A program made the position numbers and the translations under genes. Source: Escherichia phage phT4A. Taken from it: a stretch of 64,000 nt of DNA. The stretch lies in sequence record NC_055712.1, one strand, 5' to 3'. Each line of letters begins with the position of its first letter. Positions within the stretch are counted from its first letter, which is position 1. Positions 1 to 64,000 of the stretch are shown here, piece by piece. The notes below the pieces were generated by a model, which saw only the letters and a list, made by a program, of their open reading frames with translations, was not told where the DNA came from and did no database searches.

Positions 1-112
1 CGGTGAACGGGTTTAAACCCGTCTACCAGGTGCGGGATCGCACGTGAATAAATCGTGTAAAGGGCAAACGTTAGCCCTTCCACCTGTACAACATCTTTAA
101 TACTTCTTTCCA

Positions 113-2017
113 TTAGTCAACCTTAGAAAATTTGTGTTTTCCATTAACCCAATCTTTACGCGGATCAGATTCGTCGCCGAAGCATAGTTCTAACACTTCT
201 TTGTATTCGTCGTCAAGTACGATGACATCATACTTCAACTGATCACCCAGAACACGATCGTAATCTTCTTTGCGTAAAGAACCCAGCCCCTTGATATATC
301 GTACATCTTTTGCTTTATCGCGTAACGGTGCAAACTCATCAAGAGAATAGAACCATTTTTCTTCGCGTCCAACTTTAGCGATAACGATCGGGGTTCGAAT
401 ATATCGGATCCGTTTCTCAGTGAACAAAGAAGGCCAACGGCTAAAGAATGCAAGCAACAGAGTTAAAATGTCGCCGCCGTCAACGTCAGCATCGACCATG
501 ATGCCGATATTATCATAAGTCATTCCGGAAGTATCACCAGGATGAATATTGAGGATAGCCATTAGTTCAAACAGTTCTTTGTTTTTGATAATGTCTGTAA
601 AACTCATACCCCATGTATTCAGAGGCTTACCACGTAGCGGGAAAGCGCCTTGTGTTTCTTCATTACGGCATTCGATGAACTGACCAACAGCGGAATCACC
701 TTCTGTCAGAAACAATGTTGTTTCTACCCCAGGGGTATCAATACCGGAAGCCGGAACGTGTTTAGCAATTTTTGCCTTTTTTGCTTTCTTTTTCGCTTTG
801 GTGATCGCGGCGGCTTCTGCTGCTTGTTTACGAATCAATGCGGATTCAATGATCGGAGTAATGATTTCTGGAGTATCCATAATCATTTTTGCGATCTTTT
901 TGTAGTTCAAATTCGCATGATTGTTAAACTCACCTGCTGTATTTGCTAATCGCTCTTTTGTTTGGCTATCGAATGCAGGCGCATTAAAGTTATGCAAGAA
1001 TACCACAAGAGTTAAGCATTCTTTTACACGTGCTTTCGGGATCTCGATACTATGCTTTTTCTTGATCATTGGTTCAAGTTCAGAATAGATACCATCGATC
1101 ATACACTCAACATGAACACCGCCATTTTTCGTATCCAGACCGTTAACAAAGGATTTCTGTTTAAACCCGTCCTCAGTGCTCGCCAGAATGAAGCTGAGGC
1201 GATTATTTGTCTGGACAATGGTTTTATCCCCATACATGGAAGCGTACAGCGGGAAGCGATTAGAGAGCGTTTCGCCGTTATATGTGAATTTCACAGACGG
1301 GAAAGCAACGGCAAGGGCCATTAAGCGATCCTTAATCACTTCTTTGGTTTCTTCATCGATACCAGTTACACCAAACATAGAGAAGTCTGGAGTAAACTTA
1401 ACAGTAGTACCCTGTTCTTTACTGGGGCTGGTTCGGTAATCGATGTTCTGTGCGCCGTCCGTACAGTTAATGGTTACTTTGCGTTTCCCGTTTGCAGTCT
1501 CGCCAATAAAAATCGAGCTATAACAGTTTGTCAGGAAAGAACCAACACCATTCATACCCATCGTTACGCGGTTTTTATCATCGAAGTTAGAACCCGATTT
1601 TGCCATAGTCCATGCCGCAACTGGTTTAGGAACTATTTTCCCATCTGGGGTTTTTACATCATCCTGGGGAATACCGCGCCCGTTATCAGAGATTTTAACC
1701 AGATTATGATCAATGGTTACATCAATCTTATTAGCATGTTTGAATTCAGTTCGGATCGCTTCATCAATCGAGTTATCAAGGATTTCGTTGATGATTTTAA
1801 CCAACCCTTCCACGTACTCAACCTTGCGATATTGGCCCATTATGAAACGTTCATGCGCTTCTTTGTTAACCGATCCGACGTACATATTTGGACGCAACCG
1901 AATATGATCGCGATCGCTCATACAAAATGATTCGTCAACCTTTGCGCCCTTTTTGGCTGGTTGTGGTTTCTGTTCTGGTTCATCATCTGCCAGAAGAAAA
2001 TCTAAACTCATATTCAC
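113..2017 (-). CDS. 39: DNA topoisomerase II large subunit (unsplit equivalent of T4 gp39+gp60)
   Basis: 634 aa; GHKL ATPase-like N-terminus (DNSIDEA, DNGRGIP) and TOPRIM-like C-terminus, collinear with recalled T4 gp39/gp60. Confidence 0.9.
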   Translation of the reverse strand: MNMSLDFLLADDEPEQKPQPAKKGAKVDESFCMSDRDHIRLRPNMYVGSVNKEAHERFIMGQYRKVEYVEGLVKIINEILDNSIDEAIRTEFKHANKIDVTIDHNLVKISDNGRGIPQDDVKTPDGKIVPKPVAAWTMAKSGSNFDDKNRVTMGMNGVGSFLTNCYSSIFIGETANGKRKVTINCTDGAQNIDYRTSPSKEQGTTVKFTPDFSMFGVTGIDEETKEVIKDRLMALAVAFPSVKFTYNGETLSNRFPLYASMYGDKTIVQTNNRLSFILASTEDGFKQKSFVNGLDTKNGGVHVECMIDGIYSELEPMIKKKHSIEIPKARVKECLTLVVFLHNFNAPAFDSQTKERLANTAGEFNNHANLNYKKIAKMIMDTPEIITPIIESALIRKQAAEAAAITKAKKKAKKAKIAKHVPASGIDTPGVETTLFLTEGDSAVGQFIECRNEETQGAFPLRGKPLNTWGMSFTDIIKNKELFELMAILNIHPGDTSGMTYDNIGIMVDADVDGGDILTLLLAFFSRWPSLFTEKRIRYIRTPIVIAKVGREEKWFYSLDEFAPLRDKAKDVRYIKGLGSLRKEDYDRVLGDQLKYDVIVLDDEYKEVLELCFGDESDPRKDWVNGKHKFSKVD

Positions 2018-2050
2018 CTCTTTGTTTAATCACTGACATTATATAGGGTT

Positions 2051-2081
2051 CTATGAAAAAGAAAACCCCTTTCGGGGTTTA
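2051..2081 (-). terminator. Rho-independent-type terminator hairpin (AACCCCGAAAGGGGTT then U-run on minus strand)
   Basis: GC stem with GAAA loop followed by T-rich tract in the minus-strand sense, directly after stop of the small ORF. Confidence 0.5.
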
Positions 2082-2243
2082 CTTGTTATAAGGGAAACCA
2101 TCACGAACCATTTGAGGTTTATCAACCGTTCGTTTTGCTTCGCCTCCGCAATCACAATCTTTCGGTGCATCACGGGTAGCAATGCTTGCCATTTTTGGAA
2201 ATTCTTTATTACACTTGGTGCATTTATAGGTATAGGTAGGCAT
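2079..2243 (-). CDS. small zinc-ribbon protein (54 aa; CxxC...CxC), below the ORF-track size cutoff
   Basis: Hand translation MPTYTYKCTKCNKEF...DCDCGG...; start ATG overlaps upstream stop (TAATG). Confidence 0.45.
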   Translation of the reverse strand: MPTYTYKCTKCNKEFPKMASIATRDAPKDCDCGGEAKRTVDKPQMVRDGFPYNK

Positions 2244-2683
2244 TAATAAATCTCTTTTAAACTTAACATCTTAACTAAACGGGCTTTGTCTATGTCAAAA
2301 ACACATTGACGTGCGCCCGGATACAACTTTTCAACTTCGTATACCATGCAGACGAAACCAACATTGTGCATGTACTCGCGTTCATATGCATTGAACCAAC
2401 GAGAAAGGCGCTGTATTGACTGAAAACCAAAGTATAACCCAGCCGCTTGAAAGTCTATGTTATCTTTTTCAAGGTTGCGCATCAATCGATTATCGTCATC
2501 CGGCGCTGGATGTCGGTTATCATCCATATCAATATAGATATCAGGATTCATACAGAATTGATCCAGCCATTCAGCGGTATCCATTGACACATAACGATTG
2601 ACATATGGGCCGCTTTTTGTTTGCCATTTTTCTGTACAATCATTCCAGAAAGAACAAGAAAATTCCACACGATATACGAACAT
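2243..2683 (-). CDS. hypothetical protein
   Basis: 146 aa ORF co-directional with early genes, tight packing. Confidence 0.55.
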   Translation of the reverse strand: MFVYRVEFSCSFWNDCTEKWQTKSGPYVNRYVSMDTAEWLDQFCMNPDIYIDMDDNRHPAPDDDNRLMRNLEKDNIDFQAAGLYFGFQSIQRLSRWFNAYEREYMHNVGFVCMVYEVEKLYPGARQCVFDIDKARLVKMLSLKEIY

Positions 2684-2705
2684 AATATGATCCTCACAAG
2701 TAAAC

Positions 2706-3299
2706 TCAAGGTTTACAAGTACGATACCACTTATCTAATTTTTCTGCAAGCATTTCGTTGATAATTTTTGCAATTTCGTACCGTCCGTGAGTAGTACCCA
2801 GTTCCAGGTAAATCACATCAAGTGCGCACACAATCGCATCAATACTTTCTTCAACGATATTACCGCCGCGTTGAGGCTGAATGAGACATTCGCTGATCTC
2901 GCCAACTTCCGCTGATAGGTGATGAACCACATCACTCTTCGTGCGTTTCTTCACTTTATGAGCGATTTCAAAAAACTTATCAAGTACGATCGCCGTTTCT
3001 TCTCGCGTTGCGGTATTCTCGGATGTTGTTTCCATCGCATTTCGCAAAACAGTTTCCAAAGATGTAAAATAGTTTTCAAACACGTTGAAAGGGATCACAT
3101 GAGGAACACCATTCAAAAACACCCCTTCTTTACAAACATAATGGATTTTGCGCGGAATAGACAAACCGCCGCTGCATTCCAAATGTCGTTTAATGCTTGC
3201 TACAAAATCGAAATCTTTCCCGTATCCAGCCAACATACTGTGATAAGTGAGTTGACCAATTTCAGGAACATAGAGATCATTTTCTTTATACAGATTCAT
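2706..3299 (-). CDS. hypothetical protein with C-terminal MazG-like NTP pyrophosphohydrolase-type helical domain
   Basis: C-terminal SAEVGEISE...EESIDAIVCALDV...EKLDKW pattern resembles MazG/HisE EExxE helices. Confidence 0.45.
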   Translation of the reverse strand: MNLYKENDLYVPEIGQLTYHSMLAGYGKDFDFVASIKRHLECSGGLSIPRKIHYVCKEGVFLNGVPHVIPFNVFENYFTSLETVLRNAMETTSENTATREETAIVLDKFFEIAHKVKKRTKSDVVHHLSAEVGEISECLIQPQRGGNIVEESIDAIVCALDVIYLELGTTHGRYEIAKIINEMLAEKLDKWYRTCKP

Positions 3300-3564
3300 T
3301 TACAATACCTTTATGGTAGCCAAAAATATAACAATCAATTGAAGGACGTTCACCAGGGAAGTGAATGCATTGCATGATGCGTTCAGCCATTAGATCTTCT
3401 CCCATGTATACCGAAGTAGTTTCTTCGTTGTAATGGGTATCATACGACGTTTTAAGCGTCATGCCCGGAAGCCCTGCAATGTGCATGAATTTAGAATTGG
3501 TGCAAGGTTTTCCTACTTCACCGTTAATCATCAACACTGCATTAGTTTTACGTGCTTTTCTCAT
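3286..3564 (-). CDS. hypothetical protein
   Basis: ORF; start placed at internal ATG 3564 that forms ATGA overlap with upstream stop. Confidence 0.45.
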   Translation of the reverse strand: MRKARKTNAVLMINGEVGKPCTNSKFMHIAGLPGMTLKTSYDTHYNEETTSVYMGEDLMAERIMQCIHFPGERPSIDCYIFGYHKGIVNESV

Positions 3565-4157
3565 TTGAATTTCACCCCGATTTGCGATACGTTCCATTCT
3601 TTTACTTCATCAACAATATCATAATGGTTGATGTATGGTAAAGCAATTTTTAAATTACTCGCGTCTTGAATGTTGCGTAAGAAACGAGTAGGAGAAAGAA
3701 GACACAACCGCTCGGATCCGTTGTTTCCTTTAGCGGCAAATGATAGGGTTTCTCCCCCGTCAATCTTCATATCAACAGAAATCGTTTTGAATTCTGGTGC
3801 GTATGACGTGATTTTGCCGTTGTCTCTCGGCGTACTATAGAAACATACACTTTGTGGGACATTATAACGATCTGTTTCAATGTACATGTAATCGCCGTCA
3901 GTCATTCCCCACGCGGTATAAAGGGATCCGGTATAGTCACCAAAGGAATTTTTAAAATCTTCCTTCGTGGTATATCCCAGCGAGCGCAATTGCATAAGCT
4001 GGTTATGCTGTTCGATTGCGTCGGCTTTTTGTTGTTCCTGTACTTGCGCATCAATCGTTTCTTGCCAGGAATTATACGCATAGTAACCCACAACAGCGAT
4101 TACAGCCATAACCCCTACAGCTTTCCAGATTTTAGCGTCTTCGTTTTTGTTACTCAT
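3561..4157 (-). CDS. hypothetical membrane-anchored protein (N-terminal TM helix)
   Basis: 198 aa; hydrophobic AVGVMAVIAVVGYYAY near N-terminus. Confidence 0.55.
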   Translation of the reverse strand: MSNKNEDAKIWKAVGVMAVIAVVGYYAYNSWQETIDAQVQEQQKADAIEQHNQLMQLRSLGYTTKEDFKNSFGDYTGSLYTAWGMTDGDYMYIETDRYNVPQSVCFYSTPRDNGKITSYAPEFKTISVDMKIDGGETLSFAAKGNNGSERLCLLSPTRFLRNIQDASNLKIALPYINHYDIVDEVKEWNVSQIGVKFK

Positions 4158-4196
4158 GCTATATTCCTTTTAAGAAAAAGGGCCGAAGCCCCTTTG

Positions 4197-4526
4197 TTAA
4201 CGAAGATAAACCACATAACCGCTTTGGTCAATCGCGCGGTCTGCGTCATTGAAGATATTACCACGAATGCCTTTTGCTGGTGCTTTCCAGCTTGCAGGTT
4301 TCAGGATATTACCATCATTATCGATGAAAGCGGCAACAGAACGCTGATTGAACATTTCACCAGTTTCTTTGTTGCGAGTATCCTGAACAACGCGATGATA
4401 TTTGCGGCCTTTCTCCAGAAAGAAAACAGTTTCGAAAGGAGAATCTTGGAAACGAGCGTTACGCGCTTTGTACATTGCTTCCATGAAAGGGGCTGCTTTT
4501 TCTGCGAGGATTTCGAAAGTGTTCAT
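4197..4526 (-). CDS. hypothetical protein
   Basis: 109 aa; SD AGGAGA upstream; preceded by conserved ATCGAAACGAAAC leader. Confidence 0.55.
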   Translation of the reverse strand: MNTFEILAEKAAPFMEAMYKARNARFQDSPFETVFFLEKGRKYHRVVQDTRNKETGEMFNQRSVAAFIDNDGNILKPASWKAPAKGIRGNIFNDADRAIDQSGYVVYLR

Positions 4527-4585
4527 GGTATATCTCCTAAAGTGTGTTTCGTTTCGATGTAAGTACTATATCAAAGATGGTTATT

Positions 4586-4810
4586 CTATGCAAGGCTTTT
4601 TTCGTTATCCATCAAATATTTTAAGTGTTCTTTTAATGCAGGGAGTTCGTTCAAATGGCGTTGCTTAACTTTCTCGTACTCTTTGCGTTCCCAGTTTTCA
4701 AGATTGCTTGCCAACGCTTCATCACAATAAGCGATCCCGCGTTCTGCATCCTGAACTTTCTGTTTCCATTGTGCAACTGCTTGTTGATAAAGAGAACCGT
4801 TAACCATCAT
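4586..4810 (-). CDS. hypothetical protein
   Basis: 74 aa ORF with SD GGGAGG upstream. Confidence 0.5.
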   Translation of the reverse strand: MMVNGSLYQQAVAQWKQKVQDAERGIAYCDEALASNLENWERKEYEKVKQRHLNELPALKEHLKYLMDNEKSLA

Positions 4811-4883
4811 AATAATTTCCTCCCTTGTTTCGATGGGGTAACTATACCAAAGCTACCCCAGAATGTTTTAACAAAAAGTGCTA

Positions 4884-5147
4884 TTAGTAGGTATCCAGTT
4901 TATACATTTTGCACCAGTTCATGAATTCTTCGAAAGTCTGAGTATTAACACGTTTTTCCTTCTTCACTTTCTTAGTGATTACAGGACGGTTAGTAAAACG
5001 TTTTTGCATTTTCACAGTGATTGCTACTTTATCGCCCAGGTCTTCAACCTTTTCAACCAGCGCCCACTGAGAACCAATTTCAGCGCCGAAAGTCAAACCA
5101 ACAATCTCACCTGCTTTAACGTGTGCTGCATATTTTACTTTAACCAT
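4884..5147 (-). CDS. hypothetical protein
   Basis: Start moved to MVKVKYAAH (ATG 5147); longer track ORF runs into the upstream hairpin/promoter. Confidence 0.5.
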   Translation of the reverse strand: MVKVKYAAHVKAGEIVGLTFGAEIGSQWALVEKVEDLGDKVAITVKMQKRFTNRPVITKKVKKEKRVNTQTFEEFMNWCKMYKLDTY

Positions 5148-5228
5148 TTTCGTATTCCTTTCTCTGTTTCGTTTCGATGAATACAAGATACCAAAAAGCC
5201 TCCCGCAATGCAAGAGGCTTCTTTAACA
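5148..5228 (-). repeat. promoter-stem-loop cassette, family R (copy 2 of 2; partner at 50961-51046)
   Basis: About 85% identical over ~75 nt to 50961-51046 in reverse orientation: hairpin containing TTGCAT, -10-like TATCTT, ATCGAAACGAAAC leader. Confidence 0.6.
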
Positions 5229-5235
5229 AAAAATG

Positions 5236-5538
5236 CTATTTTATTTCTTTGAGTAATTTACGGATCCCGCCGCCCTGTGTCTTATCAAAGATTTTCTTTG
5301 CATCAATAACAGAAGTGATTATGTGGTAGTTGTTACCTTTTCCGTCAAACTCAAACTCGACCTTGTAGTCACTACGAAATTTCACAAAAACAAATTCACC
5401 TGCAAAGTGCTTACGAAACTGTTTTTCGTTAATGTCCAACCATTCCTGTGTATCATCTAACTGATACATGCGACAAAACAGGATCGAACCCATTACAGCA
5501 ATCACGACAAGGATAGCTAACGCGAATTCTGACATCAT
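5236..5538 (-). CDS. hypothetical membrane protein
   Basis: 100 aa, N-terminal TM (LAILVVIAVMGSILF). Confidence 0.5.
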   Translation of the reverse strand: MMSEFALAILVVIAVMGSILFCRMYQLDDTQEWLDINEKQFRKHFAGEFVFVKFRSDYKVEFEFDGKGNNYHIITSVIDAKKIFDKTQGGGIRKLLKEIK

Positions 5539-5759
5539 TTACCCCTGTTTACTGATTGACGGTGCAATGATTTAGGCACAACCGGATTTCGGTATGGTTT
5601 GACTTTATGGATCGTGGGTTCTTCCCCAACCAAATTAGGAAATTGGCTGTTCCATTCCATCGAAAATGGATAGGGTGATGACTTTAACTCTTCGATCATA
5701 CAGTTTACTAAACGGTCGCCGATTACACCCAAAGCCGCCCCAATAATCGCTATACGCAT
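5535..5759 (-). CDS. hypothetical protein
   Basis: 74 aa ORF, ATGA-type overlap with neighbour. Confidence 0.4.
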   Translation of the reverse strand: MRIAIIGAALGVIGDRLVNCMIEELKSSPYPFSMEWNSQFPNLVGEEPTIHKVKPYRNPVVPKSLHRQSVNRGK

Positions 5760-5762
5760 AAA

Positions 5763-5912
5763 TCACCCCTTAATTGTGTCAAGTACAGTAAACCAGTCAT
5801 GAAGCCATATCGTTGTTCTTACAGCGATATACGTTAACAAACTAATCAATGATACCGCTCCGCAAATAGCCAGCGTAATCAACAGCCGGATTTCAAATTT
5901 AGTAAAATTCAT
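5763..5912 (-). CDS. small membrane peptide (49 aa)
   Basis: MNFTKFEIRLLITLAICGAVSLISL...; SD AGGAG upstream of ATG 5912. Confidence 0.45.
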   Translation of the reverse strand: MNFTKFEIRLLITLAICGAVSLISLLTYIAVRTTIWLHDWFTVLDTIKG

Positions 5913-5929
5913 ATCAATCTCCTTTCTGA

Positions 5930-5975
5930 GAACCCAATATAACAAAAGCCCTCAACCGAAGTCAAGGGCTTTGTT
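5930..5975 (-). repeat. promoter-stem-loop cassette, family S (hairpin with TTGACT in loop, then TATATT)
   Basis: aaagcccTTGACTtcggttgagggcttttgtTATATT on minus strand; related copies at 20950-20995, 50311-50385, 60250-60302. Confidence 0.6.
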
Positions 5976-6257
5976 TTAAATTTTTACTAGTTTTGGCAAT
6001 CGAAGAACTATACCAGGATGGATCAGACGTGCATCCGGAATAGAATCACGGTTGATTTTAGCGATATCAGGCCAAAGTTCACCAACACCATACAGTTTCT
6101 TTGCTATAGAATATAGGCTATCGCCTGGTTGCACGACATAGCGATCAGATTCAATCTTAACCAGATCCTGGTTAATGATATCATCAAAGGCTTTTGCTTT
6201 CGCTTCGTTAATCGTGTTCCCGTAGTAATGGCGATCCATAATAGTTAATGTGATCAT
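5976..6257 (-). CDS. small LysM-domain protein
   Basis: YVVQPGDSLYSIAKKLYGVGELWPDIAKINRDSIPDARLIHPGIVLRLP matches LysM consensus pattern. Confidence 0.6.
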   Translation of the reverse strand: MITLTIMDRHYYGNTINEAKAKAFDDIINQDLVKIESDRYVVQPGDSLYSIAKKLYGVGELWPDIAKINRDSIPDARLIHPGIVLRLPKLVKI

Positions 6258-6925
6258 CGTTTCTTTCCTATGCTGTTTTCGTCTGTCTCTTCTAAGGATG
6301 GAGGTTCTTCCAGCCCCAGGGCATAACGTTTAGCATAGATTAGCATCAATGCATCTTTAGCGCAATCATGAATCGAATCATGCTGAATGAATCCATCTAA
6401 CATGCCTTTACGTAGTGGACACGTGGTCACTCCGCGAGTCAGTAAACGGTTTTCAATAGCTGTACGCACATCACGGCTATTCCAGAACACGGTCGGCATA
6501 TCTTCAAACGTGTCAAGTTTCCCTGTCATAGTTCGTACAACATCGGTTAGCATAGAACGATCGAATTCAGGGCCGCGCGTATAATCGTATGACTGCCAAC
6601 GACTCACACCGTCAGCCGCTAAATCAGCAAAGAATTGTCGATGACCTTCGTACAAATCCATGTCGATATCGGAAGGGAACAAAACCCTTTGCGCTTCTTT
6701 AGATTGCTGTTTCCACCATTCGATCGTTTTTTCATCTTTGATGCGTTCTGGTTGTTTCCGGATGTCAAATTTGTACTTTCTTCCTTTAGCAATCAGTTCC
6801 TGAAAGGTAGGCGGATCATAAGGATCATCAACAAACGGAACATAGCTAAGTTCAGCTAGTTTTCCTTTTGGAAACGGGCCAATACTTTCATAATCAAATA
6901 CGAAATCTACGGGTAAATGACTCAT
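6254..6925 (-). CDS. dexA: exonuclease A (DexA)
   Basis: 223 aa; collinear similarity to recalled T4 DexA (TIEWWKQQS, TTCPLRKGMLDGFIQHDSIHDCAKD). Confidence 0.85.
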   Translation of the reverse strand: MSHLPVDFVFDYESIGPFPKGKLAELSYVPFVDDPYDPPTFQELIAKGRKYKFDIRKQPERIKDEKTIEWWKQQSKEAQRVLFPSDIDMDLYEGHRQFFADLAADGVSRWQSYDYTRGPEFDRSMLTDVVRTMTGKLDTFEDMPTVFWNSRDVRTAIENRLLTRGVTTCPLRKGMLDGFIQHDSIHDCAKDALMLIYAKRYALGLEEPPSLEETDENSIGKKR

Positions 6926-7206
6926 TCGCGACCCCGCTTATACGATTCCATGAAATAGGCCAATGATAGCGCGACTTCCGGAGTAACATCAACGGATTCG
7001 ATCATGCCTGGAGTTACTGCCATCATCCCGAACTGACGAAGCCCACAACGAGCAATCGATTTTTCCAGTCGGATCATGTTTTCTACAGCCTCTGTAAAAT
7101 TGTCCAGATGTTCCCAATCGTGGTAATCTTCCATTGTAGAACGATCACTTTTCAAAATCAGATCGGCAACCAATTCAGCATAAAGGCGCGGAAGGTGAAT
7201 ATTCAT
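6922..7206 (-). CDS. hypothetical protein
   Basis: 94 aa ORF. Confidence 0.5.
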   Translation of the reverse strand: MNIHLPRLYAELVADLILKSDRSTMEDYHDWEHLDNFTEAVENMIRLEKSIARCGLRQFGMMAVTPGMIESVDVTPEVALSLAYFMESYKRGRE

Positions 7207-7515
7207 TTAAAATCCCTCAAGCATGTTTTTGTTTTCACGAATGTTACGACCCATTTTCAAAGTATCAATGATCACTGCATACTCTTCAAAAGTGAATTCG
7301 ATATCTTGTGAAATGTTTCCCCACGTGTAGGTCGGCCCGTTAGGACAGTATAACCCAACTTCTTTGTTTGCGTTGACAACGCAGCGCAATTTTGCAAACA
7401 ACAAATTGATATCGATAGAATTGAACCCTTCGAGATAATCAAGCCCCTCTCTACCAATACGGTCAACTTCTCGCAAAATCTTTTCTACATCTTTGACTTT
7501 AACAATAATTTTCAT
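7207..7515 (-). CDS. hypothetical protein
   Basis: 102 aa ORF; CUUCGG-type hairpin immediately upstream. Confidence 0.5.
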   Translation of the reverse strand: MKIIVKVKDVEKILREVDRIGREGLDYLEGFNSIDINLLFAKLRCVVNANKEVGLYCPNGPTYTWGNISQDIEFTFEEYAVIIDTLKMGRNIRENKNMLEGF

Positions 7516-7539
7516 AATAACCTCAAAGGGCCGAAGCCC

Positions 7540-8868
7540 TTAGACATAATCAACAGTGAATCGTGCGCGGGTAGTTCCTACATAAAGCAACTGCTTACAC
7601 AATTCATAATCGGCGTATGCGTATGCATCGCGCGTATACATGTATGAATGATCATACGTGCTTCCCTGACCTTTGTGATACGTACAAACCGGAAGCGCCT
7701 TAACCGTCTGGAACTTGTTTTTGATTTGCCAGAACGAATACCAGGGGGCTTTGTATCCGGTTTCCTGTTTCATCTTTTTATACTGAAACGCGACGTAGTT
7801 CAAATAATCGCCTAAACGTTCCTGCATAACCGGATCCGCGATAACCTGAATATCCGCTTTCGTATCCTCGAACATCGATTCTGTTTTCATCAAGAAATAA
7901 TCGATTTGTACCGGATCGCATCGGTCAGCTTTGATAGTATCAGAACGCGGTATGATTTCAAGGATTTTAATTTGCTCGTTGTTGTTATAGATAACTTCAA
8001 CAAACGAAACCCCATTCACACGGCCTTCTGTCACTAACGGTTCTTGCATCACAACCACTTCACCAACAATGAACGGCTGATCAGTTTTGTACAAGTGTTT
8101 ACGGATCACTGCGTTTAACTTGTCTACGTTTGCGTTAGTGTAAGCAAACATACGGTTATTGTTCAGGTCATCCGGAGTCTTAACACGGCTAAAATAACGT
8201 CTCAGGAAGTCACCAGCGTTTTCGTGCTTCATTACCCCTAGTTCACCATTCATGAGGGGCATTAACGGCTTACCGTCGCGTATAGCGCGTGATACCTGGA
8301 TGATTGGGTTTCCTTCTGCCTGACGCATAATCTTATCCATGCGAATGACATCAAAAATTTCCTCATCAAAGAACGGTGAAAGCTCGGTGATCCCTTCGGT
8401 ATTAACAGGACGGATCTGATCCTTATCACCCAATCCCAGGATCACCGCACAACTCGGAATAGTACGCTTGATGATACGGAATAGTTCTTTGTCAACCATC
8501 GATACTTCTTCAACCACAAACACACGACATTCAGACAGATCAGCGGCTTTTTTGCCTTTTTGCTGTTCAAATACTCGTAACTCTTCGTTGGTTACGGGGC
8601 TGATTTTCAGTGCTGAGTGAATGGTCGTTGCATCCATACCCACCGCCTCAGAGAGAACGTTTTTAGCCTGGTGCGTCGGTGCTGTCAACCAGATCCCACT
8701 AATACCCAGTTTTTTCAATGTTTCAAACACAAATTTTACCAGAGTAGTTTTACCAACACCCGGCCCACCTGTGATAGTAGTATGGATTTTGTTTCTGATA
8801 TTTTTAATCACTCGATCATGTGCATTTTTCTGGTCTTCGCTCAGATCGTCAAAAGTTAATTCGCTCAT
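7540..8868 (-). CDS. dda: Dda DNA helicase (SF1)
   Basis: 442 aa; Walker A GGPGVGKTT; collinear with recalled T4 Dda. Confidence 0.9.
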   Translation of the reverse strand: MSELTFDDLSEDQKNAHDRVIKNIRNKIHTTITGGPGVGKTTLVKFVFETLKKLGISGIWLTAPTHQAKNVLSEAVGMDATTIHSALKISPVTNEELRVFEQQKGKKAADLSECRVFVVEEVSMVDKELFRIIKRTIPSCAVILGLGDKDQIRPVNTEGITELSPFFDEEIFDVIRMDKIMRQAEGNPIIQVSRAIRDGKPLMPLMNGELGVMKHENAGDFLRRYFSRVKTPDDLNNNRMFAYTNANVDKLNAVIRKHLYKTDQPFIVGEVVVMQEPLVTEGRVNGVSFVEVIYNNNEQIKILEIIPRSDTIKADRCDPVQIDYFLMKTESMFEDTKADIQVIADPVMQERLGDYLNYVAFQYKKMKQETGYKAPWYSFWQIKNKFQTVKALPVCTYHKGQGSTYDHSYMYTRDAYAYADYELCKQLLYVGTTRARFTVDYV

Positions 8869-9155
8869 ACTTTAATCAATACCCCTTGAATACTTGCGTG
8901 TTCAATAAACCAACGCATATCTTTCTTTTTCTTTTCGGTTACGGTTTCAACTTCTTCCTTTCGAAAGAATCGGCTAAGACCACTTTGTTTAACTGGATTC
9001 ATCTTATCATGATATTCTTTGATAATCGAATTTTTATACTCGTTAGCATCGTCCGGAGATAGAAACAACAAAGGTGTTAACTCTCCTTCCTTAATGAAGG
9101 GAATTTTAAACCCGTCTTTATCCTTACTAACGACGATATAATATTTTGTAATCAT
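8865..9155 (-). CDS. hypothetical protein
   Basis: 96 aa ORF. Confidence 0.5.
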   Translation of the reverse strand: MITKYYIVVSKDKDGFKIPFIKEGELTPLLFLSPDDANEYKNSIIKEYHDKMNPVKQSGLSRFFRKEEVETVTEKKKKDMRWFIEHASIQGVLIKV

Positions 9156-9391
9156 TCTCGCCCCTCATAACAAACGTAGAATATTCCAACAAACCAAAAC
9201 ACTGATAGTATAATCAGTAAAAGTTTTCTTTCAACGCCATTTACGTGAAACACACACCAACCGAAAAGATATGTGATCATCGCGCAAACACCATAAGAAA
9301 GAACCCCAACAGCTACTAGCATCAAAAAGTGCCATTGATCGATACTATAAATATAATAAAGGAGATTATACATGATATCGACCGTAAGCAC
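9152..9391 (-). CDS. hypothetical membrane protein
   Basis: 79 aa, two hydrophobic segments; extended -10 (TGTATAAT) upstream. Confidence 0.4.
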   Translation of the reverse strand: MLTVDIMYNLLYYIYSIDQWHFLMLVAVGVLSYGVCAMITYLFGWCVFHVNGVERKLLLIILSVFWFVGIFYVCYEGRE

Positions 9392-9555
9392 AATAGTTGT
9401 TCATGCTCATTATACAACAACTCCCGTATTTGAAGGAGATATCTACACGTTCAAATACACTTTTCCTATCGAACAGATAGTTCAATTAATGAAAAATAGA
9501 CATCCTATCGGATGGATTACCCCAGCAACAAAACATCTACTAAGGAACACCATCG

Positions 9556-10215
9556 ATGGACTACCGTAAAATTTACACCAATCTTATAGAAAAAGCAAGA
9601 GATAGAACACTAAATTGTTACACAGAAAAGCATCATATCATCCCCCGATGTATGGGAGGTTGTGACGATCATGATAATTTAGTAGAACTTACCGCAGAAG
9701 AACATTATGTAGCCCATCAACTTCTTGTCAAGATGTATCCACACAATAATAAGTTGATATATGCTGCTAATATGATGTGCGTCAACGCAACACAGAGAAA
9801 TAATAAAGCATATGGATGGATCCGCAGAAAGTGGATATCTCAGATATCAAAAGACAGGACAGGGACAAAGGCAACAGAAGAACAACGCAAAAAGATGTCA
9901 GAATCCCATAGGGGAGACAAAAACTCTATGTATGGGTTACGCGGTGATAATCATCCTGCTTATGGTCAAAAACCCTGGAGAAATCAAATAACAATGAAAG
10001 GAAAGCATGAATGGAGGTATGCTGGGATTTTCTATGACTGGTATATTAACGATATTAAAGCTGGAATCTATAAAAGACAAGGACACAAGAGAATGCTACA
10101 AGAATTGCAAATTGCAACAATCTCCCGTGTTCCTAGAACATCAATCGAGTTATTCAAAAAGGGGTGGAACCCTTACGAAGATACCGATTGGGTTGAGTGG
10201 GCTAATAATCAATAG
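9556..10215 (+). CDS. freestanding HNH homing endonuclease (Mob-like), opposite to flanking genes
   Basis: HHIIPRCMGGCDDHDNLVELTAEEHYVAHQ HNH motif; paralog of 31484-32209. Confidence 0.8.
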   Translation: MDYRKIYTNLIEKARDRTLNCYTEKHHIIPRCMGGCDDHDNLVELTAEEHYVAHQLLVKMYPHNNKLIYAANMMCVNATQRNNKAYGWIRRKWISQISKDRTGTKATEEQRKKMSESHRGDKNSMYGLRGDNHPAYGQKPWRNQITMKGKHEWRYAGIFYDWYINDIKAGIYKRQGHKRMLQELQIATISRVPRTSIELFKKGWNPYEDTDWVEWANNQ

Positions 10216-10745
10216 CTGTTGGCCCAACGACGAAGATTTTCGGCTTGTTTAAGAGCGTACATCTTATAAATTGTTTCTGCATCCATACCCAATGCAATAA
10301 ACTTACATAGTACAAAGTGGAATTGGTCGATCATTTCAAACAGAACTTCTAAACGATCCTCTTCACTCAGATCCGCAAATTTAGTATTGCGCAATTCCTG
10401 GTGATTTGCTTTCCACGGTTTCCAAACACCGGATGCAGGTTTAACACCGCGAGACATTCCACCCAGAGCGGTATACAATTCGCGGGTTTCGTCGGCGATC
10501 GCGTCGTCTTGCAGTTTCAGCCAATCAAGGATTTCTCCGCAAGTTTCCAGATTATCAGGACGCGGAACCCAATGCAGGGTATCAGACAGGCTTTGTTGCG
10601 CATGGTTTTGTAAATCCAGCATGGATTGTAAAGGATCGCCATTACGGGCCAGAACCTTTTGATATTCGGAATCTACAAATTCCAGATCTTCCGGGTTAAC
10701 CAGGTGCGCACATGAATTAAATACAGGAGTTTTATCAGTAGTCAT
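10209..10745 (-). CDS. 56: dCTP pyrophosphatase (gp56, MazG-like)
   Basis: 178 aa; collinear with recalled T4 gp56 (CAHL, DPLQ.MLD.Q, FELVDIFHFVL-like). Confidence 0.85.
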   Translation of the reverse strand: MTTDKTPVFNSCAHLVNPEDLEFVDSEYQKVLARNGDPLQSMLDLQNHAQQSLSDTLHWVPRPDNLETCGEILDWLKLQDDAIADETRELYTALGGMSRGVKPASGVWKPWKANHQELRNTKFADLSEEDRLEVLFEMIDQFHFVLCKFIALGMDAETIYKMYALKQAENLRRWANSY

Positions 10746-10752
10746 ATCAATC

Positions 10753-11778
10753 TCATTTTTTCGGTGATTTGTCCCACGACTTAAATCGAAGTTTTGCCGT
10801 GAGTCCAGAAACAGTATTATCTTTCAAATACTGCATAATTTCAAGTTTAGTTGCGCCGTCCGTTTTTATCATTTCGTTGATATCTTTGGAAGGCCACGGG
10901 CATTTATCCCACATTACAACCTTTTCTCCAGCCTCAATCAATTTAAAGAGGCGGTGAGTAGTATCCGGATGACGTGCTTCATTGTCAAGAACCCAGACAC
11001 GCATATTTTTATACGGAACCTCAGAAAGTGCAAGCTGTCCACCAGTGATAGCGCCAGCATTATCAACAAACAGGCTATCTAATGGCCCCTCAAGAAGATA
11101 AACCGTTTTTAGCGGATCTATCGTATCCTGTCCGTAAATCTTGGTTGATTCTTCACAGGCTTTGATTGTGATATATTTCGACTTTGCCCCGTCGCGTAAA
11201 GCACGACCCTGGAAAGATTCAATTTTCCCTTTCTTATCGAAGATAGGGATCACTAATCTCGGTTCTGGTTTTGCGATCGGATAGGTATCCGGATTCACCG
11301 TATTAACCAGTTGTTGCCATTCGCGAGTAAACCACAACCGATCCCACTTGTCACGGGGGATACAACGATTCTGCACATATTTTATGATCGGATGTTCATC
11401 CGGCAAGGTATCTAACCTTTCGCAGAATTGAAGAGTAGGAATAAATTTCTTCTCTTCCTTCGGTTGTTCTGTATGCGTTGGCTTTAACGAATTGCGATCC
11501 TTAAACGATTCCATGAGATAATCACGGTAATCGTCTGGATAATATTCTTTCAGGAATACGCTAAACGGTACACCATAACCACAGTTAAAACAACCACAAT
11601 TCATATGATCACCCTTTTTAGAAGGGTAGATCCAAAATCGTTTTTTGTACTTGTCTTTCATTGAGTCGCCGCAAATAGGGCAACGCGCATTGATGCTTAA
11701 TGCCCCCGATTTACGAACGATTTCGCTTTGAGGCAGTGATCCCATGATTCGGGTTGCAAATTCTATATCAAGATACAT
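10753..11778 (-). CDS. 61: DNA primase (gp61)
   Basis: 341 aa; N-terminal zinc finger CPICGDS, TOPRIM-like core. Confidence 0.9.
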   Translation of the reverse strand: MYLDIEFATRIMGSLPQSEIVRKSGALSINARCPICGDSMKDKYKKRFWIYPSKKGDHMNCGCFNCGYGVPFSVFLKEYYPDDYRDYLMESFKDRNSLKPTHTEQPKEEKKFIPTLQFCERLDTLPDEHPIIKYVQNRCIPRDKWDRLWFTREWQQLVNTVNPDTYPIAKPEPRLVIPIFDKKGKIESFQGRALRDGAKSKYITIKACEESTKIYGQDTIDPLKTVYLLEGPLDSLFVDNAGAITGGQLALSEVPYKNMRVWVLDNEARHPDTTHRLFKLIEAGEKVVMWDKCPWPSKDINEMIKTDGATKLEIMQYLKDNTVSGLTAKLRFKSWDKSPKK

Positions 11779-11781
11779 TTC

Positions 11782-12042
11782 TTACCTCAGTTGACTATCT
11801 TTAGATCCTCGTCGATTATACCCCGCGCTGATCATTTCGTCATGTTCTTTTTGGCATTCAATACAATAACGGCAACCCTTCACGATAGCCCTACGTTTTT
11901 CGGGTATCGGATCCCCACAATCAAAACAATGCGTTAATGATTCTCCGTTTCTGATTTGAGAACGTGCAAAATCTATCGCATTGTCTATTGTTGCCTGAAT
12001 GGTATCTTGAACACCGTCAGCAGGGCCAAATCCAACCGCCAT
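11782..12042 (-). CDS. DksA/TraR-type C4 zinc-finger protein
   Basis: CFDCGDPIPEKRRAIVKGCRYCIECQ. Confidence 0.65.
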   Translation of the reverse strand: MAVGFGPADGVQDTIQATIDNAIDFARSQIRNGESLTHCFDCGDPIPEKRRAIVKGCRYCIECQKEHDEMISAGYNRRGSKDSQLR

Positions 12043-12097
12043 TGTAAATCCTCCTAATCAAATGATTTCAATATCATAGACTAAGAGGATTTTTCTG

Positions 12098-12316
12098 TCA
12101 AGAACTTACTTGCTTTTCTGTTCCGTCAAGCATTAACTTCCAACCACGAAATGCCTGTTTAAACGAATAATTTATTGCAATATCAATTTTATCAGAACCT
12201 TTTCGACGATTCTGATAAACGGTCGCGTTGTCACTCATATACATGATACAAATTGGAAACCATGTATAATCGTTAGCAGTAGCCCAGATAGTGATATTCA
12301 GCGGAGGAATTATCAT
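12098..12316 (-). CDS. hypothetical protein
   Basis: 72 aa ORF. Confidence 0.4.
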   Translation of the reverse strand: MIIPPLNITIWATANDYTWFPICIMYMSDNATVYQNRRKGSDKIDIAINYSFKQAFRGWKLMLDGTEKQVSS

Positions 12317-12801
12317 TTCTTTTTCCTTTTCCCTGCACGGGTAACGCCTAATACTTTCGGCCCGATGTTGGTTACTGCTCCAGTAGTCACACCAGAAGCA
12401 ATCTTTTCTGTATCGCCGCCAGAATCACCCGCGACCATATCCTCTAACATGCGCCCCTTATCATAATATTCTTTGAGGCGTGGAACGTTCAACATGATTT
12501 CTTCATGCTCTTGTTCTGTCAGATTGTAGCGATTGCGTAGGGTATCATATGAACTGGTTAAGTTCATAAACCCACTCATATACGGAACAGCATTCATTCT
12601 ACGCTTGATATGGCGTACTGAACGATGAAAAGGAGAATACGCTTCTAACTCTTCTTTTGTTTTGGGGTTGCGAATTACTTCGCCTTGTCCATCAAGGATC
12701 CCCAGCTTGTAAGCAGTCCATTCAGTCCAGGGCTTTTTGAGTAGCCGGATCATCCGGACGCTATATGTTAAATCCATATTTTTAACTAATTGATCACTCA
12801 T
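12313..12801 (-). CDS. hypothetical protein (basic C-terminus)
   Basis: 162 aa ORF. Confidence 0.5.
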   Translation of the reverse strand: MSDQLVKNMDLTYSVRMIRLLKKPWTEWTAYKLGILDGQGEVIRNPKTKEELEAYSPFHRSVRHIKRRMNAVPYMSGFMNLTSSYDTLRNRYNLTEQEHEEIMLNVPRLKEYYDKGRMLEDMVAGDSGGDTEKIASGVTTGAVTNIGPKVLGVTRAGKRKKK

Positions 12802-12806
12802 GATTA

Positions 12807-13583
12807 TTACTCTATTGTGAAAGTGAATAAATCAGATTTGGTTTCAGGTTCAAACTCCATACAAACAACCTCGCATAGTGGTTTAACCCCTTTCCAATCC
12901 TCCAGGTAATACCCAGTATCTATACCGCATCCAGGATTCATAACGAGGCCAGTTTCATCAAGAAACTTTTTGCATTTACTTGATGTGGTGCTGTCATCTT
13001 GTCGGAAACAGTGTGTTTTCGAATACCGGAAATTTGCAGACATTTGAGGGATTATGAAAGTTCCCTGACGTGCGATCTGTGATGCACGTTCGATTACTTT
13101 ATACTCAAATTCTGCCCCTGTATACTTACCCTTAAAATCAGAGGTTTTGATTTTACCAAAAGGCGGGTTACTGATCGCCATATCAAACACCTGATTAAAT
13201 TCAGTTGTTAAGGCGTCTCCATGCACCCAGGAGGCTTCTGGTACGATACGCTTACCTAACTCATAGTATGTGTGATTTAACTCAACACAGACGATTTCAC
13301 GCGGCGTATTGTACATCATGTAATGAACCATAGCGAAAGATAACCCACCGATACCAGCACACAGGTCAATAACACTTCCACCTGTGCAAGCATCGATTGT
13401 GAAATCGCGAGCAAGTCCAATAGGGGTAAAGAACGCCCCTAATTCAGAATTGTTTGTAAACGCGCCTTCATGAAAGTTTTCAATAATGAACAACTTCTCT
13501 TCGTAAGTTAGCGCTTTGTCAGAGTGAACCAGATCCATTATCTGATTGTGTTTCTTGGTTTCCGCTTTCGTTAACTTTGCCAT
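12807..13583 (-). CDS. putative N6-adenine-type (gamma-class-like) methyltransferase
   Basis: Motif order FFTP (X) -> VIDLCAGIGG (I) -> NPPFG (IV); start placed at MAKLTK (ATG 13583). Confidence 0.65.
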   Translation of the reverse strand: MAKLTKAETKKHNQIMDLVHSDKALTYEEKLFIIENFHEGAFTNNSELGAFFTPIGLARDFTIDACTGGSVIDLCAGIGGLSFAMVHYMMYNTPREIVCVELNHTYYELGKRIVPEASWVHGDALTTEFNQVFDMAISNPPFGKIKTSDFKGKYTGAEFEYKVIERASQIARQGTFIIPQMSANFRYSKTHCFRQDDSTTSSKCKKFLDETGLVMNPGCGIDTGYYLEDWKGVKPLCEVVCMEFEPETKSDLFTFTIE

Positions 13584-13911
13584 TTTCCCAGCTATACAAT
13601 AATGTTGATTCATTCGGATAGAATTCCCATCCGTCCACGTATCCGGTTTCCCAGTCAGTAGTTTGTTCAAAACCACAGATCCATTCATACACGCCAGGAG
13701 GCATTTCGACAGAATCAGGAAGCCCGATATCTTCCGCGCTCCGTCCACATTCAAAGAATGCATCATGAATGAATGGTCGAGATAATACCGTAACATAACC
13801 TTCATCGTCAACAGCTACGATCCAGCGGGAACTATGAGGACTATCGAACTTCGGTTCTTCTTCGTCTGCGTCAGCTTTTATTTCAGCCTTACAAAAATCT
13901 AAATTCATCAT
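13519..13911 (-). CDS. hypothetical acidic Trp-rich protein (overlaps methyltransferase 5' end)
   Basis: 130 aa ORF, protein-like composition. Confidence 0.5.
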   Translation of the reverse strand: MMNLDFCKAEIKADADEEEPKFDSPHSSRWIVAVDDEGYVTVLSRPFIHDAFFECGRSAEDIGLPDSVEMPPGVYEWICGFEQTTDWETGYVDGWEFYPNESTLLYSWENGKVNESGNQETQSDNGSGSL

Positions 13912-14195
13912 TTCAAACCCTCTTTAACACCCTCTTTCATAGCTTTCCAGGTAGAACCTGCTTCACCATTCAGGGCGGCAAATACAAATAATAAGATAGC
14001 AAGGACAAGATTCACGCCAGCAATCACCATGATTTTGCTATACACGAAAATGTAAGGCATTGCCACCACCCACCAACTAAAAGAATTACCAGTTACGATG
14101 TTGAGTGCTGCAAGTAAGAAAGTGATAACGAATGCGATTTTCATAATGTCCTCCTTTGTTATGATTAAGGTATCATCTTTTTTGAAAGAATGCAA
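13908..14195 (-). CDS. small membrane protein (2 TM)
   Basis: 95 aa, two hydrophobic helices. Confidence 0.5.
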   Translation of the reverse strand: MHSFKKDDTLIITKEDIMKIAFVITFLLAALNIVTGNSFSWWVVAMPYIFVYSKIMVIAGVNLVLAILLFVFAALNGEAGSTWKAMKEGVKEGLK

Positions 14196-14205
14196 TACCT
14201 ATAGA

Positions 14206-14232
14206 TACAAAAAAGCCCCGAAAGGGGCTTAA
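14206..14232 (-). terminator. terminator hairpin AAGCCCCTTTCGGGGCTT plus U-run (minus sense)
   Basis: GC stem followed by T-run downstream of gene 14237-14491. Confidence 0.5.
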
Positions 14233-14236
14233 TTTT

Positions 14237-14491
14237 TTATGCGTTATTGATGAGATACCGAAGAACGTTTTTCGCTTGTTCCTCATTACAACCAACTTTG
14301 AAACCAGGTTCGATAGGGAGGAAGTTCCAGAGGAAATCAACACTTCCTTCAACGTCATCTTTGCCTTTTTCCAGCATCGCTAACAGCAAACCTTTGTTTT
14401 TGATGCTGTTTACGATTGCGTCAAAATAACCATCGCTGAAATCAACATTCGGGTTCAGCATTTCGTTGTAAGGGTTGTTGAATACGTTCAT
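14237..14491 (-). CDS. hypothetical protein
   Basis: 84 aa; SD AGGAG. Confidence 0.55.
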   Translation of the reverse strand: MNVFNNPYNEMLNPNVDFSDGYFDAIVNSIKNKGLLLAMLEKGKDDVEGSVDFLWNFLPIEPGFKVGCNEEQAKNVLRYLINNA

Positions 14492-14535
14492 TTTGAATCT
14501 CCTTTGTTTAACTCAGTATCTTGTCTACGTGAGTT

Positions 14536-14563
14536 ATATTACCACAATGGAGATTCAGGTCAA
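14536..14563 (-). promoter_or_regulatory. sigma70-like early promoter (TTGACC -16- TAATAT)
   Basis: Canonical -35/-10 hexamers with 16-nt spacer upstream of gene 14237-14491. Confidence 0.5.
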
Positions 14564-14570
14564 TACCTTT

Positions 14571-14840
14571 TTACGATTTTTTGAAAAGTTTTTCGTATTT
14601 GGCTTTTACCCAGCGATACATATCTTCGGCCTTGTCACTGGCAAGCAGTGAGAACAGCAGATAGATCGCAGCACCCACCAACACAACGCCTACTACAATG
14701 TAGACGGGTAAGAGAACTGGGAAGAGAACCCAGAACCATGACATTTGCGAGAAGCCAAACACTTTAGCGGCTGCAAAAATCAGAGTTAGTCCAGTCAGCA
14801 GTTTGATAGCCGGAATAGGAATCGTTATAGTCTTAGTCAT
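14571..14840 (-). CDS. small membrane protein (2 TM)
   Basis: 89 aa, two TM segments. Confidence 0.5.
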   Translation of the reverse strand: MTKTITIPIPAIKLLTGLTLIFAAAKVFGFSQMSWFWVLFPVLLPVYIVVGVVLVGAAIYLLFSLLASDKAEDMYRWVKAKYEKLFKKS

Positions 14841-14883
14841 TTCATTACCTTACATTCTTTATGGGGCTATTCGCCCCAGTCAA

Positions 14884-16320
14884 TTAAAATTGAATGTCAG
14901 ATTTTGCAATCTGTGCCATTTTATCACGTCGGGTAGATTCAGCCTGTTTAATCATCGGGCCTTGTGTCTGTTCTACTGTTTTAGGCATAGTGTTGCCGTG
15001 GTAGTCAGATTTAAACCCGTATTCGCTGTTGTCGGTATCCATCCAGCGCTGATTACCCTTTCGAACTTCCAACTTGAACTTGTTGAAAGTGTTCTTATCG
15101 CCATAACGGGATTTGATTTGCTTGAACAGTTGCATACCCTGATCAGCTAACTCTTCCGTCTCGATTACAGCTAACATAAAATCAGCCGTAGCAGGTAAAC
15201 CAGCGGATTCCGCAACATCACCCATACTCACATCCGAACTATCCCATGCAGAACGCCCAACCTGTGCGCCTGTCCACATTACGGTATTAGTTTCAACAGC
15301 AAGACCGCGTAGTTCTTCGGCAATTGCTTTAACCAGAATATAGGTATTCTCAGCACCTTTAACACGGGTTGAAGTACAGATCCCCAGGTAATCGACAATG
15401 ATCACATCCGGAACAAACTGTTTCTTCAATTTAAGCTCTTTCACAAGCGCTCTAAAGTGGTTTGCACCTGCACCCGATGTAGGGTACTGCTTGACCACCA
15501 AACGCCCAACCTTACCCGCTTTAAGGCGCTCCATTTTGTTCTTATAGTCTGCGTATGTAATGTTCCCTTCGTCGATGTCATCCATAGTCACATCAAGAAG
15601 GTTAGCATCGATACGCTTAGAGCAAACATGCTCTGCCATTTCCATAGAAATGTAAAGAACGTTTTTACCCTGTTGCAGATAATCAGCCGCAAGAGAACAT
15701 AAGCCCAGTGATTTACCAACGTTAACACCAGCCATGATGATATTCAGTGTACCACGTTCCGCGCCGCCTTTGGTGATTGCGTTCAGGATCGGGATACCAA
15801 ACGGAATTTTCATCGCCTTCGATTGGTAAAGCATCCACCGTTTTTCATAATCTTCGAAATAGTCATGACCTACCGAACTATCGAATGAAATTGCTAATGC
15901 TTCCTCCATGATTTCAGGGATAGCCCCAACACCAGGAAGTTTCTTGTTCTGTTCTGCCAGTGGTTTTTCTGCGTTCGCCTGGATTTCGATTGCACGAGAA
16001 AGAGCACGATACATTGCTTTGTCTTTGCAATATGTTTCCGTTTCCTTCATTAGCCAATCTAAATCTTCTGGCGCATTTTTCAGCGACTGAATCGCCTTTT
16101 TCGTGTCTTCGTAGACTACATCACTTAGATTTCGTTTGTCAAGCGCAACCTCTAAAGCAGTTTTTGACGGAATGCCGTTGAATTCCTGTACATGTTTATC
16201 AATGAGGTCAAACAAAACTTGTGCATTGCCTTCAAAATATTCCTTTTTCAGATGAGGCCATGCTTGGACAAAATACGTCCCGTTATAAATCAGGTTAGAA
16301 AATATTGTATCAACGATCAT
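14884..16320 (-). CDS. 41: replicative DNA helicase (gp41, DnaB-like)
   Basis: 478 aa; Walker A GVNVGKS; RecA-like fold motifs. Confidence 0.9.
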   Translation of the reverse strand: MIVDTIFSNLIYNGTYFVQAWPHLKKEYFEGNAQVLFDLIDKHVQEFNGIPSKTALEVALDKRNLSDVVYEDTKKAIQSLKNAPEDLDWLMKETETYCKDKAMYRALSRAIEIQANAEKPLAEQNKKLPGVGAIPEIMEEALAISFDSSVGHDYFEDYEKRWMLYQSKAMKIPFGIPILNAITKGGAERGTLNIIMAGVNVGKSLGLCSLAADYLQQGKNVLYISMEMAEHVCSKRIDANLLDVTMDDIDEGNITYADYKNKMERLKAGKVGRLVVKQYPTSGAGANHFRALVKELKLKKQFVPDVIIVDYLGICTSTRVKGAENTYILVKAIAEELRGLAVETNTVMWTGAQVGRSAWDSSDVSMGDVAESAGLPATADFMLAVIETEELADQGMQLFKQIKSRYGDKNTFNKFKLEVRKGNQRWMDTDNSEYGFKSDYHGNTMPKTVEQTQGPMIKQAESTRRDKMAQIAKSDIQF

Positions 16321-16329
16321 TGTATTGCC

Positions 16330-16650
16330 TTATACCAGGTTGCTGAACATCATGAAAAAGTTGTAAACCTTTTGTTTGAATACATCCCATAATGTCAGCT
16401 TAGGCTTTGGGACAACTGAACCCTTTTCAAGCTCTTTAATCTGTGCATAAATTGCATCATGCACCAGCGGGATCAACGCTTCTTTGTCTTCGTCTGGGGT
16501 ACTGAATTCTACTTTCAGCCCATGATCCCAAAACACCTTATGAATATAAACCAGATGCGCAACACCTTTTTCATCGTTAATCAGAAGTTCCTGAATAACA
16601 TCTTTCATCGCTTCATCAATATAATTCTTTGCTTTGCTCTCGATATCCAT
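16330..16650 (-). CDS. hypothetical protein (occupies the T4 gene-40 position)
   Basis: 106 aa between gp41 and UvsX. Confidence 0.45.
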   Translation of the reverse strand: MDIESKAKNYIDEAMKDVIQELLINDEKGVAHLVYIHKVFWDHGLKVEFSTPDEDKEALIPLVHDAIYAQIKELEKGSVVPKPKLTLWDVFKQKVYNFFMMFSNLV

Positions 16651-16687
16651 ACATTGCCTCGGTTATGGGGCCGAAGCCCCATAGTTT

Positions 16688-17845
16688 TTATAAAATTTCG
16701 TCGTTTTCTTCGATATCATCAAATGATTCTGGGATATCGTCATCATCCAGATCAGGATCTGGGATGCTATCAGTGCTGTATAAATCTTCCAGCGCGGAAC
16801 CATCACTGATTTCACGATCTGGGATCTTATACTTTTCTTCGATAGCTTTCAAGAATGGTTGATGAGTAAACAGAGGACGCCAGAATTCAACGCTATTTGT
16901 TTCTGACTCACGCCATTTCTTTTCTTCAACTTCGAGTTCGCCAGTCTCGGTATTCAGGAAAGCGCGGTTGCGCCAGCCTTTGGTTACGGTCTGTACAAAG
17001 TTCATTTCCATTGCCAGATCCAAAAGGCCAGAATACATACTAATACCGCCTTCATAGGTAACATGCAGCGGGAATTTTGATTTCTCTTTCACGAATCGAG
17101 ATTTTTCGATATTCATGATGAAATCATAACCTACCACCTCAGTACCTTCTTTCACCTGTTGTTTACCCAGGATGATCGCAGTATCAGCGGAATACATTAA
17201 ACCAGTACCACCAGAAATAACTTTCTTGCTGTACATTTCTTGTGTGTCATAGGTATGACAGATACAAACCATCGGGATATCCAGGTCAGCCAGATAAGGC
17301 GTAACCATACGGAACATACCTTTTAATGCTTTTGCTCGCGTCATATCCTGTTTATCGTTATCAGAAAGCGCGTCAGCAAGTTCTTTTTTACTTGCCGTGT
17401 TGCCTACTGAGTCAACGAATACAATCACCTTATCACCGCGTTCAAGCGCGTTAAGCTGGCTTACAACGTCATTACGCAACTGCTCGACCGTCGTGATACG
17501 AGTATACACAACACGATCCGGATCAACACCCATTGATTTCAGATAGGATTTAGTAACACCTTTTTCTGAATCGTAGAACAGGCACACAGCATCTTCATAC
17601 GTTTTGAGATACGCCGCTACAGTAAGCAAACCTAAGTTGGATTTGAAGTGTTTGGACGGGCCAGCGAAAAGGGTAAGACCAGAAGTTAGGCCACCGTTAA
17701 ACGCACCGGACAACGCCAGATTCAGAATCGGCACACGGGTTCGCGTGATGGTAATATTGTTGAATACGTCGCTTTCAGAAAGTACAGATGCAGTTTGGCT
17801 ATTCGAGTTTTTGATCAGTTTTTTTAGTAGTGCTTTGTTTGACAT
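16688..17845 (-). CDS. uvsX: UvsX recombinase (RecA-like)
   Basis: 385 aa; GPSKHFKS Walker A; collinear with recalled T4 UvsX; acidic C-tail. Confidence 0.9.
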   Translation of the reverse strand: MSNKALLKKLIKNSNSQTASVLSESDVFNNITITRTRVPILNLALSGAFNGGLTSGLTLFAGPSKHFKSNLGLLTVAAYLKTYEDAVCLFYDSEKGVTKSYLKSMGVDPDRVVYTRITTVEQLRNDVVSQLNALERGDKVIVFVDSVGNTASKKELADALSDNDKQDMTRAKALKGMFRMVTPYLADLDIPMVCICHTYDTQEMYSKKVISGGTGLMYSADTAIILGKQQVKEGTEVVGYDFIMNIEKSRFVKEKSKFPLHVTYEGGISMYSGLLDLAMEMNFVQTVTKGWRNRAFLNTETGELEVEEKKWRESETNSVEFWRPLFTHQPFLKAIEEKYKIPDREISDGSALEDLYSTDSIPDPDLDDDDIPESFDDIEENDEIL

Positions 17846-17868
17846 TTAATTTTTCCGATTTATTCATT

Positions 17869-17968
17869 NNNNNNNNNNNNNNNNNNNNNNNNNNNNNNNN
17901 NNNNNNNNNNNNNNNNNNNNNNNNNNNNNNNNNNNNNNNNNNNNNNNNNNNNNNNNNNNNNNNNNNNN
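17869..17968. other. assembly gap (100 N), true length unknown
   Basis: Run of N; polymerase C-terminus (roughly 110 aa by comparison with T4 gp43) is missing. Confidence 0.9.
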
Positions 17969-20267
17969 CCTTATATTCTTCTTCGAACTTTTTATAATGT
18001 TCGTGCAAAGATAATTCACCTTCTTGCAGGATACGGCGGATCGCTTCTTTCAGGAATACTTTCACAGAGGTCGGAGTACTCGAACGCTGTGTTTCCATAC
18101 CCATGATTTTCAATTTCGGTTTTTCATAGCGAGTTCCTTCGGAGTCCCACACGTTAGCCGCATATCGTTTTTTAGCAGTCCAGAAACTTCCCAACCCTTC
18201 GGAACCCAACGGAGGCCCAGAAATGATTTCACGATCCATAAACATCAGGTGTTCCACGTTGTTCATGTATTCGCAAAGTTCACGATACCCTTTATCGATC
18301 ATTGGTTCCATTCTTTCTTTAGCAAAGCGATCCAGGAAGTCAACCCAATGGTTATTATCCTTAAATTTAGCCTCACCACCAACTTTTGCAATCACGTTAT
18401 CCATACAAACATAAATGGAGTCAGTATCACAGTATCGAACATATGCATGATCCGTAGTACCGCACAGGTCGTTAAGGTATTCGTTTACCTTACGTTCAAT
18501 CCACTGGATAGCCAACTGCCCGAACATGGTGATCGCGCTGGCGTTTCGTAGATCGAAGTATCGGAAGTGTTCGTTACCCAACGCACCATAAAGGGAGTTG
18601 ATAGAAATCTTACGGTTAAGCTGTGCGGTGTTAGCTTGTGCGATCTTCTTCTCACACACGCGCTTAACTGCTTTAAGCATTTGTTTTGTAAGAGTTTTCA
18701 GAACTGCTTTCGATTCATCACTGAAATCTGTATAGAAATCAAAGTCAGGATCAACCATTTGGTTATGCGCGTCTGTTAAGTGTTCGAGTTCGTGCTTGAT
18801 GAGTTCAAGATTTCGCTCACCCGCCATCATTCGTTTTTTCCACATCTTACGCTGATCAAATACTTTCTTGATCTCTACTGGGATCACGCCTTTGATATCA
18901 CGGCGGAACATCCACCCGTTAGGAGAACAGCTAAATTCATCGCTAGGGCGCGGCGCGGTCTTATTAATATACTCTTCAAGAGCACGTACCGCAAAACTTC
19001 CCATAATCGTTTCAGGGCTTATATTCACCTGTCGGATGATGGAAGGGTACAGGCTTGTTAAGTCAAACGATACCATGTATTTGTAAGGCCCAGGAACTGG
19101 ATCCTTCACAAATGCCCCAGGGTAAGGGGTTTTAGTATGGCGTCTGTTTTCCGGAATAACAACCTTATCTTCACGCAGAGAGTTATAAATGATCGCGTCC
19201 CACGTTTTCAGCGGAGACATAACCCCTGGGAAGTTAATTTTTGCATAGTACGCTACAGACAGAACCAGTTCAATAAAGTTTCGTTTACCGTCGATATCAA
19301 GTACGCGGATAACGTCAACAATGTTGTACGTGATGTACAGTTGGTGATCGCGCTGGCGTAGTTCAGACAGGGAACCTTCATACTCAACTTTATTTTTACC
19401 AGTTTCGTATTCCGCGATCGCGTCCAGACGGTAAGACGGTTGCGGGGTAAAGCTGAATTTCTTATACAGCGCCATACCATCCATTTGAGCAACGCCGAAA
19501 ATATCATATCCTAATTGTTCGTTGCCGTAAGCGTCAGTAGTGGTTCTGGCGGTTACTTTACCAAACGGGCTAAAATGCCTTACCACGTTTTGACCGAAAA
19601 TGTTCAGGTATCGCGTGATGATATATGCAATATCGAATTTGTCAGAGTTCCATCCGGTTACAATAACAGGGGTTCGCTCTTTCCAATCTTTGATATACGC
19701 AGACAATAACGACTTCTCGGTCTGGAAAGACCGATAAACAATTTTGTTTAAATCTTCTTCGCTAATGTCTTTGCGATCAACGTTTGCCGCGCACCATTCC
19801 GCAAGGCCACCCTCAACCAGATCGTATACATAGAATTTATCTTCAATGCTATCGTAATGGGTGATCGCATCGATTGGATATTTTGCTTCACGCGGATCCG
19901 GAAATTCTGGGGCGGTCACCTCGATATCGATAGAAGCAATGCGAATGTGTTCGCGGTTGTATTCGATTTCATTCCGGTACATGTCAGAAATGTAAGCCAG
20001 TCGATAATCGTCCATACCTAGCGCTTCCATCCCAACATCGCGCATACGCTGCATCCAGTTTTTAGCTTCTTTGATGCTGTCAAACTGTTTTTTGAGGCAA
20101 GGCTTGCCATAAATGTCTTTGTATGGGGTTTCTACGCCATTCATAGCGTGTTGATACATTACGGGCGCATATTTCGTCTTACGTACCTGTTCGGTGCCGT
20201 TAGAGTCAACGAAGCGCTCGTAAATGGTATCTCCCATTTGTTCAACTGATAGGTAAAATTCATTCAT
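17969..20267 (-). CDS. 43: DNA polymerase (gp43, family B), 3' end truncated by gap
   Basis: Collinear with recalled T4 gp43 from N-terminus through the polymerase motifs (YGG-like SLYGALG, DTDS); reading across the gap in the ORF track is artefactual. Confidence 0.9.
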
Positions 20268-20313
20268 TGGATCTTGTCTTCTCCATTAATATAATGTTCC
20301 ATTGTAACACCAC

Positions 20314-20643
20314 CTACAGCAAATTCAAGTTTACTCGATGTTCTAAAACCAACAACCCTTCTGCTAACAAGTCACGGATCTTTCTCAGTTGAACAAGCTG
20401 GCGTTCAAGTTTAAACCCGTCGAATAACATGCTAAAAATACTGGAATTTATACTATGATATTTTGCTTCTGCAATGCCCTGGTTAACCATCATGATAGCT
20501 TTGTTAACCAGTAGTTTCCTTTCCGTTACTGTATGTTCATCCAGTTGACAGGTTGCAAGGGAAACCAAATCATCATAAGCACGTTGGTCAATAACGTTAT
20601 CCATACGGGCCGCGAAAATTTTATTCATGTAAGTGCGGATCAT
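20314..20643 (-). CDS. hypothetical protein
   Basis: 109 aa ORF between regA and gene 43. Confidence 0.5.
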   Translation of the reverse strand: MIRTYMNKIFAARMDNVIDQRAYDDLVSLATCQLDEHTVTERKLLVNKAIMMVNQGIAEAKYHSINSSIFSMLFDGFKLERQLVQLRKIRDLLAEGLLVLEHRVNLNLL

Positions 20644-20927
20644 TGCGCGTCCTCCATTCTTTTCATAAAGACTTCTTTTGCTTGTTGGATCAAGTCCAGA
20701 GATTTTTTAATACGCTCATAGAAATGAGTGGTTTCAACTTGATTGCATAACAATGTGTACTCTGAAATGTTACGATCGTAAAATCCAGGAAAGTAGTGCT
20801 GTGCATAGCTGTAAGTGCGGGTATCTGACAGATTGCAAGTTAACGATAACAAGATGTCATCTTTTACAATCGGGATGATCAAAGTTTCGTTGGATTTGAT
20901 TGAATCCATGATTTCGTTAATAGTCAT
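20640..20927 (-). CDS. hypothetical protein
   Basis: 95 aa ORF, SD GAGGG. Confidence 0.5.
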   Translation of the reverse strand: MTINEIMDSIKSNETLIIPIVKDDILLSLTCNLSDTRTYSYAQHYFPGFYDRNISEYTLLCNQVETTHFYERIKKSLDLIQQAKEVFMKRMEDAQ

Positions 20928-20949
20928 AATATATCCCTCTCAATGGTGT

Positions 20950-20995
20950 ACACCCAATATAACAAAGCCCCTGCACGAATGCAAGGGCTTTTTGA
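20950..20995 (-). repeat. promoter-stem-loop cassette, family S (TTGCAT variant)
   Basis: aaaagcccTTGCATtcgtgcaggggctttgtTATATT on minus strand. Confidence 0.55.
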
Positions 20996-21358
20996 TTAGT
21001 GACCGATCCGGTACTTGTACTTGAGGATCCAATCTGCTTTTTGCGAGTGAGTCAGTACGCGGAAGTTGTTTTCTTCTGCAAACTTCAACCCAGGGGTTAC
21101 GATCTTAACCATGCCCCACTCTTCGAGAAGTCGCGCAATGTTGTTCCGGCGTAGTTCGTCTTCTTCCGTCATATCGACTTGACGACCATCGAGTTTCAAC
21201 AGTTCTTTAAAATGCACGATAAAATACTTACCTTGCTTTTTCAGAATGTGGCACGATTGCCAGAGCATTTTCTTTTTGTTATTTGCAATACCAATACGGG
21301 TTAGCGTTTCACGGATCTTTAAAAAAGAATCGTCGCTGATTAGTTGAATTTCTAACAT
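20996..21358 (-). CDS. regA: RegA translational repressor
   Basis: 120 aa; ETLTRIGIANNKKKMLWQSCHILKK...DGRQVDMTEEDE matches recalled T4 RegA. Confidence 0.85.
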   Translation of the reverse strand: MLEIQLISDDSFLKIRETLTRIGIANNKKKMLWQSCHILKKQGKYFIVHFKELLKLDGRQVDMTEEDELRRNNIARLLEEWGMVKIVTPGLKFAEENNFRVLTHSQKADWILKYKYRIGH

Positions 21359-21361
21359 ACA

Positions 21362-21925
21362 TCACCATTGTTTAATCAATTTTTCCAATTTCTTTTGTTC
21401 AGCTTTGTTTTTCACAATACCCAACAAAGACAGAGCGACCTTTGCGTGTTTTCTTTTCCAATCCTCGAACATTCCGAGATCTTTAAGTTCCTGCAAATAT
21501 TCCATCGCTGTACGTGTATTTACACTGTATTTTTCGCGAAGGATTTCGATAATAATTTTCTCTTCAAAATCTTCCGATAGTTTAGCCCATGCACCGAAGC
21601 GTTTAGCCTTCCTAACAGAGTTGAGATAATAGTTATAGTGCATTTGGTCAGAGATACTACCGCCTACCAGATTCATCACATACGCGTTATATATCGTGTC
21701 TATGTGCTGGCTCATTGCGTTGTCTACAAAGTACTTATCATACACTTCATCGATAACCAACGGAGTTTTACCGTTGTTGATTTCGTCTATAATGTTAAAC
21801 AAGGTGTTTTCTTTATCCTTGCCGTACTCTTTGATCAGTTCTTCAACCTTATCCCAATCTTTAGAAAGCCAAGCGGATTCATGCGGGGATAACTCTTCTT
21901 CATCCAGAAATTCCGCCAGGCTCAT
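21362..21925 (-). CDS. 62: clamp loader small subunit (gp62)
   Basis: 187 aa, position and length as T4 gp62. Confidence 0.8.
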   Translation of the reverse strand: MSLAEFLDEEELSPHESAWLSKDWDKVEELIKEYGKDKENTLFNIIDEINNGKTPLVIDEVYDKYFVDNAMSQHIDTIYNAYVMNLVGGSISDQMHYNYYLNSVRKAKRFGAWAKLSEDFEEKIIIEILREKYSVNTRTAMEYLQELKDLGMFEDWKRKHAKVALSLLGIVKNKAEQKKLEKLIKQW

Positions 21926-21927
21926 GA

Positions 21928-22926
21928 TTACGCCTCCCAGACCATAGAAAGCATCAGGTTCATCAACAGATATTGCAGATGAATTTCTTTATTCATCGCC
22001 AGCCCGTATTGCGCGTTGTTTTCGCCCACAATCTGGATCAGTGCGATTTTCGAATCCTGATTCACGATAGGGTAAATCGTATCAGTCAATTTTCCGATAA
22101 AGGTATCGTATTCTGACGCATATTTAATAACCTCAGAGCGCAACCCTTTATAGTTCTTTTCTTTCAACAGGGTAATGATATGAGACACATCAGAACCAAC
22201 GATCTCATTCAGGATCCCAGCATCAATTTCACCACGTTTCGAGTAGAACCCGATCGCTTTGATAATAGAACGCGCATCCGGATAATGCTCTTTAACAAAC
22301 GCTGCAATGACTTTAGGATCATACTTGATATTCTCGATTTCAAGGATACCGAAACAACGCTTGATTAACTGTTTCATCAGTTCGATACGTTCAGCATCAG
22401 ACGGAACACCGAATTTAACAGGAGGACAACGAGAAAGCAGAGCACTATGCACACCGTTAATGTTGTTCGCTGTTACAATAACAGAAACGTTTTTACTGTA
22501 TGCTTCGATAAAGCTACGCAAGTGTTTCTGTGCTTCCGCCATACCAGAACGATCGAATTCATCAATGATGATAATCTTTCCGCCTGGTTTCTGCGTCATT
22601 GATGAAGCAAAACGATCCAGTTCATTACGAATGAAGTTTACACCACAGTTCGAACCGTTGACAAAGAACACCTCAGCATCAACCTCACGGGCCAACACAA
22701 GCGCGAGTGTCGTTTTACCAGTGCCAGGGGAATCAGATACAAGGGTCATATTCTCAACGCGCCCAGATTTGATTATGCCCCGCATAGCGGCTTTGTCACC
22801 AGAAGGTAAAATACACTCTTCAATCGTTGTTGGGCGATAGCGCTGATCCCATGCAAATTCATCAGGAGATCGGGAGATTTTACCGTATTTGGTTTCGATG
22901 ATTTCAATATTTTCACTAAGTTCCAT
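21928..22926 (-). CDS. 44: clamp loader large subunit (gp44, AAA+)
   Basis: 332 aa; Walker A SPGTGKTT, DEFD Walker B. Confidence 0.9.
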   Translation of the reverse strand: MELSENIEIIETKYGKISRSPDEFAWDQRYRPTTIEECILPSGDKAAMRGIIKSGRVENMTLVSDSPGTGKTTLALVLAREVDAEVFFVNGSNCGVNFIRNELDRFASSMTQKPGGKIIIIDEFDRSGMAEAQKHLRSFIEAYSKNVSVIVTANNINGVHSALLSRCPPVKFGVPSDAERIELMKQLIKRCFGILEIENIKYDPKVIAAFVKEHYPDARSIIKAIGFYSKRGEIDAGILNEIVGSDVSHIITLLKEKNYKGLRSEVIKYASEYDTFIGKLTDTIYPIVNQDSKIALIQIVGENNAQYGLAMNKEIHLQYLLMNLMLSMVWEA

Positions 22927-22984
22927 AATATACCTTCAAAATAAATGGTGTAAAAGAAAGGGGCCGTAGCCCCTTAAAACTATC

Positions 22985-23650
22985 TTACTTGAATGTGCTA
23001 CTTGCTTCAAGTACGACGACGTAAGCAACGCCGTTATCAGAAGAGAATTTTGCGGCCCCTTTGGAGGAAATCTCTACTTTGTAATCGCTGTTGATGAACT
23101 GCATGTTATCAATCTTCATATCGAAATTGAAAACATTGTCGCCTTCATACTCACCTACTTCAACGGAGAAAGTTGATTGACTTTCTTTGCTTTTCGCGGT
23201 GATGACCAGTTTACCATCAATCGGTTCAACGGACAGGTCGGTCAGTTTCATCATGCGAGACGCTTTGATCAGTTTTTCGAAATCGTTAGCGGTAATCTGG
23301 AAAATCAGATCTGCTACTGGCATCACCAGACGTTTTTTCGGTTTCGGGATCGTTGTTGCGTCTGCTGAACGTTCGATGATCTTCATCTTGTCGCCGCGAA
23401 TCACGATTTCACCAGTGGAAATATCATGAGTGATTTCCGCGTCAGTGCCGACGATGTTCAGCATGTTCAGGAATGAGTTGAGATCGTAGATACCAACATC
23501 TTCATCAATCACATCAGCAATTTCAGCTTCTGCGTATACAACGCTGTTGATTGATTTCGTCATGATGAATGAACCTTTGGTCAACATGATCGAAGAGTTG
23601 ATTTGAGAAAAGTTTTTCAGGATATCAATAGTTTGTTTAGAGAATTTCAT
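22985..23650 (-). CDS. 45: sliding clamp (gp45)
   Basis: 221 aa; collinear with recalled T4 gp45. Confidence 0.85.
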   Translation of the reverse strand: MKFSKQTIDILKNFSQINSSIMLTKGSFIMTKSINSVVYAEAEIADVIDEDVGIYDLNSFLNMLNIVGTDAEITHDISTGEIVIRGDKMKIIERSADATTIPKPKKRLVMPVADLIFQITANDFEKLIKASRMMKLTDLSVEPIDGKLVITAKSKESQSTFSVEVGEYEGDNVFNFDMKIDNMQFINSDYKVEISSKGAAKFSSDNGVAYVVVLEASSTFK

Positions 23651-23676
23651 ATTCAGCCTTTAGTTTTCAATAAGTG

Positions 23677-23946
23677 TTACTTAATAAGTGATTTTACAAC
23701 GGTTTCCGCTGCTGTGTCAAGCATATCAGCCATTTCTTTAACGGTTGTACGCTTCGGATCTTCGCGGCGTTCGCTGGTAAGTTTACGATGTTCCGCAACC
23801 ACTTTTTCATCAATGTCACGATAGTGTTTAAAACGTTCCTCTTGAGGCATAGCTTTAAACAGTTCTTTTGTTTCGTCCGAGAGTTTAGCAACCCAGGATT
23901 TACGGACGCGGTTCATGTAGTCAACAAAAACATTACTTTCATTCAT
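23677..23946 (-). CDS. hypothetical protein
   Basis: 89 aa ORF between gp32 and gp45. Confidence 0.5.
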   Translation of the reverse strand: MNESNVFVDYMNRVRKSWVAKLSDETKELFKAMPQEERFKHYRDIDEKVVAEHRKLTSERREDPKRTTVKEMADMLDTAAETVVKSLIK

Positions 23947-24001
23947 ATATTTCTTCTCTAACTTAGAATTCTTTGAGTGGGGGCCGAAGCCCCCGCTTGT
24001 A

Positions 24002-24973
24002 TTACATGTCTAACAGTTTATCCAGGTCGTCATCACCGGAGCTATTAGAATCATCCAGATCGAACGGTACGCCGTCATCTTCGCCTACCGGAACCGATGC
24101 AACACCACCAGATGATTTCACATCAGATGTCTGATTGTCAAACTTAGCCATTTCATTATCGAAGTTGCTCAGTTCGCTATCAAGGTCAGCGGAAGCGCTG
24201 GAACCAGCAGAACCGATCGAACTACCCATAACTTTATTGAAGCGAGTGGTCAGGTCAGCCAGCGGTTTGAATTCGCTTTCGGCAGTAATCGGACGGAGAT
24301 CGCTCATACCTTCGAAAATTGCTTTCTGAACTTCTTCATCGTCGATGTTTTTGATCTTAGCCGGAACACCAAACGAACTATCGTCATAGTTAGGCCAATC
24401 ACCAACTTTTTTCGCTTTCAGGGTGAAGTTAGCACCATCAAACGGACAGGTTACAGCAATACCCGGTTCATCAAGTTCTGGATTACCGTTAATTGCGGCG
24501 GTGATCTTGTCCATGATTTTCTTACCGAAGCGGTATTTGAACACCTTACCTTCGTTTTCTGGAGCGCCTGGGTCTTTAACGATCAGGACGTTAGCCCAGA
24601 AACTTTGTTTACGACCGATCTGGCTCAGTAGCTTATCTTCTGGCCCGTTTTTGTTGGCTTTAGCCTTCTCATACAGATCGTTTTCGGAAATGTACTTACA
24701 TGCAGGACAGCCGTCATAATCGCCGTGGGTAGAGGAACAGTTCTCAATGTACCACTGGTTGTTTTTCTTGAAAGAGTGGCTCACGATACGGACGAACGCC
24801 AGTTCATCATCGGAACGTGCTGGGAGGAATCGAATAACGGCGGAACCGTTTTTCTGTGCGTCCAGGGTCAGTTTCCATTCTTTCTCATCTTTCTGGAAGC
24901 CGGAACCACCTTTCAGATTTGCTACCTGTGCCTGGAGTTTAGCGGGATCTTGACGTTTAAAAATGCTGCTCAT
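24002..24973 (-). CDS. 32: single-stranded DNA-binding protein (gp32)
   Basis: 323 aa; AVIRFLP, WYIE.CSSTHGDYD, NEGKVFKYRFGKKI as in T4 gp32; acidic C-tail; host-optimal codons. Confidence 0.9.
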   Translation of the reverse strand: MSSIFKRQDPAKLQAQVANLKGGSGFQKDEKEWKLTLDAQKNGSAVIRFLPARSDDELAFVRIVSHSFKKNNQWYIENCSSTHGDYDGCPACKYISENDLYEKAKANKNGPEDKLLSQIGRKQSFWANVLIVKDPGAPENEGKVFKYRFGKKIMDKITAAINGNPELDEPGIAVTCPFDGANFTLKAKKVGDWPNYDDSSFGVPAKIKNIDDEEVQKAIFEGMSDLRPITAESEFKPLADLTTRFNKVMGSSIGSAGSSASADLDSELSNFDNEMAKFDNQTSDVKSSGGVASVPVGEDDGVPFDLDDSNSSGDDDLDKLLDM

Positions 24974-24988
24974 ATTCTGTTTTCTCGT

Positions 24989-25648
24989 TTAGTTTAGTTT
25001 GATTAACGTTTGTTTCATTAAGTTTCGATATTTTATGATATCTTTTTCAGTAAGGTCAAATATTTTTCTGTATGCCTTTAACTTAATGCTAAAGTCAGAC
25101 CAAATAATATCATCAGCTACTTGATCGTGTTTATTTATGATACCTAAAAATGAGTCAAAAATCAAAAACGATTCGTAAGATATCACATTTGACAGGACAA
25201 GTTTGCTTATGTAGGACGTTGATGATTTTTCGCTGTACTTGAACACCAGAGACACGGGGATCTCTTTCATTTTGGCGAATTCGTACACGTTTTTAACGTC
25301 ATCCACAAACACGTTATCTAGTCTTTGTAACTTTCCTATGTACTGCCTGTAAAAGACAATACTATCTTCATCAACATCGCCTACCCAGAAATCCGGATTG
25401 GCTACGAAGTTGGAGAGGAATATAAAATAGATTTCTTTGAATGTAAAGCGTTGAGCTAATTTTACAAAGAAATATCTATCCTTTCGCTTGTTAAAGGCGT
25501 TTTCACTAACTTTGATCTGCCAGTTGTATTGAAGGACATCAAAACGCCCCTGGAAATGAGTTTTCATCGCCAGATATAACTTGTATACAGACAAAGGCAC
25601 AAGCCGTGAATTCGCCTCGCTATCAGCAAACGGAGCTTTGAATCTCAC
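24989..25648 (-). CDS. 59: helicase loader (gp59)
   Basis: 219 aa; collinear with recalled T4 gp59 (SVYKLYL, YNW, SIKLKAYRKI). Confidence 0.85.
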   Translation of the reverse strand: MRFKAPFADSEANSRLVPLSVYKLYLAMKTHFQGRFDVLQYNWQIKVSENAFNKRKDRYFFVKLAQRFTFKEIYFIFLSNFVANPDFWVGDVDEDSIVFYRQYIGKLQRLDNVFVDDVKNVYEFAKMKEIPVSLVFKYSEKSSTSYISKLVLSNVISYESFLIFDSFLGIINKHDQVADDIIWSDFSIKLKAYRKIFDLTEKDIIKYRNLMKQTLIKLN

Positions 25649-25890
25649 ATGAAGCCGTCCAGAGTGGTTGATGAACTATGTTCAAGCGCAACCGATGGGC
25701 GAAGCATGTTTCCTTTGATCGCTTCGTCGCTAATCTTATCAAGGATCGCGCGAGGAACCGTTTTATTCAGCATCGCATAATCAATAGAATTTTCATCCAT
25801 CCATTGTAGCGTTGCTTCCATGTAGGTTGCCCCCTCAGAGGCAACCAGATTTTCGATATACAAACCGACTTCGGTCTTATTTCCGATCAT
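25645..25890 (-). CDS. 33: late transcription co-activator (gp33-like)
   Basis: 81 aa; YMEATLQWMDENSI / LRPSV resemble T4 gp33. Confidence 0.55.
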   Translation of the reverse strand: MIGNKTEVGLYIENLVASEGATYMEATLQWMDENSIDYAMLNKTVPRAILDKISDEAIKGNMLRPSVALEHSSSTTLDGFM

Positions 25891-25893
25891 GCT

Positions 25894-26157
25894 TTACGCC
25901 TTATCGATCATATCATACAGTTCGATCAGTTCGTTGTTTTCTTCTTCGAAAGCGGTACGGGCCTGTTCGTGATACAGTTTGAACAGTTTCCCGAAGGTTT
26001 TTCCATCGATACCGAAATCAGTTTTTGCTTTGGATTTGATATCCTTGAACGTACCGTTGAAGATCTCAACTTGAGTTTTCACGTTGGATGCTTCTTTGAT
26101 CAGTTCTTTTACCTGTTTTGCTACATCAGGGTTTGTTTGTAAAAATTCTACACTCAT
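25894..26157 (-). CDS. dsbA: DsbA-like dsDNA-binding late-transcription protein
   Basis: 87 aa; IKEAS...GIDGKTFGKLFKLYHE...ELYD resembles T4 DsbA. Confidence 0.7.
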   Translation of the reverse strand: MSVEFLQTNPDVAKQVKELIKEASNVKTQVEIFNGTFKDIKSKAKTDFGIDGKTFGKLFKLYHEQARTAFEEENNELIELYDMIDKA

Positions 26158-26166
26158 TTTGTTACC

Positions 26167-27102
26167 TCAAAAATCACTCAGTTTTTCGAACATACGGGAA
26201 AGTTTGTTATCCATGAAGTAACGTTCCATTTTGGCTTTACTTCCGGATTTTGGAGTATTATACGCTTCAATAATCGAATTTTCAATATCTTTTGGTATAA
26301 ATTCGAAATCGCGTAGTTCCTCATTTTCTTTGTAACGTGCGGCCCATTCAGGGGTCATCAATGTTGTCGGATCGTCTGCCTCCAGCCATGCCTCTAACTC
26401 AGAGGATTTTACCGCTGGGGCGCGTTCACCTTCAACCTTCGTCACAATATAATCATTTCTAATTTTAATGCAAGCGATACTATCTTTTTTATCGCCTTTG
26501 ATATTTTTGTATCGCAGATCGTTACGTGGCGAACCGTACTTAGGCGTTACCCATTTTTTCTGGGGAGGCGACCATTGACGAACACCGTTATATTTCTGTA
26601 GTTGTGTAAAGTCGCTATCAGCAGAAACCACTAATACTCGTCTACCTTCACCAACAGCTTTTTTCGTAACAACAGCAATTATATCATCAGCTTCCGCGAA
26701 TTCAACCTTTAATCCAAGATAAGGCATATTCTGACGGATTTCTTCGAACACTGGGTTCAGGAAGTTGTTCAGACGATCCCAATCCCATTCTGATTCTTCA
26801 TGTTCGATCTGACGACGTTTTTTGTAGTACCAGGCTTTTTGCCTACGCCAGTAATTTCTGTCATCGAAGGCAATCACGATTTCTGGATACTCACCTTTAA
26901 ATTTTACAACGTTAAACCGTAAAGTGTCAAGCACCAGATGACGAATCATTTCGATCGTGATGGATGCTTGTTCCTTTGGTTTGAAGTTGTTCATCAGTGT
27001 AGCGATGGAAATGTTAGAGATATCGATGACCATAGTATCATCGGGTTCCCCTTCATCTTGCATCAGCTTGTTCAAGTTAAACATGCTTGCAAAACTGCTC
27101 AT
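26167..27102 (-). CDS. rnh: RNase H / 5'-3' flap exonuclease (Rnh, FEN-1 family)
   Basis: 311 aa; collinear with recalled T4 RNase H (WDW, EADD.IAV, SADSDFTQL, KGDKKD). Confidence 0.9.
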   Translation of the reverse strand: MSSFASMFNLNKLMQDEGEPDDTMVIDISNISIATLMNNFKPKEQASITIEMIRHLVLDTLRFNVVKFKGEYPEIVIAFDDRNYWRRQKAWYYKKRRQIEHEESEWDWDRLNNFLNPVFEEIRQNMPYLGLKVEFAEADDIIAVVTKKAVGEGRRVLVVSADSDFTQLQKYNGVRQWSPPQKKWVTPKYGSPRNDLRYKNIKGDKKDSIACIKIRNDYIVTKVEGERAPAVKSSELEAWLEADDPTTLMTPEWAARYKENEELRDFEFIPKDIENSIIEAYNTPKSGSKAKMERYFMDNKLSRMFEKLSDF

Positions 27103-27406
27103 ACATACCTCAATTTTTCAAAGAACGGGGTTATTGTAGTAACTTACGAAATGAAGTCAATACAAAAGACCATAAAAATTTTGATCAATAATACTTGATC
27201 TGATCAAATTTATGATCTATAATTTATTAATTAATAATTATTTTACTACAATGATCATTGTAGGTCAAGTACTAAAATCAATAAATTTTATATAATTTAG
27301 ATCTGATCTATAGATCATTAGATCTACTTTAACCTTAAATAATATAGAATGAAATTTGATTTTGTCTACAGTTATTATATAATATTCTTAACTTCAAAGA
27401 GGAAAT
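27103..27406. promoter_or_regulatory. AT-rich divergent intergenic region with a GATC-palindrome cluster (candidate origin/divergent promoters)
   Basis: 9 GATC in 27183-27324; perfect palindromes CAATGATCATTG (27249-27260) and GATCTATAGATC (27305-27316). Confidence 0.5.
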
Positions 27407-27934
27407 ATGAATACTATGACTAAAGAAACAACCAATATCTACGCAGACAATGAAAAATTATACCCTATCCTCTGTGCATGGAAAAAGCAAATCGCCGAAA
27501 CAGGTGATCGCAAAATGCCTAATGAGTTAGGTGCTGCTATTATGGATATTGCAAACGGGCTATCACGTCGTTACAACTTCAACCGTTATTCCGAAGATTG
27601 GAAAATGGATATGATTGATGACGGAATTTCCGCTGCAATCTCAGGACTACATAACTTCGATGAAACTCGTTATACCAACGTTTACGGTTACATTAACAAA
27701 GCATGTTGGCAAGCATTCGTAACACGTATTCTGTACGAGAAAAAAGAGAACGCGAAGAAATATAAATTCTTCCTTGAGCACGTTTACGACTGCGAAGATT
27801 CGGATATGGTTAGTATTGCAGACGAAGGTTTCATTCAAGATCTACATGACAAACTATCTCAGTACGAGGCTTCCGCCACCAAAACCAAAGACAAGGAAGC
27901 GGAAGTATTCCCAACATTGGAAGATTTTCTATGA
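27407..27934 (+). CDS. 55: late sigma factor (gp55)
   Basis: 175 aa; GLHNFDET, ACWQAFVTRI collinear with recalled T4 gp55. Confidence 0.85.
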   Translation: MNTMTKETTNIYADNEKLYPILCAWKKQIAETGDRKMPNELGAAIMDIANGLSRRYNFNRYSEDWKMDMIDDGISAAISGLHNFDETRYTNVYGYINKACWQAFVTRILYEKKENAKKYKFFLEHVYDCEDSDMVSIADEGFIQDLHDKLSQYEASATKTKDKEAEVFPTLEDFL

Positions 27935-28146
27935 AAGCAATAATTGACTTAAACAAAATATTAACTGATATCGATTACGAAATTGACTTGCTACCCTACT
28001 TCGTAAAATTAGAGTTGCAAAACGTGGGAATCCCGGTTATCATCGATCCAACTGACGTAAGAAACCCCGATTTCGAAGTAGAAGAAGGGGTTTTGTCTTA
28101 TATGATAAACGCCGAAACTATGATCATGGAGATCACTTATGATTGA
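27931..28146 (+). CDS. hypothetical protein
   Basis: 71 aa, ATGA overlap. Confidence 0.45.
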   Translation: MKAIIDLNKILTDIDYEIDLLPYFVKLELQNVGIPVIIDPTDVRNPDFEVEEGVLSYMINAETMIMEITYD

Positions 28147-28465
28147 TGAAGAGAAAGAAGTACTAACCAGTGTGGAAGAAGTGGATCCAGAAGAGGAAAT
28201 TCGACAAAAGATCCAGGCACGTGTAGAAGCCGACGCATTGAAGCGAGCACAAAAATTCATTAAGAAGAACCGGACTGAGATCAAACGCCTCCGTAGACAC
28301 GCAGAGGAAGCCCTATTCAGGGGTAATAAGGTTCAGTATGTGTATGCGGTTAAGAAACTTCGTGATATGCTCAAACAGCCGTATACAGAGGATTTCATTG
28401 ATACGATGTGGAACACTTCACTAGCATCAATTCGAAATATCGTAGCTTCACAACAGAAGCACTAA
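28139..28465 (+). CDS. hypothetical protein
   Basis: 108 aa ORF. Confidence 0.5.
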   Translation: MIDEEKEVLTSVEEVDPEEEIRQKIQARVEADALKRAQKFIKKNRTEIKRLRRHAEEALFRGNKVQYVYAVKKLRDMLKQPYTEDFIDTMWNTSLASIRNIVASQQKH

Positions 28466-28501
28466 CAAACAAGTAGCCCCGAAAGGGGCTATGAGGGTCT
28501 T

Positions 28502-29548
28502 ATGAGAAAGTACTTAATGATCGGGGATACACACGCTGGCTTGCGTCAGGACAACCCCTGGAATGAAGAAAACCTATACAATGTATTCGTGCAAATCGTA
28601 GAACACTGCAAAGCAAACGGCATTACCGAGGCTTTCCATGCTGGTGATTTCTTTGATGTGCGAAAGGCCACCACACAAACCACGATGAAATTCATTCGTG
28701 AACGTATTGTGCCATTACTGGAAGAAGCCGGATTACATATCTATGTTCTGGTTGGGAACCACGATTGCCAGTTTAAAGACAAGATCCGCCCTAACTCACC
28801 GCGAGAGATTCTTGATCAGTATGATTGCTTCACGGTTGTTGATGAACCGATGACAGTAAATCTTGATACTTCTCCGCTGCAATCAATCGATTTGATCCCG
28901 TGGATTTGTCAAGAAAATACACAGCAGATTTTTGATTTCATCAAAAAGTCAAAATCTCAATACTGCTTAGGACACTTTGAACTGTCCGGATACTATTTCT
29001 ATAAGAACAGTAAAGCGGATCATGGGCTTGAACCGGATTTCTTAAAGAAATATGATATCGTGTATTCAGGCCACTATCATCACGCTAACGAAGGCGCTAA
29101 CGTTTTCTATATCGGTACACCTCTTACCATGAGCGCGAACGATGAGGACGAAACCAGGGGCTTCTATGAGCTATCTTATGGCGACGGTAAACGTGAATTA
29201 ACTTTCATTGCTAACCCAGTATGCCACCATCGCCGGATCACCTATCCGGATCAAAAAGATGTTGATGTTGCCGATTACAAAAATTGCTCTGTTCGTTTGA
29301 TTGTTCGCGAAGTTGATAACGATTTGCCTAAGTTTCAAACAAAACTGGAAGAAACAGTTTATGAGTTGAACATTGTCGATCGTGTGATCACTGATTCAGA
29401 AGTTGATACTGATTTTGAAATCAAAAGTGTATCTGGATTGATTAGTGAGTACATCAACAACATGCAGATCACTCCAGAAGAAAAGACCGAAGTATCTGCA
29501 ATAATGAGTGCATTGTATGCAGAGGTTACGAGCAATGGAAATAGTTGA
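28502..29548 (+). CDS. 47: recombination endonuclease subunit (gp47, Mre11/SbcD-like)
   Basis: GDTHAG, GNHD phosphoesterase motifs; collinear with recalled T4 gp47. Confidence 0.85.
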   Translation: MRKYLMIGDTHAGLRQDNPWNEENLYNVFVQIVEHCKANGITEAFHAGDFFDVRKATTQTTMKFIRERIVPLLEEAGLHIYVLVGNHDCQFKDKIRPNSPREILDQYDCFTVVDEPMTVNLDTSPLQSIDLIPWICQENTQQIFDFIKKSKSQYCLGHFELSGYYFYKNSKADHGLEPDFLKKYDIVYSGHYHHANEGANVFYIGTPLTMSANDEDETRGFYELSYGDGKRELTFIANPVCHHRRITYPDQKDVDVADYKNCSVRLIVREVDNDLPKFQTKLEETVYELNIVDRVITDSEVDTDFEIKSVSGLISEYINNMQITPEEKTEVSAIMSALYAEVTSNGNS

Positions 29549-29822
29549 TTACGTTAATATTTTAAACGAAGAAGGGCGATATAAAGCCCTTTATAAAATG
29601 TTTGGATTTGATGTGATTGTTGCAGTACAGCAGGATTCCTATAACGAGTATGTGTCATTGGGGTTCACTCTGATTAAAGACAACTATCACGAAACAAAGG
29701 TTTGGACATTTACTGTCCTGAATAGCATGGATGAAGATTCCGTGATATACTGCTTTGATAGCACGATTACAAACATGATTAGTGATATATCCCAAAGGAT
29801 AATTGATGAAACTCAAATTTAA
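29534..29822 (+). CDS. hypothetical protein
   Basis: ORF between gp47 and gp46; start set at MEIVDY. Confidence 0.4.
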
Positions 29823-31497
29823 AACATTGACTTATCAAAATATCTTGTCGGTTGGTAACGTACCGATCGTCATTGATTTTGATTCAGCAAAGAAAACCCT
29901 CATTACGGGTAAAAACGGCGGTGGTAAATCCACCATGATCGAAGCGCTTACATATGCTCTCTTTGGTAAGTCATTTCGCGATCTGAAAGTCGGACAACTG
30001 GTGAACAGTATCAACAAGAAAAAATGTCTGGTTGAACTGTTGATCGAATACGGCAATGATGAATATAAAATCATCCGTGGACAAAAGCCGAAAGTATTTG
30101 AGATCTGGAAGAATGGCGAAAAACTGCCGGAAGATTCAGCCGCTGGTGATTATCAGTCACAGCTTGAATCAATGTTGAATATTAACCTGGTGGGCTTTAA
30201 ACAGGTTATCGTTCTGGGTACTGCTGGTTATGTACCTTTCATGGAACTAAAAACACCAGATCGCCGTAAACTGGTTGAAGATTTGTTGTCTTTGTCTATC
30301 ATCAGTGAAATGGACAAACTGAACAAATCATACATCCGTGGTGTTAACCGTGAACTGGATACGCTTTCAATGCAGATTGGACACGTACAACAGCAGATCA
30401 CAACACATCAAAAGTTCATTGACGAACAACGGGCAAAAGCAAATCAGAATACGGCGCGTTACCAGGATATCTACGATTCCCACGTAGAAACAGCAAAACA
30501 GATTAAAGCGCAATTAGTTGAACTTCAAACCCAGATCGCAGAATGTGTGATCAATGGTGAAGACCAAACAGCAAATATTCAAAAACTGCGTGATGGCTAT
30601 ACACGCCTCTCAATGAACGTAGAACAGTTGCAGCGTCTTGAGGTGATGTATCGCAAGGGTGGTGAATGTCCGGCCTGTAAACAGCCAATTAGCCCCACTC
30701 CTGAACGCATGGAAGAAATTGCCGAGAACATTAAAAACGGTACTCAGAAACTTACGCTGATTAAGAACAAGCAAGATCAGCTACAGAAAATCATGGATGA
30801 TTTACTAACACAACAACGTACACTAAATGGGCTGAAATCCAAATACGAATCACTACGCGGTACACTTCAAAATGAAGTTGCAGCGGCTAAACGTGTTCGG
30901 GCTGTCATGGATAAAGCACAGGAAGACGTGGTGATCGACGAATCCCCAGTTGAAAAACTCCGTGAAGATGAAAAGGAACTTGATTCTAAACGTTCTGGAT
31001 TTGTCAAGGAAAAATATTTTAGAGGTATTGTTACGGATCTGCTGAAAGATTCCGGCGTTAAAGCGAGCATCGTTAAACGTTATATTCCTTACTTCAATAA
31101 ACAGATTGCGTACTATCTGGATCTGTTGGGTGCTGATTATCAGTTCACTCTGGATGACGAATTTAACGAATCGATTAAATCGCTGGGTCGTAATGATTTT
31201 AGTTACGCATCGTTCAGTCAAGGCGAAAGAGCACGTATTAACCTTGCTTTATTGTTCACCTGGCGCGATGTAACCAGTAAAATTTCTGGTGTTGATTTAT
31301 CCCTTCTGATCCTGGATGAAGTGTACGATGGTGCAATTGATCGTGATGGTAGTTTTGCTGTAAAAGCACTATTGGATGGGATAAATGGTAACGTAATTGT
31401 TATCAGTCATCAGGATTTGGATCCGGAAGATTTCGACCGACATATTGTTATGTCAAAAGTCGGTCGATTCTCTAAAATGGAAGTTAAGAAGTCTTAA
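29803..31497 (+). CDS. 46: recombination endonuclease subunit (gp46, Rad50/SbcC-like ATPase)
   Basis: 564 aa; Walker A GKNGGGKST, coiled-coil middle, signature/Walker B at C-terminus. Confidence 0.9.
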   Translation: MMKLKFKTLTYQNILSVGNVPIVIDFDSAKKTLITGKNGGGKSTMIEALTYALFGKSFRDLKVGQLVNSINKKKCLVELLIEYGNDEYKIIRGQKPKVFEIWKNGEKLPEDSAAGDYQSQLESMLNINLVGFKQVIVLGTAGYVPFMELKTPDRRKLVEDLLSLSIISEMDKLNKSYIRGVNRELDTLSMQIGHVQQQITTHQKFIDEQRAKANQNTARYQDIYDSHVETAKQIKAQLVELQTQIAECVINGEDQTANIQKLRDGYTRLSMNVEQLQRLEVMYRKGGECPACKQPISPTPERMEEIAENIKNGTQKLTLIKNKQDQLQKIMDDLLTQQRTLNGLKSKYESLRGTLQNEVAAAKRVRAVMDKAQEDVVIDESPVEKLREDEKELDSKRSGFVKEKYFRGIVTDLLKDSGVKASIVKRYIPYFNKQIAYYLDLLGADYQFTLDDEFNESIKSLGRNDFSYASFSQGERARINLALLFTWRDVTSKISGVDLSLLILDEVYDGAIDRDGSFAVKALLDGINGNVIVISHQDLDPEDFDRHIVMSKVGRFSKMEVKKS

Positions 31498-32209
31498 ACT
31501 TGCAGTTATCAAAATGCCAGCGATTCATATTGCTGGCATCACCAGATTTATTGCAATATGGACAAATCAACTGCTTCCTTTTTGCTGGCGTCTTTCTATT
31601 TGGGTTATTTCTGCAATACGGTATATGTGAACGCAGATAATGTAATGACGATTCTGTTCCGCAATATGGACAATTGCCCCGTTCTTTAGGTACGTTTCCG
31701 TTCTTATGGGAACACGGGATACCCTCGAACTTATGTTTCAATCCTTCATTACCTGGTTTCAGTTTGCAGTTGTCGAAGTGCCAACGAGTCATATTTCCAA
31801 TTATACCTGATTTTCCGCAATGAGGACACACAACCCTTTCTTGTTGCTTTTTGGCTTTACTCATTCGCTGTCTGGTTTCTTCGGTGAACTCTCTATTCCT
31901 ATGTGCTTCTGACGCCTTTTTCTTTAACCATTCATAGCGGCGGTTAGCTGTTCTTTCCTTTGATCTATTGGAACCAACTGTTAACATATGTGCTGCAAAA
32001 ACAAGTTTGTTGTTTCCTGGGTACATCTTGACTAATAACAGATGCGCAATATAATGTTGACGCGCTGTAAGATTAACCAAATTATCATCAGAATCTGTTC
32101 CACCTATGCACTTAGGTATGATATGGTGTGATTCTGTATATCCATCATACTGCGTTTGTTTAGCATGTTCTATGATAGAGTTATAAATTTTGTTATAGTT
32201 CATAAACAT
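31484..32209 (-). CDS. freestanding HNH homing endonuclease with C-terminal zinc-finger repeats
   Basis: HHIIPKCIGGTDSDDNLVNLTARQHYIAH; repeated CP.CxKSG...RWHFDNCK modules; paralog of 9556-10215. Confidence 0.8.
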   Translation of the reverse strand: MFMNYNKIYNSIIEHAKQTQYDGYTESHHIIPKCIGGTDSDDNLVNLTARQHYIAHLLLVKMYPGNNKLVFAAHMLTVGSNRSKERTANRRYEWLKKKASEAHRNREFTEETRQRMSKAKKQQERVVCPHCGKSGIIGNMTRWHFDNCKLKPGNEGLKHKFEGIPCSHKNGNVPKERGNCPYCGTESSLHYLRSHIPYCRNNPNRKTPAKRKQLICPYCNKSGDASNMNRWHFDNCKFKTS

Positions 32210-32259
32210 ATCTCTTGTTTGATGGGCCGTTAGATACCCCTATTTAAGAGGATGAAATT

Positions 32260-32454
32260 ATGTTATTAGAAAAATCTTTTGAATTAGAAACCGCTCCGGA
32301 AATAGAGCGGTTTTATCTCCACAACAATTTTCTTGAAGAAAAACATATAGTTACTATGAAAGATGTTGAAGAAGCATTCAAAGATAACCCTATAGAGTTG
32401 ACGCGAATCAAGAACAACAAAAGTTCTGTTTGGTTCCTCGAAAAAATCTATTGA
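32260..32454 (+). CDS. hypothetical protein
   Basis: 64 aa; SD AAGAGGA. Confidence 0.4.
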   Translation: MLLEKSFELETAPEIERFYLHNNFLEEKHIVTMKDVEEAFKDNPIELTRIKNNKSSVWFLEKIY

Positions 32455-32527
32455 CCGAAATCCATAAATACAGTAAAGTAGCCCATGTAACGAAACGTGG
32501 GCTTTGTTTTTATTTGAGGAACAATAA

Positions 32528-34237
32528 ATGATCACCGAATCCAAAATGACTTATCAGGAAGCACTGAAAGTTTTGGGCGCAACTGGTAGCGAAACCAGCG
32601 CTGAAATGTCCAGACTCTTCAAACGTGCATCCTTACGCAATCACCCCGACCGTGGTGGTAGCAATGAATTAATGCAGAAAATCAACCAGGCTTACGATGT
32701 CGTTACAAAAACTGGGCCTAGTGGCGCACGTTCTGAGACTGCTGGTGATGTTCGAGCACGTTATGCCCGTCAAAAGAAAGAATGGGAAGAAAAAGTTGAT
32801 GCTTACTTTGTAGTGGCGAAAAACTATTTCAGCACCAAATTTAACGCACAGGAATTTGCGGATTACTTCACCAAATACACTGGATTGCCTACCACTTTCA
32901 AACAGGAAGTAACAAAAGGTAGTCACGGTGTTTATGCTTCGTTCCGTTTCACTTCTGGTGATGCTTACTTTGATTTCGGTTTCAACTGCACCCCTCCGAA
33001 TGGACAAGGGTTAGCCGCTCCGGATTCATCTGCACTGGGTAGCGTTTCTGTTAGTACCTTTGTACTGGTTGGAACTAAAAAACACAAAATGGCAAGCCGT
33101 GATTATCAATGGGGCAAAAACCCGGATAAGATCACTCCGGAAAGCCTGTTCCCGTCTAAAAAACTGGAAAGCATTTTCAGCCCTGTACAGAAAAATATCA
33201 AATACAAACGTGCTGACTACCTGGCATCATTCCGTAAGCTGTTAGGCGCTGACGTTAGCGGAAACGATATCTTTGTTGAAGTTGGTACACTGAAAGTTCG
33301 TTTCTATCGTCACGTATTCATGCGCAAAGGTGCTTATGTGTTTAGCGCGGTGTATGATCCTGCTGTATCGAAGTATCGTCCGGCTGCACAACTTCGCGGA
33401 ACCATGTTCGAAGACGAGGACGGCGCTTGCCTGGATATGATCGTTGATACGTTCAAAGAGTTGCAGAAACTGAAACCGAGTGTTCAAGGCGTTGTGAACG
33501 CGATCGATAAGATGAACGCAGAGTTTGCGGCGGGGCATCGTTCAGCATCTTTTGTTAAACGTGTAGCTGCTCAGGAAGCCGCACCGAAGCCAGAAGAGAA
33601 GCCAAAACGCACTGTTAATCGTATCGGTAAAGAGGAATATTTCGCAGCACTAAAAGATATTGGTGCTCGTGTAATGCCTACCAGCGGTTATGTTGAATTT
33701 GATAACGGCGCTGGTGTTACTATCAACTTCAAGCGTATTGTTGTAAACCGTAAAGCATACTACTCATTCAGTAGCTTTGATTTCACGTACTCTGGTCAGA
33801 AACACATTGAGTGGTTGAAAGGAATCGATATCGCAGAAGATACCAAAGGCGCAAGCATTAGCCTACTCACTGATACTCTGAAATCTTTACGTGGGATCTC
33901 TGACTGGAACACTGTTAAGAGCGCTTTAGATCAAATGAATTCTAACTTCAAGGCGGGTAAATTCTCCGCACCTCATGTGAAGAAGGAAGCAGAGCAAAAA
34001 GCACCGAAACAGAAAGACGAAATCGGCGCACAGCCTACCAAACCACAGGCGGCTAAGAAAGATACACCAGAAGTGGAAAAATCACAGGCTGTTCATGCAG
34101 CACGTGAGAAAGCGAATATGAACAACACTATTCGTAAAATGATGACTATGTTAGTCAAAGCACAGCGCAAAGACACTCCGGAAGATATCAAGAAGGAAGT
34201 TGATGCAGCAATTCAATTGTGGCGCTTGACTTATTAA
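32528..34237 (+). CDS. J-domain (DnaJ-like) protein with internally repeated C-terminal modules
   Basis: N-terminal J-domain with HPD motif (LRNHPDRGG...QKINQAYDVV); two or three related ~130-aa modules; host-optimal codons. Confidence 0.8.
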   Translation: MITESKMTYQEALKVLGATGSETSAEMSRLFKRASLRNHPDRGGSNELMQKINQAYDVVTKTGPSGARSETAGDVRARYARQKKEWEEKVDAYFVVAKNYFSTKFNAQEFADYFTKYTGLPTTFKQEVTKGSHGVYASFRFTSGDAYFDFGFNCTPPNGQGLAAPDSSALGSVSVSTFVLVGTKKHKMASRDYQWGKNPDKITPESLFPSKKLESIFSPVQKNIKYKRADYLASFRKLLGADVSGNDIFVEVGTLKVRFYRHVFMRKGAYVFSAVYDPAVSKYRPAAQLRGTMFEDEDGACLDMIVDTFKELQKLKPSVQGVVNAIDKMNAEFAAGHRSASFVKRVAAQEAAPKPEEKPKRTVNRIGKEEYFAALKDIGARVMPTSGYVEFDNGAGVTINFKRIVVNRKAYYSFSSFDFTYSGQKHIEWLKGIDIAEDTKGASISLLTDTLKSLRGISDWNTVKSALDQMNSNFKAGKFSAPHVKKEAEQKAPKQKDEIGAQPTKPQAAKKDTPEVEKSQAVHAAREKANMNNTIRKMMTMLVKAQRKDTPEDIKKEVDAAIQLWRLTY

Positions 34238-34253
34238 TCAAATGAACTATAAT

Positions 34254-34284
34254 GGGAACTGTTAACGCAGTTCCCTTTTTATTT
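34254..34284 (+). terminator. Rho-independent terminator (GGGAACTG-loop-CAGTTCCC then T-run)
   Basis: Perfect 8-bp stem followed by TTTTTATTT. Confidence 0.55.
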
Positions 34285-34296
34285 GAGGAAAATATT

Positions 34297-34587
34297 ATGA
34301 GTTGTCCAACATGGTTACGTTTGGAAAATCTGAAAGAAGGTACACAAAAACGGATTTATATTAATCTTGGTTGGGTTCCTCCTACCGATTTTCAAATGGC
34401 TGAGATTTTAATCAATGCTGTTAAAGAAGTAAGCGACACTTACGAATGGGAAAGGCTCTATTTTCCTTTGATTGGTTTGTATATGACGCGAAATAAATTT
34501 GAAGAAATGAAACTTGCTGTTATTCGCGCTACGATTATTAATTCCCAACAAAGATTTACTTTGAAAAATGCATGGAGTTCTGAATGA
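34297..34587 (+). CDS. hypothetical protein
   Basis: SD GAGGA; start at MSCPTWLR. Confidence 0.45.
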   Translation: MSCPTWLRLENLKEGTQKRIYINLGWVPPTDFQMAEILINAVKEVSDTYEWERLYFPLIGLYMTRNKFEEMKLAVIRATIINSQQRFTLKNAWSSE

Positions 34588-34814
34588 TTATTCAAGTATC
34601 TGTACAGGGTGACACTCTGACTGTCACCGAATCCATCAATACCGCTCTTGCTGTATGTCGTGACCATATCTCACAAAATCCTCCAGTGACTGAGATCCTG
34701 GAAATTGATGTTTGGGATCAGATTGGGATGATCGACGCATCATATGGATTTACCCCGCGAGATGAAGAACTATCTCGTATCGAATCATGGCTGAATGAAC
34801 AGGAAACGGAATGA
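34584..34814 (+). CDS. hypothetical protein
   Basis: 76 aa, ATGA overlap. Confidence 0.45.
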   Translation: MIIQVSVQGDTLTVTESINTALAVCRDHISQNPPVTEILEIDVWDQIGMIDASYGFTPRDEELSRIESWLNEQETE

Positions 34815-35068
34815 AACTCCCTAAGAACACAACACTACTAACCCGCGAAAAACTTCACTCTGTTGATTGGTGTCCTCTGGATATCATGATTTTTGATATT
34901 GAATCTCGCGTGATCAATGCAAAATATCAGGGGTGTAGTATTTTCTCTGTTGAATTCGAGAAGATTCGCGGGTATGATGAGAAGTACAAAGAAAAACTGA
35001 AAGTTATGATTGAAGCATTGGGCTATATTGTAACTGTTGAAGACAATAAAATGTGGATCGCAATATGA
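34811..35068 (+). CDS. hypothetical protein
   Basis: 85 aa, ATGA overlap. Confidence 0.45.
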   Translation: MKLPKNTTLLTREKLHSVDWCPLDIMIFDIESRVINAKYQGCSIFSVEFEKIRGYDEKYKEKLKVMIEALGYIVTVEDNKMWIAI

Positions 35069-35643
35069 GCATAGTAAAAGCGGTGTTTGCATTGGGGCAC
35101 GATATCTACCACGATGATTTCGCTTTTGGATATCAGCAAGGCTTGCCGTGGGGCCACTGTAAAGAAGATTTACAGAACTTCAAAGAAGAAACCGCCGATA
35201 GCGTTCTGATTATGGGTGCAAATACGTTTACCTCTCTTCCGGGTAAATTGCCTGGTAGAATTCATTGCGTTCTGTCTGGTTCCGGTAGTTTTTTGAAAAC
35301 CAAAAAAGGCGAGGTTGCTGATTACGTGATCCACGGTGGCGGGTTGTCTGCTGCTATTGGTACAATGCAAGCAACACACCCAGATAAAAATGTGTGTGTC
35401 ATTGGTGGTAAGGGGTTGCTTTTAGATTCAATCAATAATAAAATGGTTGATGAAGTAGTTTTGACACACATTTACGGACATCATGTATATAATGCCCCCG
35501 CATTTAAACGCGATGTTTCGTTTACTGCTTCTGAATTGGGTGATGCATTGTTAAAATATGAATTTTCTGATTTCGAAACTCAGTACATCAAAGAACATGA
35601 ACGCATTGAAAAAATCATAGTCGATCGATATAAAAAGGTATAA
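35065..35643 (+). CDS. frd: dihydrofolate reductase (Frd)
   Basis: GLPW motif, DHFR-like length; start at ATG 35065 overlapping upstream stop. Confidence 0.75.
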   Translation: MSIVKAVFALGHDIYHDDFAFGYQQGLPWGHCKEDLQNFKEETADSVLIMGANTFTSLPGKLPGRIHCVLSGSGSFLKTKKGEVADYVIHGGGLSAAIGTMQATHPDKNVCVIGGKGLLLDSINNKMVDEVVLTHIYGHHVYNAPAFKRDVSFTASELGDALLKYEFSDFETQYIKEHERIEKIIVDRYKKV

Positions 35644-35644
35644 A

Positions 35645-36520
35645 ATGAAACAATATCTGGATATTATTAAACTTGTACTTGATAACGGTGTTGAATCAAC
35701 TGATCGCACTGGTGTAGGTACTATTCGTATTTTCGGCGCACAAGCCCGATGGGATCTAAACAGAGGTTTCCCAGCAACTACCTGTAAAAAACTATTCTTC
35801 AAACCGTGCAAGCATGAATTGCAATGGTTCCTGTCCGGTTCAACCAACGTTGAAGAACTTCGCCGGATGACCTGGGGTGAAAATAGCGATAAGCGCACAA
35901 TCTGGGATGATAACTATGAAAAACAAGCTATTGATTTAGGATATGATTCTGGTTATCTGGGGCCAATCTACGGTCATCAATGGCGTTCGTTTGGTTCTCT
36001 TTATGGGGATGATGATAGTTATTATGGCGGTTGTGGTGTTGATCAGATTGCAAAAGTCATCGAACAACTGAAATCAACTCCAGACGATCGCGGGATCATC
36101 GTTTCTGCCTGGAACCCTGTTGATCTTGATGATATGGCTCTGCGTCCGTGTCACTGTTTCTTCCAGTTCGTTGTAATCAACGGTAAACTGTCTCTACAGT
36201 GGTATCAGCGTTCAGTTGATGTCTTCTTAGGGTTGCCGTTCAATATCGCCTCCTATGCTCTCCTGACGCATATTATCGCTGATATTTGCGGGTACGAAGT
36301 GGGCGATCTGGTTTGGACTGGTGGTGATGTCCATATCTATAAAAATGCGGTTGAACAGGCAAAAGAACTTTTACAGCCTAACCGTTCACCAATGCCATTA
36401 CCGATTCTAAAAATGCCGAAGGTAAATAGCTTACTTGATTTAGATCAAGAATTCTTTGACTCGATAACCTTAGAAGGGTATCATAATCACGGCTCTCTAA
36501 AAGCTGAAATGGCAGTATGA
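35645..36520 (+). CDS. td: thymidylate synthase (Td)
   Basis: 291 aa; collinear with recalled T4 Td incl. DRTGVGT, SAWNP, RPCH, WYQRSVDVFLGLPFNIASYALL. Confidence 0.9.
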   Translation: MKQYLDIIKLVLDNGVESTDRTGVGTIRIFGAQARWDLNRGFPATTCKKLFFKPCKHELQWFLSGSTNVEELRRMTWGENSDKRTIWDDNYEKQAIDLGYDSGYLGPIYGHQWRSFGSLYGDDDSYYGGCGVDQIAKVIEQLKSTPDDRGIIVSAWNPVDLDDMALRPCHCFFQFVVINGKLSLQWYQRSVDVFLGLPFNIASYALLTHIIADICGYEVGDLVWTGGDVHIYKNAVEQAKELLQPNRSPMPLPILKMPKVNSLLDLDQEFFDSITLEGYHNHGSLKAEMAV

Positions 36521-36559
36521 AAAATGGGGCTTCGGCCCCTTTCTTAACAAGGTAAGAGA

Positions 36560-38054
36560 ATGAATGACATTAAAGTAGTAGTAAAATCCTCTGGTGTACG
36601 CCAGCCGTTTGACAAAGAAAAAATATACAAAGTGCTCAAGTGGGCCTGTGATGGTCATAATATCGATGTTCGTGCATTCCTTGAAAATGTATTAGAACTG
36701 ATCCGCGATGGTATGACTACCAAACAAATTCAACGTATCGCTATCAAGTATGCAGCAGATCATATTTCTGTTAAAGAACCGGATTGGCAATACGTAGCAT
36801 CGAATCTTGAAATGTTTGCATTGCGTAAAGACGTTTACGGTCAGTTCGATCCTATCCCGTTCTACGATCACATCGTTAAAATGGTTGAAGCGGGGAAATA
36901 CGATAAAGAGATCCTGGAAAAATACAGCAAGCAAGATATTCAAGTTTTCGAACGTGCAATTGATCATGATAAGGATTTTGAATTTTCGTATGCTGGTTCC
37001 CAACAGTTAATCGGGAAATATCTGGTTCAGGATCGCGATACTGGCGAAATCTTTGAAACCCCTCAGTATGCGTTTATGCTTATTGCGATGTGTCTGCATC
37101 AGGAAGAAACTGGGTTAGCACAGGTTACGCATATCGTTGATTTTTATAACGCAATTTCCGATCGCAAACTGTCTCTACCGACTCCAATTATGGCGGGTGT
37201 ACGTACTCCTACGCGCCAGTTCTCCAGTTGTGTAGTAATTGAATCGGGTGATTCTCTTGGTTCTCTTAACGCTGTAACCTCTGCGATCGTGAAGTATATT
37301 TCACAACGTGCTGGTATTGGGGTTAACGCGGGACATATTCGCGCAATGGGTTCTAAAATCCGTGGTGGTGAAGCTGTTCATACTGGTGTGATTCCTTTCT
37401 GGAAACATATTCAAACCGCTGTTAAATCCTGTTCACAGGGTGGCGTTCGTGGTGGTGCTGCAACACTGTATTATCCTTTCTGGCATCTGGAAGTTGAAAA
37501 CCTTCTGGTGTTGAAGAACAACAAAGGCGTAGAAGAAAACCGCGTTCGTCATCTTGATTATGGTGTACAGCTTAACCAGTTGATGTATAAACGCTTAATG
37601 AATCGTGATTACATTACGCTGTTTAGTCCGGATGTTGCTAACGATCGTCTGTATGATCTGTTCTATGAAGCTGATCAGACTGCATTTGAAGAACTGTATG
37701 AAAGCCTGGAAAAAGATCCAACTGTTCGTAAGAAACGCATCAAAGCGGTTGACCTGTTCCAACTTTTAGCACAGGAACGCGCACAGACAGGACGCAAATA
37801 CATTTTCAACACTCATCACGTCAACCAACAGGGTAGTTTTACGGTTCCTGTCCGTATGTCTAACCTGTGTTGTGAGATTGCGATCCCAACGTCGCCGCTG
37901 GATGACGATGATAAAATGGCTGGTGAAATCGGATTGTGTACGCTAATGGCTATCGTTCTGGATAACGCTGATATCAGCGAATTCCCGAAACTCACGCGTA
38001 TTGCAGTACGTGCGCTTGTATAACCTGTTGGATTACCGTAACTACCCTGTAAAA
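36560..38054 (+). CDS. nrdA: ribonucleotide reductase alpha subunit (NrdA), interrupted by +1 frameshift at ~38018 and truncated by gap
   Basis: ATP-cone N-terminus, active-site NLCCEI; in-frame stop 38021-38023 but +1 frame continues YNLLDYRNYP as expected for NrdA. Confidence 0.85.
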
Positions 38055-38154
38055 NNNNNNNNNNNNNNNNNNNNNNNNNNNNNNNNNNNNNNNNNNNNNN
38101 NNNNNNNNNNNNNNNNNNNNNNNNNNNNNNNNNNNNNNNNNNNNNNNNNNNNNN
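38055..38154. other. assembly gap (100 N), true length unknown
   Basis: Run of N; roughly the C-terminal third of NrdA (and possibly further genes such as nrdB) is missing. Confidence 0.9.
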
Positions 38155-38284
38155 GCATGTGGTTAATGTTTTGTGTGGTAAGAAAAGATCACTTGACTTT
38201 TTGGATATATAAATGTATGAAAATCTGAATTCAACTTAACCCTTGATAAATGTGGTCGCATCGATCGAAGTTTTTGTTTAAAGT

Positions 38285-38591
38285 GTGGGTGAACTTAGGC
38301 ATTGTGTTTATTTTTATTGCAAATTAAACGATGAAATAGTATATGTTGGTAAATGTCGGGGATATGTGGAAGCGTTTAGACACATATCGCAATGCAAAGT
38401 ATTGGAGAGAAGCCAACCCCAGCAACATCTTAAAAACGTGTCGATTGGAAATGGCTATCAAAAAACGAAAAACTGTGAAACTTATCGTGACTACTCACGA
38501 TGAAAATACATATCATGATTATGAAATCAACATGATACGAAAATACAACCCTGAATGGAATAAACAGCACTATGACAAAGGCACAAACTAA
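38285..38591 (+). CDS. small GIY-YIG nuclease-domain protein, frameshifted at G-run 38358-38361
   Basis: VYFYCKLNDEIVYVGK (GIY...YVG) in one frame, continuing DMWKRLDTYRN...E...N in +1 frame. Confidence 0.5.
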
Positions 38592-39729
38592 AATTATCAA
38601 TACCCTTTACAAACAACTCATGCAGTTGTGTGGTGAATCCGAAACATTTTTCTTCGTTGATCAAGTAACCGTGATGGGTACACCTGTTCGAATCTTTAAC
38701 TATCGCATGGCCTCATATACAGACTGGCTAAAGCCTGGTGCTCTGGAATGTCGCGGTATCATGTTTGAAATGGATGGAGATACCCCCGTATCAATCATCA
38801 GCCGCCCTATGGAGAAGTTTTTTAACTATGCCGAGGTAAAGGCATGGGAAGCGCTTAACGAGTCTCCTATTGAATTAGGCGAAGTTTTAGACGTGATGAT
38901 TAAAGAAGATGGTTCCTTGATCTCAACTTTCCTTGACGGTGGATTTCTGGCGGTCAAGTCTAAAGGTTCGGTTAAATCAGAACAAGCTATGGATGCGCAC
39001 AGCGTGTTAATGGCAAATCGTGAATTGCTGACCCGCTTAACTGAGATCGCTAAAGAAAACTATACGGTGAACATGGAATACGTTTCCCCGAAAAACCGTA
39101 TTGTCGTTGGTTATGATTCTCCTGATCTGCGTATCCTGAACGTTCGTCACAACATCACGGGTGAATACATCCCTTATGATGAACTCTTTGCTGACGCGCT
39201 GTTACGTGCGTATCTGGTTAAGCGTGAGAATATCGAAGTACTGGATCTGGATGCATTCGCAAAAGAAGCATATCAGAATGAAGGATTCGAAGGCTATGTT
39301 GTTCTGACAACGAAAGGGTTTGTAAAAATCAAAACAAACTGGTATGTCAATCTGCATCGCACAAAAGATAGCATCACCAACAATAAGGATCTTTTCCTAA
39401 ATATTGTTGAGAATACGGTCGATGACCTGAAACAGCTATTCAGTTCGGATCTGGTCTCTCTGAAAAAGATTGACGATTTCGAAAAACTTTTCCTTGATAG
39501 TCTCAATCGTTTGAGTGCAAAAGCGTTCAAAGCTATTGAAGATAATAAAGGGAAATCGCGTAAAGATTTTGCTATCAGTCTAAGCGCGGATTTGTCAAAC
39601 GACGGTCGGATCATCTTCGGGCCTCTTATGAAGTACTTCGAAGAAACCGATCCACAAAAACTGGTCGATCGCATCATTGAAATGATGGTTAAAAATTACG
39701 ATCAGTTCATTCCTGGAGAGTACAAGTGA
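38572..39729 (+). CDS. rnlA: RNA ligase 1 (RnlA, gene 63 equivalent)
   Basis: 385 aa; collinear with recalled T4 Rnl1 (ALECRGIMFEMDG, IKEDGSL, FKSKGS). Confidence 0.85.
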   Translation: MTKAQTKIINTLYKQLMQLCGESETFFFVDQVTVMGTPVRIFNYRMASYTDWLKPGALECRGIMFEMDGDTPVSIISRPMEKFFNYAEVKAWEALNESPIELGEVLDVMIKEDGSLISTFLDGGFLAVKSKGSVKSEQAMDAHSVLMANRELLTRLTEIAKENYTVNMEYVSPKNRIVVGYDSPDLRILNVRHNITGEYIPYDELFADALLRAYLVKRENIEVLDLDAFAKEAYQNEGFEGYVVLTTKGFVKIKTNWYVNLHRTKDSITNNKDLFLNIVENTVDDLKQLFSSDLVSLKKIDDFEKLFLDSLNRLSAKAFKAIEDNKGKSRKDFAISLSADLSNDGRIIFGPLMKYFEETDPQKLVDRIIEMMVKNYDQFIPGEYK

Positions 39730-40262
39730 AATCATTTGGCGCATATAGCCGAACGATAGAACAAGAAAAAGCAGGGATTGATTCCCTGCTTTCTTTCGTT
39801 GATGTTTTCCCCGAAACTGGAAAAATTTACTGGAATGATAAAGCATATCATAAAAGTAAGAGAGGAAAAGAAGCGGGTTCTATTGTTTGTGAAGAATACC
39901 CTTATACGAAAATAAAGTATGCTGGGAAAAATTACATGAGGCATAGAATAATATTTTACTATGTTCATGGTTACTTACCAATCATAGTTGATCATAAAAA
40001 TGGTCTTGATTTTGGTGATTGTATTGATAATCTTCAAGAATCCGATCCCGTTCATAATATATTGAAGAAAAACAAAACCAGAAAATCTAAAACTACCACA
40101 TCAAAAGGGGTTGACTATCGTTCTTCTCGTGGAAAATATAGAGCACAAATACGGATTAATGGTAAAACGAAACATATAGGATATTATGATACAGAAGAAC
40201 AGGCGTCTATCGCATATGAGGAAACTTTGAATGAATATCAAAAGCATCTTGGGTATGATTAA
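39726..40262 (+). CDS. HNH endonuclease with AP2 DNA-binding domain (freestanding homing endonuclease)
   Basis: IVDHKNGLDFGDCIDNLQ HNH core; C-terminal YRSSRGKYRAQIRINGKTKHIGYYDTEEQASIAYEE AP2-like; paralog of 47175-47693. Confidence 0.8.
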   Translation: MKSFGAYSRTIEQEKAGIDSLLSFVDVFPETGKIYWNDKAYHKSKRGKEAGSIVCEEYPYTKIKYAGKNYMRHRIIFYYVHGYLPIIVDHKNGLDFGDCIDNLQESDPVHNILKKNKTRKSKTTTSKGVDYRSSRGKYRAQIRINGKTKHIGYYDTEEQASIAYEETLNEYQKHLGYD

Positions 40263-40566
40263 TATAAAATCGTGGATATGGCCTATTATTGTTGCTTGCT
40301 CCCTAATAGCCCTTTTTTACATTGCAGTCGATACCAAAATTGAAAATGCATCATTACGCAAGGATATAAAATCTTTGCAAGACGATGTGAAGAAAGTAAA
40401 AGAGACAAATACAAGCAATACTGTGATCTATGTCGAACAAAAAGGTAAGGATCAGCAGTTGGTCAAGGATGCCGGACGTAAAGATCTGCTGTTTAAAAAA
40501 CCAGGACTGATCGAAATCAAGATCAACAAATCCTTCGAAGAGTATATGGCGGAATACGACAAATGA
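40255..40566 (+). CDS. putative i-spanin (inner-membrane anchored, coiled-coil)
   Basis: N-terminal TM (WIWPIIVACSLIALFYIAV) then charged coiled-coil; followed by lipoprotein gene; upstream of pnk as T4 pseT.3/pseT.2. Confidence 0.55.
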   Translation: MINIKSWIWPIIVACSLIALFYIAVDTKIENASLRKDIKSLQDDVKKVKETNTSNTVIYVEQKGKDQQLVKDAGRKDLLFKKPGLIEIKINKSFEEYMAEYDK

Positions 40567-40880
40567 AAATTGCAACGTTAGCCCTTGTTCTGGGCGTTCT
40601 GTTGGTCGGGTGTGCTGAGAAGCCCCCAGAAAAGATTTTGCCTACGCTCCCCGCTAAGGTGAATCCGGTGAATGTGAAATGGAAAGTGGTTGCAGAAGTC
40701 CGAGAGATTGACGGTAAAAAATACCTTGTAATGCCCTATGACGGAAATCCTTATGTTGCATTATCATATCCAGATTCATTGATTTTTCGTAGCTGGATGA
40801 ACGACGTTAAAAGACAAAAGGATCAGACCGATAATGTTCTGTGTACTTTGGGATACCCTGAGAAATGCAAATCAAAATAA
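40563..40880 (+). CDS. putative o-spanin (outer-membrane lipoprotein)
   Basis: Signal peptide with lipobox LLVGC; ATGA overlap with preceding gene. Confidence 0.6.
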   Translation: MKIATLALVLGVLLVGCAEKPPEKILPTLPAKVNPVNVKWKVVAEVREIDGKKYLVMPYDGNPYVALSYPDSLIFRSWMNDVKRQKDQTDNVLCTLGYPEKCKSK

Positions 40881-41037
40881 CCAAAACATTTTTTCGTGAC
40901 ATAACAGAAGGAAAAGTTTATACTGCGAAAAAGGATAAAGAAGGTCTATGGATAGAAAACGATTGGAATCGTGATATATGGCTCAATCTGACGAATGAGT
41001 ATAACAAAGAACTAATTGAATATGAGATAGTGAAATG
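40865..41037 (+). CDS. small hypothetical ORF (56 aa)
   Basis: Hand-translated; overlaps o-spanin stop and pnk start. Confidence 0.3.
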
Positions 41038-41421
41038 AATCTGTTTATGACTATTGGCGTTCCGGGTAGTGGAAAAACTACCTGGGCGCATGAGAAAGCC
41101 CGTGAATTGGGTAATACTGTTACGATCTCTCGCGATGATCTGCGTAGCTCTTTGTATAATGCNNNNNNNNNNNNNNNNNNNNNNNNNNNNNNNNNNNNNN
41201 NNNNNNNNNNNNNNNNNNNNNNNNNNNNNNNNNNNNNNNNNNNNNNNNNNNNNNNNNNNNNNGATACCAGGACAGATTTTGAAGTAAAAGAAGAAATTTT
41301 GTTTGACAAGATTTTAGATAAGTATTATCCTGTTATTGCAGTGGACGATAGAGACACTCCGGTCGGGATGTGGCGAGCAAACGGGATTCCGTGCTTACAA
41401 GTCGATTATGGTGATTTCTGA
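41035..41421 (+). CDS. pseT: polynucleotide kinase/3'-phosphatase (Pnk), middle part lost in gap
   Basis: N-terminal kinase P-loop GVPGSGKTTWA; C-terminal DTRTDFEVKEEILF...AVDDRDTPVGMWRANGIPCLQVDYGDF matches T4 Pnk C-terminus. Confidence 0.8.
   Translation: MNLFMTIGVPGSGKTTWAHEKARELGNTVTISRDDLRSSLYNXXXXXXXXXXXXXXXXXXXXXXXXXXXXXXXXXXDTRTDFEVKEEILFDKILDKYYPVIAVDDRDTPVGMWRANGIPCLQVDYGDF
41163..41262. other. assembly gap (100 N), true length unknown
   Basis: Run of N; about 200 aa of Pnk missing by comparison with T4. Confidence 0.9.
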
Positions 41422-41473
41422 TTGACATCTAATGTGGGTATGTTAAAGTACCCACACAAAAGAGGATTACATT

Positions 41474-41761
41474 ATGAACGTTATTCGTGAAGATAAAGGC
41501 ATCATGGTTGAACTTGGCGATCGCATTCGCGTAGAAAATTTGGGCGATTTTAATCAAAAAGTTCGTTTGTTGTGCCAAAAAATTGCTAACAAAATCCAGG
41601 AACAGAGAAAAGCACCAGGCGGGTTTGAAGTTAGCGCCACTCCGGTTTCTCAGTACTCGTACATTGTGTATATTCATGACGTGGATACTAACAGCACCCA
41701 ATCTTTCGGGCTGGTGTTAAATCCTATTACTGGCTACGTTACATGGGCGGTTGTATTATGA
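41474..41761 (+). CDS. hypothetical protein
   Basis: 95 aa; SD AGAGGA. Confidence 0.5.
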   Translation: MNVIREDKGIMVELGDRIRVENLGDFNQKVRLLCQKIANKIQEQRKAPGGFEVSATPVSQYSYIVYIHDVDTNSTQSFGLVLNPITGYVTWAVVL

Positions 41762-42009
41762 ACGTAAAAATTATTGATAGAGCGATGATCACGGACGAAT
41801 CTGTATACCCGGATCCTCGTTATTATGGCGGCGTTTTCGGATACATCAAAGGAACTGATATTGATGTAGTAACAAGTCCGATCGCTGAATATGATATCAA
41901 CAAAAATCAAACAGAAGTTCGCGTTACTACAATCAACGGTTCAGAATATATCGTTGAAGCGACTCCTGATTTTATCAAACAGTTACTAAAGGTGATGAAA
42001 GATGCTTGA
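41758..42009 (+). CDS. hypothetical protein
   Basis: ATGA overlap; start at MNVKIID. Confidence 0.45.
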   Translation: MNVKIIDRAMITDESVYPDPRYYGGVFGYIKGTDIDVVTSPIAEYDINKNQTEVRVTTINGSEYIVEATPDFIKQLLKVMKDA

Positions 42010-42286
42010 TCATCCTGGCTCTATGAGCATGGTTCTCCTGGAAGCATTAAAGGCATATGATATCCCTTGTCATTTCGGTGAAGTAAATGTTAATACTATT
42101 GTTGACGAAATCGACAACCCAAATACTTTCATTGCTTGTCTTGTTCGAAAATTCACAAGTTGTTTTCGTCCGAGTCCAGAAAAAGTAGTGATTAGTTCTG
42201 TTTCTGCACATCATCGAGTGTTGGATGATAGAAAGATTCAAGTTTACTGGAAAGTTCTTTATCACGTGGTGTATCATGAAGATTGA
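42002..42286 (+). CDS. hypothetical protein
   Basis: 94 aa ORF. Confidence 0.4.
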   Translation: MLDHPGSMSMVLLEALKAYDIPCHFGEVNVNTIVDEIDNPNTFIACLVRKFTSCFRPSPEKVVISSVSAHHRVLDDRKIQVYWKVLYHVVYHED

Positions 42287-42782
42287 TGATATTATGTTTA
42301 TGCTTAGAGCGGTAAGCGCTTCTAAGTTCTCTCAATGTGTCTCTGTTAATGTCGGTGCTGCGTTGAGAAATGGTAACGGGCGTGTGTTTGTAGGCGCAAA
42401 TAATACGGTTGATCCTAGTCATCGTTGTACAGATCAGTGCAATCACTTATTAGATGATAACGGGAAACTGAGTGAAGAAAAGCGCCCTGAACATTCACAA
42501 TGGTCAGATCGCAACGAAGTACACGCAGAAATGCGCGTTATTATGCTGGCGGCGTCTCATGAACAAATCAAAGACGCAACTTTGTATACAACTCATTCCC
42601 CTTGCTCACAATGTGCGAAAAATATCGAATTTTGTGTTGCAACAGGTATGATTAAGCGTGTAGTATATCTACATAAATACGATCGTGGTGGCATCGAGTG
42701 GATATGGCGTCTACAGCAATACGGTGCCGAAGTAGTACAACTTGACCCCGAAGAAATGAATAAACATTTCCGGATCAAATAA
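42276..42782 (+). CDS. cd: dCMP deaminase (Cd)
   Basis: HAEMRVI and PCSQCAKNI zinc-binding motifs. Confidence 0.85.
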   Translation: MKIDDIMFMLRAVSASKFSQCVSVNVGAALRNGNGRVFVGANNTVDPSHRCTDQCNHLLDDNGKLSEEKRPEHSQWSDRNEVHAEMRVIMLAASHEQIKDATLYTTHSPCSQCAKNIEFCVATGMIKRVVYLHKYDRGGIEWIWRLQQYGAEVVQLDPEEMNKHFRIK

Positions 42783-42785
42783 CAA

Positions 42786-43139
42786 ATGAGTAAATGTATG
42801 TCTGAACTGAGTGTAAAAGCATCCTTTGAATATGTTTTGATTGAAACCAACGCTAAAGCGGCTGGAACTGAAATTGTATCACCTTCTGGTATTGTGACTG
42901 GTGTTCGTCAACACGGCGAGGAACCGATCTACGGCACAGTGTTATCATGTGGGCCGGATGTACCGGAAGAATATAAAACCCTGCTTATGGGTAAGCGAGT
43001 ACCGCTTCCTCATGCACAAATGGCAAACGTGCCGGATCCTGAACTGATTGCAGGAAAGGCAACAAAAGAAGAAGCTCGCAAGTATCCGGTTAAATATGTA
43101 ACCGCACACTATAAAGCGATTCAAGCAATTTACGAATAA
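42786..43139 (+). CDS. 31: co-chaperonin (gp31, GroES-like)
   Basis: Collinear with recalled T4 gp31 (SCGPDVPE, VTAHYKAIQAIYE). Confidence 0.8.
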   Translation: MSKCMSELSVKASFEYVLIETNAKAAGTEIVSPSGIVTGVRQHGEEPIYGTVLSCGPDVPEEYKTLLMGKRVPLPHAQMANVPDPELIAGKATKEEARKYPVKYVTAHYKAIQAIYE

Positions 43140-43149
43140 GAGATCCAAC

Positions 43150-43401
43150 ATGGCTAAACAAATTCAAGCAATCATCGCCGATACCGTCGCAAAATCCAAA
43201 AAACTTTTCGACAAAGGCGACATCCTCGAAGCACCGACCCGCATCGATGTAATGACTTCAATGATCATTGATGCTCACCAGGGAAAACTGAATTCCCGTG
43301 CTTCGGAAGTAATGGAATACATCGTACAGTTCGAGGATGTATGCAAATACGCCAAAGCTGTTGATCCGGCTGTTCGCGAAATCTACCGCAAACAGTTCTA
43401 A
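43150..43401 (+). CDS. hypothetical protein (position corresponds to rIII next to gene 31 in T4)
   Basis: 83 aa; synteny only. Confidence 0.4.
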   Translation: MAKQIQAIIADTVAKSKKLFDKGDILEAPTRIDVMTSMIIDAHQGKLNSRASEVMEYIVQFEDVCKYAKAVDPAVREIYRKQF

Positions 43402-43408
43402 AAATATT

Positions 43409-43485
43409 GGCCCCTTAGCTCAATAGGTAGAGCTAATCACTCATAATGGTTAGGTTCCCGGTTCAAGTCACGGGAGGGGCCACCA
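43409..43485 (+). tRNA. tRNA with CAU anticodon (Met, or Ile if lysidine-modified); T-stem imperfect
   Basis: Hand fold: 7-bp acceptor GGCCCCU/AGGGGCC, canonical D and anticodon arms, loop CUCAUAA, encoded CCA; T-stem has a mismatch. Confidence 0.6.
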
Positions 43486-43490
43486 AACAA

Positions 43491-43567
43491 GGCAAGGCAC
43501 TTAGAGAAGCGGGAGGAACAGAATCTGATTCTGTTGGTTGTAGGTGCAAATCCTACCCTTGCCACCA
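43491..43567 (+). tRNA. tRNA-Gln-like (anticodon CUG); weak D-stem
   Basis: Hand fold: 7-bp acceptor, 5-bp anticodon stem with loop AUCUGAU, 5-bp T-stem with loop UGCAAAU, encoded CCA. Confidence 0.5.
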
Positions 43568-43716
43568 AATTTGGGTGCGTAGCGCAATGCCGTTAAATGG
43601 TTCGGAATATGCAACCTTATCCACAGGAAAGGCTCTGTTGGTATCCGGTAATAGGTTCCCCGGAATGCGGGGTGAAGTAAAGAAACTTCCAGCCCACTAA
43701 TTTTAATGAGGTTTAT

Positions 43717-43998
43717 ATGAAATTTCGTGAAACTGTGAAATACCATAACGCGGTCGAATATACGCAGATTTTTGTTGATATGTCTCCTGCAAAATTCAAA
43801 GAACGCTATGGCATGACATTTAATGAATGGAAAGATGGATTGTCCGATGGGGATTACCGAAAAAACTTCAAATTCAGTGAATGTTATGTGGATGATGACC
43901 CTTACGATCTGGATGTTTGTAGTAAAACAACACCTCTCATTGAGAATTCACCAGAACAGCTTTACGAATCTTGTATTGATTCTGCATACGAAATTTAA
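43717..43998 (+). CDS. hypothetical protein
   Basis: 93 aa ORF. Confidence 0.5.
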   Translation: MKFRETVKYHNAVEYTQIFVDMSPAKFKERYGMTFNEWKDGLSDGDYRKNFKFSECYVDDDPYDLDVCSKTTPLIENSPEQLYESCIDSAYEI

Positions 43999-44007
43999 AG
44001 AGATAAC

Positions 44008-44427
44008 ATGAAAAATTTACAAAAACTGTTTAAAATGTCTCCGGCAATTAGAAAAATCATCGGAGAAAGCAATCCAACGAATCGCAATAAAAAGTTGATG
44101 GAACTTTTTGTAAAAGAGTTCGATGATTTTGATTCTGAACTTCGTAAAGCGCTTGAGGCATATTCCAAACAAGGGTTCTTTGCATCGCCGCAAGTGAATA
44201 GTAAGAAAGAGTATAGCGAACGATTCTTTGATTGGGAGATTGTCAACCTCGTTCGTAGAACAAATATATCTCCGAGCAATCACCAATTGATTTCTCTTGA
44301 TACTTCGGTATTCTTCATCCAGTATCTTATTAGTGGTGGTTTCAAAAATCCTGAAATTCCGTTTACAAATGAAGCGGTTAGCAGTGAATTTGATGAATCA
44401 TTTGTATACATCAACACAAACAAATAA
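44008..44427 (+). CDS. hypothetical protein
   Basis: 139 aa ORF. Confidence 0.5.
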   Translation: MKNLQKLFKMSPAIRKIIGESNPTNRNKKLMELFVKEFDDFDSELRKALEAYSKQGFFASPQVNSKKEYSERFFDWEIVNLVRRTNISPSNHQLISLDTSVFFIQYLISGGFKNPEIPFTNEAVSSEFDESFVYINTNK

Positions 44428-44462
44428 TCAAATGGCTATCTTCGGATAGCCTTATTTTTGGG

Positions 44463-45035
44463 GTGTCTATGCGCTTTTTAAAGTATGCAAGTTGGATCGT
44501 ACTCGTCCCTCTTGACATTATTACTGGAGTATTAGCAATTCTGTTTGCCCCGTTTGTTGTACCATTCTACAACGAGAAAACAGGGCATCTTCCTAAAGGC
44601 TTCCGGTGGATGGAAACCTTCGATAACCCTATTGATGGTGATGGTGGACATATCCGCCGTTGGGCGTCCATACGCTATCATCTGGGGGATTTTGGGGTGT
44701 ACATGCAACGTGTTGGCTGGTTGTGGAGAAACAAGGCTTATAACTTCGCATATCACGTTTTAGGACGTGAAGCGACAAGCAAATTCAACTGGAAAGGCAA
44801 CCCAAAAACAGAAGGTGGGCCGAACCCTGTAAATCATGGGTATCTGCTCATGTGGAACGAATCAGCATGGGGTTTGTACGTTTACAAACCGTGGCTACGG
44901 ATCCACAAAGTGCAATTCTGTTTGCGCGTTTATGCTGGATGGAAACTGAAACAAGAAGTTAGCGACCCAGTTAACCTGGATCGTGCAATGCTGGCGTTTC
45001 ATTTCAACCCGTTCAGGTATTATGTAATCAAGTAA
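44463..45035 (+). CDS. hypothetical Trp-rich membrane protein
   Basis: 190 aa; N-terminal TM segment. Confidence 0.5.
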
Positions 45036-45045
45036 AGGTAATACA

Positions 45046-45408
45046 ATGAAAGCATTTCAAATTTTAGAAGGTTTGCATACTGGTACGATCTATCTGGAAG
45101 AAGGTAACGACGTTCGGATCGTAGTATCAAAAACATTAACTATGGATTCTGTGATCGGTAAAGCTCGCGTTACTCCGTTTGAAAAGCGAGAGATTGAGAT
45201 CGAATATCAACCAACTGTTAAGGTGGAAGGTGGACAGCATTTAAACGTAAACGTGTTGCGCCGCGAAACTCTCCTGGATGCGGTTGAACATCCTGAAAAA
45301 TATCCACAATTGACGATCCGTGTATCTGGTTATGCAGTGCGTTTTAACTCACTGACCCCTGAACAGCAACGCGACGTTATCGCCCGAACCTTTACAGAGA
45401 GTCTATAA
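45046..45408 (+). CDS. grcA: autonomous glycyl-radical cofactor (GrcA/YfiD-like)
   Basis: C-terminal ~60 aa ([17 protein letters not shown]...[33 protein letters not shown]) near-identical to recalled E. coli GrcA incl. RVSGY glycyl-radical motif. Confidence 0.85.
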
Positions 45409-45677
45409 TGGCAATTGATGATATCAAGGGTTATAAACCCCATACTGATAAAAAAGTAGAAACGGTAAACCGTATCAAAGATGCTGAAAATGCATTAGGT
45501 GCAATCCTGGAAGATATCGAACAGCGACTATCAAATTCAGATATTGATTCACTGATAGAGGAAGAATTAGATGAGGTGCTTGAACGTATCCATCAAATTC
45601 AACTAGCGAAAGACCGACTGAAAGAAGCCTCTATGTGGGCGTGTCGTGCGGTGTTTCAGCCTGACGAAAAATATTAA
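45408..45677 (+). CDS. hypothetical protein
   Basis: 89 aa, ATGA overlap. Confidence 0.5.
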   Translation: MAIDDIKGYKPHTDKKVETVNRIKDAENALGAILEDIEQRLSNSDIDSLIEEELDEVLERIHQIQLAKDRLKEASMWACRAVFQPDEKY

Positions 45678-45682
45678 AAATC

Positions 45683-45718
45683 AAGCCGTTGCCGAAAGGT
45701 AGCGGCTTTTTCTTTTTT
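45683..45718 (+). terminator. Rho-independent terminator
   Basis: Hairpin AAGCCGTTGCC-GAAAGG-TAGCGGCTT followed by TTTTTCTTTTTT. Confidence 0.6.
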
Positions 45719-45723
45719 GGTGT

Positions 45724-45752
45724 AAAAAGTTGTTGACTCCCTTCTCACATTC
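45724..45752 (+). promoter_or_regulatory. sigma70-like promoter (TTGACT -17- TATAGT)
   Basis: Consensus-like hexamers, 17-nt spacer, upstream of gene 45803. Confidence 0.55.
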
Positions 45753-45802
45753 CCTTATAGTTAATCCCGTAGACAAGAAAACACTTTTATGAGGATGACA
45801 TT

Positions 45803-46096
45803 ATGAAACGCTCTTACAACATGAATGAACTGGTTTTCTTCAAAACTCGTCGTGAAGCACGTGCTTACGTTCTGGCGGCTGGTAAAAATACTTCTGCTGC
45901 TATCGATATGGGTACTGATAAAGCTGTTGGTGCTCGTTGGGCCGCTGTTATCGTTATCGCTGCTCCGGTTACTCCGGTTAAAACTCTGGTACTTGGTGCG
46001 CGTCACGCCGAAACTCTTAACACTGCTGCAAGCGGTAGGGGCCACGAAGTTAAAGTGTTCAAGAAGCGTTCTTATCTTTCATGTGCAAGGGGTTAA
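45803..46096 (+). CDS. hypothetical small basic protein (host-optimal codon usage)
   Basis: 97 aa; strong promoter upstream; CGT/CTG/GCT-rich codons. Confidence 0.5.
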   Translation: MKRSYNMNELVFFKTRREARAYVLAAGKNTSAAIDMGTDKAVGARWAAVIVIAAPVTPVKTLVLGARHAETLNTAASGRGHEVKVFKKRSYLSCARG

Positions 46097-46098
46097 CT

Positions 46099-46338
46099 AT
46101 GGCACGATTCATATATAAAGTGGAATACGAAAATACTGAGTTATCTGATACCTTTTTGAAGATGATTCGTGACCACGGGCAACGTCTGGAAAGAGTAACG
46201 ATTGATACTGCGTTTGATTGTCCTGTTGGGTTGGTTCTAACATTATCTTGCAGCCCTGCAAAAGAATCAGCCCGTGTTGAAATGTTACATAAACTAAATG
46301 CATTTTATGAAGGTGGTAGTGTATGGCGAGTATTGTAA
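46099..46338 (+). CDS. hypothetical protein
   Basis: Start at MARFIYK, SD AAGGGG. Confidence 0.45.
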   Translation: MARFIYKVEYENTELSDTFLKMIRDHGQRLERVTIDTAFDCPVGLVLTLSCSPAKESARVEMLHKLNAFYEGGSVWRVL

Positions 46339-46495
46339 AATTTTTCACCGACTCAGTGAAAGAAATTAACAGCGCTCTGGAACAATGGAACACTCGCTGT
46401 GATGTATCCATTAAATCAGAGTACGAAACAACTTATGATCGTTATGATCAGGCCCGTGGTTTGCACAATAACCCCCATGAGGTGGAAGTGTGAAA
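46325..46495 (+). CDS. small hypothetical ORF (56 aa)
   Basis: Hand-translated. Confidence 0.3.
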
Positions 46496-46640
46496 TACTA
46501 CGGATTCAAAACGAGTCATTTTGGTAAAGCGTATCGTACAGAAAACATCGATCGCAAACGTCCGTACTATGATTCTTTAGTACGCGCGGGACGCAAACGC
46601 GCTCGCCAGGAAGGGAAGAAGGAAGCAGAAAATGAACTTT
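46490..46640 (+). CDS. small basic hypothetical ORF (GTG start)
   Basis: Hand-translated; SD GAGG upstream. Confidence 0.25.
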
Positions 46641-46734
46641 GATCAACCCATTGCAATGATAATCGGTGCTGTCCTGGGAATGCTTCTTTTGTTTGGCGGA
46701 ATCCCATTAACTGCATATATCATGAGGTTATTCT
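46630..46734 (+). CDS. small membrane peptide (34 aa)
   Basis: MNFDQPIAMIIGAVLGMLLLFGGIPL... Confidence 0.25.
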
Positions 46735-46737
46735 AAA

Positions 46738-47178
46738 ATGGACATCGGATCAGGTAGTCAGTATCCCTCATGCGCTTTAAGCAACTTTGCCCCGCATCCG
46801 TTTACGTTCGACGGGGTAGAATGCGCATCGATGGAGGGGCTTTTACAAAGCCTGAAATTCAGCAATCCAGACATGCAAGCGCATGTATGTACGCTGGTTG
46901 GTAAAGCCGCCAAGTTCAAAGGCAAGAAAAAGAAATGGTATCGCGATCAGACCTTGTACTGGAAAGGTACACCGATCCATCGCGAATCCGAAGCGTACCA
47001 GATTCTTATTGAAAATGCGTACAATGCTCTTTTCCTGAATGACGGGTTCCGCCGTGCGCTGGCAGCAACCGGAAAAAGTACCTTGACACATTCAATGGGG
47101 AAATCTCGTATGAACGAAACTATTCTGACAGAACGAGAATTTATTAGAAATTTGAACAGGTTGAGAAATTTGTTATGA
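46738..47178 (+). CDS. NADAR / YbiA-like (DUF1768) domain protein
   Basis: ALSNFAPHPFTFDGVECASMEGLLQSLKF matches the YbiA/NADAR signature. Confidence 0.7.
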   Translation: MDIGSGSQYPSCALSNFAPHPFTFDGVECASMEGLLQSLKFSNPDMQAHVCTLVGKAAKFKGKKKKWYRDQTLYWKGTPIHRESEAYQILIENAYNALFLNDGFRRALAATGKSTLTHSMGKSRMNETILTEREFIRNLNRLRNLL

Positions 47179-47693
47179 AAAGCGCTGATAACCTAAAAAA
47201 AGAAATTGAAGGAATCAAGAAATTATTGCATTATATCGATGTTGATATAGAGACTGGAATATGTACTTGGAAAAGACCCAGAAAATCTATAAATGTTGGT
47301 GATGTTGCTGGATGTAAGAAAGAAAAATATCATGTTATTTGTTTCGATTATAGGTTGTATAGACGACACAGGATTGTGTTCTATTTTGCTAAAGGTTACT
47401 TACCTCAAGTAGTAGACCACATTCATGGTGTTGAACATGGCGACGGTATTGATAATTTACAAGAGGCATCGCAAAGACAAAACGTTATTAAAAAGAAAGG
47501 ACAGAAAAACAACAAAAGTGGTTATCGAGGGGTGTGTTGGTCGTCTCGTGCTGAAAAGTATCGAGCAACTATAGGTATTGATGGAAAACAAATACATTTA
47601 GGATATTTCGATACTCCAGAAGAAGCAAGTAAAGCATATCATCAAAAAGCGAAAGAAACTTTTGGTGATTTTTATAATCCATTGGTTAAATGA
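47175..47693 (+). CDS. HNH endonuclease with AP2 domain (freestanding homing endonuclease)
   Basis: VVDHIHGVEHGDGIDNLQ HNH core; YRGVCWSSRAEKYRATIGIDGKQIHLGYFDTPEEASKAY AP2-like. Confidence 0.8.
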   Translation: MKSADNLKKEIEGIKKLLHYIDVDIETGICTWKRPRKSINVGDVAGCKKEKYHVICFDYRLYRRHRIVFYFAKGYLPQVVDHIHGVEHGDGIDNLQEASQRQNVIKKKGQKNNKSGYRGVCWSSRAEKYRATIGIDGKQIHLGYFDTPEEASKAYHQKAKETFGDFYNPLVK

Positions 47694-47701
47694 GATCTGT
47701 T

Positions 47702-47965
47702 ATGAGTGAAAAAGAAAGAGTAGAATGCGTGTTCCTGTTCAAAGGCGCGATTAATCCATTAGCGTTACTGTATGCGCAACATGCATTACGTTCAACGTTG
47801 ATTCAGAGTGTTATCTATAAAGCAGGTGTGTATTATGTTACCATCGGCGCAAATAACATGGTTGTTATTGAATCCTATGTTAAGGAATGTGCATCAAACG
47901 GCGTTGTCTTTGATAAAGTCGATTTTGATGCAGGGGTAGATGCTGTTTATATGTATAAGGGTTGA
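47702..47965 (+). CDS. hypothetical protein
   Basis: ORF. Confidence 0.4.
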   Translation: MSEKERVECVFLFKGAINPLALLYAQHALRSTLIQSVIYKAGVYYVTIGANNMVVIESYVKECASNGVVFDKVDFDAGVDAVYMYKG

Positions 47966-47966
47966 T

Positions 47967-48188
47967 ATGAGTTACGTAGTTTATTTCGATTGTTCGGATC
48001 TCGATCCGTTCGTGCTTCAACAGGCAAAGAAATATCATCAAGATGTCGTTGGCATTGGTGTAACAAATGATGATATGTTGTGCATCGAATTTGAATATTA
48101 TCGGACATTTGAGCGTGAACAATTCCTGGGTGAATTGAATGCATTCAAAAGTACCCTTTTCTTTGATCGTTATGAGGTTATATCTTGA
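47967..48188 (+). CDS. hypothetical protein
   Basis: ORF. Confidence 0.4.
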   Translation: MSYVVYFDCSDLDPFVLQQAKKYHQDVVGIGVTNDDMLCIEFEYYRTFEREQFLGELNAFKSTLFFDRYEVIS

Positions 48189-48799
48189 AACCTGTTATTC
48201 TTACCGATATTGACGGGATCGCCGTAAAATGGCAGTCGGGGTTGCCTTTCTTTTTGTCTAAGCACAACATGCCTACTGATATTGCATTGGAAATGGTTAC
48301 GGATGAAAAATTTCGTGATATGACCGAAATCTTCGGATGTGATCAGCAGTTGGCTAAAATCCTTATGGAAGAATACAATAACAGTTCTTTCATTCGTTAT
48401 CTGAATGCGTATGATGATGCATTGATTGTGATCAACCGTCTGAAAACGCAGTATGATTTCGTTGCCGTTACCGCTCTGGGAACAACACCAACGGCAAGCC
48501 TTAACCGAATTGCTAACCTGAATACTCTTTTCCCGTCTGCGTTTAAAGAGGTGATGGTCGTGGGCCACGGTGAAACAAAAACTCATCGTTACCTGGAAGC
48601 AAAAGCAAAGTATGGTAATCGTCTGGTTTGCTTTGTTGATGATCTCGCGATAAACTTAAACGAATGTCATAACGTCATTAGTCAGTTGCCGTTATTCCAT
48701 ATGTTACGTGGTGAACGTGAAGAAACAAATGCACCTCACCAGTTAGTAAAATCGTGGTTTGAAATTGAAGAGAAACTAAATGATCTTGTCAATCCTTAA
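48185..48799 (+). CDS. HAD-superfamily hydrolase-like protein (putative nucleotidase/phosphatase)
   Basis: N-terminal ILTDIDGI (DxD HAD motif I); TTG start. Confidence 0.45.
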   Translation: MKPVILTDIDGIAVKWQSGLPFFLSKHNMPTDIALEMVTDEKFRDMTEIFGCDQQLAKILMEEYNNSSFIRYLNAYDDALIVINRLKTQYDFVAVTALGTTPTASLNRIANLNTLFPSAFKEVMVVGHGETKTHRYLEAKAKYGNRLVCFVDDLAINLNECHNVISQLPLFHMLRGEREETNAPHQLVKSWFEIEEKLNDLVNP

Positions 48800-50309
48800 T
48801 GAACTTGCGTCTACTCTGAAAACCAAAGAGAAAGAAGCAATTTTAAAACGTAATGCCGATAATGAATTATTGAAAGAAGTTTTCCGCATTACGTATACAA
48901 AACAGATTATGTTTTATGTGCGTCAATTTCCTCTGGTAGAAGGGAAACCAGGCACAACACCGCTTTCCGATGCAATCAAAGCATTGCTGGAAGATTTAGC
49001 AAGCCGGAAATATACAGGCAATGCAGCGCGTGATCGTTTACTGGATATTGTATCATCAGTGAACATTAACGATCGTGAAGTGCTACGCCGTATCATTAAC
49101 CGCGATCTGGAATGTGGTGCTGGCACAACCTTACCAAACAGGGTATGGAAGAAACTCATTCCTGAACAGCCTCAATGCCTCGCTACGCCGTTTAGTGAAA
49201 AGGCTTTACGTCGCATCATTTTCCCTGCTTACTCGCAGCTTAAAGCCGATGGTGCGCGTTGTATGGCTGATTTGTTGGAAGCATTAAACCGTAAAGTATC
49301 GAGGGCGGGTAACGAGTACGAAGGGTTAACCCAACTTGATATCGATCTGAAAAAGATTCGCGATTATCTGGGATATGATGTAGTTCTGGATGGAGAATTG
49401 ATTTATGTTCCTTCCGGAACCGTACCAACATTACCTGAACCTGAAACAGACATGCCTTTTTCTTTATCTGCTTTCATGGACGATGATGATAACGACATTG
49501 CGTTATTTGCGGAAGAAGTTCGCAAAGTATCGACCCCAGAAGAAGAACAGGCCGAAGCAAAACGCGAAGAAGGGAACGGGATCGTAAACAAATCTCTGAA
49601 AGGGACGATCACCGAAGAAGAACAGCGAAACATTGTTTATGTTGTTTGGGATATTATTCCATATGAGGTGTATTACGGCGAAGCTGAAAGTGTTCAGACT
49701 TATGATGAACGGTTTAGCCTGTTGCGTGATATCCTCCTGGATCTTTCTCTGCCTTCTGTTCGTTTGATTCAGTCTAAGCTGGTTAATAACATTGCAGAAG
49801 CGAAACAGGACTATAACAATTACCGCAATGACGGTAAAGAAGGTTCTATTCTCAAAAACAGAAACTTCAAATGGAAAGATTCGCGAGTAGCCGATCAGGT
49901 TAAGCTGAAAAACAAAACCCCGATTGAACTACGGATCATTGATATCTACGCGCACACTAAAGAAGACCATAAGGTCGGCGGGTTTGTGGTGGAAGATTTA
50001 TCCGGAATGGCTCGAACGAATACCGGATCTGGGTTAACTGATACCGATTATCGTTACGATGATGATGGTATTACCCGTGTATACATTCCATTAGATGAAC
50101 GTGGTGAACTGGATCGCGAATACATCATGGCGCATAAAGATGAATACATTGGGGCCATTGTAGAAATGGAAGTTGACGGCCTCCAGAAGTCGAAAACGCG
50201 TAAGAAAGGGGAACCGGAATACAGTTTCTTCCTTCCTATTATCAAGAAGATAAGACGCGATAAGACCGAACCCGACGATATTCATGTTGTCTTTGCAGAT
50301 CTATTTTGA
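48780..50309 (+). CDS. 30: ATP-dependent DNA ligase (gp30)
   Basis: 509 aa; adenylation motif KADGAR; collinear with recalled T4 ligase. Confidence 0.9.
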   Translation: MILSILNELASTLKTKEKEAILKRNADNELLKEVFRITYTKQIMFYVRQFPLVEGKPGTTPLSDAIKALLEDLASRKYTGNAARDRLLDIVSSVNINDREVLRRIINRDLECGAGTTLPNRVWKKLIPEQPQCLATPFSEKALRRIIFPAYSQLKADGARCMADLLEALNRKVSRAGNEYEGLTQLDIDLKKIRDYLGYDVVLDGELIYVPSGTVPTLPEPETDMPFSLSAFMDDDDNDIALFAEEVRKVSTPEEEQAEAKREEGNGIVNKSLKGTITEEEQRNIVYVVWDIIPYEVYYGEAESVQTYDERFSLLRDILLDLSLPSVRLIQSKLVNNIAEAKQDYNNYRNDGKEGSILKNRNFKWKDSRVADQVKLKNKTPIELRIIDIYAHTKEDHKVGGFVVEDLSGMARTNTGSGLTDTDYRYDDDGITRVYIPLDERGELDREYIMAHKDEYIGAIVEMEVDGLQKSKTRKKGEPEYSFFLPIIKKIRRDKTEPDDIHVVFADLF

Positions 50310-50310
50310 T

Positions 50311-50385
50311 AAAAAGCCCTTGACTCCGGTCGGGGGCTTTGTTATATTGGGCCTATCGAAACGTAAATCACTAAGAGAATATATT
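50311..50385 (+). repeat. promoter-stem-loop cassette, family S (hairpin with TTGACT, TATATT, ATCGAAACG)
   Basis: aaaagcccTTGACTccggtcgggggctttgtTATATTgggcctATCGAAACG. Confidence 0.6.
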
Positions 50386-50955
50386 ATGACTAGTAGTTAT
50401 CAGAAACACAAAACCCTTATGGCAAACCTGTCCGGTAAACATATCGACGAAGTAAAATCTCTGCTGACAGTAACCGAAGGTTCCCGTTTTGACACAAATC
50501 ACATTATCAAACCTTCTGTGAAGAAAGTACTGAAAGTGATTTACCGACATCCGGTGTATCAGTGCGTTCATATCATGAACAGCAACGCATTTATTTTCGT
50601 ATATAACGAATCCGATGATAAGTGTGTTGGTATTTTCCGAAAACCTAACTTTGAATGCATGAGCGAAGCGGCTGTTGCAACCCCGATCGTTGAAGAATAT
50701 CCGGATTATGTTCAACGCAACATGCGTTATGTGCAATCCCGACTTGATTATGCATACGATTTCAATTCTGACGCGGTAGAAGCGCTGGCGGATATCCTTT
50801 GCAAAAACCAGAAAGATCGTCAAATGACAAAATATCTGACTGACCCAACACCGTCAACAATCCGAATTTCTGTCGAAGTTCCGTTTGAAAATCATTTCAT
50901 GGCGGTTGAAGCACTTGCTAAACTTGGTTTAGAAGTGAAAACAGAAGCCGTTTAA
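50386..50955 (+). CDS. hypothetical protein
   Basis: Start at MTSSYQ with SD; 189 aa. Confidence 0.5.
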   Translation: MTSSYQKHKTLMANLSGKHIDEVKSLLTVTEGSRFDTNHIIKPSVKKVLKVIYRHPVYQCVHIMNSNAFIFVYNESDDKCVGIFRKPNFECMSEAAVATPIVEEYPDYVQRNMRYVQSRLDYAYDFNSDAVEALADILCKNQKDRQMTKYLTDPTPSTIRISVEVPFENHFMAVEALAKLGLEVKTEAV

Positions 50956-50960
50956 TAGCA

Positions 50961-51046
50961 CTTTTTGTTAAAGAAGCCTCTTGCAATGCAGGGGGCTTTT
51001 TTGTATAGTGTGTTCATCGAAACGAAACAGACAAAAGGAACATCAC
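50961..51046 (+). repeat. promoter-stem-loop cassette, family R (copy 1 of 2)
   Basis: Hairpin containing TTGCAA, TATAGT -10, ATCGAAACGAAAC leader, SD; ~85% identical to 5148-5228 reverse strand. Confidence 0.6.
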
Positions 51047-51337
51047 ATGAACTTCATCGATATCAACAAAGATTTGGAAGGTAAAAACATCAAACTCGTT
51101 AACCGTGAAATGTTAGAGAGTCTTGGTAACGGTGGCGAAAAATTCAGTGAAGAATTCTATAACAATTTATCGTTGATGACGGTCAAGCGCGTTGATGTTC
51201 AGGGTGGTTCTGGTTGGGTTTCTGCAATTCCGGTTTCCCTTGTAGATCAAGCAACATATGACCCAGTTGCGGATTCATGGGATCTGGAAATGCCGTTGGT
51301 ATTCGAAGAAGTCATGAAGTGTTACGAAATCGCATAA
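51047..51337 (+). CDS. hypothetical protein
   Basis: 96 aa; start at MNFIDINK. Confidence 0.5.
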   Translation: MNFIDINKDLEGKNIKLVNREMLESLGNGGEKFSEEFYNNLSLMTVKRVDVQGGSGWVSAIPVSLVDQATYDPVADSWDLEMPLVFEEVMKCYEIA

Positions 51338-51347
51338 GGGTATTATT

Positions 51348-51659
51348 ATGAATAGCGGAAAATTACAAATGAAAGTTAGCGAAGAAGAAGTTAAAGAGCG
51401 GTTATCGGTAGCAAGAAGATTCCTTGAATCTATCGACCCTGATAAACTTGGAAAATGCCCTGATACGATTTGCCTTAATTGTGGGCGTTCTGTTCTTGTT
51501 GGTAAGTGTTGCGATAATCCAAATATAGTTGTGATGGAAAAGGAACAAGTATCCCCCGAAACATGGGATCAGATCCAGGAAATCATTAAAAACCCTCCAG
51601 CGCCAACTAAGAAATTACGTGAATTGATGACAAGGAAAATGAAATATGAGCAAATTTAA
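51348..51659 (+). CDS. hypothetical Cys-rich protein
   Basis: CPDTICLNCG...CC. Confidence 0.5.
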   Translation: MNSGKLQMKVSEEEVKERLSVARRFLESIDPDKLGKCPDTICLNCGRSVLVGKCCDNPNIVVMEKEQVSPETWDQIQEIIKNPPAPTKKLRELMTRKMKYEQI

Positions 51660-52023
51660 ATTGAGTGCAACCGTTCGCCTTATTCGTTGGAATGGTGAAG
51701 AGATCCGTTATGATGACCCCGAATTCGCCCATGAAATTCTTTCGCATCGTTTGGGATTGAAAAACGCGTCATTGGTTCAAACTGTTAAAACATCAGCAGA
51801 GCCGGAAATTTGGCGTTGTGTTATTCTGGATCTCGATAACAACATTGATTATGATGATCCTAAGAACTATCCTCTTCTGGAAGCACAAGTTGAGAATGCT
51901 CCAGAAGACAGACAGTGTTTTTTGGTTGAGTTACCACGCGAACATTACGAAAACATCATAAAGGCCCGTAAAAAGGTCAATAACAATGTTTTCGATCTCC
52001 ACCTCGGATTGTTTGAGGATTAA
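51646..52023 (+). CDS. hypothetical protein
   Basis: 125 aa ORF. Confidence 0.5.
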   Translation: MSKFKLSATVRLIRWNGEEIRYDDPEFAHEILSHRLGLKNASLVQTVKTSAEPEIWRCVILDLDNNIDYDDPKNYPLLEAQVENAPEDRQCFLVELPREHYENIIKARKKVNNNVFDLHLGLFED

Positions 52024-53129
52024 GTACTGCTAGTTGTGTTCGTAGTAGCGGCGCTGGTAGGTTCCCCCACCTGTATACATTCAAGTGTTTGCAGGTGGAA
52101 ATCTTTTGATACGTCTCGAACACATTCAACGATCAGATATTTTCCTGCATACTCTTCCCCAAATACCTCAATGATTGCCCCTACCTTAACATCTAAACGA
52201 CCCTGCTTTATATCGAATCGGATCCGGCGTTCATAGCTGGATAACAATTGCATTTTAGACGCCTGGAAAGGTTTACCTTCTGAATCTGGGTTCTGAAAGT
52301 TGGTATCATAGATTGCATTACGGTTTGTGAAGATCCATGTATTTTCTGTGTCTGTATCAGCCAGTATGTCACCGTACATCTTTTTATCAGTCAATGACAG
52401 ACTAAAGAAACTGGCATCTTTAAACAGCGTTGTGTTATCCTTATGGGTAATATACTGGGCTTCTGTGAATATGACAGTATCACCAACAAACACGTTATCA
52501 ACGTTAAATTTGTATGCTGGGATCGGTGTCTGGGCCAGAATGTCAGTTGAACTTTTAAGGAAAATACCGGAACCATCTTCCCACAGATAACAGAAGTCAG
52601 AAGAAACTACACTTTGCCCGTTGTCCCTGATATAATCAAATATATCCTGATATGTACCATTTAGACATCCAGGAGGGATACGTATGTTACCGCCGTCAAC
52701 TTCGGGGGTAAGTAGTTTCATTTTGCTATACAGTGCCGTCATACACTCTGTAATCGTCTGTACGGCGTTGTTACTAAATGAACGGGCAAACTTACGTCTG
52801 AACGTTTTATGCAGCGGAGAGAGGTTCATACGCAGCACAGAACGGTTCTTATCGTCAGTATCTACGTTAGAGTAAAGCAATCCGTAATAATGTTGTTCCT
52901 GTGTACCGTTATACTGGAAAGATACCTGTATGATCGGCTGGATAAGTTGCTGATAGATTAACTGTGCGTCGTATATCTGCATCAGCGTTTCCGATGAGCC
53001 GTTAATCATCGTCTTTTCACTAAACGAGACAAGAGCGGGTAGCAATTCAGTATATGCGTTATCAATGTATTTTTCGTATGATGTATATAATTTAATCGAT
53101 GTGACTCGATTGACGATTTTTTCAGCCAT
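52020..53129 (-). CDS. hypothetical late-region protein (possibly baseplate hub, gp27-like)
   Basis: 369 aa; Ser/Thr-rich C-tail; adjacent to baseplate genes; identity not verified. Confidence 0.4.
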   Translation of the reverse strand: MAEKIVNRVTSIKLYTSYEKYIDNAYTELLPALVSFSEKTMINGSSETLMQIYDAQLIYQQLIQPIIQVSFQYNGTQEQHYYGLLYSNVDTDDKNRSVLRMNLSPLHKTFRRKFARSFSNNAVQTITECMTALYSKMKLLTPEVDGGNIRIPPGCLNGTYQDIFDYIRDNGQSVVSSDFCYLWEDGSGIFLKSSTDILAQTPIPAYKFNVDNVFVGDTVIFTEAQYITHKDNTTLFKDASFFSLSLTDKKMYGDILADTDTENTWIFTNRNAIYDTNFQNPDSEGKPFQASKMQLLSSYERRIRFDIKQGRLDVKVGAIIEVFGEEYAGKYLIVECVRDVSKDFHLQTLECIQVGEPTSAATTNTTSST

Positions 53130-53171
53130 AAAAATCCCTCCTAATATATCCTATTTACTAAATAGTAAATA

Positions 53172-53774
53172 ATGACCCAGGTTCAATTTGAGGCAATAAT
53201 GAAAAATAAAACTCTTGATAAATTTATGACTACACGGCTTGAAATCAAGAAGACTAACGTTAAAACCGTTCATCTTCCGGATGGAACAGCCATTGAGATC
53301 CCTAAGATGTCGTATCGTCATTTTGTAAAGATTAAGACTCTGAAAGATGACCCAGTTGCGATCATGCGATTCATCATTGATGACATCAAACCGCGTGAAC
53401 TAACAGCAGCGGAAATTGAATTTGTGTTGATCCATATGTATGCACACAATAACGCTGATTATGCCAATACGCTTAAAGAAATTGGGCTAAATCTTGATGA
53501 CCTCAAAATCTCCGAACCTTGCTATGATTTTACGTTTGACAATGTGCGGTTAGTCTTTGACAAACCCAGCCTGTTAAATGCTCACCTTCCGTTCCTCATC
53601 AAAGAGGCATATGTTGACGGTAAGCCAGTAGAATTAACTGAGGATAAACGAGACGAATTAATTAATTGCCTGTACCGATTCGAATATGATCAGGTATCGC
53701 GTGGTGTCCTCCAGGAAGTATACATTATTCATGAGGGGAAAACCATCAAAGGGCTTAACATCATTGGTGAATGA
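53172..53774 (+). CDS. hypothetical protein preceding gp29-like gene (baseplate hub candidate)
   Basis: 200 aa; synteny with T4 27-28-29-48-54 cluster. Confidence 0.4.
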   Translation: MTQVQFEAIMKNKTLDKFMTTRLEIKKTNVKTVHLPDGTAIEIPKMSYRHFVKIKTLKDDPVAIMRFIIDDIKPRELTAAEIEFVLIHMYAHNNADYANTLKEIGLNLDDLKISEPCYDFTFDNVRLVFDKPSLLNAHLPFLIKEAYVDGKPVELTEDKRDELINCLYRFEYDQVSRGVLQEVYIIHEGKTIKGLNIIGE

Positions 53775-55551
53775 TAATGGCTAACTCTTATTTCAACGAA
53801 GAACAAAAGAAAAAGTTCTGAACAGAAACAGCAACAAACAACCAGCGGTCACCAAAGTAACAGCCTCCCTTGATGCTGAAAGCGCCCGTGACCTAAAGGA
53901 AATCAACGATAACACCCTTGAAAGTGCAATCAATACTCTTGATATCAAAGAAGGGTTGAAATCGTTCGAAGAAAAATTCCGTGACAAATTCGCGGGGTTC
54001 AAAGAACAATACGAAGAGGATAAAAAGGAATCATTAGCCGAACAACTACCTGATTTCGTCGGCCCGATCCGTCCTATATCCTTAACCGATGATAACTCAA
54101 AAACTGTTGACAATACAGTAAACGTTAACCAAAATGGTCAGTTCGGTAAACTGGAAGAAAACACCGAATCTATTTTTCATGCTATTAACAAACTTGTTGA
54201 TTTATATGAAAATACTGATAAGCATAAGCCGCTTCCTGAACCAGTGGAAGAACCTGATCCGTATGTAGACACTAAGAAAAAACGCATCAATGATGATGAT
54301 GACAAAAGAAGCAAAACTCTGGATAGTATTGCTAAAAGTCTGGTTTCTATTAAAGGTTTTACATCGCAGATCCTTAGCCGTTTCATTGGTTACTCTCTGG
54401 AAGCAATGGCAAAGTTTGCTAAATGGACGCTCCTTATTGGTTCGTTAATCTTTACATTCGATGTGTTGCGCGTCACAATACGCAAATGGTTCGAAGATAT
54501 CCTGAAAGAAGGGGAATCCTCAAAGAAACTATTTGGTACATATCTGGGTAACGTAAAGGCTATCGTAACAAAGATCGAAGAAGGTTTGAACAACTTCAAT
54601 ATGAACAACTTAGGCGAATCACTTCGTGATTTGTTCGTTGAGCCTATGAAGTTGTTGGGGCAAACTGTACAAACGGCAATCACTGAGGGTATCGGTCGTC
54701 TTATTCAATCATTGGGTGAATCAACTGGCATAGACAGCATTACCAATGCCGGACGCGGAATGCAGATCACCGCTTTACGTGATAAACAGAAATTTGGTCT
54801 TGAATTGACTAAAGAAGATATTCTTATGATCAAGAAACAGGAACTAGAAGACCAAAAAGCGGCATTAGAAAAAGAAGATAAAGCTATTGCAGCACGTCAT
54901 GCATTAACAATAACTCCTTCTCAAATTCCTAATGGTTCTATCTATAAAGTTGCTCCTACTGATTATCAAGAAAGAAATCAGAAAACCGTAGATGCTGATA
55001 AAGAACGGCTTGATAATATGAAGAAAGCAACGGAAGAAATGCAGAAACAATACGATTTAGCTAAAAGCAGCGAAGAGGAAGCACAAAAATTAGCCGATGA
55101 GGAAAACAAACGCAACCGCGCACGTATAGAAGAAGCAAAAAGGTTAGAACAAGCGAGGAAGGAAGGAAAACAGCCGCCAGAAGGTGAAGAGAAAAAGGGT
55201 GATGATCTGTTGGGTAAAGCAACCAACTATGCTAACTCTGAAAATCTGGATGCAGCCGATATCAAATACATTAACGATGAACTGTTGGATCAGCTTGAAA
55301 AACGTCGTAATGAAGGCAATCTGGACGATGTACAGAAGGATAGAATCTCTGACCTTATCGAGAAATTGCAAAACAAGATTGCAGCCCGTACAGAATCCAG
55401 CGCCCCGATCGACGCACAGCCACCGTTAGCAGCAAATAAACCGGATGCTGATAAAGCAAGCAACATTCAGGTTAACAACAAAACTGTTAACAACAACGTA
55501 ACTCATTCAGTACAACGCACAGAGCATAAACCGCTCGTAGCGCTGGCATAA
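53771..55551 (+). CDS. 29: baseplate hub / tail-length protein (gp29-like), apparent frameshift near the 5' end
   Basis: ATG 53771 opens a 16-codon frame ending 53819-53821; long frame (open from 53785, first start TTG 53956) encodes a coiled-coil-rich protein; junction in A-runs 53805-53814. Confidence 0.55.
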
Positions 55552-55561
55552 GGAACATATA

Positions 55562-56635
55562 ATGAAGTTTTCTATTATTGATGACAGTATAAACACTCTC
55601 AAAAATATTAAAAATCGCGGTATCCCCTCTGGGGGTGCCGCAATCACAGAATCAGTATTAAAGCAAACTATCGTTACCGCCGAATTTCCGGCCCAACGTG
55701 CAGCAGGTATCGATAACGCTTATAATGCTTCGAGTCTGTATAATAACGGCCTTCTGTTCACTGCATATGATTTTAATGGTGTTGGTAGTAAAGACAACTA
55801 TCGTTCATTACGTCAGGCAGCACAGAACCCAAAACAAATACTATCATCTGCGACGGGTAATGTTAAGTACAAACAAGTGTTGAATAGTTCTATTGGTACT
55901 ATGGAACCTGTTTGCCAGATCCTGCTACCGCGAAGCCTGAACGATAACGAAGTAAACAGCCACCGCTATCAAGATGCAAACGATAGTTTCTTAACCAAAG
56001 GGTTGAGCCGTGTTGTTTCAAACATGGTATGGGGCGCTGTAGAATCCGTTTCAGGCGGTATTATGGCAGACCGAAGAGAAGCCCTTGATGTTGGTACTAA
56101 AGCCGCTTTCCAGGGTTCTGACAAGCGAACAAAGATGTATTACAATACATTCGTGATTGAAAGCCGTAATGATTTGCTGGAACTGATTAAAATCTACTAT
56201 CTGTTTACTGTTCTGGGATATGGCACAACTTCTGGCGGTACTGCTAAAGAGGTTGCTGCATTGGTTAAACAGTATTACGGTGTTCTGGGTGCTAAAACCG
56301 CTAACGCAATTAGCCCTTCCAGTAACCCAGTAACAGCGTCAGATTTTGATAATAGTCTGGGTAATGACGTGGTTGATTTCATTTCAAACGTAGAGGTTAT
56401 TAAATCGCCTCCTGTCTGGTTTATTCGTGATTTCCAGTCTGGGGATTCCTTGCGTTTACCTCATTCAACCTTTGGGCCAGCAGGTATTACCAGTGTTCGC
56501 TTTGGTCGTTCTATTGATAATATTGTAAATACATTAAGAGAATCACCAAATACCCCGATCTCACTTGAGGTCGAAATTCAATTTATGGAACTGATCGATA
56601 TGCGTCAGGATTCTATTTTTGATACAAATTACTAA
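55562..56635 (+). CDS. 48: baseplate tail-tube junction protein (gp48-like)
   Basis: 357 aa; position between gp29-like and gp54. Confidence 0.6.
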   Translation: MKFSIIDDSINTLKNIKNRGIPSGGAAITESVLKQTIVTAEFPAQRAAGIDNAYNASSLYNNGLLFTAYDFNGVGSKDNYRSLRQAAQNPKQILSSATGNVKYKQVLNSSIGTMEPVCQILLPRSLNDNEVNSHRYQDANDSFLTKGLSRVVSNMVWGAVESVSGGIMADRREALDVGTKAAFQGSDKRTKMYYNTFVIESRNDLLELIKIYYLFTVLGYGTTSGGTAKEVAALVKQYYGVLGAKTANAISPSSNPVTASDFDNSLGNDVVDFISNVEVIKSPPVWFIRDFQSGDSLRLPHSTFGPAGITSVRFGRSIDNIVNTLRESPNTPISLEVEIQFMELIDMRQDSIFDTNY

Positions 56636-56641
56636 GGAGAT

Positions 56642-57508
56642 ATGATGTTTTACAACGTAGATGAATTTTTATCAGGTATGGCTAATCGCGATTTTCAGCG
56701 TAGCAACCTGTTTAGCGTTGTATTTGCAACCAGCCCTGCATCACGTATCCTTGACAACACGATCGGTAGTATTCGAGATACTTTGATTGATGGATCTATT
56801 AGTTCTATCAACGCGAACAACCCGAACGAATTCATTAATGCTATCACTGGCGGTGTGAGTAAATTGTTTAGTTACACCGTTGATAAGGCGATTATGTCGC
56901 TGAACAAAACAGGATTTAGCAAAATCATCGGGGCAATTAGCCCCCGTTTGATTACTTCCCTGTTTGGTGATAGCATGTATGGACAACTGCTATCTGAATT
57001 CCGTGATGAAATGATGTATAATATGGGTTTAAGCATTATGGGAGTTAACCTCCCTGGTAAATCCATTGGGTACGAATACGTTTATAATGGTGGCGTACCT
57101 CAAATCAGATTCACTCGCCCTGAGAATGGGGAATTGTCATTGACGTTCCGCACCGATTCAGAAGCCCGTAACCTGAAAATCTTTAACGAATGGATTTCCG
57201 CTATTCGCGATGATGTAACAGGACAATACGCCTTCATTGATGAAGTGACAAGTACTATTCAGGTTAACTTACACGATCGTGATGGTTCACCGCATACAAC
57301 ATACGTATTTCAGAAGTGCTTGCCCGTCAAAATCAGTAACAGTGAATTGAGCTATGAGAACAACAACGAAATCTGGACATTTACTGTTGATTTTGCCTAT
57401 AAAACATCATGGGTTGTCGAGGCTGATAAAGAAGGCTGGGAAGGGTTCAAACAATCCGTAGAGGAAGGTTTAGCCATTGCAGCACGTACCGCAATTACAG
57501 GACAATAA
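56642..57508 (+). CDS. 54: baseplate tail-tube initiator (gp54)
   Basis: RDFQRSNLFSVVFAT, IQVNLHDRDGSPHT, FTVDFAYK resemble T4 gp54. Confidence 0.75.
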   Translation: MMFYNVDEFLSGMANRDFQRSNLFSVVFATSPASRILDNTIGSIRDTLIDGSISSINANNPNEFINAITGGVSKLFSYTVDKAIMSLNKTGFSKIIGAISPRLITSLFGDSMYGQLLSEFRDEMMYNMGLSIMGVNLPGKSIGYEYVYNGGVPQIRFTRPENGELSLTFRTDSEARNLKIFNEWISAIRDDVTGQYAFIDEVTSTIQVNLHDRDGSPHTTYVFQKCLPVKISNSELSYENNNEIWTFTVDFAYKTSWVVEADKEGWEGFKQSVEEGLAIAARTAITGQ

Positions 57509-57531
57509 AGGGGCTACGGCCCCTTTTGAGG
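57507..57531 (+). terminator. hairpin GGGGCUACGGCCCC followed by short U-run
   Basis: Stable tetraloop hairpin after gp54 stop. Confidence 0.4.
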
Positions 57532-57536
57532 ATCTT

Positions 57537-58280
57537 ATGTTTGATATTATTCGAGTAACATTACCATCAGGGATCAAACGATTCCCTATGTTTACAGTTA
57601 AAGACCAGTTTAAATTAATGCTGACCCGTATTGATATGGAAGGTCGGCCCCTTAAAGAGCAACAGGAAATACTGGATGAAGTGTTGGATCTGCTTTACCC
57701 TGGGTATTCCAAAACAGAACAGGAATACATTTTCAGCCGGGTGTATTGTGGTTCGTTCGGTAAAAACGTTATCAAGGTTGTGATAGGTGGTAAAGGTGGG
57801 GGCCACTCCGAAGCCTTCATGGTGATTAATGATATTCAACTGGAAAATGAATACAAGCTGAATGATGAAATCACATTAGGGTTTAACTTCCCCCGTACAC
57901 GCAATACAAGCGAAGAGTTGTTTCTTGAATGTATTAGTTATGTAATATACAACGAACAGCGCTATGAATGGACATCACTAACCGAAGAAACGAAAGAAAA
58001 TATTCTTGATATCGTCGAACTTGATGATGTCGAAAAAATCGTTACTATGCTAACGAAATCGGTTGATGTGTCTATGCGCGGTAAATCATTTAGTGGTATG
58101 TTAACCCTGTTCAAGATCCTGTTTAGTCGTGGGGATCTGGATGAATTTGTGAAGACCAACTATCTGCTAAATAAAAACGGCCTGAACCTGGAACCTATCA
58201 TGAATAGTAGCCCGATGGAAAGGCAAATTTATACTGCATTGCTTGCAGAAGACTTGAAAAAACAAGGTGCTGTTAAATGA
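57537..58280 (+). CDS. hypothetical protein
   Basis: Start set to MFDIIRV after the hairpin. Confidence 0.45.
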   Translation: MFDIIRVTLPSGIKRFPMFTVKDQFKLMLTRIDMEGRPLKEQQEILDEVLDLLYPGYSKTEQEYIFSRVYCGSFGKNVIKVVIGGKGGGHSEAFMVINDIQLENEYKLNDEITLGFNFPRTRNTSEELFLECISYVIYNEQRYEWTSLTEETKENILDIVELDDVEKIVTMLTKSVDVSMRGKSFSGMLTLFKILFSRGDLDEFVKTNYLLNKNGLNLEPIMNSSPMERQIYTALLAEDLKKQGAVK

Positions 58281-58831
58281 GAAAGCATGAATATAAACAC
58301 GTTGAGAAATATAATGTTGATTATCGTCCTCTGACACATACAGAGTTTACCCCCGACGCAGATTTTATCAAAGGGGATGTTTACCTGTATCAAAGAGAAT
58401 ATCTTTTCATTCTGGCACTTCTGGAAAGTAAAAATATTGATACCCGTCAACTGTTCATCAACTGTGAAGAATGTCAGGAAAGAATTGAATTCCAGCTTAA
58501 ACGCAATCAAATAATGGTTGAAGATTTCGACGATAAGCTATACGGCAATGACGGGATCGCGTTATCTGTTCACCCTCGTAAGACTGGTGATGAAGAAATC
58601 CCCGATCTTATCGATTACGTAATGATAGACGGCGAACAGATCATGTGGAGTGATTGCAGCGACAAAGATAAAGAAATGGTGTTGGATGCAATCGACTATG
58701 CAACCTATAAATCGATTTCTACCGCCCTGGATAAGCCAGCAGTGGTCGCAAACATTCCGGTAAGGTGTTCGTGTGGACATAGCCATATCGTCTCTCTGAG
58801 AGGCTTACAGCAATTTTTAAAGGTGGTCTAA
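58277..58831 (+). CDS. hypothetical protein (Cys-containing)
   Basis: 184 aa; CEECQ...CSCGHSH. Confidence 0.5.
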   Translation: MRKHEYKHVEKYNVDYRPLTHTEFTPDADFIKGDVYLYQREYLFILALLESKNIDTRQLFINCEECQERIEFQLKRNQIMVEDFDDKLYGNDGIALSVHPRKTGDEEIPDLIDYVMIDGEQIMWSDCSDKDKEMVLDAIDYATYKSISTALDKPAVVANIPVRCSCGHSHIVSLRGLQQFLKVV

Positions 58832-59224
58832 ATGGGTGTAAATCTGAGGTTGCTATATAGCGATATAGAACCTAACATGCAACGAGATTGGAATAATGAC
58901 GTAGCGGCCTCAAAAGGGGCCGCAGCAGTAAGAAATAGTTTGATTGGTATCGTAACCACGATCAAGGGTACACGTCCATTTGATAGTAACTTTGGTTGTG
59001 CAATTAGTGATATGCTGTTTGAGAACATGAACCCTCTGACAGCGGAATCAATTAGAACTTCTATCGTATCTGCGATCCGGACATATGAGCCTAGAGTATA
59101 TAATCTTTCTGTTGAAGTCATTCCACAGTATGATGATAACTCAGTAACAGTAACTATCTATTACAGCATCATTGATGACCCGGATGACGTAGAGCAAATC
59201 AAACTACAGCTTTCCGCATCATAA
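58832..59224 (+). CDS. 25: baseplate wedge protein (gp25, GPW family)
   Basis: LYSDIEPNMQRDWNNDV, TIKGTRPFD, NFGC, IDDPDDVEQIKLQLSAS match recalled T4 gp25. Confidence 0.85.
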   Translation: MGVNLRLLYSDIEPNMQRDWNNDVAASKGAAAVRNSLIGIVTTIKGTRPFDSNFGCAISDMLFENMNPLTAESIRTSIVSAIRTYEPRVYNLSVEVIPQYDDNSVTVTIYYSIIDDPDDVEQIKLQLSAS

Positions 59225-59225
59225 C

Positions 59226-59260
59226 AAAAAGCCCCTTCCTTTCGGTTGGGGCTTTCTTTT
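59226..59260. terminator. bidirectional terminator hairpin between convergent genes
   Basis: AAAAAGCCCC-loop-GGGGCTTTCTTTT. Confidence 0.5.
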
Positions 59261-59714
59261 AGAATTCAATGAATCCCATTAGTGTTTGATATCGCAATTC
59301 AAACGGGGAGATATAACTTTGCATCTGGTTTTGATCGGATACGATGTAATAATACACCTCATCATTATCATCGTATAGTGCTTCTTTGATGATGCAATAT
59401 CGATCGGTTTCCACGTTCACATAAAGAGTATCCATGTACTTTGTAACTTTGGAACCCTGTGAACTGATTTCACGAATAGCGTTATCTATGAAAAGCGACA
59501 ATGCTTGCATGAAGTTATCAAACTCACCATATTCACAGCCCATAATAGAAATTGCAGTGTATTGGTGCCAGCCTTTGATTGTGTCTCCACGGCGGATCCA
59601 TCCAATTTGTCTACCCCCGATAGATACACACCACACTTTACCAACGGGACTATAGAACCGCACAACTTCTTTTAATAACAGGGACATGATCCCACATTTT
59701 GTATAAGGATTCAT
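59259..59714 (-). CDS. hypothetical protein
   Basis: 151 aa ORF. Confidence 0.5.
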   Translation of the reverse strand: MNPYTKCGIMSLLLKEVVRFYSPVGKVWCVSIGGRQIGWIRRGDTIKGWHQYTAISIMGCEYGEFDNFMQALSLFIDNAIREISSQGSKVTKYMDTLYVNVETDRYCIIKEALYDDNDEVYYYIVSDQNQMQSYISPFELRYQTLMGFIEF

Positions 59715-59721
59715 TTCAACC

Positions 59722-59973
59722 TCATTTCATATCAAGTAGCCAGGAAGGGCTAGTTTCAAGCGAAATTGCAGTATATTCGTATTTTACAGTATAACCTTTG
59801 AAACCGAAAGGAATGACTGCATTTTCATTGAGATATTTTACTTTATGCTTTGCTTCTTCTTCATTCAGAGCAGCACAGACTGTTGTTTGTTCAACGTTAC
59901 CAGCAGGAGAAGTAAATTTTTCAATGATAATGTATACGCAGTTCATCCTATTGCCCTCTTTCCATTTTTTCAA
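59722..59973 (-). CDS. hypothetical protein
   Basis: ORF. Confidence 0.4.
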   Translation of the reverse strand: MKKWKEGNRMNCVYIIIEKFTSPAGNVEQTTVCAALNEEEAKHKVKYLNENAVIPFGFKGYTVKYEYTAISLETSPSWLLDMK

Positions 59974-60232
59974 GTTTCAGTGTATCCACTTGTAGTTGAA
60001 GTTTAAGAATACAACCTTTCGATATGTTATACAAGTAGTCACTAACGATTTTTGACTTTACCTGATCGTAATCAGAAGATAACGTAATCCAATCATACAT
60101 CGTTTGGTATGATGGAAGATACGTACATTGTTCTTCTTTTGATAACGCTTTAAATGATTGGTAATCGGTTGGAGGTTCCGAAGCAATTGCGGTTGTGGTC
60201 ATAAGACTAAGTGCAAGTAGTAGATATTTCAT
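59948..60232 (-). CDS. secreted/periplasmic small protein (signal peptide)
   Basis: Start at MKYLLLALSLMTTTAIASEP; family-S cassette upstream. Confidence 0.5.
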   Translation of the reverse strand: MKYLLLALSLMTTTAIASEPPTDYQSFKALSKEEQCTYLPSYQTMYDWITLSSDYDQVKSKIVSDYLYNISKGCILKLQLQVDTLKLEKMERGQ

Positions 60233-60249
60233 AATGTATTCCTCATTGT

Positions 60250-60302
60250 TTTCGATAGAACCAATATAGCAAAAAGCCCCGACCGAAGTCAAGGGCTTTT
60301 TC
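60250..60302 (-). repeat. promoter-stem-loop cassette, family S
   Basis: aaaagcccTTGACTtcggtcggggctttttgcTATATTggttctATCGAAAAC on minus strand. Confidence 0.6.
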
Positions 60303-60303
60303 A

Positions 60304-60588
60304 TCAATGCAAGAAAGATTTCACGTACTGTTCGATCTTTTCACGACATGTATCAACTGAGGTGCTTTCCGCAATTACGGCATGACATAACGCCTCGCCT
60401 CCGACCCAGAAACTCATCATGTACTGAATATCACGACCTTCCATTTCTTTTTGATGCGCTTTGATTCGATCGAAAGCGTTTTCGATTGTTTCAGTAGCAG
60501 TAAGCATTTCGGATTCCCCGTCAACCTCCGCCAGTTCCCCATCGATCATTTCGCTTTCGACTTCTTCCCAGTATACTATCGTTATCAT
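60304..60588 (-). CDS. hypothetical acidic protein
   Basis: 94 aa, Glu/Asp-rich. Confidence 0.5.
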   Translation of the reverse strand: MITIVYWEEVESEMIDGELAEVDGESEMLTATETIENAFDRIKAHQKEMEGRDIQYMMSFWVGGEALCHAVIAESTSVDTCREKIEQYVKSFLH

Positions 60589-60603
60589 GCATTACCCCAG
60601 TGG

Positions 60604-61074
60604 TTAACCGTCGTAATCCCCGCCACAATTCACATCGCCTTCAATGAACAGTTCGCGGTTATCACGTAATAAATTATACTTTCTTTCGAGTTCAGGCCCG
60701 AACGCGTCGGCGTCTTCATACCAGCTATAATTGTATCTTCCGCATTCATCATCATATTCTGGTTCATCACCGCGCTCGTTGAAGTGAACAATTTTAATAT
60801 CGTCCATCCCCAGTTCTTTCAGCTTATCCCAGATATACGAAATCTCAACGCTATGGGAACCGAACGCTTCCAGTGAGATCGTACCGTCGCTATCGACTTG
60901 AGGAACACCCCACTTCGAACGAGTATCATCGGTGATCATATCTATTAATGACTCAATATTATTCTCACCGTAGATATCAGCAACTTCCTTTTCTTTACCA
61001 GGGCGAACAAGTCCGATCCCGATAATAAAGCTACTGCTTGAGCTATTGCTCACAAACCCAGAACGAATTTTCAT
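60604..61074 (-). CDS. hypothetical protein
   Basis: 156 aa ORF. Confidence 0.5.
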   Translation of the reverse strand: MKIRSGFVSNSSSSSFIIGIGLVRPGKEKEVADIYGENNIESLIDMITDDTRSKWGVPQVDSDGTISLEAFGSHSVEISYIWDKLKELGMDDIKIVHFNERGDEPEYDDECGRYNYSWYEDADAFGPELERKYNLLRDNRELFIEGDVNCGGDYDG

Positions 61075-61229
61075 CGCATCACCATATTACCAATCATGAA
61101 TAGAGGGATTAGCGCGAAGACGATACCCCATAGAATGACCTTATCTTCACGACGGTCACACCCATAATAGATAACACCTCCAGCGAAAATCAATACAACA
61201 ACTGAAACGAACGCGAATAAATAAATCAT
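61071..61229 (-). CDS. small membrane peptide (52 aa)
   Basis: Hand-translated MIYLFAFVSVVVLIFAGGVIYYG...; ATGA overlaps both neighbours. Confidence 0.35.
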   Translation of the reverse strand: MIYLFAFVSVVVLIFAGGVIYYGCDRREDKVILWGIVFALIPLFMIGNMVMR

Positions 61230-61876
61230 TTGCAGGTATCCATTCTCATAGAAACTTCTTTCAGGATCTTATTCAGATCGTGAAGCGCATCTTTTACGTT
61301 ACCTTCGTTATAGGTAAGCATATCCTGGTACAGCCCTTTCAAGCAACGATTGATTACATATGCTTTTTCAGAAGGTAACATTGTACCAGAGCGATTATAA
61401 TCTCTGAAAATGTCCATCATCGTGCCGTTGTTACCAGGTAATGACGGGTTGAAGTTAACCATACCGGACATCAAACTATCAACATACACAACTGTTGTGT
61501 TATCAGAACGATACGCGCCACCAACTTTAAACCAGTTGCTGAACACATACGGAGATTCCCGCACTTCGCTCAAATCGGTTCCGATTTCATCGATGTTTAC
61601 ACGAATGTTGTTAAAATACACCGATTCATCAATAGAACCATGACGCCATAAGATAGCACCATTGTTATTTTTGAATCCGACTACATCAACCTGCCAGCCG
61701 TTATCTGTTAACCGGACATCATCAACGACAATGAAATCAGGTAGCTGTGAATGAAAGCCGATGTTTTCAGGACGGGAATTACGAAACCCATCACGATTGG
61801 AGAAATAAAGGATGTCGCCTTGATTCAGTTCGCATATATTCATAAGATTTTTAAAGTCCAATTCAAGTAATTCCAC
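61226..61876 (-). CDS. hypothetical protein
   Basis: 216 aa ORF. Confidence 0.5.
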   Translation of the reverse strand: MELLELDFKNLMNICELNQGDILYFSNRDGFRNSRPENIGFHSQLPDFIVVDDVRLTDNGWQVDVVGFKNNNGAILWRHGSIDESVYFNNIRVNIDEIGTDLSEVRESPYVFSNWFKVGGAYRSDNTTVVYVDSLMSGMVNFNPSLPGNNGTMMDIFRDYNRSGTMLPSEKAYVINRCLKGLYQDMLTYNEGNVKDALHDLNKILKEVSMRMDTCK

Positions 61877-61912
61877 AAGTCACCTCAAAGCCCCCTTTCG
61901 GGGGCAAATTCA

Positions 61913-64000
61913 TTAGAGTTTGACTTCTTTTTCTTCCAGAACGATTGTGCAATCAAATTTCACATCTTTCCAGAATTCCGCTGCAACGATATCTGTTGCG
62001 GTAACGCTTACGCTGGTTTCTTCGAAATCCAGATCCGCAAACCATGCGTGTCCGACGACAATACCGTACATTACACGACTCAGGCGATTATTAAGGGCGC
62101 GAACCTCTTTAATAGTTTCCTTTGTCTGTTTATCAAGATACTCGATCAGGTCATTCTTGTCAAGCGCTTCGATCTCTTTAGATACGGTATCGTAAGCCCA
62201 CAGAATGATCAGGTCACCATTGTTGAGTTTCTTCTTACCTTCGGCGCGTTTTGCAACGGTAGCCGCAACAGCCGGAAGTGATGAAACGCCTTTGATTTTC
62301 ACGTTCAGTTCTTTCGACATGTAAACATCAGTCGATTCTGTGCGCTCAACCTTCGGAGAGAAGCCGTAATCACGGATCCCTTGCTCAGACAACCATTCAC
62401 CAGCCGCCTCGCCAAAACGCTGTTTAAGCCCTTCTGCGTTGCGTAAACCAATCGCGTTATCACGGAAGAACTTCATTACCTTCTGACGGCCTTTCAGGAT
62501 TTCCAGACGGACGTTATCAGCAACAAATTCCTTACCAGAAATACCGCGAGTCATCGAACGGTTAACCAGAGGCAGAGAGGTAAAGTCAACCAGTACAGAC
62601 ATACGGTCTTCACCAATTTTAGCCAGCGGTTTGATAGTCAGACCAGAAGCACGTAAGTTTTTCAGAGTCGGAATATCGGTTTCCAGCGGAAGTACCTTAA
62701 CGTTCACGATACCATCTTTAACAATGGTAAAGTTACGCACTTGTTTGGTTTCTACTTTTTCCGGTAATCCAAACTCTTTTTGTTTGCTTTCCGGAATGGT
62801 TACATAACCTTGCAGATCCGTATTGATGGAAATGTTCGGACGGGAACTGTTACCCACCAGGTGTTTCACTGCAACTTTCGTTGTGGTTTGGGTAAATTCC
62901 GGTTTCCATACTTCATGCGCTACCAGTTGCGCCGCCAGTGCTTTACGTTCTTCCGGAGTAGAAGCGTTTGCAATCTGTTCTGACAGTTTATCCAGAGTAT
63001 CATCATCTTTCTGGACAGTCTGACGGCCTGTACGATTGTACGCCCAGTGTTCAGAAGACAGGTCGATCACTGTGTCGGTTTCTGCCAGCAGTTCGAGAGC
63101 ATCAACCAGAGTAAACGCGTTTTCATCAGGAACCATGTTGTAATCAACACCATCCATCAGACGTTTAGCCGGATCAACAACCGCTTCGGAGATCATATCT
63201 TTAGCGTTGGAATAATCCTGTTTGGTAAAGCAGTTATCGTATGCTTTAATCAGACGCACATCACCCAGCTTTTTCAGAACTTTCCATGCCAGATCTGGAT
63301 TCATGGTATGAAGCGCATGATACAGAACCACATACAGAACCTGTTCACCTTCTGCTGTTGCCGGATCGAAGCCGTCAACGTCATTGATCGCGTTTTCACC
63401 CAGCGCCCAAATGTTTTTGATATGTTCCGGAACCAGAACAACACCATTTGCAGCATTCAGGACATACACACGGCCTTCATCCAGGTAGATCGCATGGGTT
63501 GCATCGCCAACTTTGACTTCAACACGTGCGGAGGTTTGCGCGGTAATGATTTCATCAAATGCAGGTACATACGCATCAAACCCTTCAACGAATTTGTGTA
63601 ATGCGTTGGTTGCTTCCGCCATTTTTTCCAGCAGAGGACGGTTTACATAATAACCATATTCCAGGAAAGCAATGTTGTTAAACGTCAACGGCAGAGTAGA
63701 ACACGCTTTCAGGATATCATCAGTACGCCAGCAGTTATCATAACCATCAGTCAGGAAGATCAGACTGTTCAGATTGCCATTATCCGCTTGCAGATCGGTA
63801 GCGACTTCAACCGCCAGTTGCAGAGGTTCAACGAAGCCAGTACATCCGGTCGGACGCAGATAACGATCGATAGCATCATTGATTTTGCTCAGGTCGGATA
63901 CAGAGCTAACCTTTTCGCCAACGAATACAGAACCGAACTGACCACGGCTGGAGAAATACAGAATAGATACGGTATCATCCTGTTTAACCAGCGTTGCCAG
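61913..64000 (-). CDS. large VWA-domain-containing protein, 5' end outside window
   Basis: Frame stays open upstream of the track start (TTG 63688) to the window edge; 63689-64000 encodes a VWA-like segment (...TGCTGF...LIFLTDGYDN); host-optimal codons. Confidence 0.65.
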   Translation of the reverse strand: MATLVKQDDTVSILYFSSRGQFGSVFVGEKVSSVSDLSKINDAIDRYLRPTGCTGFVEPLQLAVEVATDLQADNGNLNSLIFLTDGYDNCWRTDDILKACSTLPLTFNNIAFLEYGYYVNRPLLEKMAEATNALHKFVEGFDAYVPAFDEIITAQTSARVEVKVGDATHAIYLDEGRVYVLNAANGVVLVPEHIKNIWALGENAINDVDGFDPATAEGEQVLYVVLYHALHTMNPDLAWKVLKKLGDVRLIKAYDNCFTKQDYSNAKDMISEAVVDPAKRLMDGVDYNMVPDENAFTLVDALELLAETDTVIDLSSEHWAYNRTGRQTVQKDDDTLDKLSEQIANASTPEERKALAAQLVAHEVWKPEFTQTTTKVAVKHLVGNSSRPNISINTDLQGYVTIPESKQKEFGLPEKVETKQVRNFTIVKDGIVNVKVLPLETDIPTLKNLRASGLTIKPLAKIGEDRMSVLVDFTSLPLVNRSMTRGISGKEFVADNVRLEILKGRQKVMKFFRDNAIGLRNAEGLKQRFGEAAGEWLSEQGIRDYGFSPKVERTESTDVYMSKELNVKIKGVSSLPAVAATVAKRAEGKKKLNNGDLIILWAYDTVSKEIEALDKNDLIEYLDKQTKETIKEVRALNNRLSRVMYGIVVGHAWFADLDFEETSVSVTATDIVAAEFWKDVKFDCTIVLEEKEVKL

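Follow-up and report, generated by a model that had tools for sequence, protein, structure and literature searches.

Composite intergenic cassettes called PeSLs (promoter-early stem-loops) have been described in the T4-type phage pairs RB49/phi1, T4/PST, and KVP40/nt-1 (Arbiol et al. 2010, PMC2839356; Comeau et al. 2014, PMC4122927). According to their definition, a PeSL consists of an upstream stop codon, an A/T-rich upstream region, sigma70-like -35 and -10 elements, a variably placed stem-loop, and an SD with the ATG codon (PMC2839356, PMC4122927). Promoter activity, terminator activity, and the formation of mini-circles were shown experimentally for the phi1/RB49 PeSLs (PMC2839356, PMC4122927), and site-specific recombination was left as a possibility by the authors. 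In addition, class II marbox promoters are known in the mar/sox/rob regulon, for example that of E. coli micF (PMC9178005, PMC9638938, PMC12052159), and a 15-mer marbox consensus, gcannwwntgnnaaa, has been published (PMC12052159). The zwf box (class I, forward) is located 7 bp upstream of the -35 element (PMC9638938), and RamA is a regulator of the mar/sox/rob type in Klebsiella (PMC8811837). In the paper describing phages KP15 and KP27, promoters were predicted using MEME and terminators using ARNold; neither PeSLs nor MotA are mentioned there.

The window, i.e., the whole 64-kb stretch of DNA that was analyzed, is 99% identical to Slopekvirus records (T4-like Klebsiella phages of the KP15/RB43 group). 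A first-pass annotation had claimed that one promoter-stem-loop cassette is present here twice in opposite orientation, with about 85% identity, upstream of genes encoding unrelated proteins. The repeat search in the window found two ungapped inverted arms of 82 nt with 89% identity at 50954-51035 (plus strand, copy A) and 5159-5240 (minus strand, copy B). Both copies are where they had been described, and the repeat reaches slightly further upstream. No repeat of either kind in the window exceeds this pair in length, the runner-up being 41 nt long with 85% identity. Pairwise alignment from the stop codon to the start codon gave 82 identical positions out of 98 (84%), in agreement with the annotated value, and BLASTP found no alignment between the two downstream proteins, which confirms that they are unrelated.

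For comparison, 5,253 pairs of 97-nt regions upstream of other ORFs of the window showed a mean identity of 56.4% (sd 3.7, maximum 70.1%). The A-B identity is about 7 sd above that of such unrelated AT-rich upstream regions and is therefore far from the level at which the annotation had proposed to abandon the claim. A chance likeness of AT-rich promoters was rejected based on this null distribution and on the ranking of repeats. The count of two copies had to be corrected: nhmmer analysis of the window revealed a family of four members, adding cassettes C and D, and four related hairpin-promoters were found beyond this family. The numbers of promoter-like and terminator-like sites in the whole window were near chance, so that a consensus match by itself is of little value as proof. 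When the whole window was scanned with Rfam at gathering thresholds, only a tRNA at 43409-43482 was detected, and the cassette matched no known RNA family. Genes near the cassettes are annotated as hypothetical, and the cassettes are repeated upstream of small ORFs in hyperplastic regions. The features of the four cassettes are listed in Table 1.

Table 1. Coordinates of the predicted elements of cassettes A-D and of the associated gene module and crossover interval (positions in the window).
Feature	Position	Strand	Details
Cassette A, complete	50953-51049	+	From TAA of ORF 50284/50386-50955 to ATG of gene 51047-51337; nhmmer E = 1.3e-28
A, upstream stop codon TAA	50953-50955	+	
A, upstream box ATAGCACTTTTTGTTAAAGA	50955-50974	+	6 bp upstream of -35, 29 bp upstream of -10
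A, candidate marbox 15-mer GCACTTTTTGTTAAA	50958-50972	+	Perfect consensus match, forward; pattern search
A, hairpin	50969-51003	+	16-bp stem, 3-nt loop; intrinsic-terminator-like for upstream gene
A, G+C-rich core of hairpin; T run	50976-50996; 50997-51002	+	Terminator scan match 50977-50994
A, -35-like TTGCAA	50981-50986	+	Hairpin top; promoter scan TTGCAA-17-TATAGT, 9/12
A, -10 TATAGT	51004-51009	+	Promoter scan
A, start region and leader CATCGAAACGAAAC	51015-51028	+	Exact motif
A, predicted transcription start	A51016	+	7 nt past -10; placed by spacing only
A, SD AGGA	51036-51039	+	
Cassette B, complete	5145-5241	-	Ends at ATG 5147-5145 of gene 4884-5147; nhmmer E = 5.9e-25
B, stop codon TAG of gene 5236-5538	5236-5238	-	Inside the box
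B, upstream box	5220-5239	-	Candidate marbox 15-mer GCATTTTTTGTTAAA at 5222-5236
B, hairpin	5193-5223	-	14 pairs, 3-nt loop, then T run; terminator scan
B, -35-like TTGCAT	5208-5213	-	In hairpin; 17 nt to -10; 3/6 -35
B, -10 TATCTT	5185-5190	-	Weak
B, leader CATCGAAACGAAAC	5166-5179	-	Exact
Cassette C, short (class-II-like)	4808-4886	-	nhmmer E = about 6e-15 (5.7e-15)
C, stop codon TAA	4884-4886	-	
C, upstream box ATAGCACTTTTTGTTAAAAC	4865-4884	-	18-bp spacer to -10
C, -10 TATAGT	4841-4846	-	AAAACA in place of -35; no usable -35
C, hairpin enclosing -10	4834-4860	-	Fold -17.2 kcal/mol, z = -3.1
C, leader CATCGAAAC	4827-4835	-	Then SD and ATG 4808-4810 of gene 4586-4810
Cassette D, without upstream box	4524-4593	-	nhmmer E = about 5e-13 (4.8e-13)
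D, TTGCAT overlapping TAG stop (4586-4588)	4588-4593	-	17 nt to -10
D, -10 TATAGT	4565-4570	-	
D, leader CATCGAAACGAAAC	4546-4559	-	Exact; then SD and ATG 4524-4526 of gene 4197-4526
Single-gene module, 87 aa	4884-5147	-	Bounded by cassettes B and C
Crossover interval, module deletion/insertion	51004-51018	+	GTATAGTGTGTTCAT (51003-51017) common to both parental cassettes

The cassette of about 95 bases seemingly combines a terminator-like hairpin, a promoter, a leader, and a ribosome site in one intergenic unit. The predicted fold of the A hairpin has an energy of -25.3 kcal/mol (z = -5.44; none of 200 shuffled sequences was as stable), and that of the B hairpin -21.9 kcal/mol (z = -4.25). In both hairpins, TTGC tops the stem and the next three bases form the loop (AAT in A, ATT in B). 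The last two bases of the -35-like hexamer are therefore in the loop. Two differences between A and B in the 3' arm of the hairpin replace U-G with U-A pairs and keep the stem, and terminator-like T runs follow the predicted stems. The hairpin, the -35-like element, and the leader were annotated correctly, whereas the -10 of copy B proved to be the weaker TATCTT. The earlier account contained neither the 20-bp upstream box nor the second spacing variant nor the sharing with T1-like siphoviruses described below. The family includes two spacing variants, namely, the long form with the -35 in the hairpin (A and B) and the short form (C). Such a unit would do four jobs: the hairpin would terminate the upstream transcript, the promoter would fire a new one starting at the A of CATCG, and a standard leader and ribosome site would be supplied.

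The assignment of the cassettes to the promoter-early-stem-loop type is supported by their anatomy, which fits the published definition. All four are intergenic and extend from a stop codon to the SD/start codon. Promoter-like hexamer pairs with a spacing of about 17 bp are present in A (TTGCAA-17-TATAGT), D (TTGCAT-17-TATAGT), and, in a weaker form, B (TTGCAT-17-TATCTT), and C has a good -10 without a -35; stable stem-loops are predicted by folding in A, B, and C. Insertion, deletion, or replacement between close relatives that leaves a chimeric cassette was also found (see below). It is likely that the family represents composite regulatory cassettes of the PeSL type in Slopekvirus, including their part in shuffling and a possible dependence on a host activator. 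The cassette may represent a new variant of PeSL, and it may depend on an activator of the host.

The upstream box GCACTTTTTGYTAAA bears on the possible nature of such an activator. In A, B, and C, the box is a perfect forward match to the marbox consensus, with 10 out of 10 specified positions of the 15-mer present. The 20-mer marbox consensus of Martin et al. from 1999 is reportedly AYnGCACnnWnnRYYAAAYn. The 15-mer pattern has six matches in the window versus 1.48 expected, and a -10 at the right distance was found only in A, B, and C. The phage box is identical to the mar marbox at 16 of 20 positions and to the micF box at 15 of 20. In micF (MG1655), the arrangement is ACAGCACTGAATGTCAAAAC-18 bp-TAGAAT versus ATAGCACTTTTTGTTAAAAC-18 bp-TATAGT in copy C, and in the right cassette of phage VAC13 the 20-mer and the -10 are likewise separated by 18 bp, as in micF. 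In A and B, the distance from the box to the -10 is 29 bp versus 30 bp in zwf, and the distance to the -35 is 6 bp versus 7 bp.

These similarities suggest that the upstream box is a marbox, i.e., a predicted site for MarA/SoxS/Rob/RamA. Host MarA, SoxS, or Rob (RamA in Klebsiella) would bind the box and recruit RNA polymerase. The short version (C) would have the class II geometry of micF, with 18 bp to the -10 and AAAACA instead of a -35. In the long version (A and B), a spacer longer by 11 bp would accommodate a larger hairpin that brings a -35 of its own; the box is then located 6 bp upstream of this -35, similar to the arrangement in class I promoters of the zwf type. A MarA homologue was not found by tblastn in any Klebsiella phage record; a phage-encoded MarA-like activator was rejected on this basis, so that any such activator would come from the host. 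Several other readings of the box were also rejected. A sigma54 promoter (TAGCAC-N3-TTGC versus TGGCAC-N5-TTGC) would be 2 bp short and lack the GG, and its start would fall inside the hairpin. TTGYTA as the -35 is 22 nt from the -10, which is too far for sigma70. As for Lrp, a dimeric operator, or a cruciform (TAGCA-N5-TGCTA), the arms are only 5 bp long, and the GCA/TGC symmetry is already contained in the marbox consensus. The literature covered, mostly outside subscription journals, contained no relevant description of the box sequence, of a bacteriophage marbox, or of Drexlerviridae promoters; an earlier description may exist elsewhere, e.g., in the original T1 genome paper.

More evidence on the box was obtained from T1-like phages. 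Coliphage T1 carries the same box-promoter about 18 times (20 consensus matches versus 0.83 expected), and in 13 of the 18 extended boxes the best -10 is located exactly 20 nt past the 15-mer. The box-promoter was found throughout T1-like contigs. Among IMG/VR loci, 436 of 536 boxes are in the same register as in T1, a count that is partly biased since the pattern used to pick the loci contains the box. Less biased sets are T1 itself and 55 independent T1-like promoter cores obtained without the pattern, 44 of which contain a perfect marbox in the same register. The acquisition of an entire gene module from Webervirus was rejected: the IMGroot locus matches the window in the cassette only (tblastn, blastn). 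The box-promoter core has probably been exchanged with T1-like phages, where it is the standard promoter. A broader proposal, for and against which the chances appear to be even, is that a phage promoter class is built on the consensus marbox and includes nearly all T1-like (Drexlerviridae) promoters and a few RB43/KP15-group cassettes, with host MarA/SoxS/Rob/RamA recruiting host RNA polymerase. In that case, the box-promoter-leader unit, with the hairpin packed in its spacer, would travel between unrelated phage families as a self-contained element, and inside a T4-like genome it would serve as a recombination handle for gene shuffling.

According to the main rival of the marbox reading, which seems rather unlikely, the box is bound by an activator encoded in the phage, which would act at a "middle" promoter in the manner of MotA, or by a regulator of the Cro type, e.g., T1 ST23. 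The GenBank records of KP15 and KP27 do contain the label "putative middle promoter", and that of KP27 marks site B both in this way and as "terminator". The TTTGCTAAA part of the box also resembles the T4 MotA box TTTGCTTTA. The MotA box is centered at about -30, 12 +/- 1 bp upstream of the -10, and MotA and AsiA are phage-encoded. This geometry was not found here, where TTTGYTAAA ends 20 nt (C) or 31 nt (A and B) before the -10 and the box is centered near -40. Neither MotA nor AsiA is known from T1-like phages. The box is conserved more strictly than host marboxes, with nearly invariant bases even at positions left free by the consensus; this could be a sign of another binding protein with higher specificity. 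The inverted arms TAGCA/TGCTA would also suit such a protein, but the GCA/TGC pseudo-symmetry belongs to the published marbox consensus as well, and both spacing classes are close to known marbox geometries, that of C exactly and that of A and B to within 1 bp. A small HTH protein is encoded in all T1-like phages; however, ST23 homologues, among 40 of the 825 matches, occur only in records of ~45-52 kb and in none of ~175 kb. ST23 as a shared regulator was rejected because all these listed homologues are in ~50-kb genomes, and no regulator shared with Slopekvirus was found among them. An UP-element-type feature, suggested by the T and A tracts of the box, is very improbable: GCAC and TG, which are invariant, do not belong to UP elements, the box of the short version overlaps the -35 position instead of lying at -40 to -60, and hundreds of copies have the box in one orientation and at a distance that is constant to the base pair.

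Comparison of the flanking gene content showed that relatives gain, lose, or swap small genes at both A and B, and this natural variation supports the modular shuffling that had been proposed for the cassette. In VAC13, two direct cassettes flank a three-ORF module (ORF211-213, 621 bp). In all, 81 records (VAC13 and 80 others) contain this module with a direct cassette on either side; it is absent from the window. Three-way and eight-way alignments demonstrate that copy A corresponds to the left cassette of VAC13 up to GTATAGTGTGTTCAT and to the right cassette thereafter, C51018 being the first base specific to the right one. On the basis of these alignments, copy A is a left/right recombinant of the cassettes flanking the module, for deletion and insertion alike. 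A second junction type at site A, with the crossover further upstream near CTT, was observed in kp20, KLB27, and ALF_ER54; it could reflect a different parental left cassette instead of an independent crossover. NU-KP11 contains a fourth extra gene at site A, joined at the SD repeat ACAAAAGGAAC, and KP15 has a diverged allele from the end of the cassette (query position 400, window 51049). In the distant phage RB43 and in Cronobacter and Enterobacter phages, the cassette alone gives megablast matches (82-85%). Further cassettes are located in the left-end small-ORF region of VAC13.

At site B, the gene between B and C is swapped in KP27 for three unrelated small genes, exactly between these two cassettes. 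According to the BLASTN comparison of the window with KP27, homology stops at 5155 and resumes at 4888, the crossovers of site B being found in the leader and the spacer. In the case of RB16, RB43, and Miller, homology begins at 4884. As small accessory genes are flanked by nearly identical copies, recombination between the copies deletes, inserts, or swaps gene modules, and a rearranged gene would keep working signals after the exchange. Such an exchange would be ordinary homologous or microhomology-mediated recombination and not a site-specific one, because the crossover points differ between genomes.

It could be supposed that the cassettes are ordinary conserved promoter and terminator signals under selection, with no special role in rearrangements and with nearby indels being coincidental. 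A plausible regulatory role can be given to every conserved block, and small accessory genes of T4-like phages vary in any case. This explanation is nevertheless improbable: at both loci, several independent genome pairs lose homology within the cassettes, copy A is, base for base, a hybrid of the left and right cassettes, and the identity spans positions with no known function in what is the longest repeat of the 64 kb. Least probable of all, and extremely so, is a site-specific mobile element (a MITE-like unit or a sequence targeted by a recombinase or by a homing endonuclease), for which the possibility left by the PeSL authors, the short inverted arms of the box, and the homing endonuclease genes common in the genome could be cited, since a site-specific system would cut at one place, whereas the crossovers differ (within GTATAGTGTGTTCAT, upstream near CTT, in the SD repeat ACAAAAGGAAC, and in the leader and spacer of site B), and neither target-site duplications nor a recombinase gene adjoining the cassettes were found.

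The locus is a clean natural example of shuffling through PeSL-type cassettes outside the three phage pairs first described, in a phage genus, Slopekvirus, that is in therapeutic use. With a base-resolved hybrid junction and several outcomes at one site, recombination rates and mini-circles could be tested directly. If the marbox reading is correct, Rob, MarA, SoxS, or RamA would be needed by two very common groups of enterobacterial phages, namely, the T1-like phages, among them Klebsiella Webervirus, and the RB43/KP15 group. Salicylate, bile salts, and oxidants induce these regulators, and many multidrug-resistant clinical strains have them up-regulated. The expression of phage genes would then be linked to regulators switched on in multidrug-resistant Klebsiella and E. 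coli, and phage growth would depend on the state of the host. Loss of the activator would offer a new route to phage resistance, and phage-antibiotic synergy or antagonism would be possible. In addition, a gene-free regulatory cassette common to unrelated phage families would be documented.

Compared with host promoters, copy C resembles micF in the forward orientation of the box, its distal GCAC, the 18-bp spacing to the -10, and the same AAAACA in the -35 position. A and B resemble zwf in that a forward box precedes a weak -35 by a few bp, but their spacing is 1 bp less and includes a strong hairpin. Unlike host marboxes, the phage boxes are many-copied and far less degenerate, and their spacer houses a terminator-like hairpin. 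As in T4 middle promoters, a candidate activator box takes the place of the -35, and the depositors used the label "middle promoter"; however, the center of the box is shifted upstream by ~8-10 bp, and T1-like phages have this box as well. The promoter-terminator pairs of T1/Drexlerviridae share the box (with TTT or GAA in the middle), the 20 nt from the 15-mer to the -10, and hairpins within the spacer that are annotated as terminators, and in Webervirus the leader is the same up to the SD. The flanking genes of Drexlerviridae are unrelated, and T1 has ~18 copies per 49-kb genome versus 4-5 per 175-kb Slopekvirus genome.

The closest similarity is with PeSLs, which are likewise ~100-bp intergenic cassettes with a stop codon, a sigma70-like promoter, a stem-loop, and an SD with ATG. 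The position of the stem-loop varies in both, and here it overlaps the -35 (A and B) or encloses the -10 (C). A single hybrid cassette would remain after module loss, exactly as proposed for RB49 ORF192. In contrast to the RB49 PeSLs, the cassettes belong to another genus (Slopekvirus, RB43 group), and the family is unlike the G-tract/C-tract stems of RB49. Promoter and terminator activities, known from experiments in phi1/RB49, are predicted for the Slopekvirus cassettes. The latter also differ in that they carry a highly conserved upstream box of 20 bp where PeSLs have a generic AT-rich region, copy C is devoid of a usable -35, the leader CATCGAAACGAAAC is conserved, and the core is common with an unrelated phage family.

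A repeat search of the window aligned positions 5159-5240 with 50954-51035 in opposite orientation over 82 nt without gaps (89% identity). These arms form the longest repeat in the window, direct or inverted, the runner-up having 41 nt. From stop codon to start codon, copies A and B are identical at 82 of 98 positions, close to the 85% estimated in the first-pass annotation, versus a mean of 56.4% (sd 3.7, maximum 70.1%) for 5,253 pairs of other 97-nt upstream regions. No similarity was detectable between the proteins encoded downstream of A and B. The initial observation of one cassette present twice, in opposite orientations and before unrelated genes, is confirmed, and a scan with a profile built from the copies found two further members, C and D, both adjoining copy B. 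No Rfam family matches the cassette.

Coordinates of the cassettes, their elements and other hairpins (box, 20-bp upstream box; marbox, binding site of MarA/SoxS/Rob; positions in the window unless another phage is named)
Feature	Position	Strand	Basis or remark
Cassette A	50953-51049	+	
Cassette B	5145-5241	-	
Cassette C	4808-4886	-	profile
Cassette D	4524-4593	-	profile
Copy A stop TAA	50953-50955	+	sequence
Copy A box ATAGCACTTTTTGTTAAAGA	50955-50974	+	sequence, marbox pattern
Copy A hairpin, then T run	50969-51003	+	16-bp stem, 3-nt loop, -25.3 kcal/mol, z = -5.4
Copy A TTGCAA, top of stem	50981-50986	+	17-nt spacer to -10
Copy A TATAGT	51004-51009	+	promoter scan
Copy A CATCGAAACGAAAC	51015-51028	+	sequence
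Copy A AGGA; ATG	51036-51039; 51047	+	
Copy C hairpin	4834-4860	-	encloses -10; differs from A/B hairpin
VAC13 further class-II-type cassette, GAA form	about 414-480	-	rest-of-genome count
Sister-type hairpin-promoter	5919-5975	-	intergenic
Sister-type hairpin-promoter	20952-20993	-	intergenic
Sister-type hairpin-promoter	50304-50383	+	intergenic
Sister-type hairpin-promoter	60237-60307	-	intergenic
tRNA gene	43409-43482	+	Rfam RF00005, 53.3 bits

The order of elements in copy B is identical to that in copy A; the gene upstream of copy B ends at a TAG within the box, and the two substitutions in the 3' arm of its hairpin exchange U-G and U-A and keep the pairing. Copy C has the same box as A and B, 18 bp from TATAGT, and no -35. 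Copy D lacks the box and contains TTGCAT-17-TATAGT with the same leader as A and B. The long form exceeds the short one by 11 bp, or about one helical turn, and so has space for a larger hairpin that includes a -35. Counts of consensus promoters and terminators across the window are near chance.

In addition, four sister-type hairpin-promoters share the consensus AAAAAGCCCTTGACTYCGGTCGGGGCTTTTGYTATATT, with a -35 in the stem followed by a TGn extended -10. Aligned in pairs, they are 83-90% identical over 30-41 nt, the genes downstream are unrelated, and they are probably further promoter-early stem-loops (PeSLs). One of them lies within ORF 50284-50955(+). When ATG 50284 is taken as the start, this ORF and the end of the ligase gene overlap; in the KLB23, KP15 and NU-KP11 records the same gene starts at the ATG equivalent to window position 50386, and this start fits the cassette better.

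The defining parts of PeSLs are an upstream stop codon, an AT-rich region, a sigma70-like promoter, an SD and an ATG, with the stem-loop in any of several positions; PeSLs recur in hyperplastic regions, accompany indels, and excision of a PeSL-flanked ORF leaves one chimeric cassette (Arbiol et al., PMC2839356; Comeau et al., PMC4122927). All of these features that are testable on sequence were found in the cassettes of the window, the sigma70-like promoter as a predicted element that is weaker in B and has no -35 in C. In the KP15/KP27 paper and the GenBank records, these sites appear as "putative middle promoters" (MEME) and as terminators (ARNold), and a PeSL description is absent there.

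Klebsiella myoviruses of the genus Slopekvirus (Straboviridae), including VAC66, VAC13, KLB23 and relatives of KP15 and KP27, match window segments 49000-53000 and 3500-7000 at 99-100% identity. Copy A is located in a small-ORF stretch between DNA ligase and a baseplate hub gene, and copy B in a series of small hypothetical ORFs on the minus strand downstream of dexA; both regions are accessory, "hyperplastic". As for other differences from VAC66, the genomes are not colinear at about 9300-13900 of the window (VAC66 locus 6089-10072), and the offsets of ~3.3 kb fall at genes that the VAC66 record annotates as homing endonucleases, an independent, second source of indels. VAC66 has an annotated tRNA-Met at the position of the tRNA gene of the window. 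G+C-rich hairpins with A and T runs flanking them on both strands and a terminator-like score occur at 2063-2080, 14213-14230 and 59217-59258, the first two being terminator-like on both strands; they resemble bidirectional terminators located where transcription units meet.

Comparison of flanking genes with those of relatives placed breakpoints within cassettes at both A and B. VAC13 carries two cassettes in direct orientation around a 621-bp module that comprises three small ORFs (ORF211-213); the left cassette contains the hairpin, and the right cassette is of the short form. In all, 81 phage records have this arrangement. The window lacks this module, and copy A corresponds to the VAC13 left cassette up to GTATAGTGTGTTCAT and to the right cassette from C51018 on (alignment A2); the VAC66 junction is identical. 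In kp20, KLB27 and ALF_ER54, the module is also missing and CTTGTTTGG of the right cassette lies directly 3' of the left hairpin (alignment A3), which would imply that the crossover took place further upstream or that another parental cassette was involved. Besides the module, NU-KP11 carries a fourth gene, whose junction lies in the SD region at the repeated ACAAAAGGAAC. This extra 264-nt gene (NU-KP11 locus 1300-1632) has a leader with an A-type front (CAGACAAAAGGAAC) and a B-type end (TACGAAAATG), and downstream of it come a separate hairpin and, after that, the SD repeat. The cassette is retained in KP15-type genomes, and homology ends at its last base (51049), beyond which a diverged allele, another cassette and another gene follow. 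In RB43, Cronobacter and Enterobacter phages, megablast finds only the cassette itself (50951-51049, 82-85%), directly after the ligase gene.

At copy B, two blocks are homologous between the window and KP27, 5600-5155 and 4888-4300. The interval that separates them measures 266 bp in the window, where it contains a single gene (87 aa), and 526 bp in KP27, where it contains three unrelated genes (53, 72 and 55 aa). The swapped segment is limited by cassette B (in the leader) and cassette C (in the spacer). Homology with RB16, RB43 and Miller starts at 4884, the start of cassette C, and that with R2_1 at 5232, the start of cassette B. The KP27 B cassette has the A-type leader CAGACAAAAGGAAC; judging from this cassette and the NU-KP11 extra gene, the leaders are themselves mosaic. 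Since crossovers occur at several different places, the exchange would take place between short repeats by a general mechanism, homologous or microhomology-mediated, and not by site-specific recombination. UvsX, UvsY and recombination endonuclease subunits are encoded according to the VAC66 and VAC13 annotations. The proposal that the repeat is of the PeSL type and takes part in modular shuffling is supported by the sequence features of the cassettes and by direct comparative evidence at A and B.

The cassette also occurs outside T4-like phages: BLASTN with copy A matched 239 phage records, ~50 of them Klebsiella siphoviruses of roughly 50 kb (Webervirus, Drexlerviridae). The IMGroot match reads TAAATAGCACTTTTTGTTAAA-hairpin-TTTTGCTATTGT-CTATTCATCGAAACGAAGCAGACAAAGAGG...ATG, and its flanking genes have nothing in common with those in the window. 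A pattern scan of IMG/VR, a sample biased by the search pattern, found at least 120 stretches, mostly in 46-52-kb contigs, many of which hold several stretches, on either strand. One fixed length of 57 nt is shared by 140/153 matches; a second common box form, ATAGCACGAATTGCTAAAAC, occurs in other copies within the same loci. In VAC13, the rest of the genome was examined as three loci, and the small-ORF region at the left end contains several hairpin-type promoters with the leader ACACACATCGAAACGAAACAGA. A VAC13-type genome has five box cassettes, the phage of the window presumably four, and T1 about 18 in 49 kb. Because of this imbalance and the presence of the box throughout Drexlerviridae, a transfer, presumably from T1-like phages to the RB43/KP15 lineage, is suggested.

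The published marbox is 5'-gcannwwntgnnaaa-3', lying forward and overlapping the -35 in class II promoters (PMC12052159). Both phage forms, GCAC(TTT/GAA)TTG(C/T)TAAA, match all ten specified positions, and variation among the phage copies is confined to positions free or A/T-restricted in the consensus. The window contains six perfect marbox matches versus 1.48 expected, a number reached in 0/100 shuffles, and a -10 follows at a fitting distance only in A, B and C. The other perfect 15-mers, 761-775(-), 33545-33559(+) and 55911-55925(-), apparently lie within long ORFs and are probably chance matches or non-functional.

Coliphage T1, picked independently of the box search pattern, has 20 perfect marbox matches versus 0.83 expected, about 18 of them in the extended form. 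In 13 the best -10 is exactly 20 nt past the 15-mer, and these lie upstream of genes in the same orientation; several annotated T1 terminators fall within the box-to--10 spacer. Three T1 consensus boxes, 103-117(-), 15069-15083(-) and 18833-18847(-), are orphans that lack a good -10 in the usual register, and two of the three run antisense in the structural gene block. Among distinct T1-like promoter cores not selected by pattern, 44/55 have a perfect marbox in the T1 register. A literature search that excluded most subscription journals found no earlier description of the T1 box, and one may exist.

TBLASTN found no MarA homologue in any Klebsiella phage, and homologues of ST23, the small HTH protein of T1, were found, among the matches listed, only in genomes of about 50 kb. 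Klebsiella has RamA besides MarA, SoxS and Rob (PMC8811837). Because of the marbox matches, the promoter geometries, the T1 data and the absent phage MarA homologue, the balance tips slightly towards the box being a host-activator site, for which it is a candidate. Positions 2984-3301 and 4155-4679 of a VAC13 locus are annotated as a putative ADP-ribosyltransferase and an Srd-like "decoy of sigma70". In T4, the alpha subunit is modified at R265; speculatively, the same modification here could shut off MarA-family-dependent promoters after the early phase.

All functional statements on the cassettes are sequence-based, and what appears new is a consensus marbox in two putative functional registers, which T1-like phages also have. 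The register of copy C, ATAGCACTTTTTGTTAAAAC-18 bp-TATAGT, resembles that of the E. coli MG1655 micF promoter, ACAGCACTGAATGTCAAAAC-18 bp-TAGAAT, and both have AAAACA at the -35 position. The zwf soxbox lies forward, 7 bp upstream of its -35 (PMC9638938), and the box of A and B lies 6 bp upstream of TTGCAA/TTGCAT. The marbox of the MG1655 mar operon and the phage box are identical at 16/20 positions.

What the first reader, a model, noticed from the sequence alone, without database searches (positions are those of the whole stretch)
61913..64000. Large VWA-domain protein running off the window, heading a minus-strand cluster of unknowns
The reading frame continues in-frame upstream of the track start to position 64000, and the extra 104 codons encode a VWA-like segment (RPTGCTGF...LIFLTDGYDNCW). 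The gene has host-optimal codon usage. It is followed by five co-directional unknowns (61226-61876, 61071-61229 membrane peptide, 60604-61074, 60304-60588 acidic, 59948-60232 signal-peptide protein). I cannot place any of these in the canonical T4 gene set, so this is the best candidate in the window for an uncharacterised accessory module. Function is open (anti-defence, injected protein or structural).
Basis: partly seen in the sequence, partly recalled or inferred. Interest (0 to 1): 0.65.

Follow-up and report, generated by a model that had tools for sequence, protein, structure and literature searches.

The report
Conserved phage vWA protein, function unknown
The open reading frame at the window edge is a real 738-residue metal-binding (von Willebrand A) protein that many large phages carry, whose job nobody has tested; it is not the head of a six-gene module.

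Summary
The frame 61913-64000 (-) is open to the window edge. It is the last 695 of 738 codons of the Klebsiella Slopekvirus gene annotated in phage Miro as 'hypothetical protein, contains von Willebrand factor type A'. Only 43 N-terminal residues lie outside the window, and they hold the DxSxS metal-site motif. The protein has a vWA domain whose MIDAS residues are invariant in 80 homologues. This domain is packed with a beta-sandwich and a small helical bundle, as in archaeal ArnB, 4fx5 and the Sec23/24 trunk. About 420 further residues match no Pfam model and no solved structure. The family is large (about 1,360 clusters at 50% identity) with a fixed architecture. It occurs in Slopek-/Pseudoteven-type T4-like phages, all sampled Ackermannviridae, Rhizobium T4-likes and Bacillus AR9/PBS1. 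The 'six-gene module' reading fails. Co-directional genes continue upstream, a hairpin follows the vWA stop in 9 of 10 lineages, and the downstream ORFs occur only in Slopek-/Pseudotevenvirus. Published data argue against a major virion role. Most likely it is an intracellular, MIDAS-dependent protein-binding adaptor with an unknown partner. Moderate interest.

The parts
61913..64000 (-). 3' 94% of the vWA gene (codons 44-738 plus TAA). Orthologue of Miro FDI06_gp241 / YP_009607312. Codons 1-43, which include the MIDAS motif D24-V-S26-G-S28, lie beyond base 64000.
63542..64000 (-). vWA (Rossmann-like alpha/beta) domain, residues 44-196 of about 17-196. The MIDAS Thr97 codon is at 63839-63841 and the MIDAS Asp128 codon at 63746-63748.
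63395..63532 (-). Small beta-sandwich (residues ~200-245) that co-aligns with the vWA domain onto 4fx5, ArnB, ITIH1 and Sec24.
63170..63394 (-). Helical bundle (residues ~246-320; boundary approximate), resembling the C-terminal helical bundle of ArnB/4fx5. Contains the conserved LGDV...NCFTKQDYS motif.
61916..63169 (-). Family-specific C-terminal module (residues ~321-738). Mixed beta/alpha, confidently modelled, with no Pfam model and no solved structural relative. Conserved motifs: RPNxS (430-434), RNYTIVKDGIxN (465-476), PLxNR (520-524), GIRDYGFSP (584-592), STDxYMSKELxVKIKGxSSLP (599-619).
61887..61905 (-). Hairpin GCCCCC-GAAA-GGGGGC followed by UUU, 7 nt after the vWA stop codon. Weak intrinsic terminator or RNA-stabilising hairpin; Miro's annotators call it a terminator.
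   Evidence: Fold -19.7 kcal/mol, z -3.3. An analogous hairpin follows the gene in 9 of 10 lineages.
61226..61876 (-). 216-aa ORF (GTG start with GAGG ribosome-binding site; other annotators use an ATG at 61843, giving 205 aa). phrog_7309, unknown function. Found only in Slopek-/Pseudotevenvirus plus Yersinia phage JC221.
61071..61229 (-). 52-aa hydrophobic ORF with two hydrophobic segments. phrog_7160, unknown function.
60604..61074 (-). 156-aa acidic ORF with N-terminal MKIRSGFVSNSSSSSFI. The same 17/18 residues open a 171-aa ORF two genes upstream of the vWA gene. Narrow family of 36 database hits.
60304..60588 (-). 94-aa acidic ORF. phrog_7386, unknown function.
59948..60232 (-). 94-aa ORF with a signal-peptide-like N-terminus. 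A longer 118/119-aa version from an upstream start is annotated in some records. phrog_17592.
59259..59973 (-). They end at a bidirectional terminator shared with gp25 (~59226-59260).

Best explanation
The ORF is the Slopekvirus copy of a widespread single-gene family of large myoviruses. It encodes a soluble, acidic protein of about 82 kDa with no signal peptide or membrane segment. [quoted passage not shown] Residues 321-738 form a family-specific module of unknown fold class. The most likely mechanism is as follows. Inside the infected cell, the MIDAS-bound divalent cation (probably Mg2+) is completed by an acidic side chain of a partner protein, as in other vWA domains. The conserved C-terminal module would supply the family-specific second activity or binding surface. 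On this reading the protein is a non-virion adaptor or scaffold rather than an enzyme with a recognisable active site. Shown here: gene identity, architecture, MIDAS invariance, wide distribution, terminal position in its transcription unit, and lack of a conserved gene partner. Inferred: intracellular site of action, protein ligand, adaptor role. Unknown: the partner, and the time of expression in this phage. The five downstream ORFs are lineage-restricted ORFans in a separate unit, not part of the same device.
Against: No experiment on any family member was found, so the adaptor role rests on what vWA/MIDAS domains do elsewhere. Expression timing is contradictory or unknown. In T4-like and Ackermannviridae genomes the gene sits among early/replication-type genes, but the AR9 homologue is transcribed late (FPKM 0.96, 105.6 and 431.5 at 5, 20 and 40 min). 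Late expression would also fit an assembly role or a low-copy virion role. The strongly conserved polar residues of the C-terminal module (R430, N432, N466, D472, K550, Y603) could form a catalytic site that I could not recognise. Their positions in 3D were not examined.
Confidence: 0.5

Rival explanations
1. Low-copy virion, injected or tail-associated protein. The vWA/MIDAS domain would act as an adhesin or as an internal protein delivered with the DNA.
Against: A single spectrum, in a list that also has RegB (31), ParB (11) and gp32 (5), looks like lysate carry-over. AR9 g068 is not among the proteins marked 'virion protein'. The Limestone-derived annotation carried into phage dinky names a nearby gene 'structural protein' but not this one. 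The gene is on the strand opposite to the baseplate genes, within an array of non-structural genes (nucleotidyltransferase, Dcm methylase). The 'tail protein' labels are unsupported transfers.
Confidence: 0.15
2. Accessory factor of phage DNA replication, repair or topology. The vWA domain would serve as a protein-docking module, as it does in Ku70/80, TFIIH p44/p34 or INTS13/14.
Against: Only the vWA part of Ku70 aligns (210 residues). No Ku, TFIIH or Integrator hit appears for the C-terminal model. The protein is acidic (pI 5.2), which does not suggest direct DNA binding. The topoisomerase linkage is absent in Slopekvirus, Pseudotevenvirus, Kuttervirus and AR9, and L006, L007 and L009 are one related clade. 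The AR9 copy is late, whereas AR9 gyrase genes are expressed from 5 min.
Confidence: 0.15
3. Host-takeover or anti-defence protein. It would sequester a host factor through the MIDAS site, and the C-terminal module would give target specificity.
For: The gene is absent from classical T4-type phages: only 37 'Escherichia' records hit, and the ones listed are RB43-type or Kuttervirus. It lies in plastic accessory regions with methyltransferases, homing endonucleases and ORFans. It is a stand-alone gene without a phage partner.
Against: There is no hit to any PADLOC model or known anti-defence family. The family is conserved over very different hosts (Enterobacteria, Vibrio, Shewanella, Rhizobium, Bacillus) at full length, with the same invariant residues. 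That fits a conserved phage-internal or universal target better than an arms-race protein. Late transcription in AR9 is unusual for a counter-defence factor.
Confidence: 0.15
4. One reading: the vWA gene and the five downstream ORFs form one six-gene accessory module headed by the vWA gene.
For: All six are co-directional and tightly spaced, and the order is kept in Slopekvirus and Pseudotevenvirus.
Against: A hairpin separates the vWA gene from the next ORF. Co-directional genes continue upstream. The downstream ORFs occur in 172 phage records, against 502 for the vWA gene. Neighbours are entirely different in Kuttervirus, AR9/PBS1 and six metagenomic T4-like lineages.
Confidence: 0.04

Closest known systems
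ArnB / ArnE (vWA2) of Sulfolobus acidocaldarius, and the bacterial look-alike 4fx5 (Catenulispora vWA protein)
   Different: Sequence identity is only 14-17%. The phage protein carries about 420 extra C-terminal residues that ArnB lacks. No ArnA-like FHA/zinc-finger partner or Ser/Thr kinase is encoded nearby. ArnB regulates archaellum expression, which is irrelevant in a phage.
Sec23/Sec24 trunk + beta-barrel + helical core (COPII inner coat)
   Different: There is no zinc finger, and no gelsolin-like hit for the C-terminal module. The Sec23/24 trunk lacks a functional MIDAS (general knowledge). The biology is unrelated.
Generic MIDAS-containing vWA domains (integrin I domains, anthrax toxin receptors, ITIH heavy chains, CaV alpha2delta)
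   Different: Those are extracellular proteins. The phage protein has no signal peptide and a different C-terminal half.
MoxR-AAA+/vWA pairs (RavA-ViaA, NorQ-NorD, CbbQ-CbbO, BchI-BchD) and phage CobS/CobT
   Different: No AAA+ MoxR gene lies next to the vWA gene in any of the loci examined. The vWA domain is N-terminal here, not C-terminal as in CobT, BchD and ViaA (general knowledge).
PHROG phrog_2426 / GenBank 'vWA domain-containing hypothetical protein' of Slopekvirus, Pseudotevenvirus, Ackermannviridae and AR9
   Same: This is the family itself: full-length match, E = 0, 1137 bits. Miro gp241, dinky_56 and AR9 g068 are members.
   Different: Nothing differs. The family has no assigned function.

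Membership tests
vWA domain superfamily with MIDAS | Sequence match to curated vWA profiles above their gathering scores | tested here: met
   VWA_2 scores 29.2 bits (cut-off 27) and VWA 26.4 (cut-off 23.8) on residues 20-175 of the full-length protein. Not met by the window fragment alone.
vWA domain superfamily with MIDAS | DxSxS ... T ... D metal-coordinating residues | tested here: met
   D24, S26, S28, T97 and D128 are invariant in 80 homologues of 34-100% identity. DxSxS lies outside the window; T97 and D128 lie inside it.
vWA domain superfamily with MIDAS | Rossmann-like alpha/beta fold | tested here: met
vWA domain superfamily with MIDAS | Actual metal and ligand binding | not testable with these tools
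   Needs biochemistry.
ArnB / Sec23-24 'core motif' architecture | vWA and beta-sandwich packed together | tested here: met
ArnB / Sec23-24 'core motif' architecture | Helical bundle following the beta-sandwich | tested here: inconclusive
ArnB / Sec23-24 'core motif' architecture | FHA/zinc-finger partner (ArnA) and kinase/phosphatase control, or zinc finger plus gelsolin domain (Sec23/24) | tested here: not met
   No such Pfam domains in the neighbouring genes of the annotated or gene-called loci. No gelsolin-like hit.
Ku70/Ku80 | Ku beta-barrel/ring core after the vWA domain | tested here: not met
MoxR-vWA two-gene systems | Adjacent AAA+ MoxR-type ATPase gene | tested here: not met
   None within 6-9 kb in Slopekvirus, Pseudotevenvirus, Kuttervirus, PBS1/AR9 or six metagenomic lineages.
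Phage virion structural proteins | Reproducible detection in purified virions | tested here: not met
   Literature only. One spectrum in Sajous1 (PMC10892097). AR9 g068 is not marked as a virion protein (PMC5312081 Table S4). No Slopekvirus virion proteome was found.
Known anti-phage defence / counter-defence families | Match to a PADLOC model | tested here: not met
   No PADLOC hit at E<=0.1.
Canonical T4 gene set | Orthologue in T4-type (Tequatrovirus) genomes | tested here: not met
   tblastn finds 502 records, but only 37 are named 'Escherichia', and those listed are RB43-type or Kuttervirus. T4 itself was not queried separately.

The most novel reading that the evidence does not exclude
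The family is a virus-specific branch of the ArnB/Sec23-24 lineage of vWA adaptors, with at least 1,300 clusters at 50% identity. It would have fused that core to a roughly 420-residue module of a previously undescribed fold. On this reading it performs a so-far unrecognised, MIDAS-dependent step common to large myoviruses of Gram-negative and Gram-positive hosts, for example a late-acting assembly, packaging or host-remodelling hub.
Probability: 0.25. Interest if true: 0.6.

Novelty: new variant of a known kind. Interest (0 to 1): 0.4.

Why it matters
A full-length protein of about 740 residues is kept with invariant metal-site residues across T4-like phages, Ackermannviridae, Rhizobium phages and the uracil-DNA Bacillus phages AR9/PBS1. 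It is therefore almost certainly doing something important for large myoviruses. Yet it has no assigned function, inconsistent database labels, and a C-terminal half with no structural relatives. Many carriers are therapeutic candidates (Klebsiella Slopekvirus, Salmonella and E. coli Kuttervirus), so knowing what the protein binds has practical value. For genome annotation, the concrete gains are three. Labels such as 'minor tail protein', 'sortase target' and 'proximal thread matrix protein' are unsupported. The gene is a stand-alone unit. The neighbouring small ORFs are lineage-restricted and unrelated to it.

Tried and rejected
1. Pfam on the window fragment and on all neighbouring ORFs found nothing. 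NCBIfam gave only sub-threshold vWA-type hits, and PADLOC gave nothing for the vWA protein.

2. PDB sequence searches with the single protein, the full-length profile and the C-terminal profile found only weak vWA hits. A weak FtsZ hit (E 0.014) was dismissed as chance.

4. I looked for a MoxR or kinase/FHA partner in the neighbourhoods of the annotated or gene-called loci and found none.

5. I looked for a conserved neighbour by all-against-all BLASTP of ORFs within 6 kb across ten loci. Nothing is shared between major lineages except the topoisomerase II large subunit, in one clade plus a Vibrio phage.

6. I tried to infer expression class from promoter motifs.
- The sigma-70 and terminator consensus scans were at or below chance.
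- TATAAATA occurs once in the 64-kb window and not at all in the 22.8-kb locus.
- A TATAAAT lies 9 nt before the vWA ATG just outside the window. It is too close to be a plausible promoter and is not conserved in GAP161.
- Timing in this phage therefore stays unresolved.

7. Literature searches for Slopekvirus or Ackermannviridae transcriptomes and Slopekvirus virion proteomes gave nothing usable.

8. Rfam and tRNA scans of 59000-64000 found nothing.

9. The PHROG 'head-tail adaptor' hit of the 156-aa ORF (1e-9) was not accepted as a function. The family is narrow and unannotated and has no PDB relatives.

10. The codon-usage claim could not be tested without a host genome.

Full report
**Where the window comes from.** The last 4.8 kb of the window are 99.5-99.7% identical to Klebsiella phages of the genus Slopekvirus (Miro, PMBT1, CP-p-KP-21068 and about 110 others). 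They are 80-90% identical to RB43-type Pseudotevenvirus phages of Enterobacter, Cronobacter, Citrobacter and E. coli. I used the annotated records of Miro (locus L001) and CP-p-KP-21068 (locus L002) to read beyond base 64000.

**The observation.**
- The minus-strand frame from the TAA at 61913-61915 is open to base 64000: 695 codons, including RPTGCTGF and LIFLTDGYDNCW.
- In the near-identical genomes the gene is 2217 nt / 738 aa, starting 129 nt beyond the window.
Nor is much missing: only residues 1-43.
- Those 43 residues contain the DxSxS half of the metal site (D24-V-S-G-S28). This explains why the window fragment alone gives no Pfam hit, while the full protein passes the VWA_2 and VWA gathering scores.
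- The window part is identical to database protein P0001.
- Miro's annotators already noted 'contains von Willebrand factor, type A'.

**Architecture.**
- A diverse 80-sequence alignment (34-100% identity) shows D24, S26, S28, T97 and D128, the complete MIDAS, as invariant.
- AlphaFold2 on this alignment gives a confident model (mean pLDDT 89.8, pTM 0.70).
- The best matches are not bare vWA domains but vWA plus beta-sandwich proteins:
  - The rest are generic helical bundles.
- According to PMC12852372, ArnB consists of a vWA domain, a beta-sandwich and a C-terminal four-helix bundle. The same paper describes this arrangement as the core of Sec23/24 and says it is also seen in 4fx5 and predicted for E. 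coli YfbK.
- Residues 1-~320 of the phage protein therefore reproduce an ArnB-type three-domain core.
- Residues ~321-738 have no Pfam family, no PDB sequence relative and no solved structural relative, although they contain the longest invariant motifs of the family.
- The protein is acidic (pI 5.2), about 82 kDa, and has no signal peptide or membrane-spanning stretch.

**Distribution.**
- A word-indexed search found 219 homologues, nearly all full length.
- tblastn finds the gene in 502 phage records:
  - Slopekvirus and Pseudotevenvirus.
  - Apparently all sampled Ackermannviridae genera (Kuttervirus, Limestonevirus, Taipeivirus, phiMAM1/3M types).
  - Aeromonas, Alishewanella, Shewanella and Vibrio phages.
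  - Rhizobium T4-like phages.
  - The Bacillus jumbo phages PBS1/AR9.
- The PBS1 protein finds the Klebsiella and Salmonella copies in return (422 records at E<=1e-20).
- An exhaustive profile search with only the C-terminal module gives 1,361 representative clusters (50% identity level) at E<=1e-3, and 888 at E<=1e-30.
- Nearly all listed hits are 680-820 aa with the module beginning at residue 250-310. The two halves therefore travel together.
- Contigs that carry diverged members are 77-200 kb and T-even-like.
- A scan of one genome per prokaryotic species found only five loci:
  - One is an obvious phage-sized contig inside a Flagellimonas assembly.
  - Two are rumen MAG contigs.
  - Two lie on larger contigs: Achromobacter anxifer (487 kb) and Novimethylophilus (225 kb).
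- The Achromobacter protein is 33% identical over 705 residues and keeps the MIDAS.
- Its neighbours are unknowns. The Novimethylophilus copy lies next to a ClpP-like protease.
- The family is thus overwhelmingly viral.

**Is it the head of a six-gene module? No.**
- The gene lies inside a long array of tightly packed co-directional genes that runs from at least 8 kb upstream (cytidyltransferase, an NrdC.11-like nucleotidyltransferase, a Dcm methyltransferase, many ORFans) down to the terminator shared with gp25.
- Seven nucleotides after the vWA stop there is a GCCCCC-GAAA-GGGGGC hairpin followed by UUU (-19.7 kcal/mol, z -3.3). Miro's annotators call it a terminator.
- A hairpin or clear intrinsic terminator directly follows the vWA gene in 9 of the 10 lineages I could read. 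The gene is typically the last of its transcription unit, not the first.
- The 216-aa and 156-aa ORFs downstream occur in only 172 records, all Slopek-/Pseudotevenvirus-type plus one Yersinia phage. The 156-aa family has 36 members in 5.8 billion proteins.
- In Kuttervirus the vWA gene is followed by an acyl carrier protein and lies between the RegA/clamp-loader genes and the spanins.
- In AR9 it is a lone gene on the opposite strand from its early neighbours.
- In six metagenomic lineages the neighbours differ again.
- All-against-all BLASTP of flanking ORFs finds no partner conserved across lineages.
- The small ORFs all fall in PHROGs of unknown function. The single exception, a 'head-tail adaptor' hit for the 156-aa ORF, I do not trust.

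**What does it do?** No experiment on any member was found. The evidence that constrains function is as follows.
- (a) A perfectly conserved MIDAS implies metal-mediated binding of an acidic ligand, as established for vWA domains in general.
- (b) The absence of export signals implies a cytoplasmic (or virion) location.
- (c) Published virion proteomics argue against a major structural role.
  - The Vi01-like phage Sajous1 gave one spectrum, listed among DNA/RNA-process proteins alongside RegB (31 spectra) (PMC10892097).
  - The AR9 homologue g068 is not flagged as a virion protein (PMC5312081 Table S4).
  - I confirmed by sequence and gene order that g068 is the homologue.
- (d) Timing is the weakest point.
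  - In T4-like and Ackermannviridae genomes the gene sits with early/replication-type genes, several times next to topoisomerase II genes. In L007 it lies directly between the two subunit genes.
  - The one measured case, AR9, is late: FPKM 0.96, 105.6 and 431.5 at 5, 20 and 40 min.
  - Promoter motifs in this phage were uninformative.
- (e) No MoxR ATPase, kinase, FHA or other recurrent partner is encoded nearby.

I therefore commit to the general mechanism 'non-virion, MIDAS-dependent protein-binding adaptor whose specificity lies in the novel C-terminal module', with confidence 0.5. I keep three more specific readings as rivals at about 0.15 each: low-copy virion protein, replication/topology accessory, and host-takeover/anti-defence. 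The six-gene-module reading gets 0.04.

**Comparison with what is known.**
- In fold and domain order the protein works like the ArnB/4fx5/Sec23-24 core. It fails membership in that family on the partner and regulatory features, and it adds a large extra module.
- It is a bona fide member of the vWA/MIDAS superfamily and of PHROG phrog_2426.
- It is not Ku-like, not a MoxR partner, and not in the T4 core set.
- I rate it a new variant of a known kind.

**Verdict.** The feature is real and correctly recognised as a vWA protein. The gene is already annotated as such in public records. The modular interpretation is wrong. The protein belongs to a large, conserved, functionally unstudied phage family with an unassigned C-terminal fold. 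Interest is moderate (0.4).

Noticed in passing
window 60604-61074 (-) and L002:14260-14775 (-), the second being two genes upstream of the vWA gene and beyond the window: Two otherwise dissimilar small proteins (156 and 171 aa) flank the vWA gene and start with the same 17 of 18 residues, MKIRSGFVSNSSSSSFI. The DNA of that stretch is only 83% identical, with different serine codons. The peptide motif itself therefore seems to be under selection, rather than reflecting a recent duplication. No function is known.
   Followed up: partly
whole window; example at 53130-53171: The T4 late-promoter octamer TATAAATA occurs only once in 64 kb (9346), although the window holds many late structural genes. 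The divergent gp27/gp28 intergenic region carries CTAAATA and GTAAATA instead. This suggests that Slopekvirus late promoters deviate from the T4 consensus.
   Followed up: partly
L001-L010, immediately 3' of each vWA gene; window 61887-61905: A GC-rich hairpin or clear intrinsic terminator follows the vWA stop codon in 9 of 10 diverged lineages (Slopekvirus, Pseudotevenvirus, Kuttervirus, PBS1 and five metagenomic T4-likes). The position is conserved but the sequence is not.
   Followed up: yes
L015:3089-5269 (Achromobacter anxifer LMG 26857, 487-kb contig) and L014:3122-5269 (Novimethylophilus kurashikiensis, 225-kb contig): Full-length family members with an intact MIDAS sit on large bacterial contigs. 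Their neighbours have no PHROG hits in Achromobacter (two small P-loop proteins) and include a ClpP-like protease in Novimethylophilus. Whether these are prophages or cellular islands is undecided.
   Followed up: partly
L013 (Flagellimonas marina CGMCC 1.15774, contig of 178,077 bp): A marine Flavobacteriia genome assembly contains a 178-kb contig encoding an 86%-identical copy of the C-terminal module. The size and identity fit an enterobacterial RB43/Slopek-type phage genome, so this is probably contamination of the assembly.
   Followed up: no
GenBank records hit: Orthologues of this one protein carry many different labels: hypothetical protein, vWA-containing protein, minor tail protein, tail protein, proximal thread matrix protein 1, marine proteobacterial sortase target protein, and divalent metal binding domain protein. 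Apart from the labels that simply name the vWA or metal-binding domain, none is supported by evidence found here.
   Followed up: yes
window 59226-59260: A GC-rich hairpin (AGCCCC...GGGGCT) flanked by A-runs and T-runs lies between the convergent gp25 gene (+) and the 151-aa ORF (-). It looks like a bidirectional terminator closing both the baseplate operon and the minus-strand array.
   Followed up: partly
L007:5120-10440 (metagenomic T4-like contig SRR15927517_127237): The vWA gene is inserted directly between the genes for the two topoisomerase II subunits (gp39-like and gp52-like). In two related contigs and a Vibrio phage it lies within 1-4.3 kb of them.
   Followed up: partly
L002 ~15987-16046 (-), beyond the window: A good sigma-70-type promoter (TTGCAT, 17 nt spacer, TATAGT) precedes a 92-aa ORF. 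A strong terminator (AAGCCCCTTTTGGGGCTTTTT) follows that ORF. The five to six genes ending with the vWA gene lie between this terminator and the hairpin after the vWA gene, and no recognisable promoter of their own was found.
   Followed up: no
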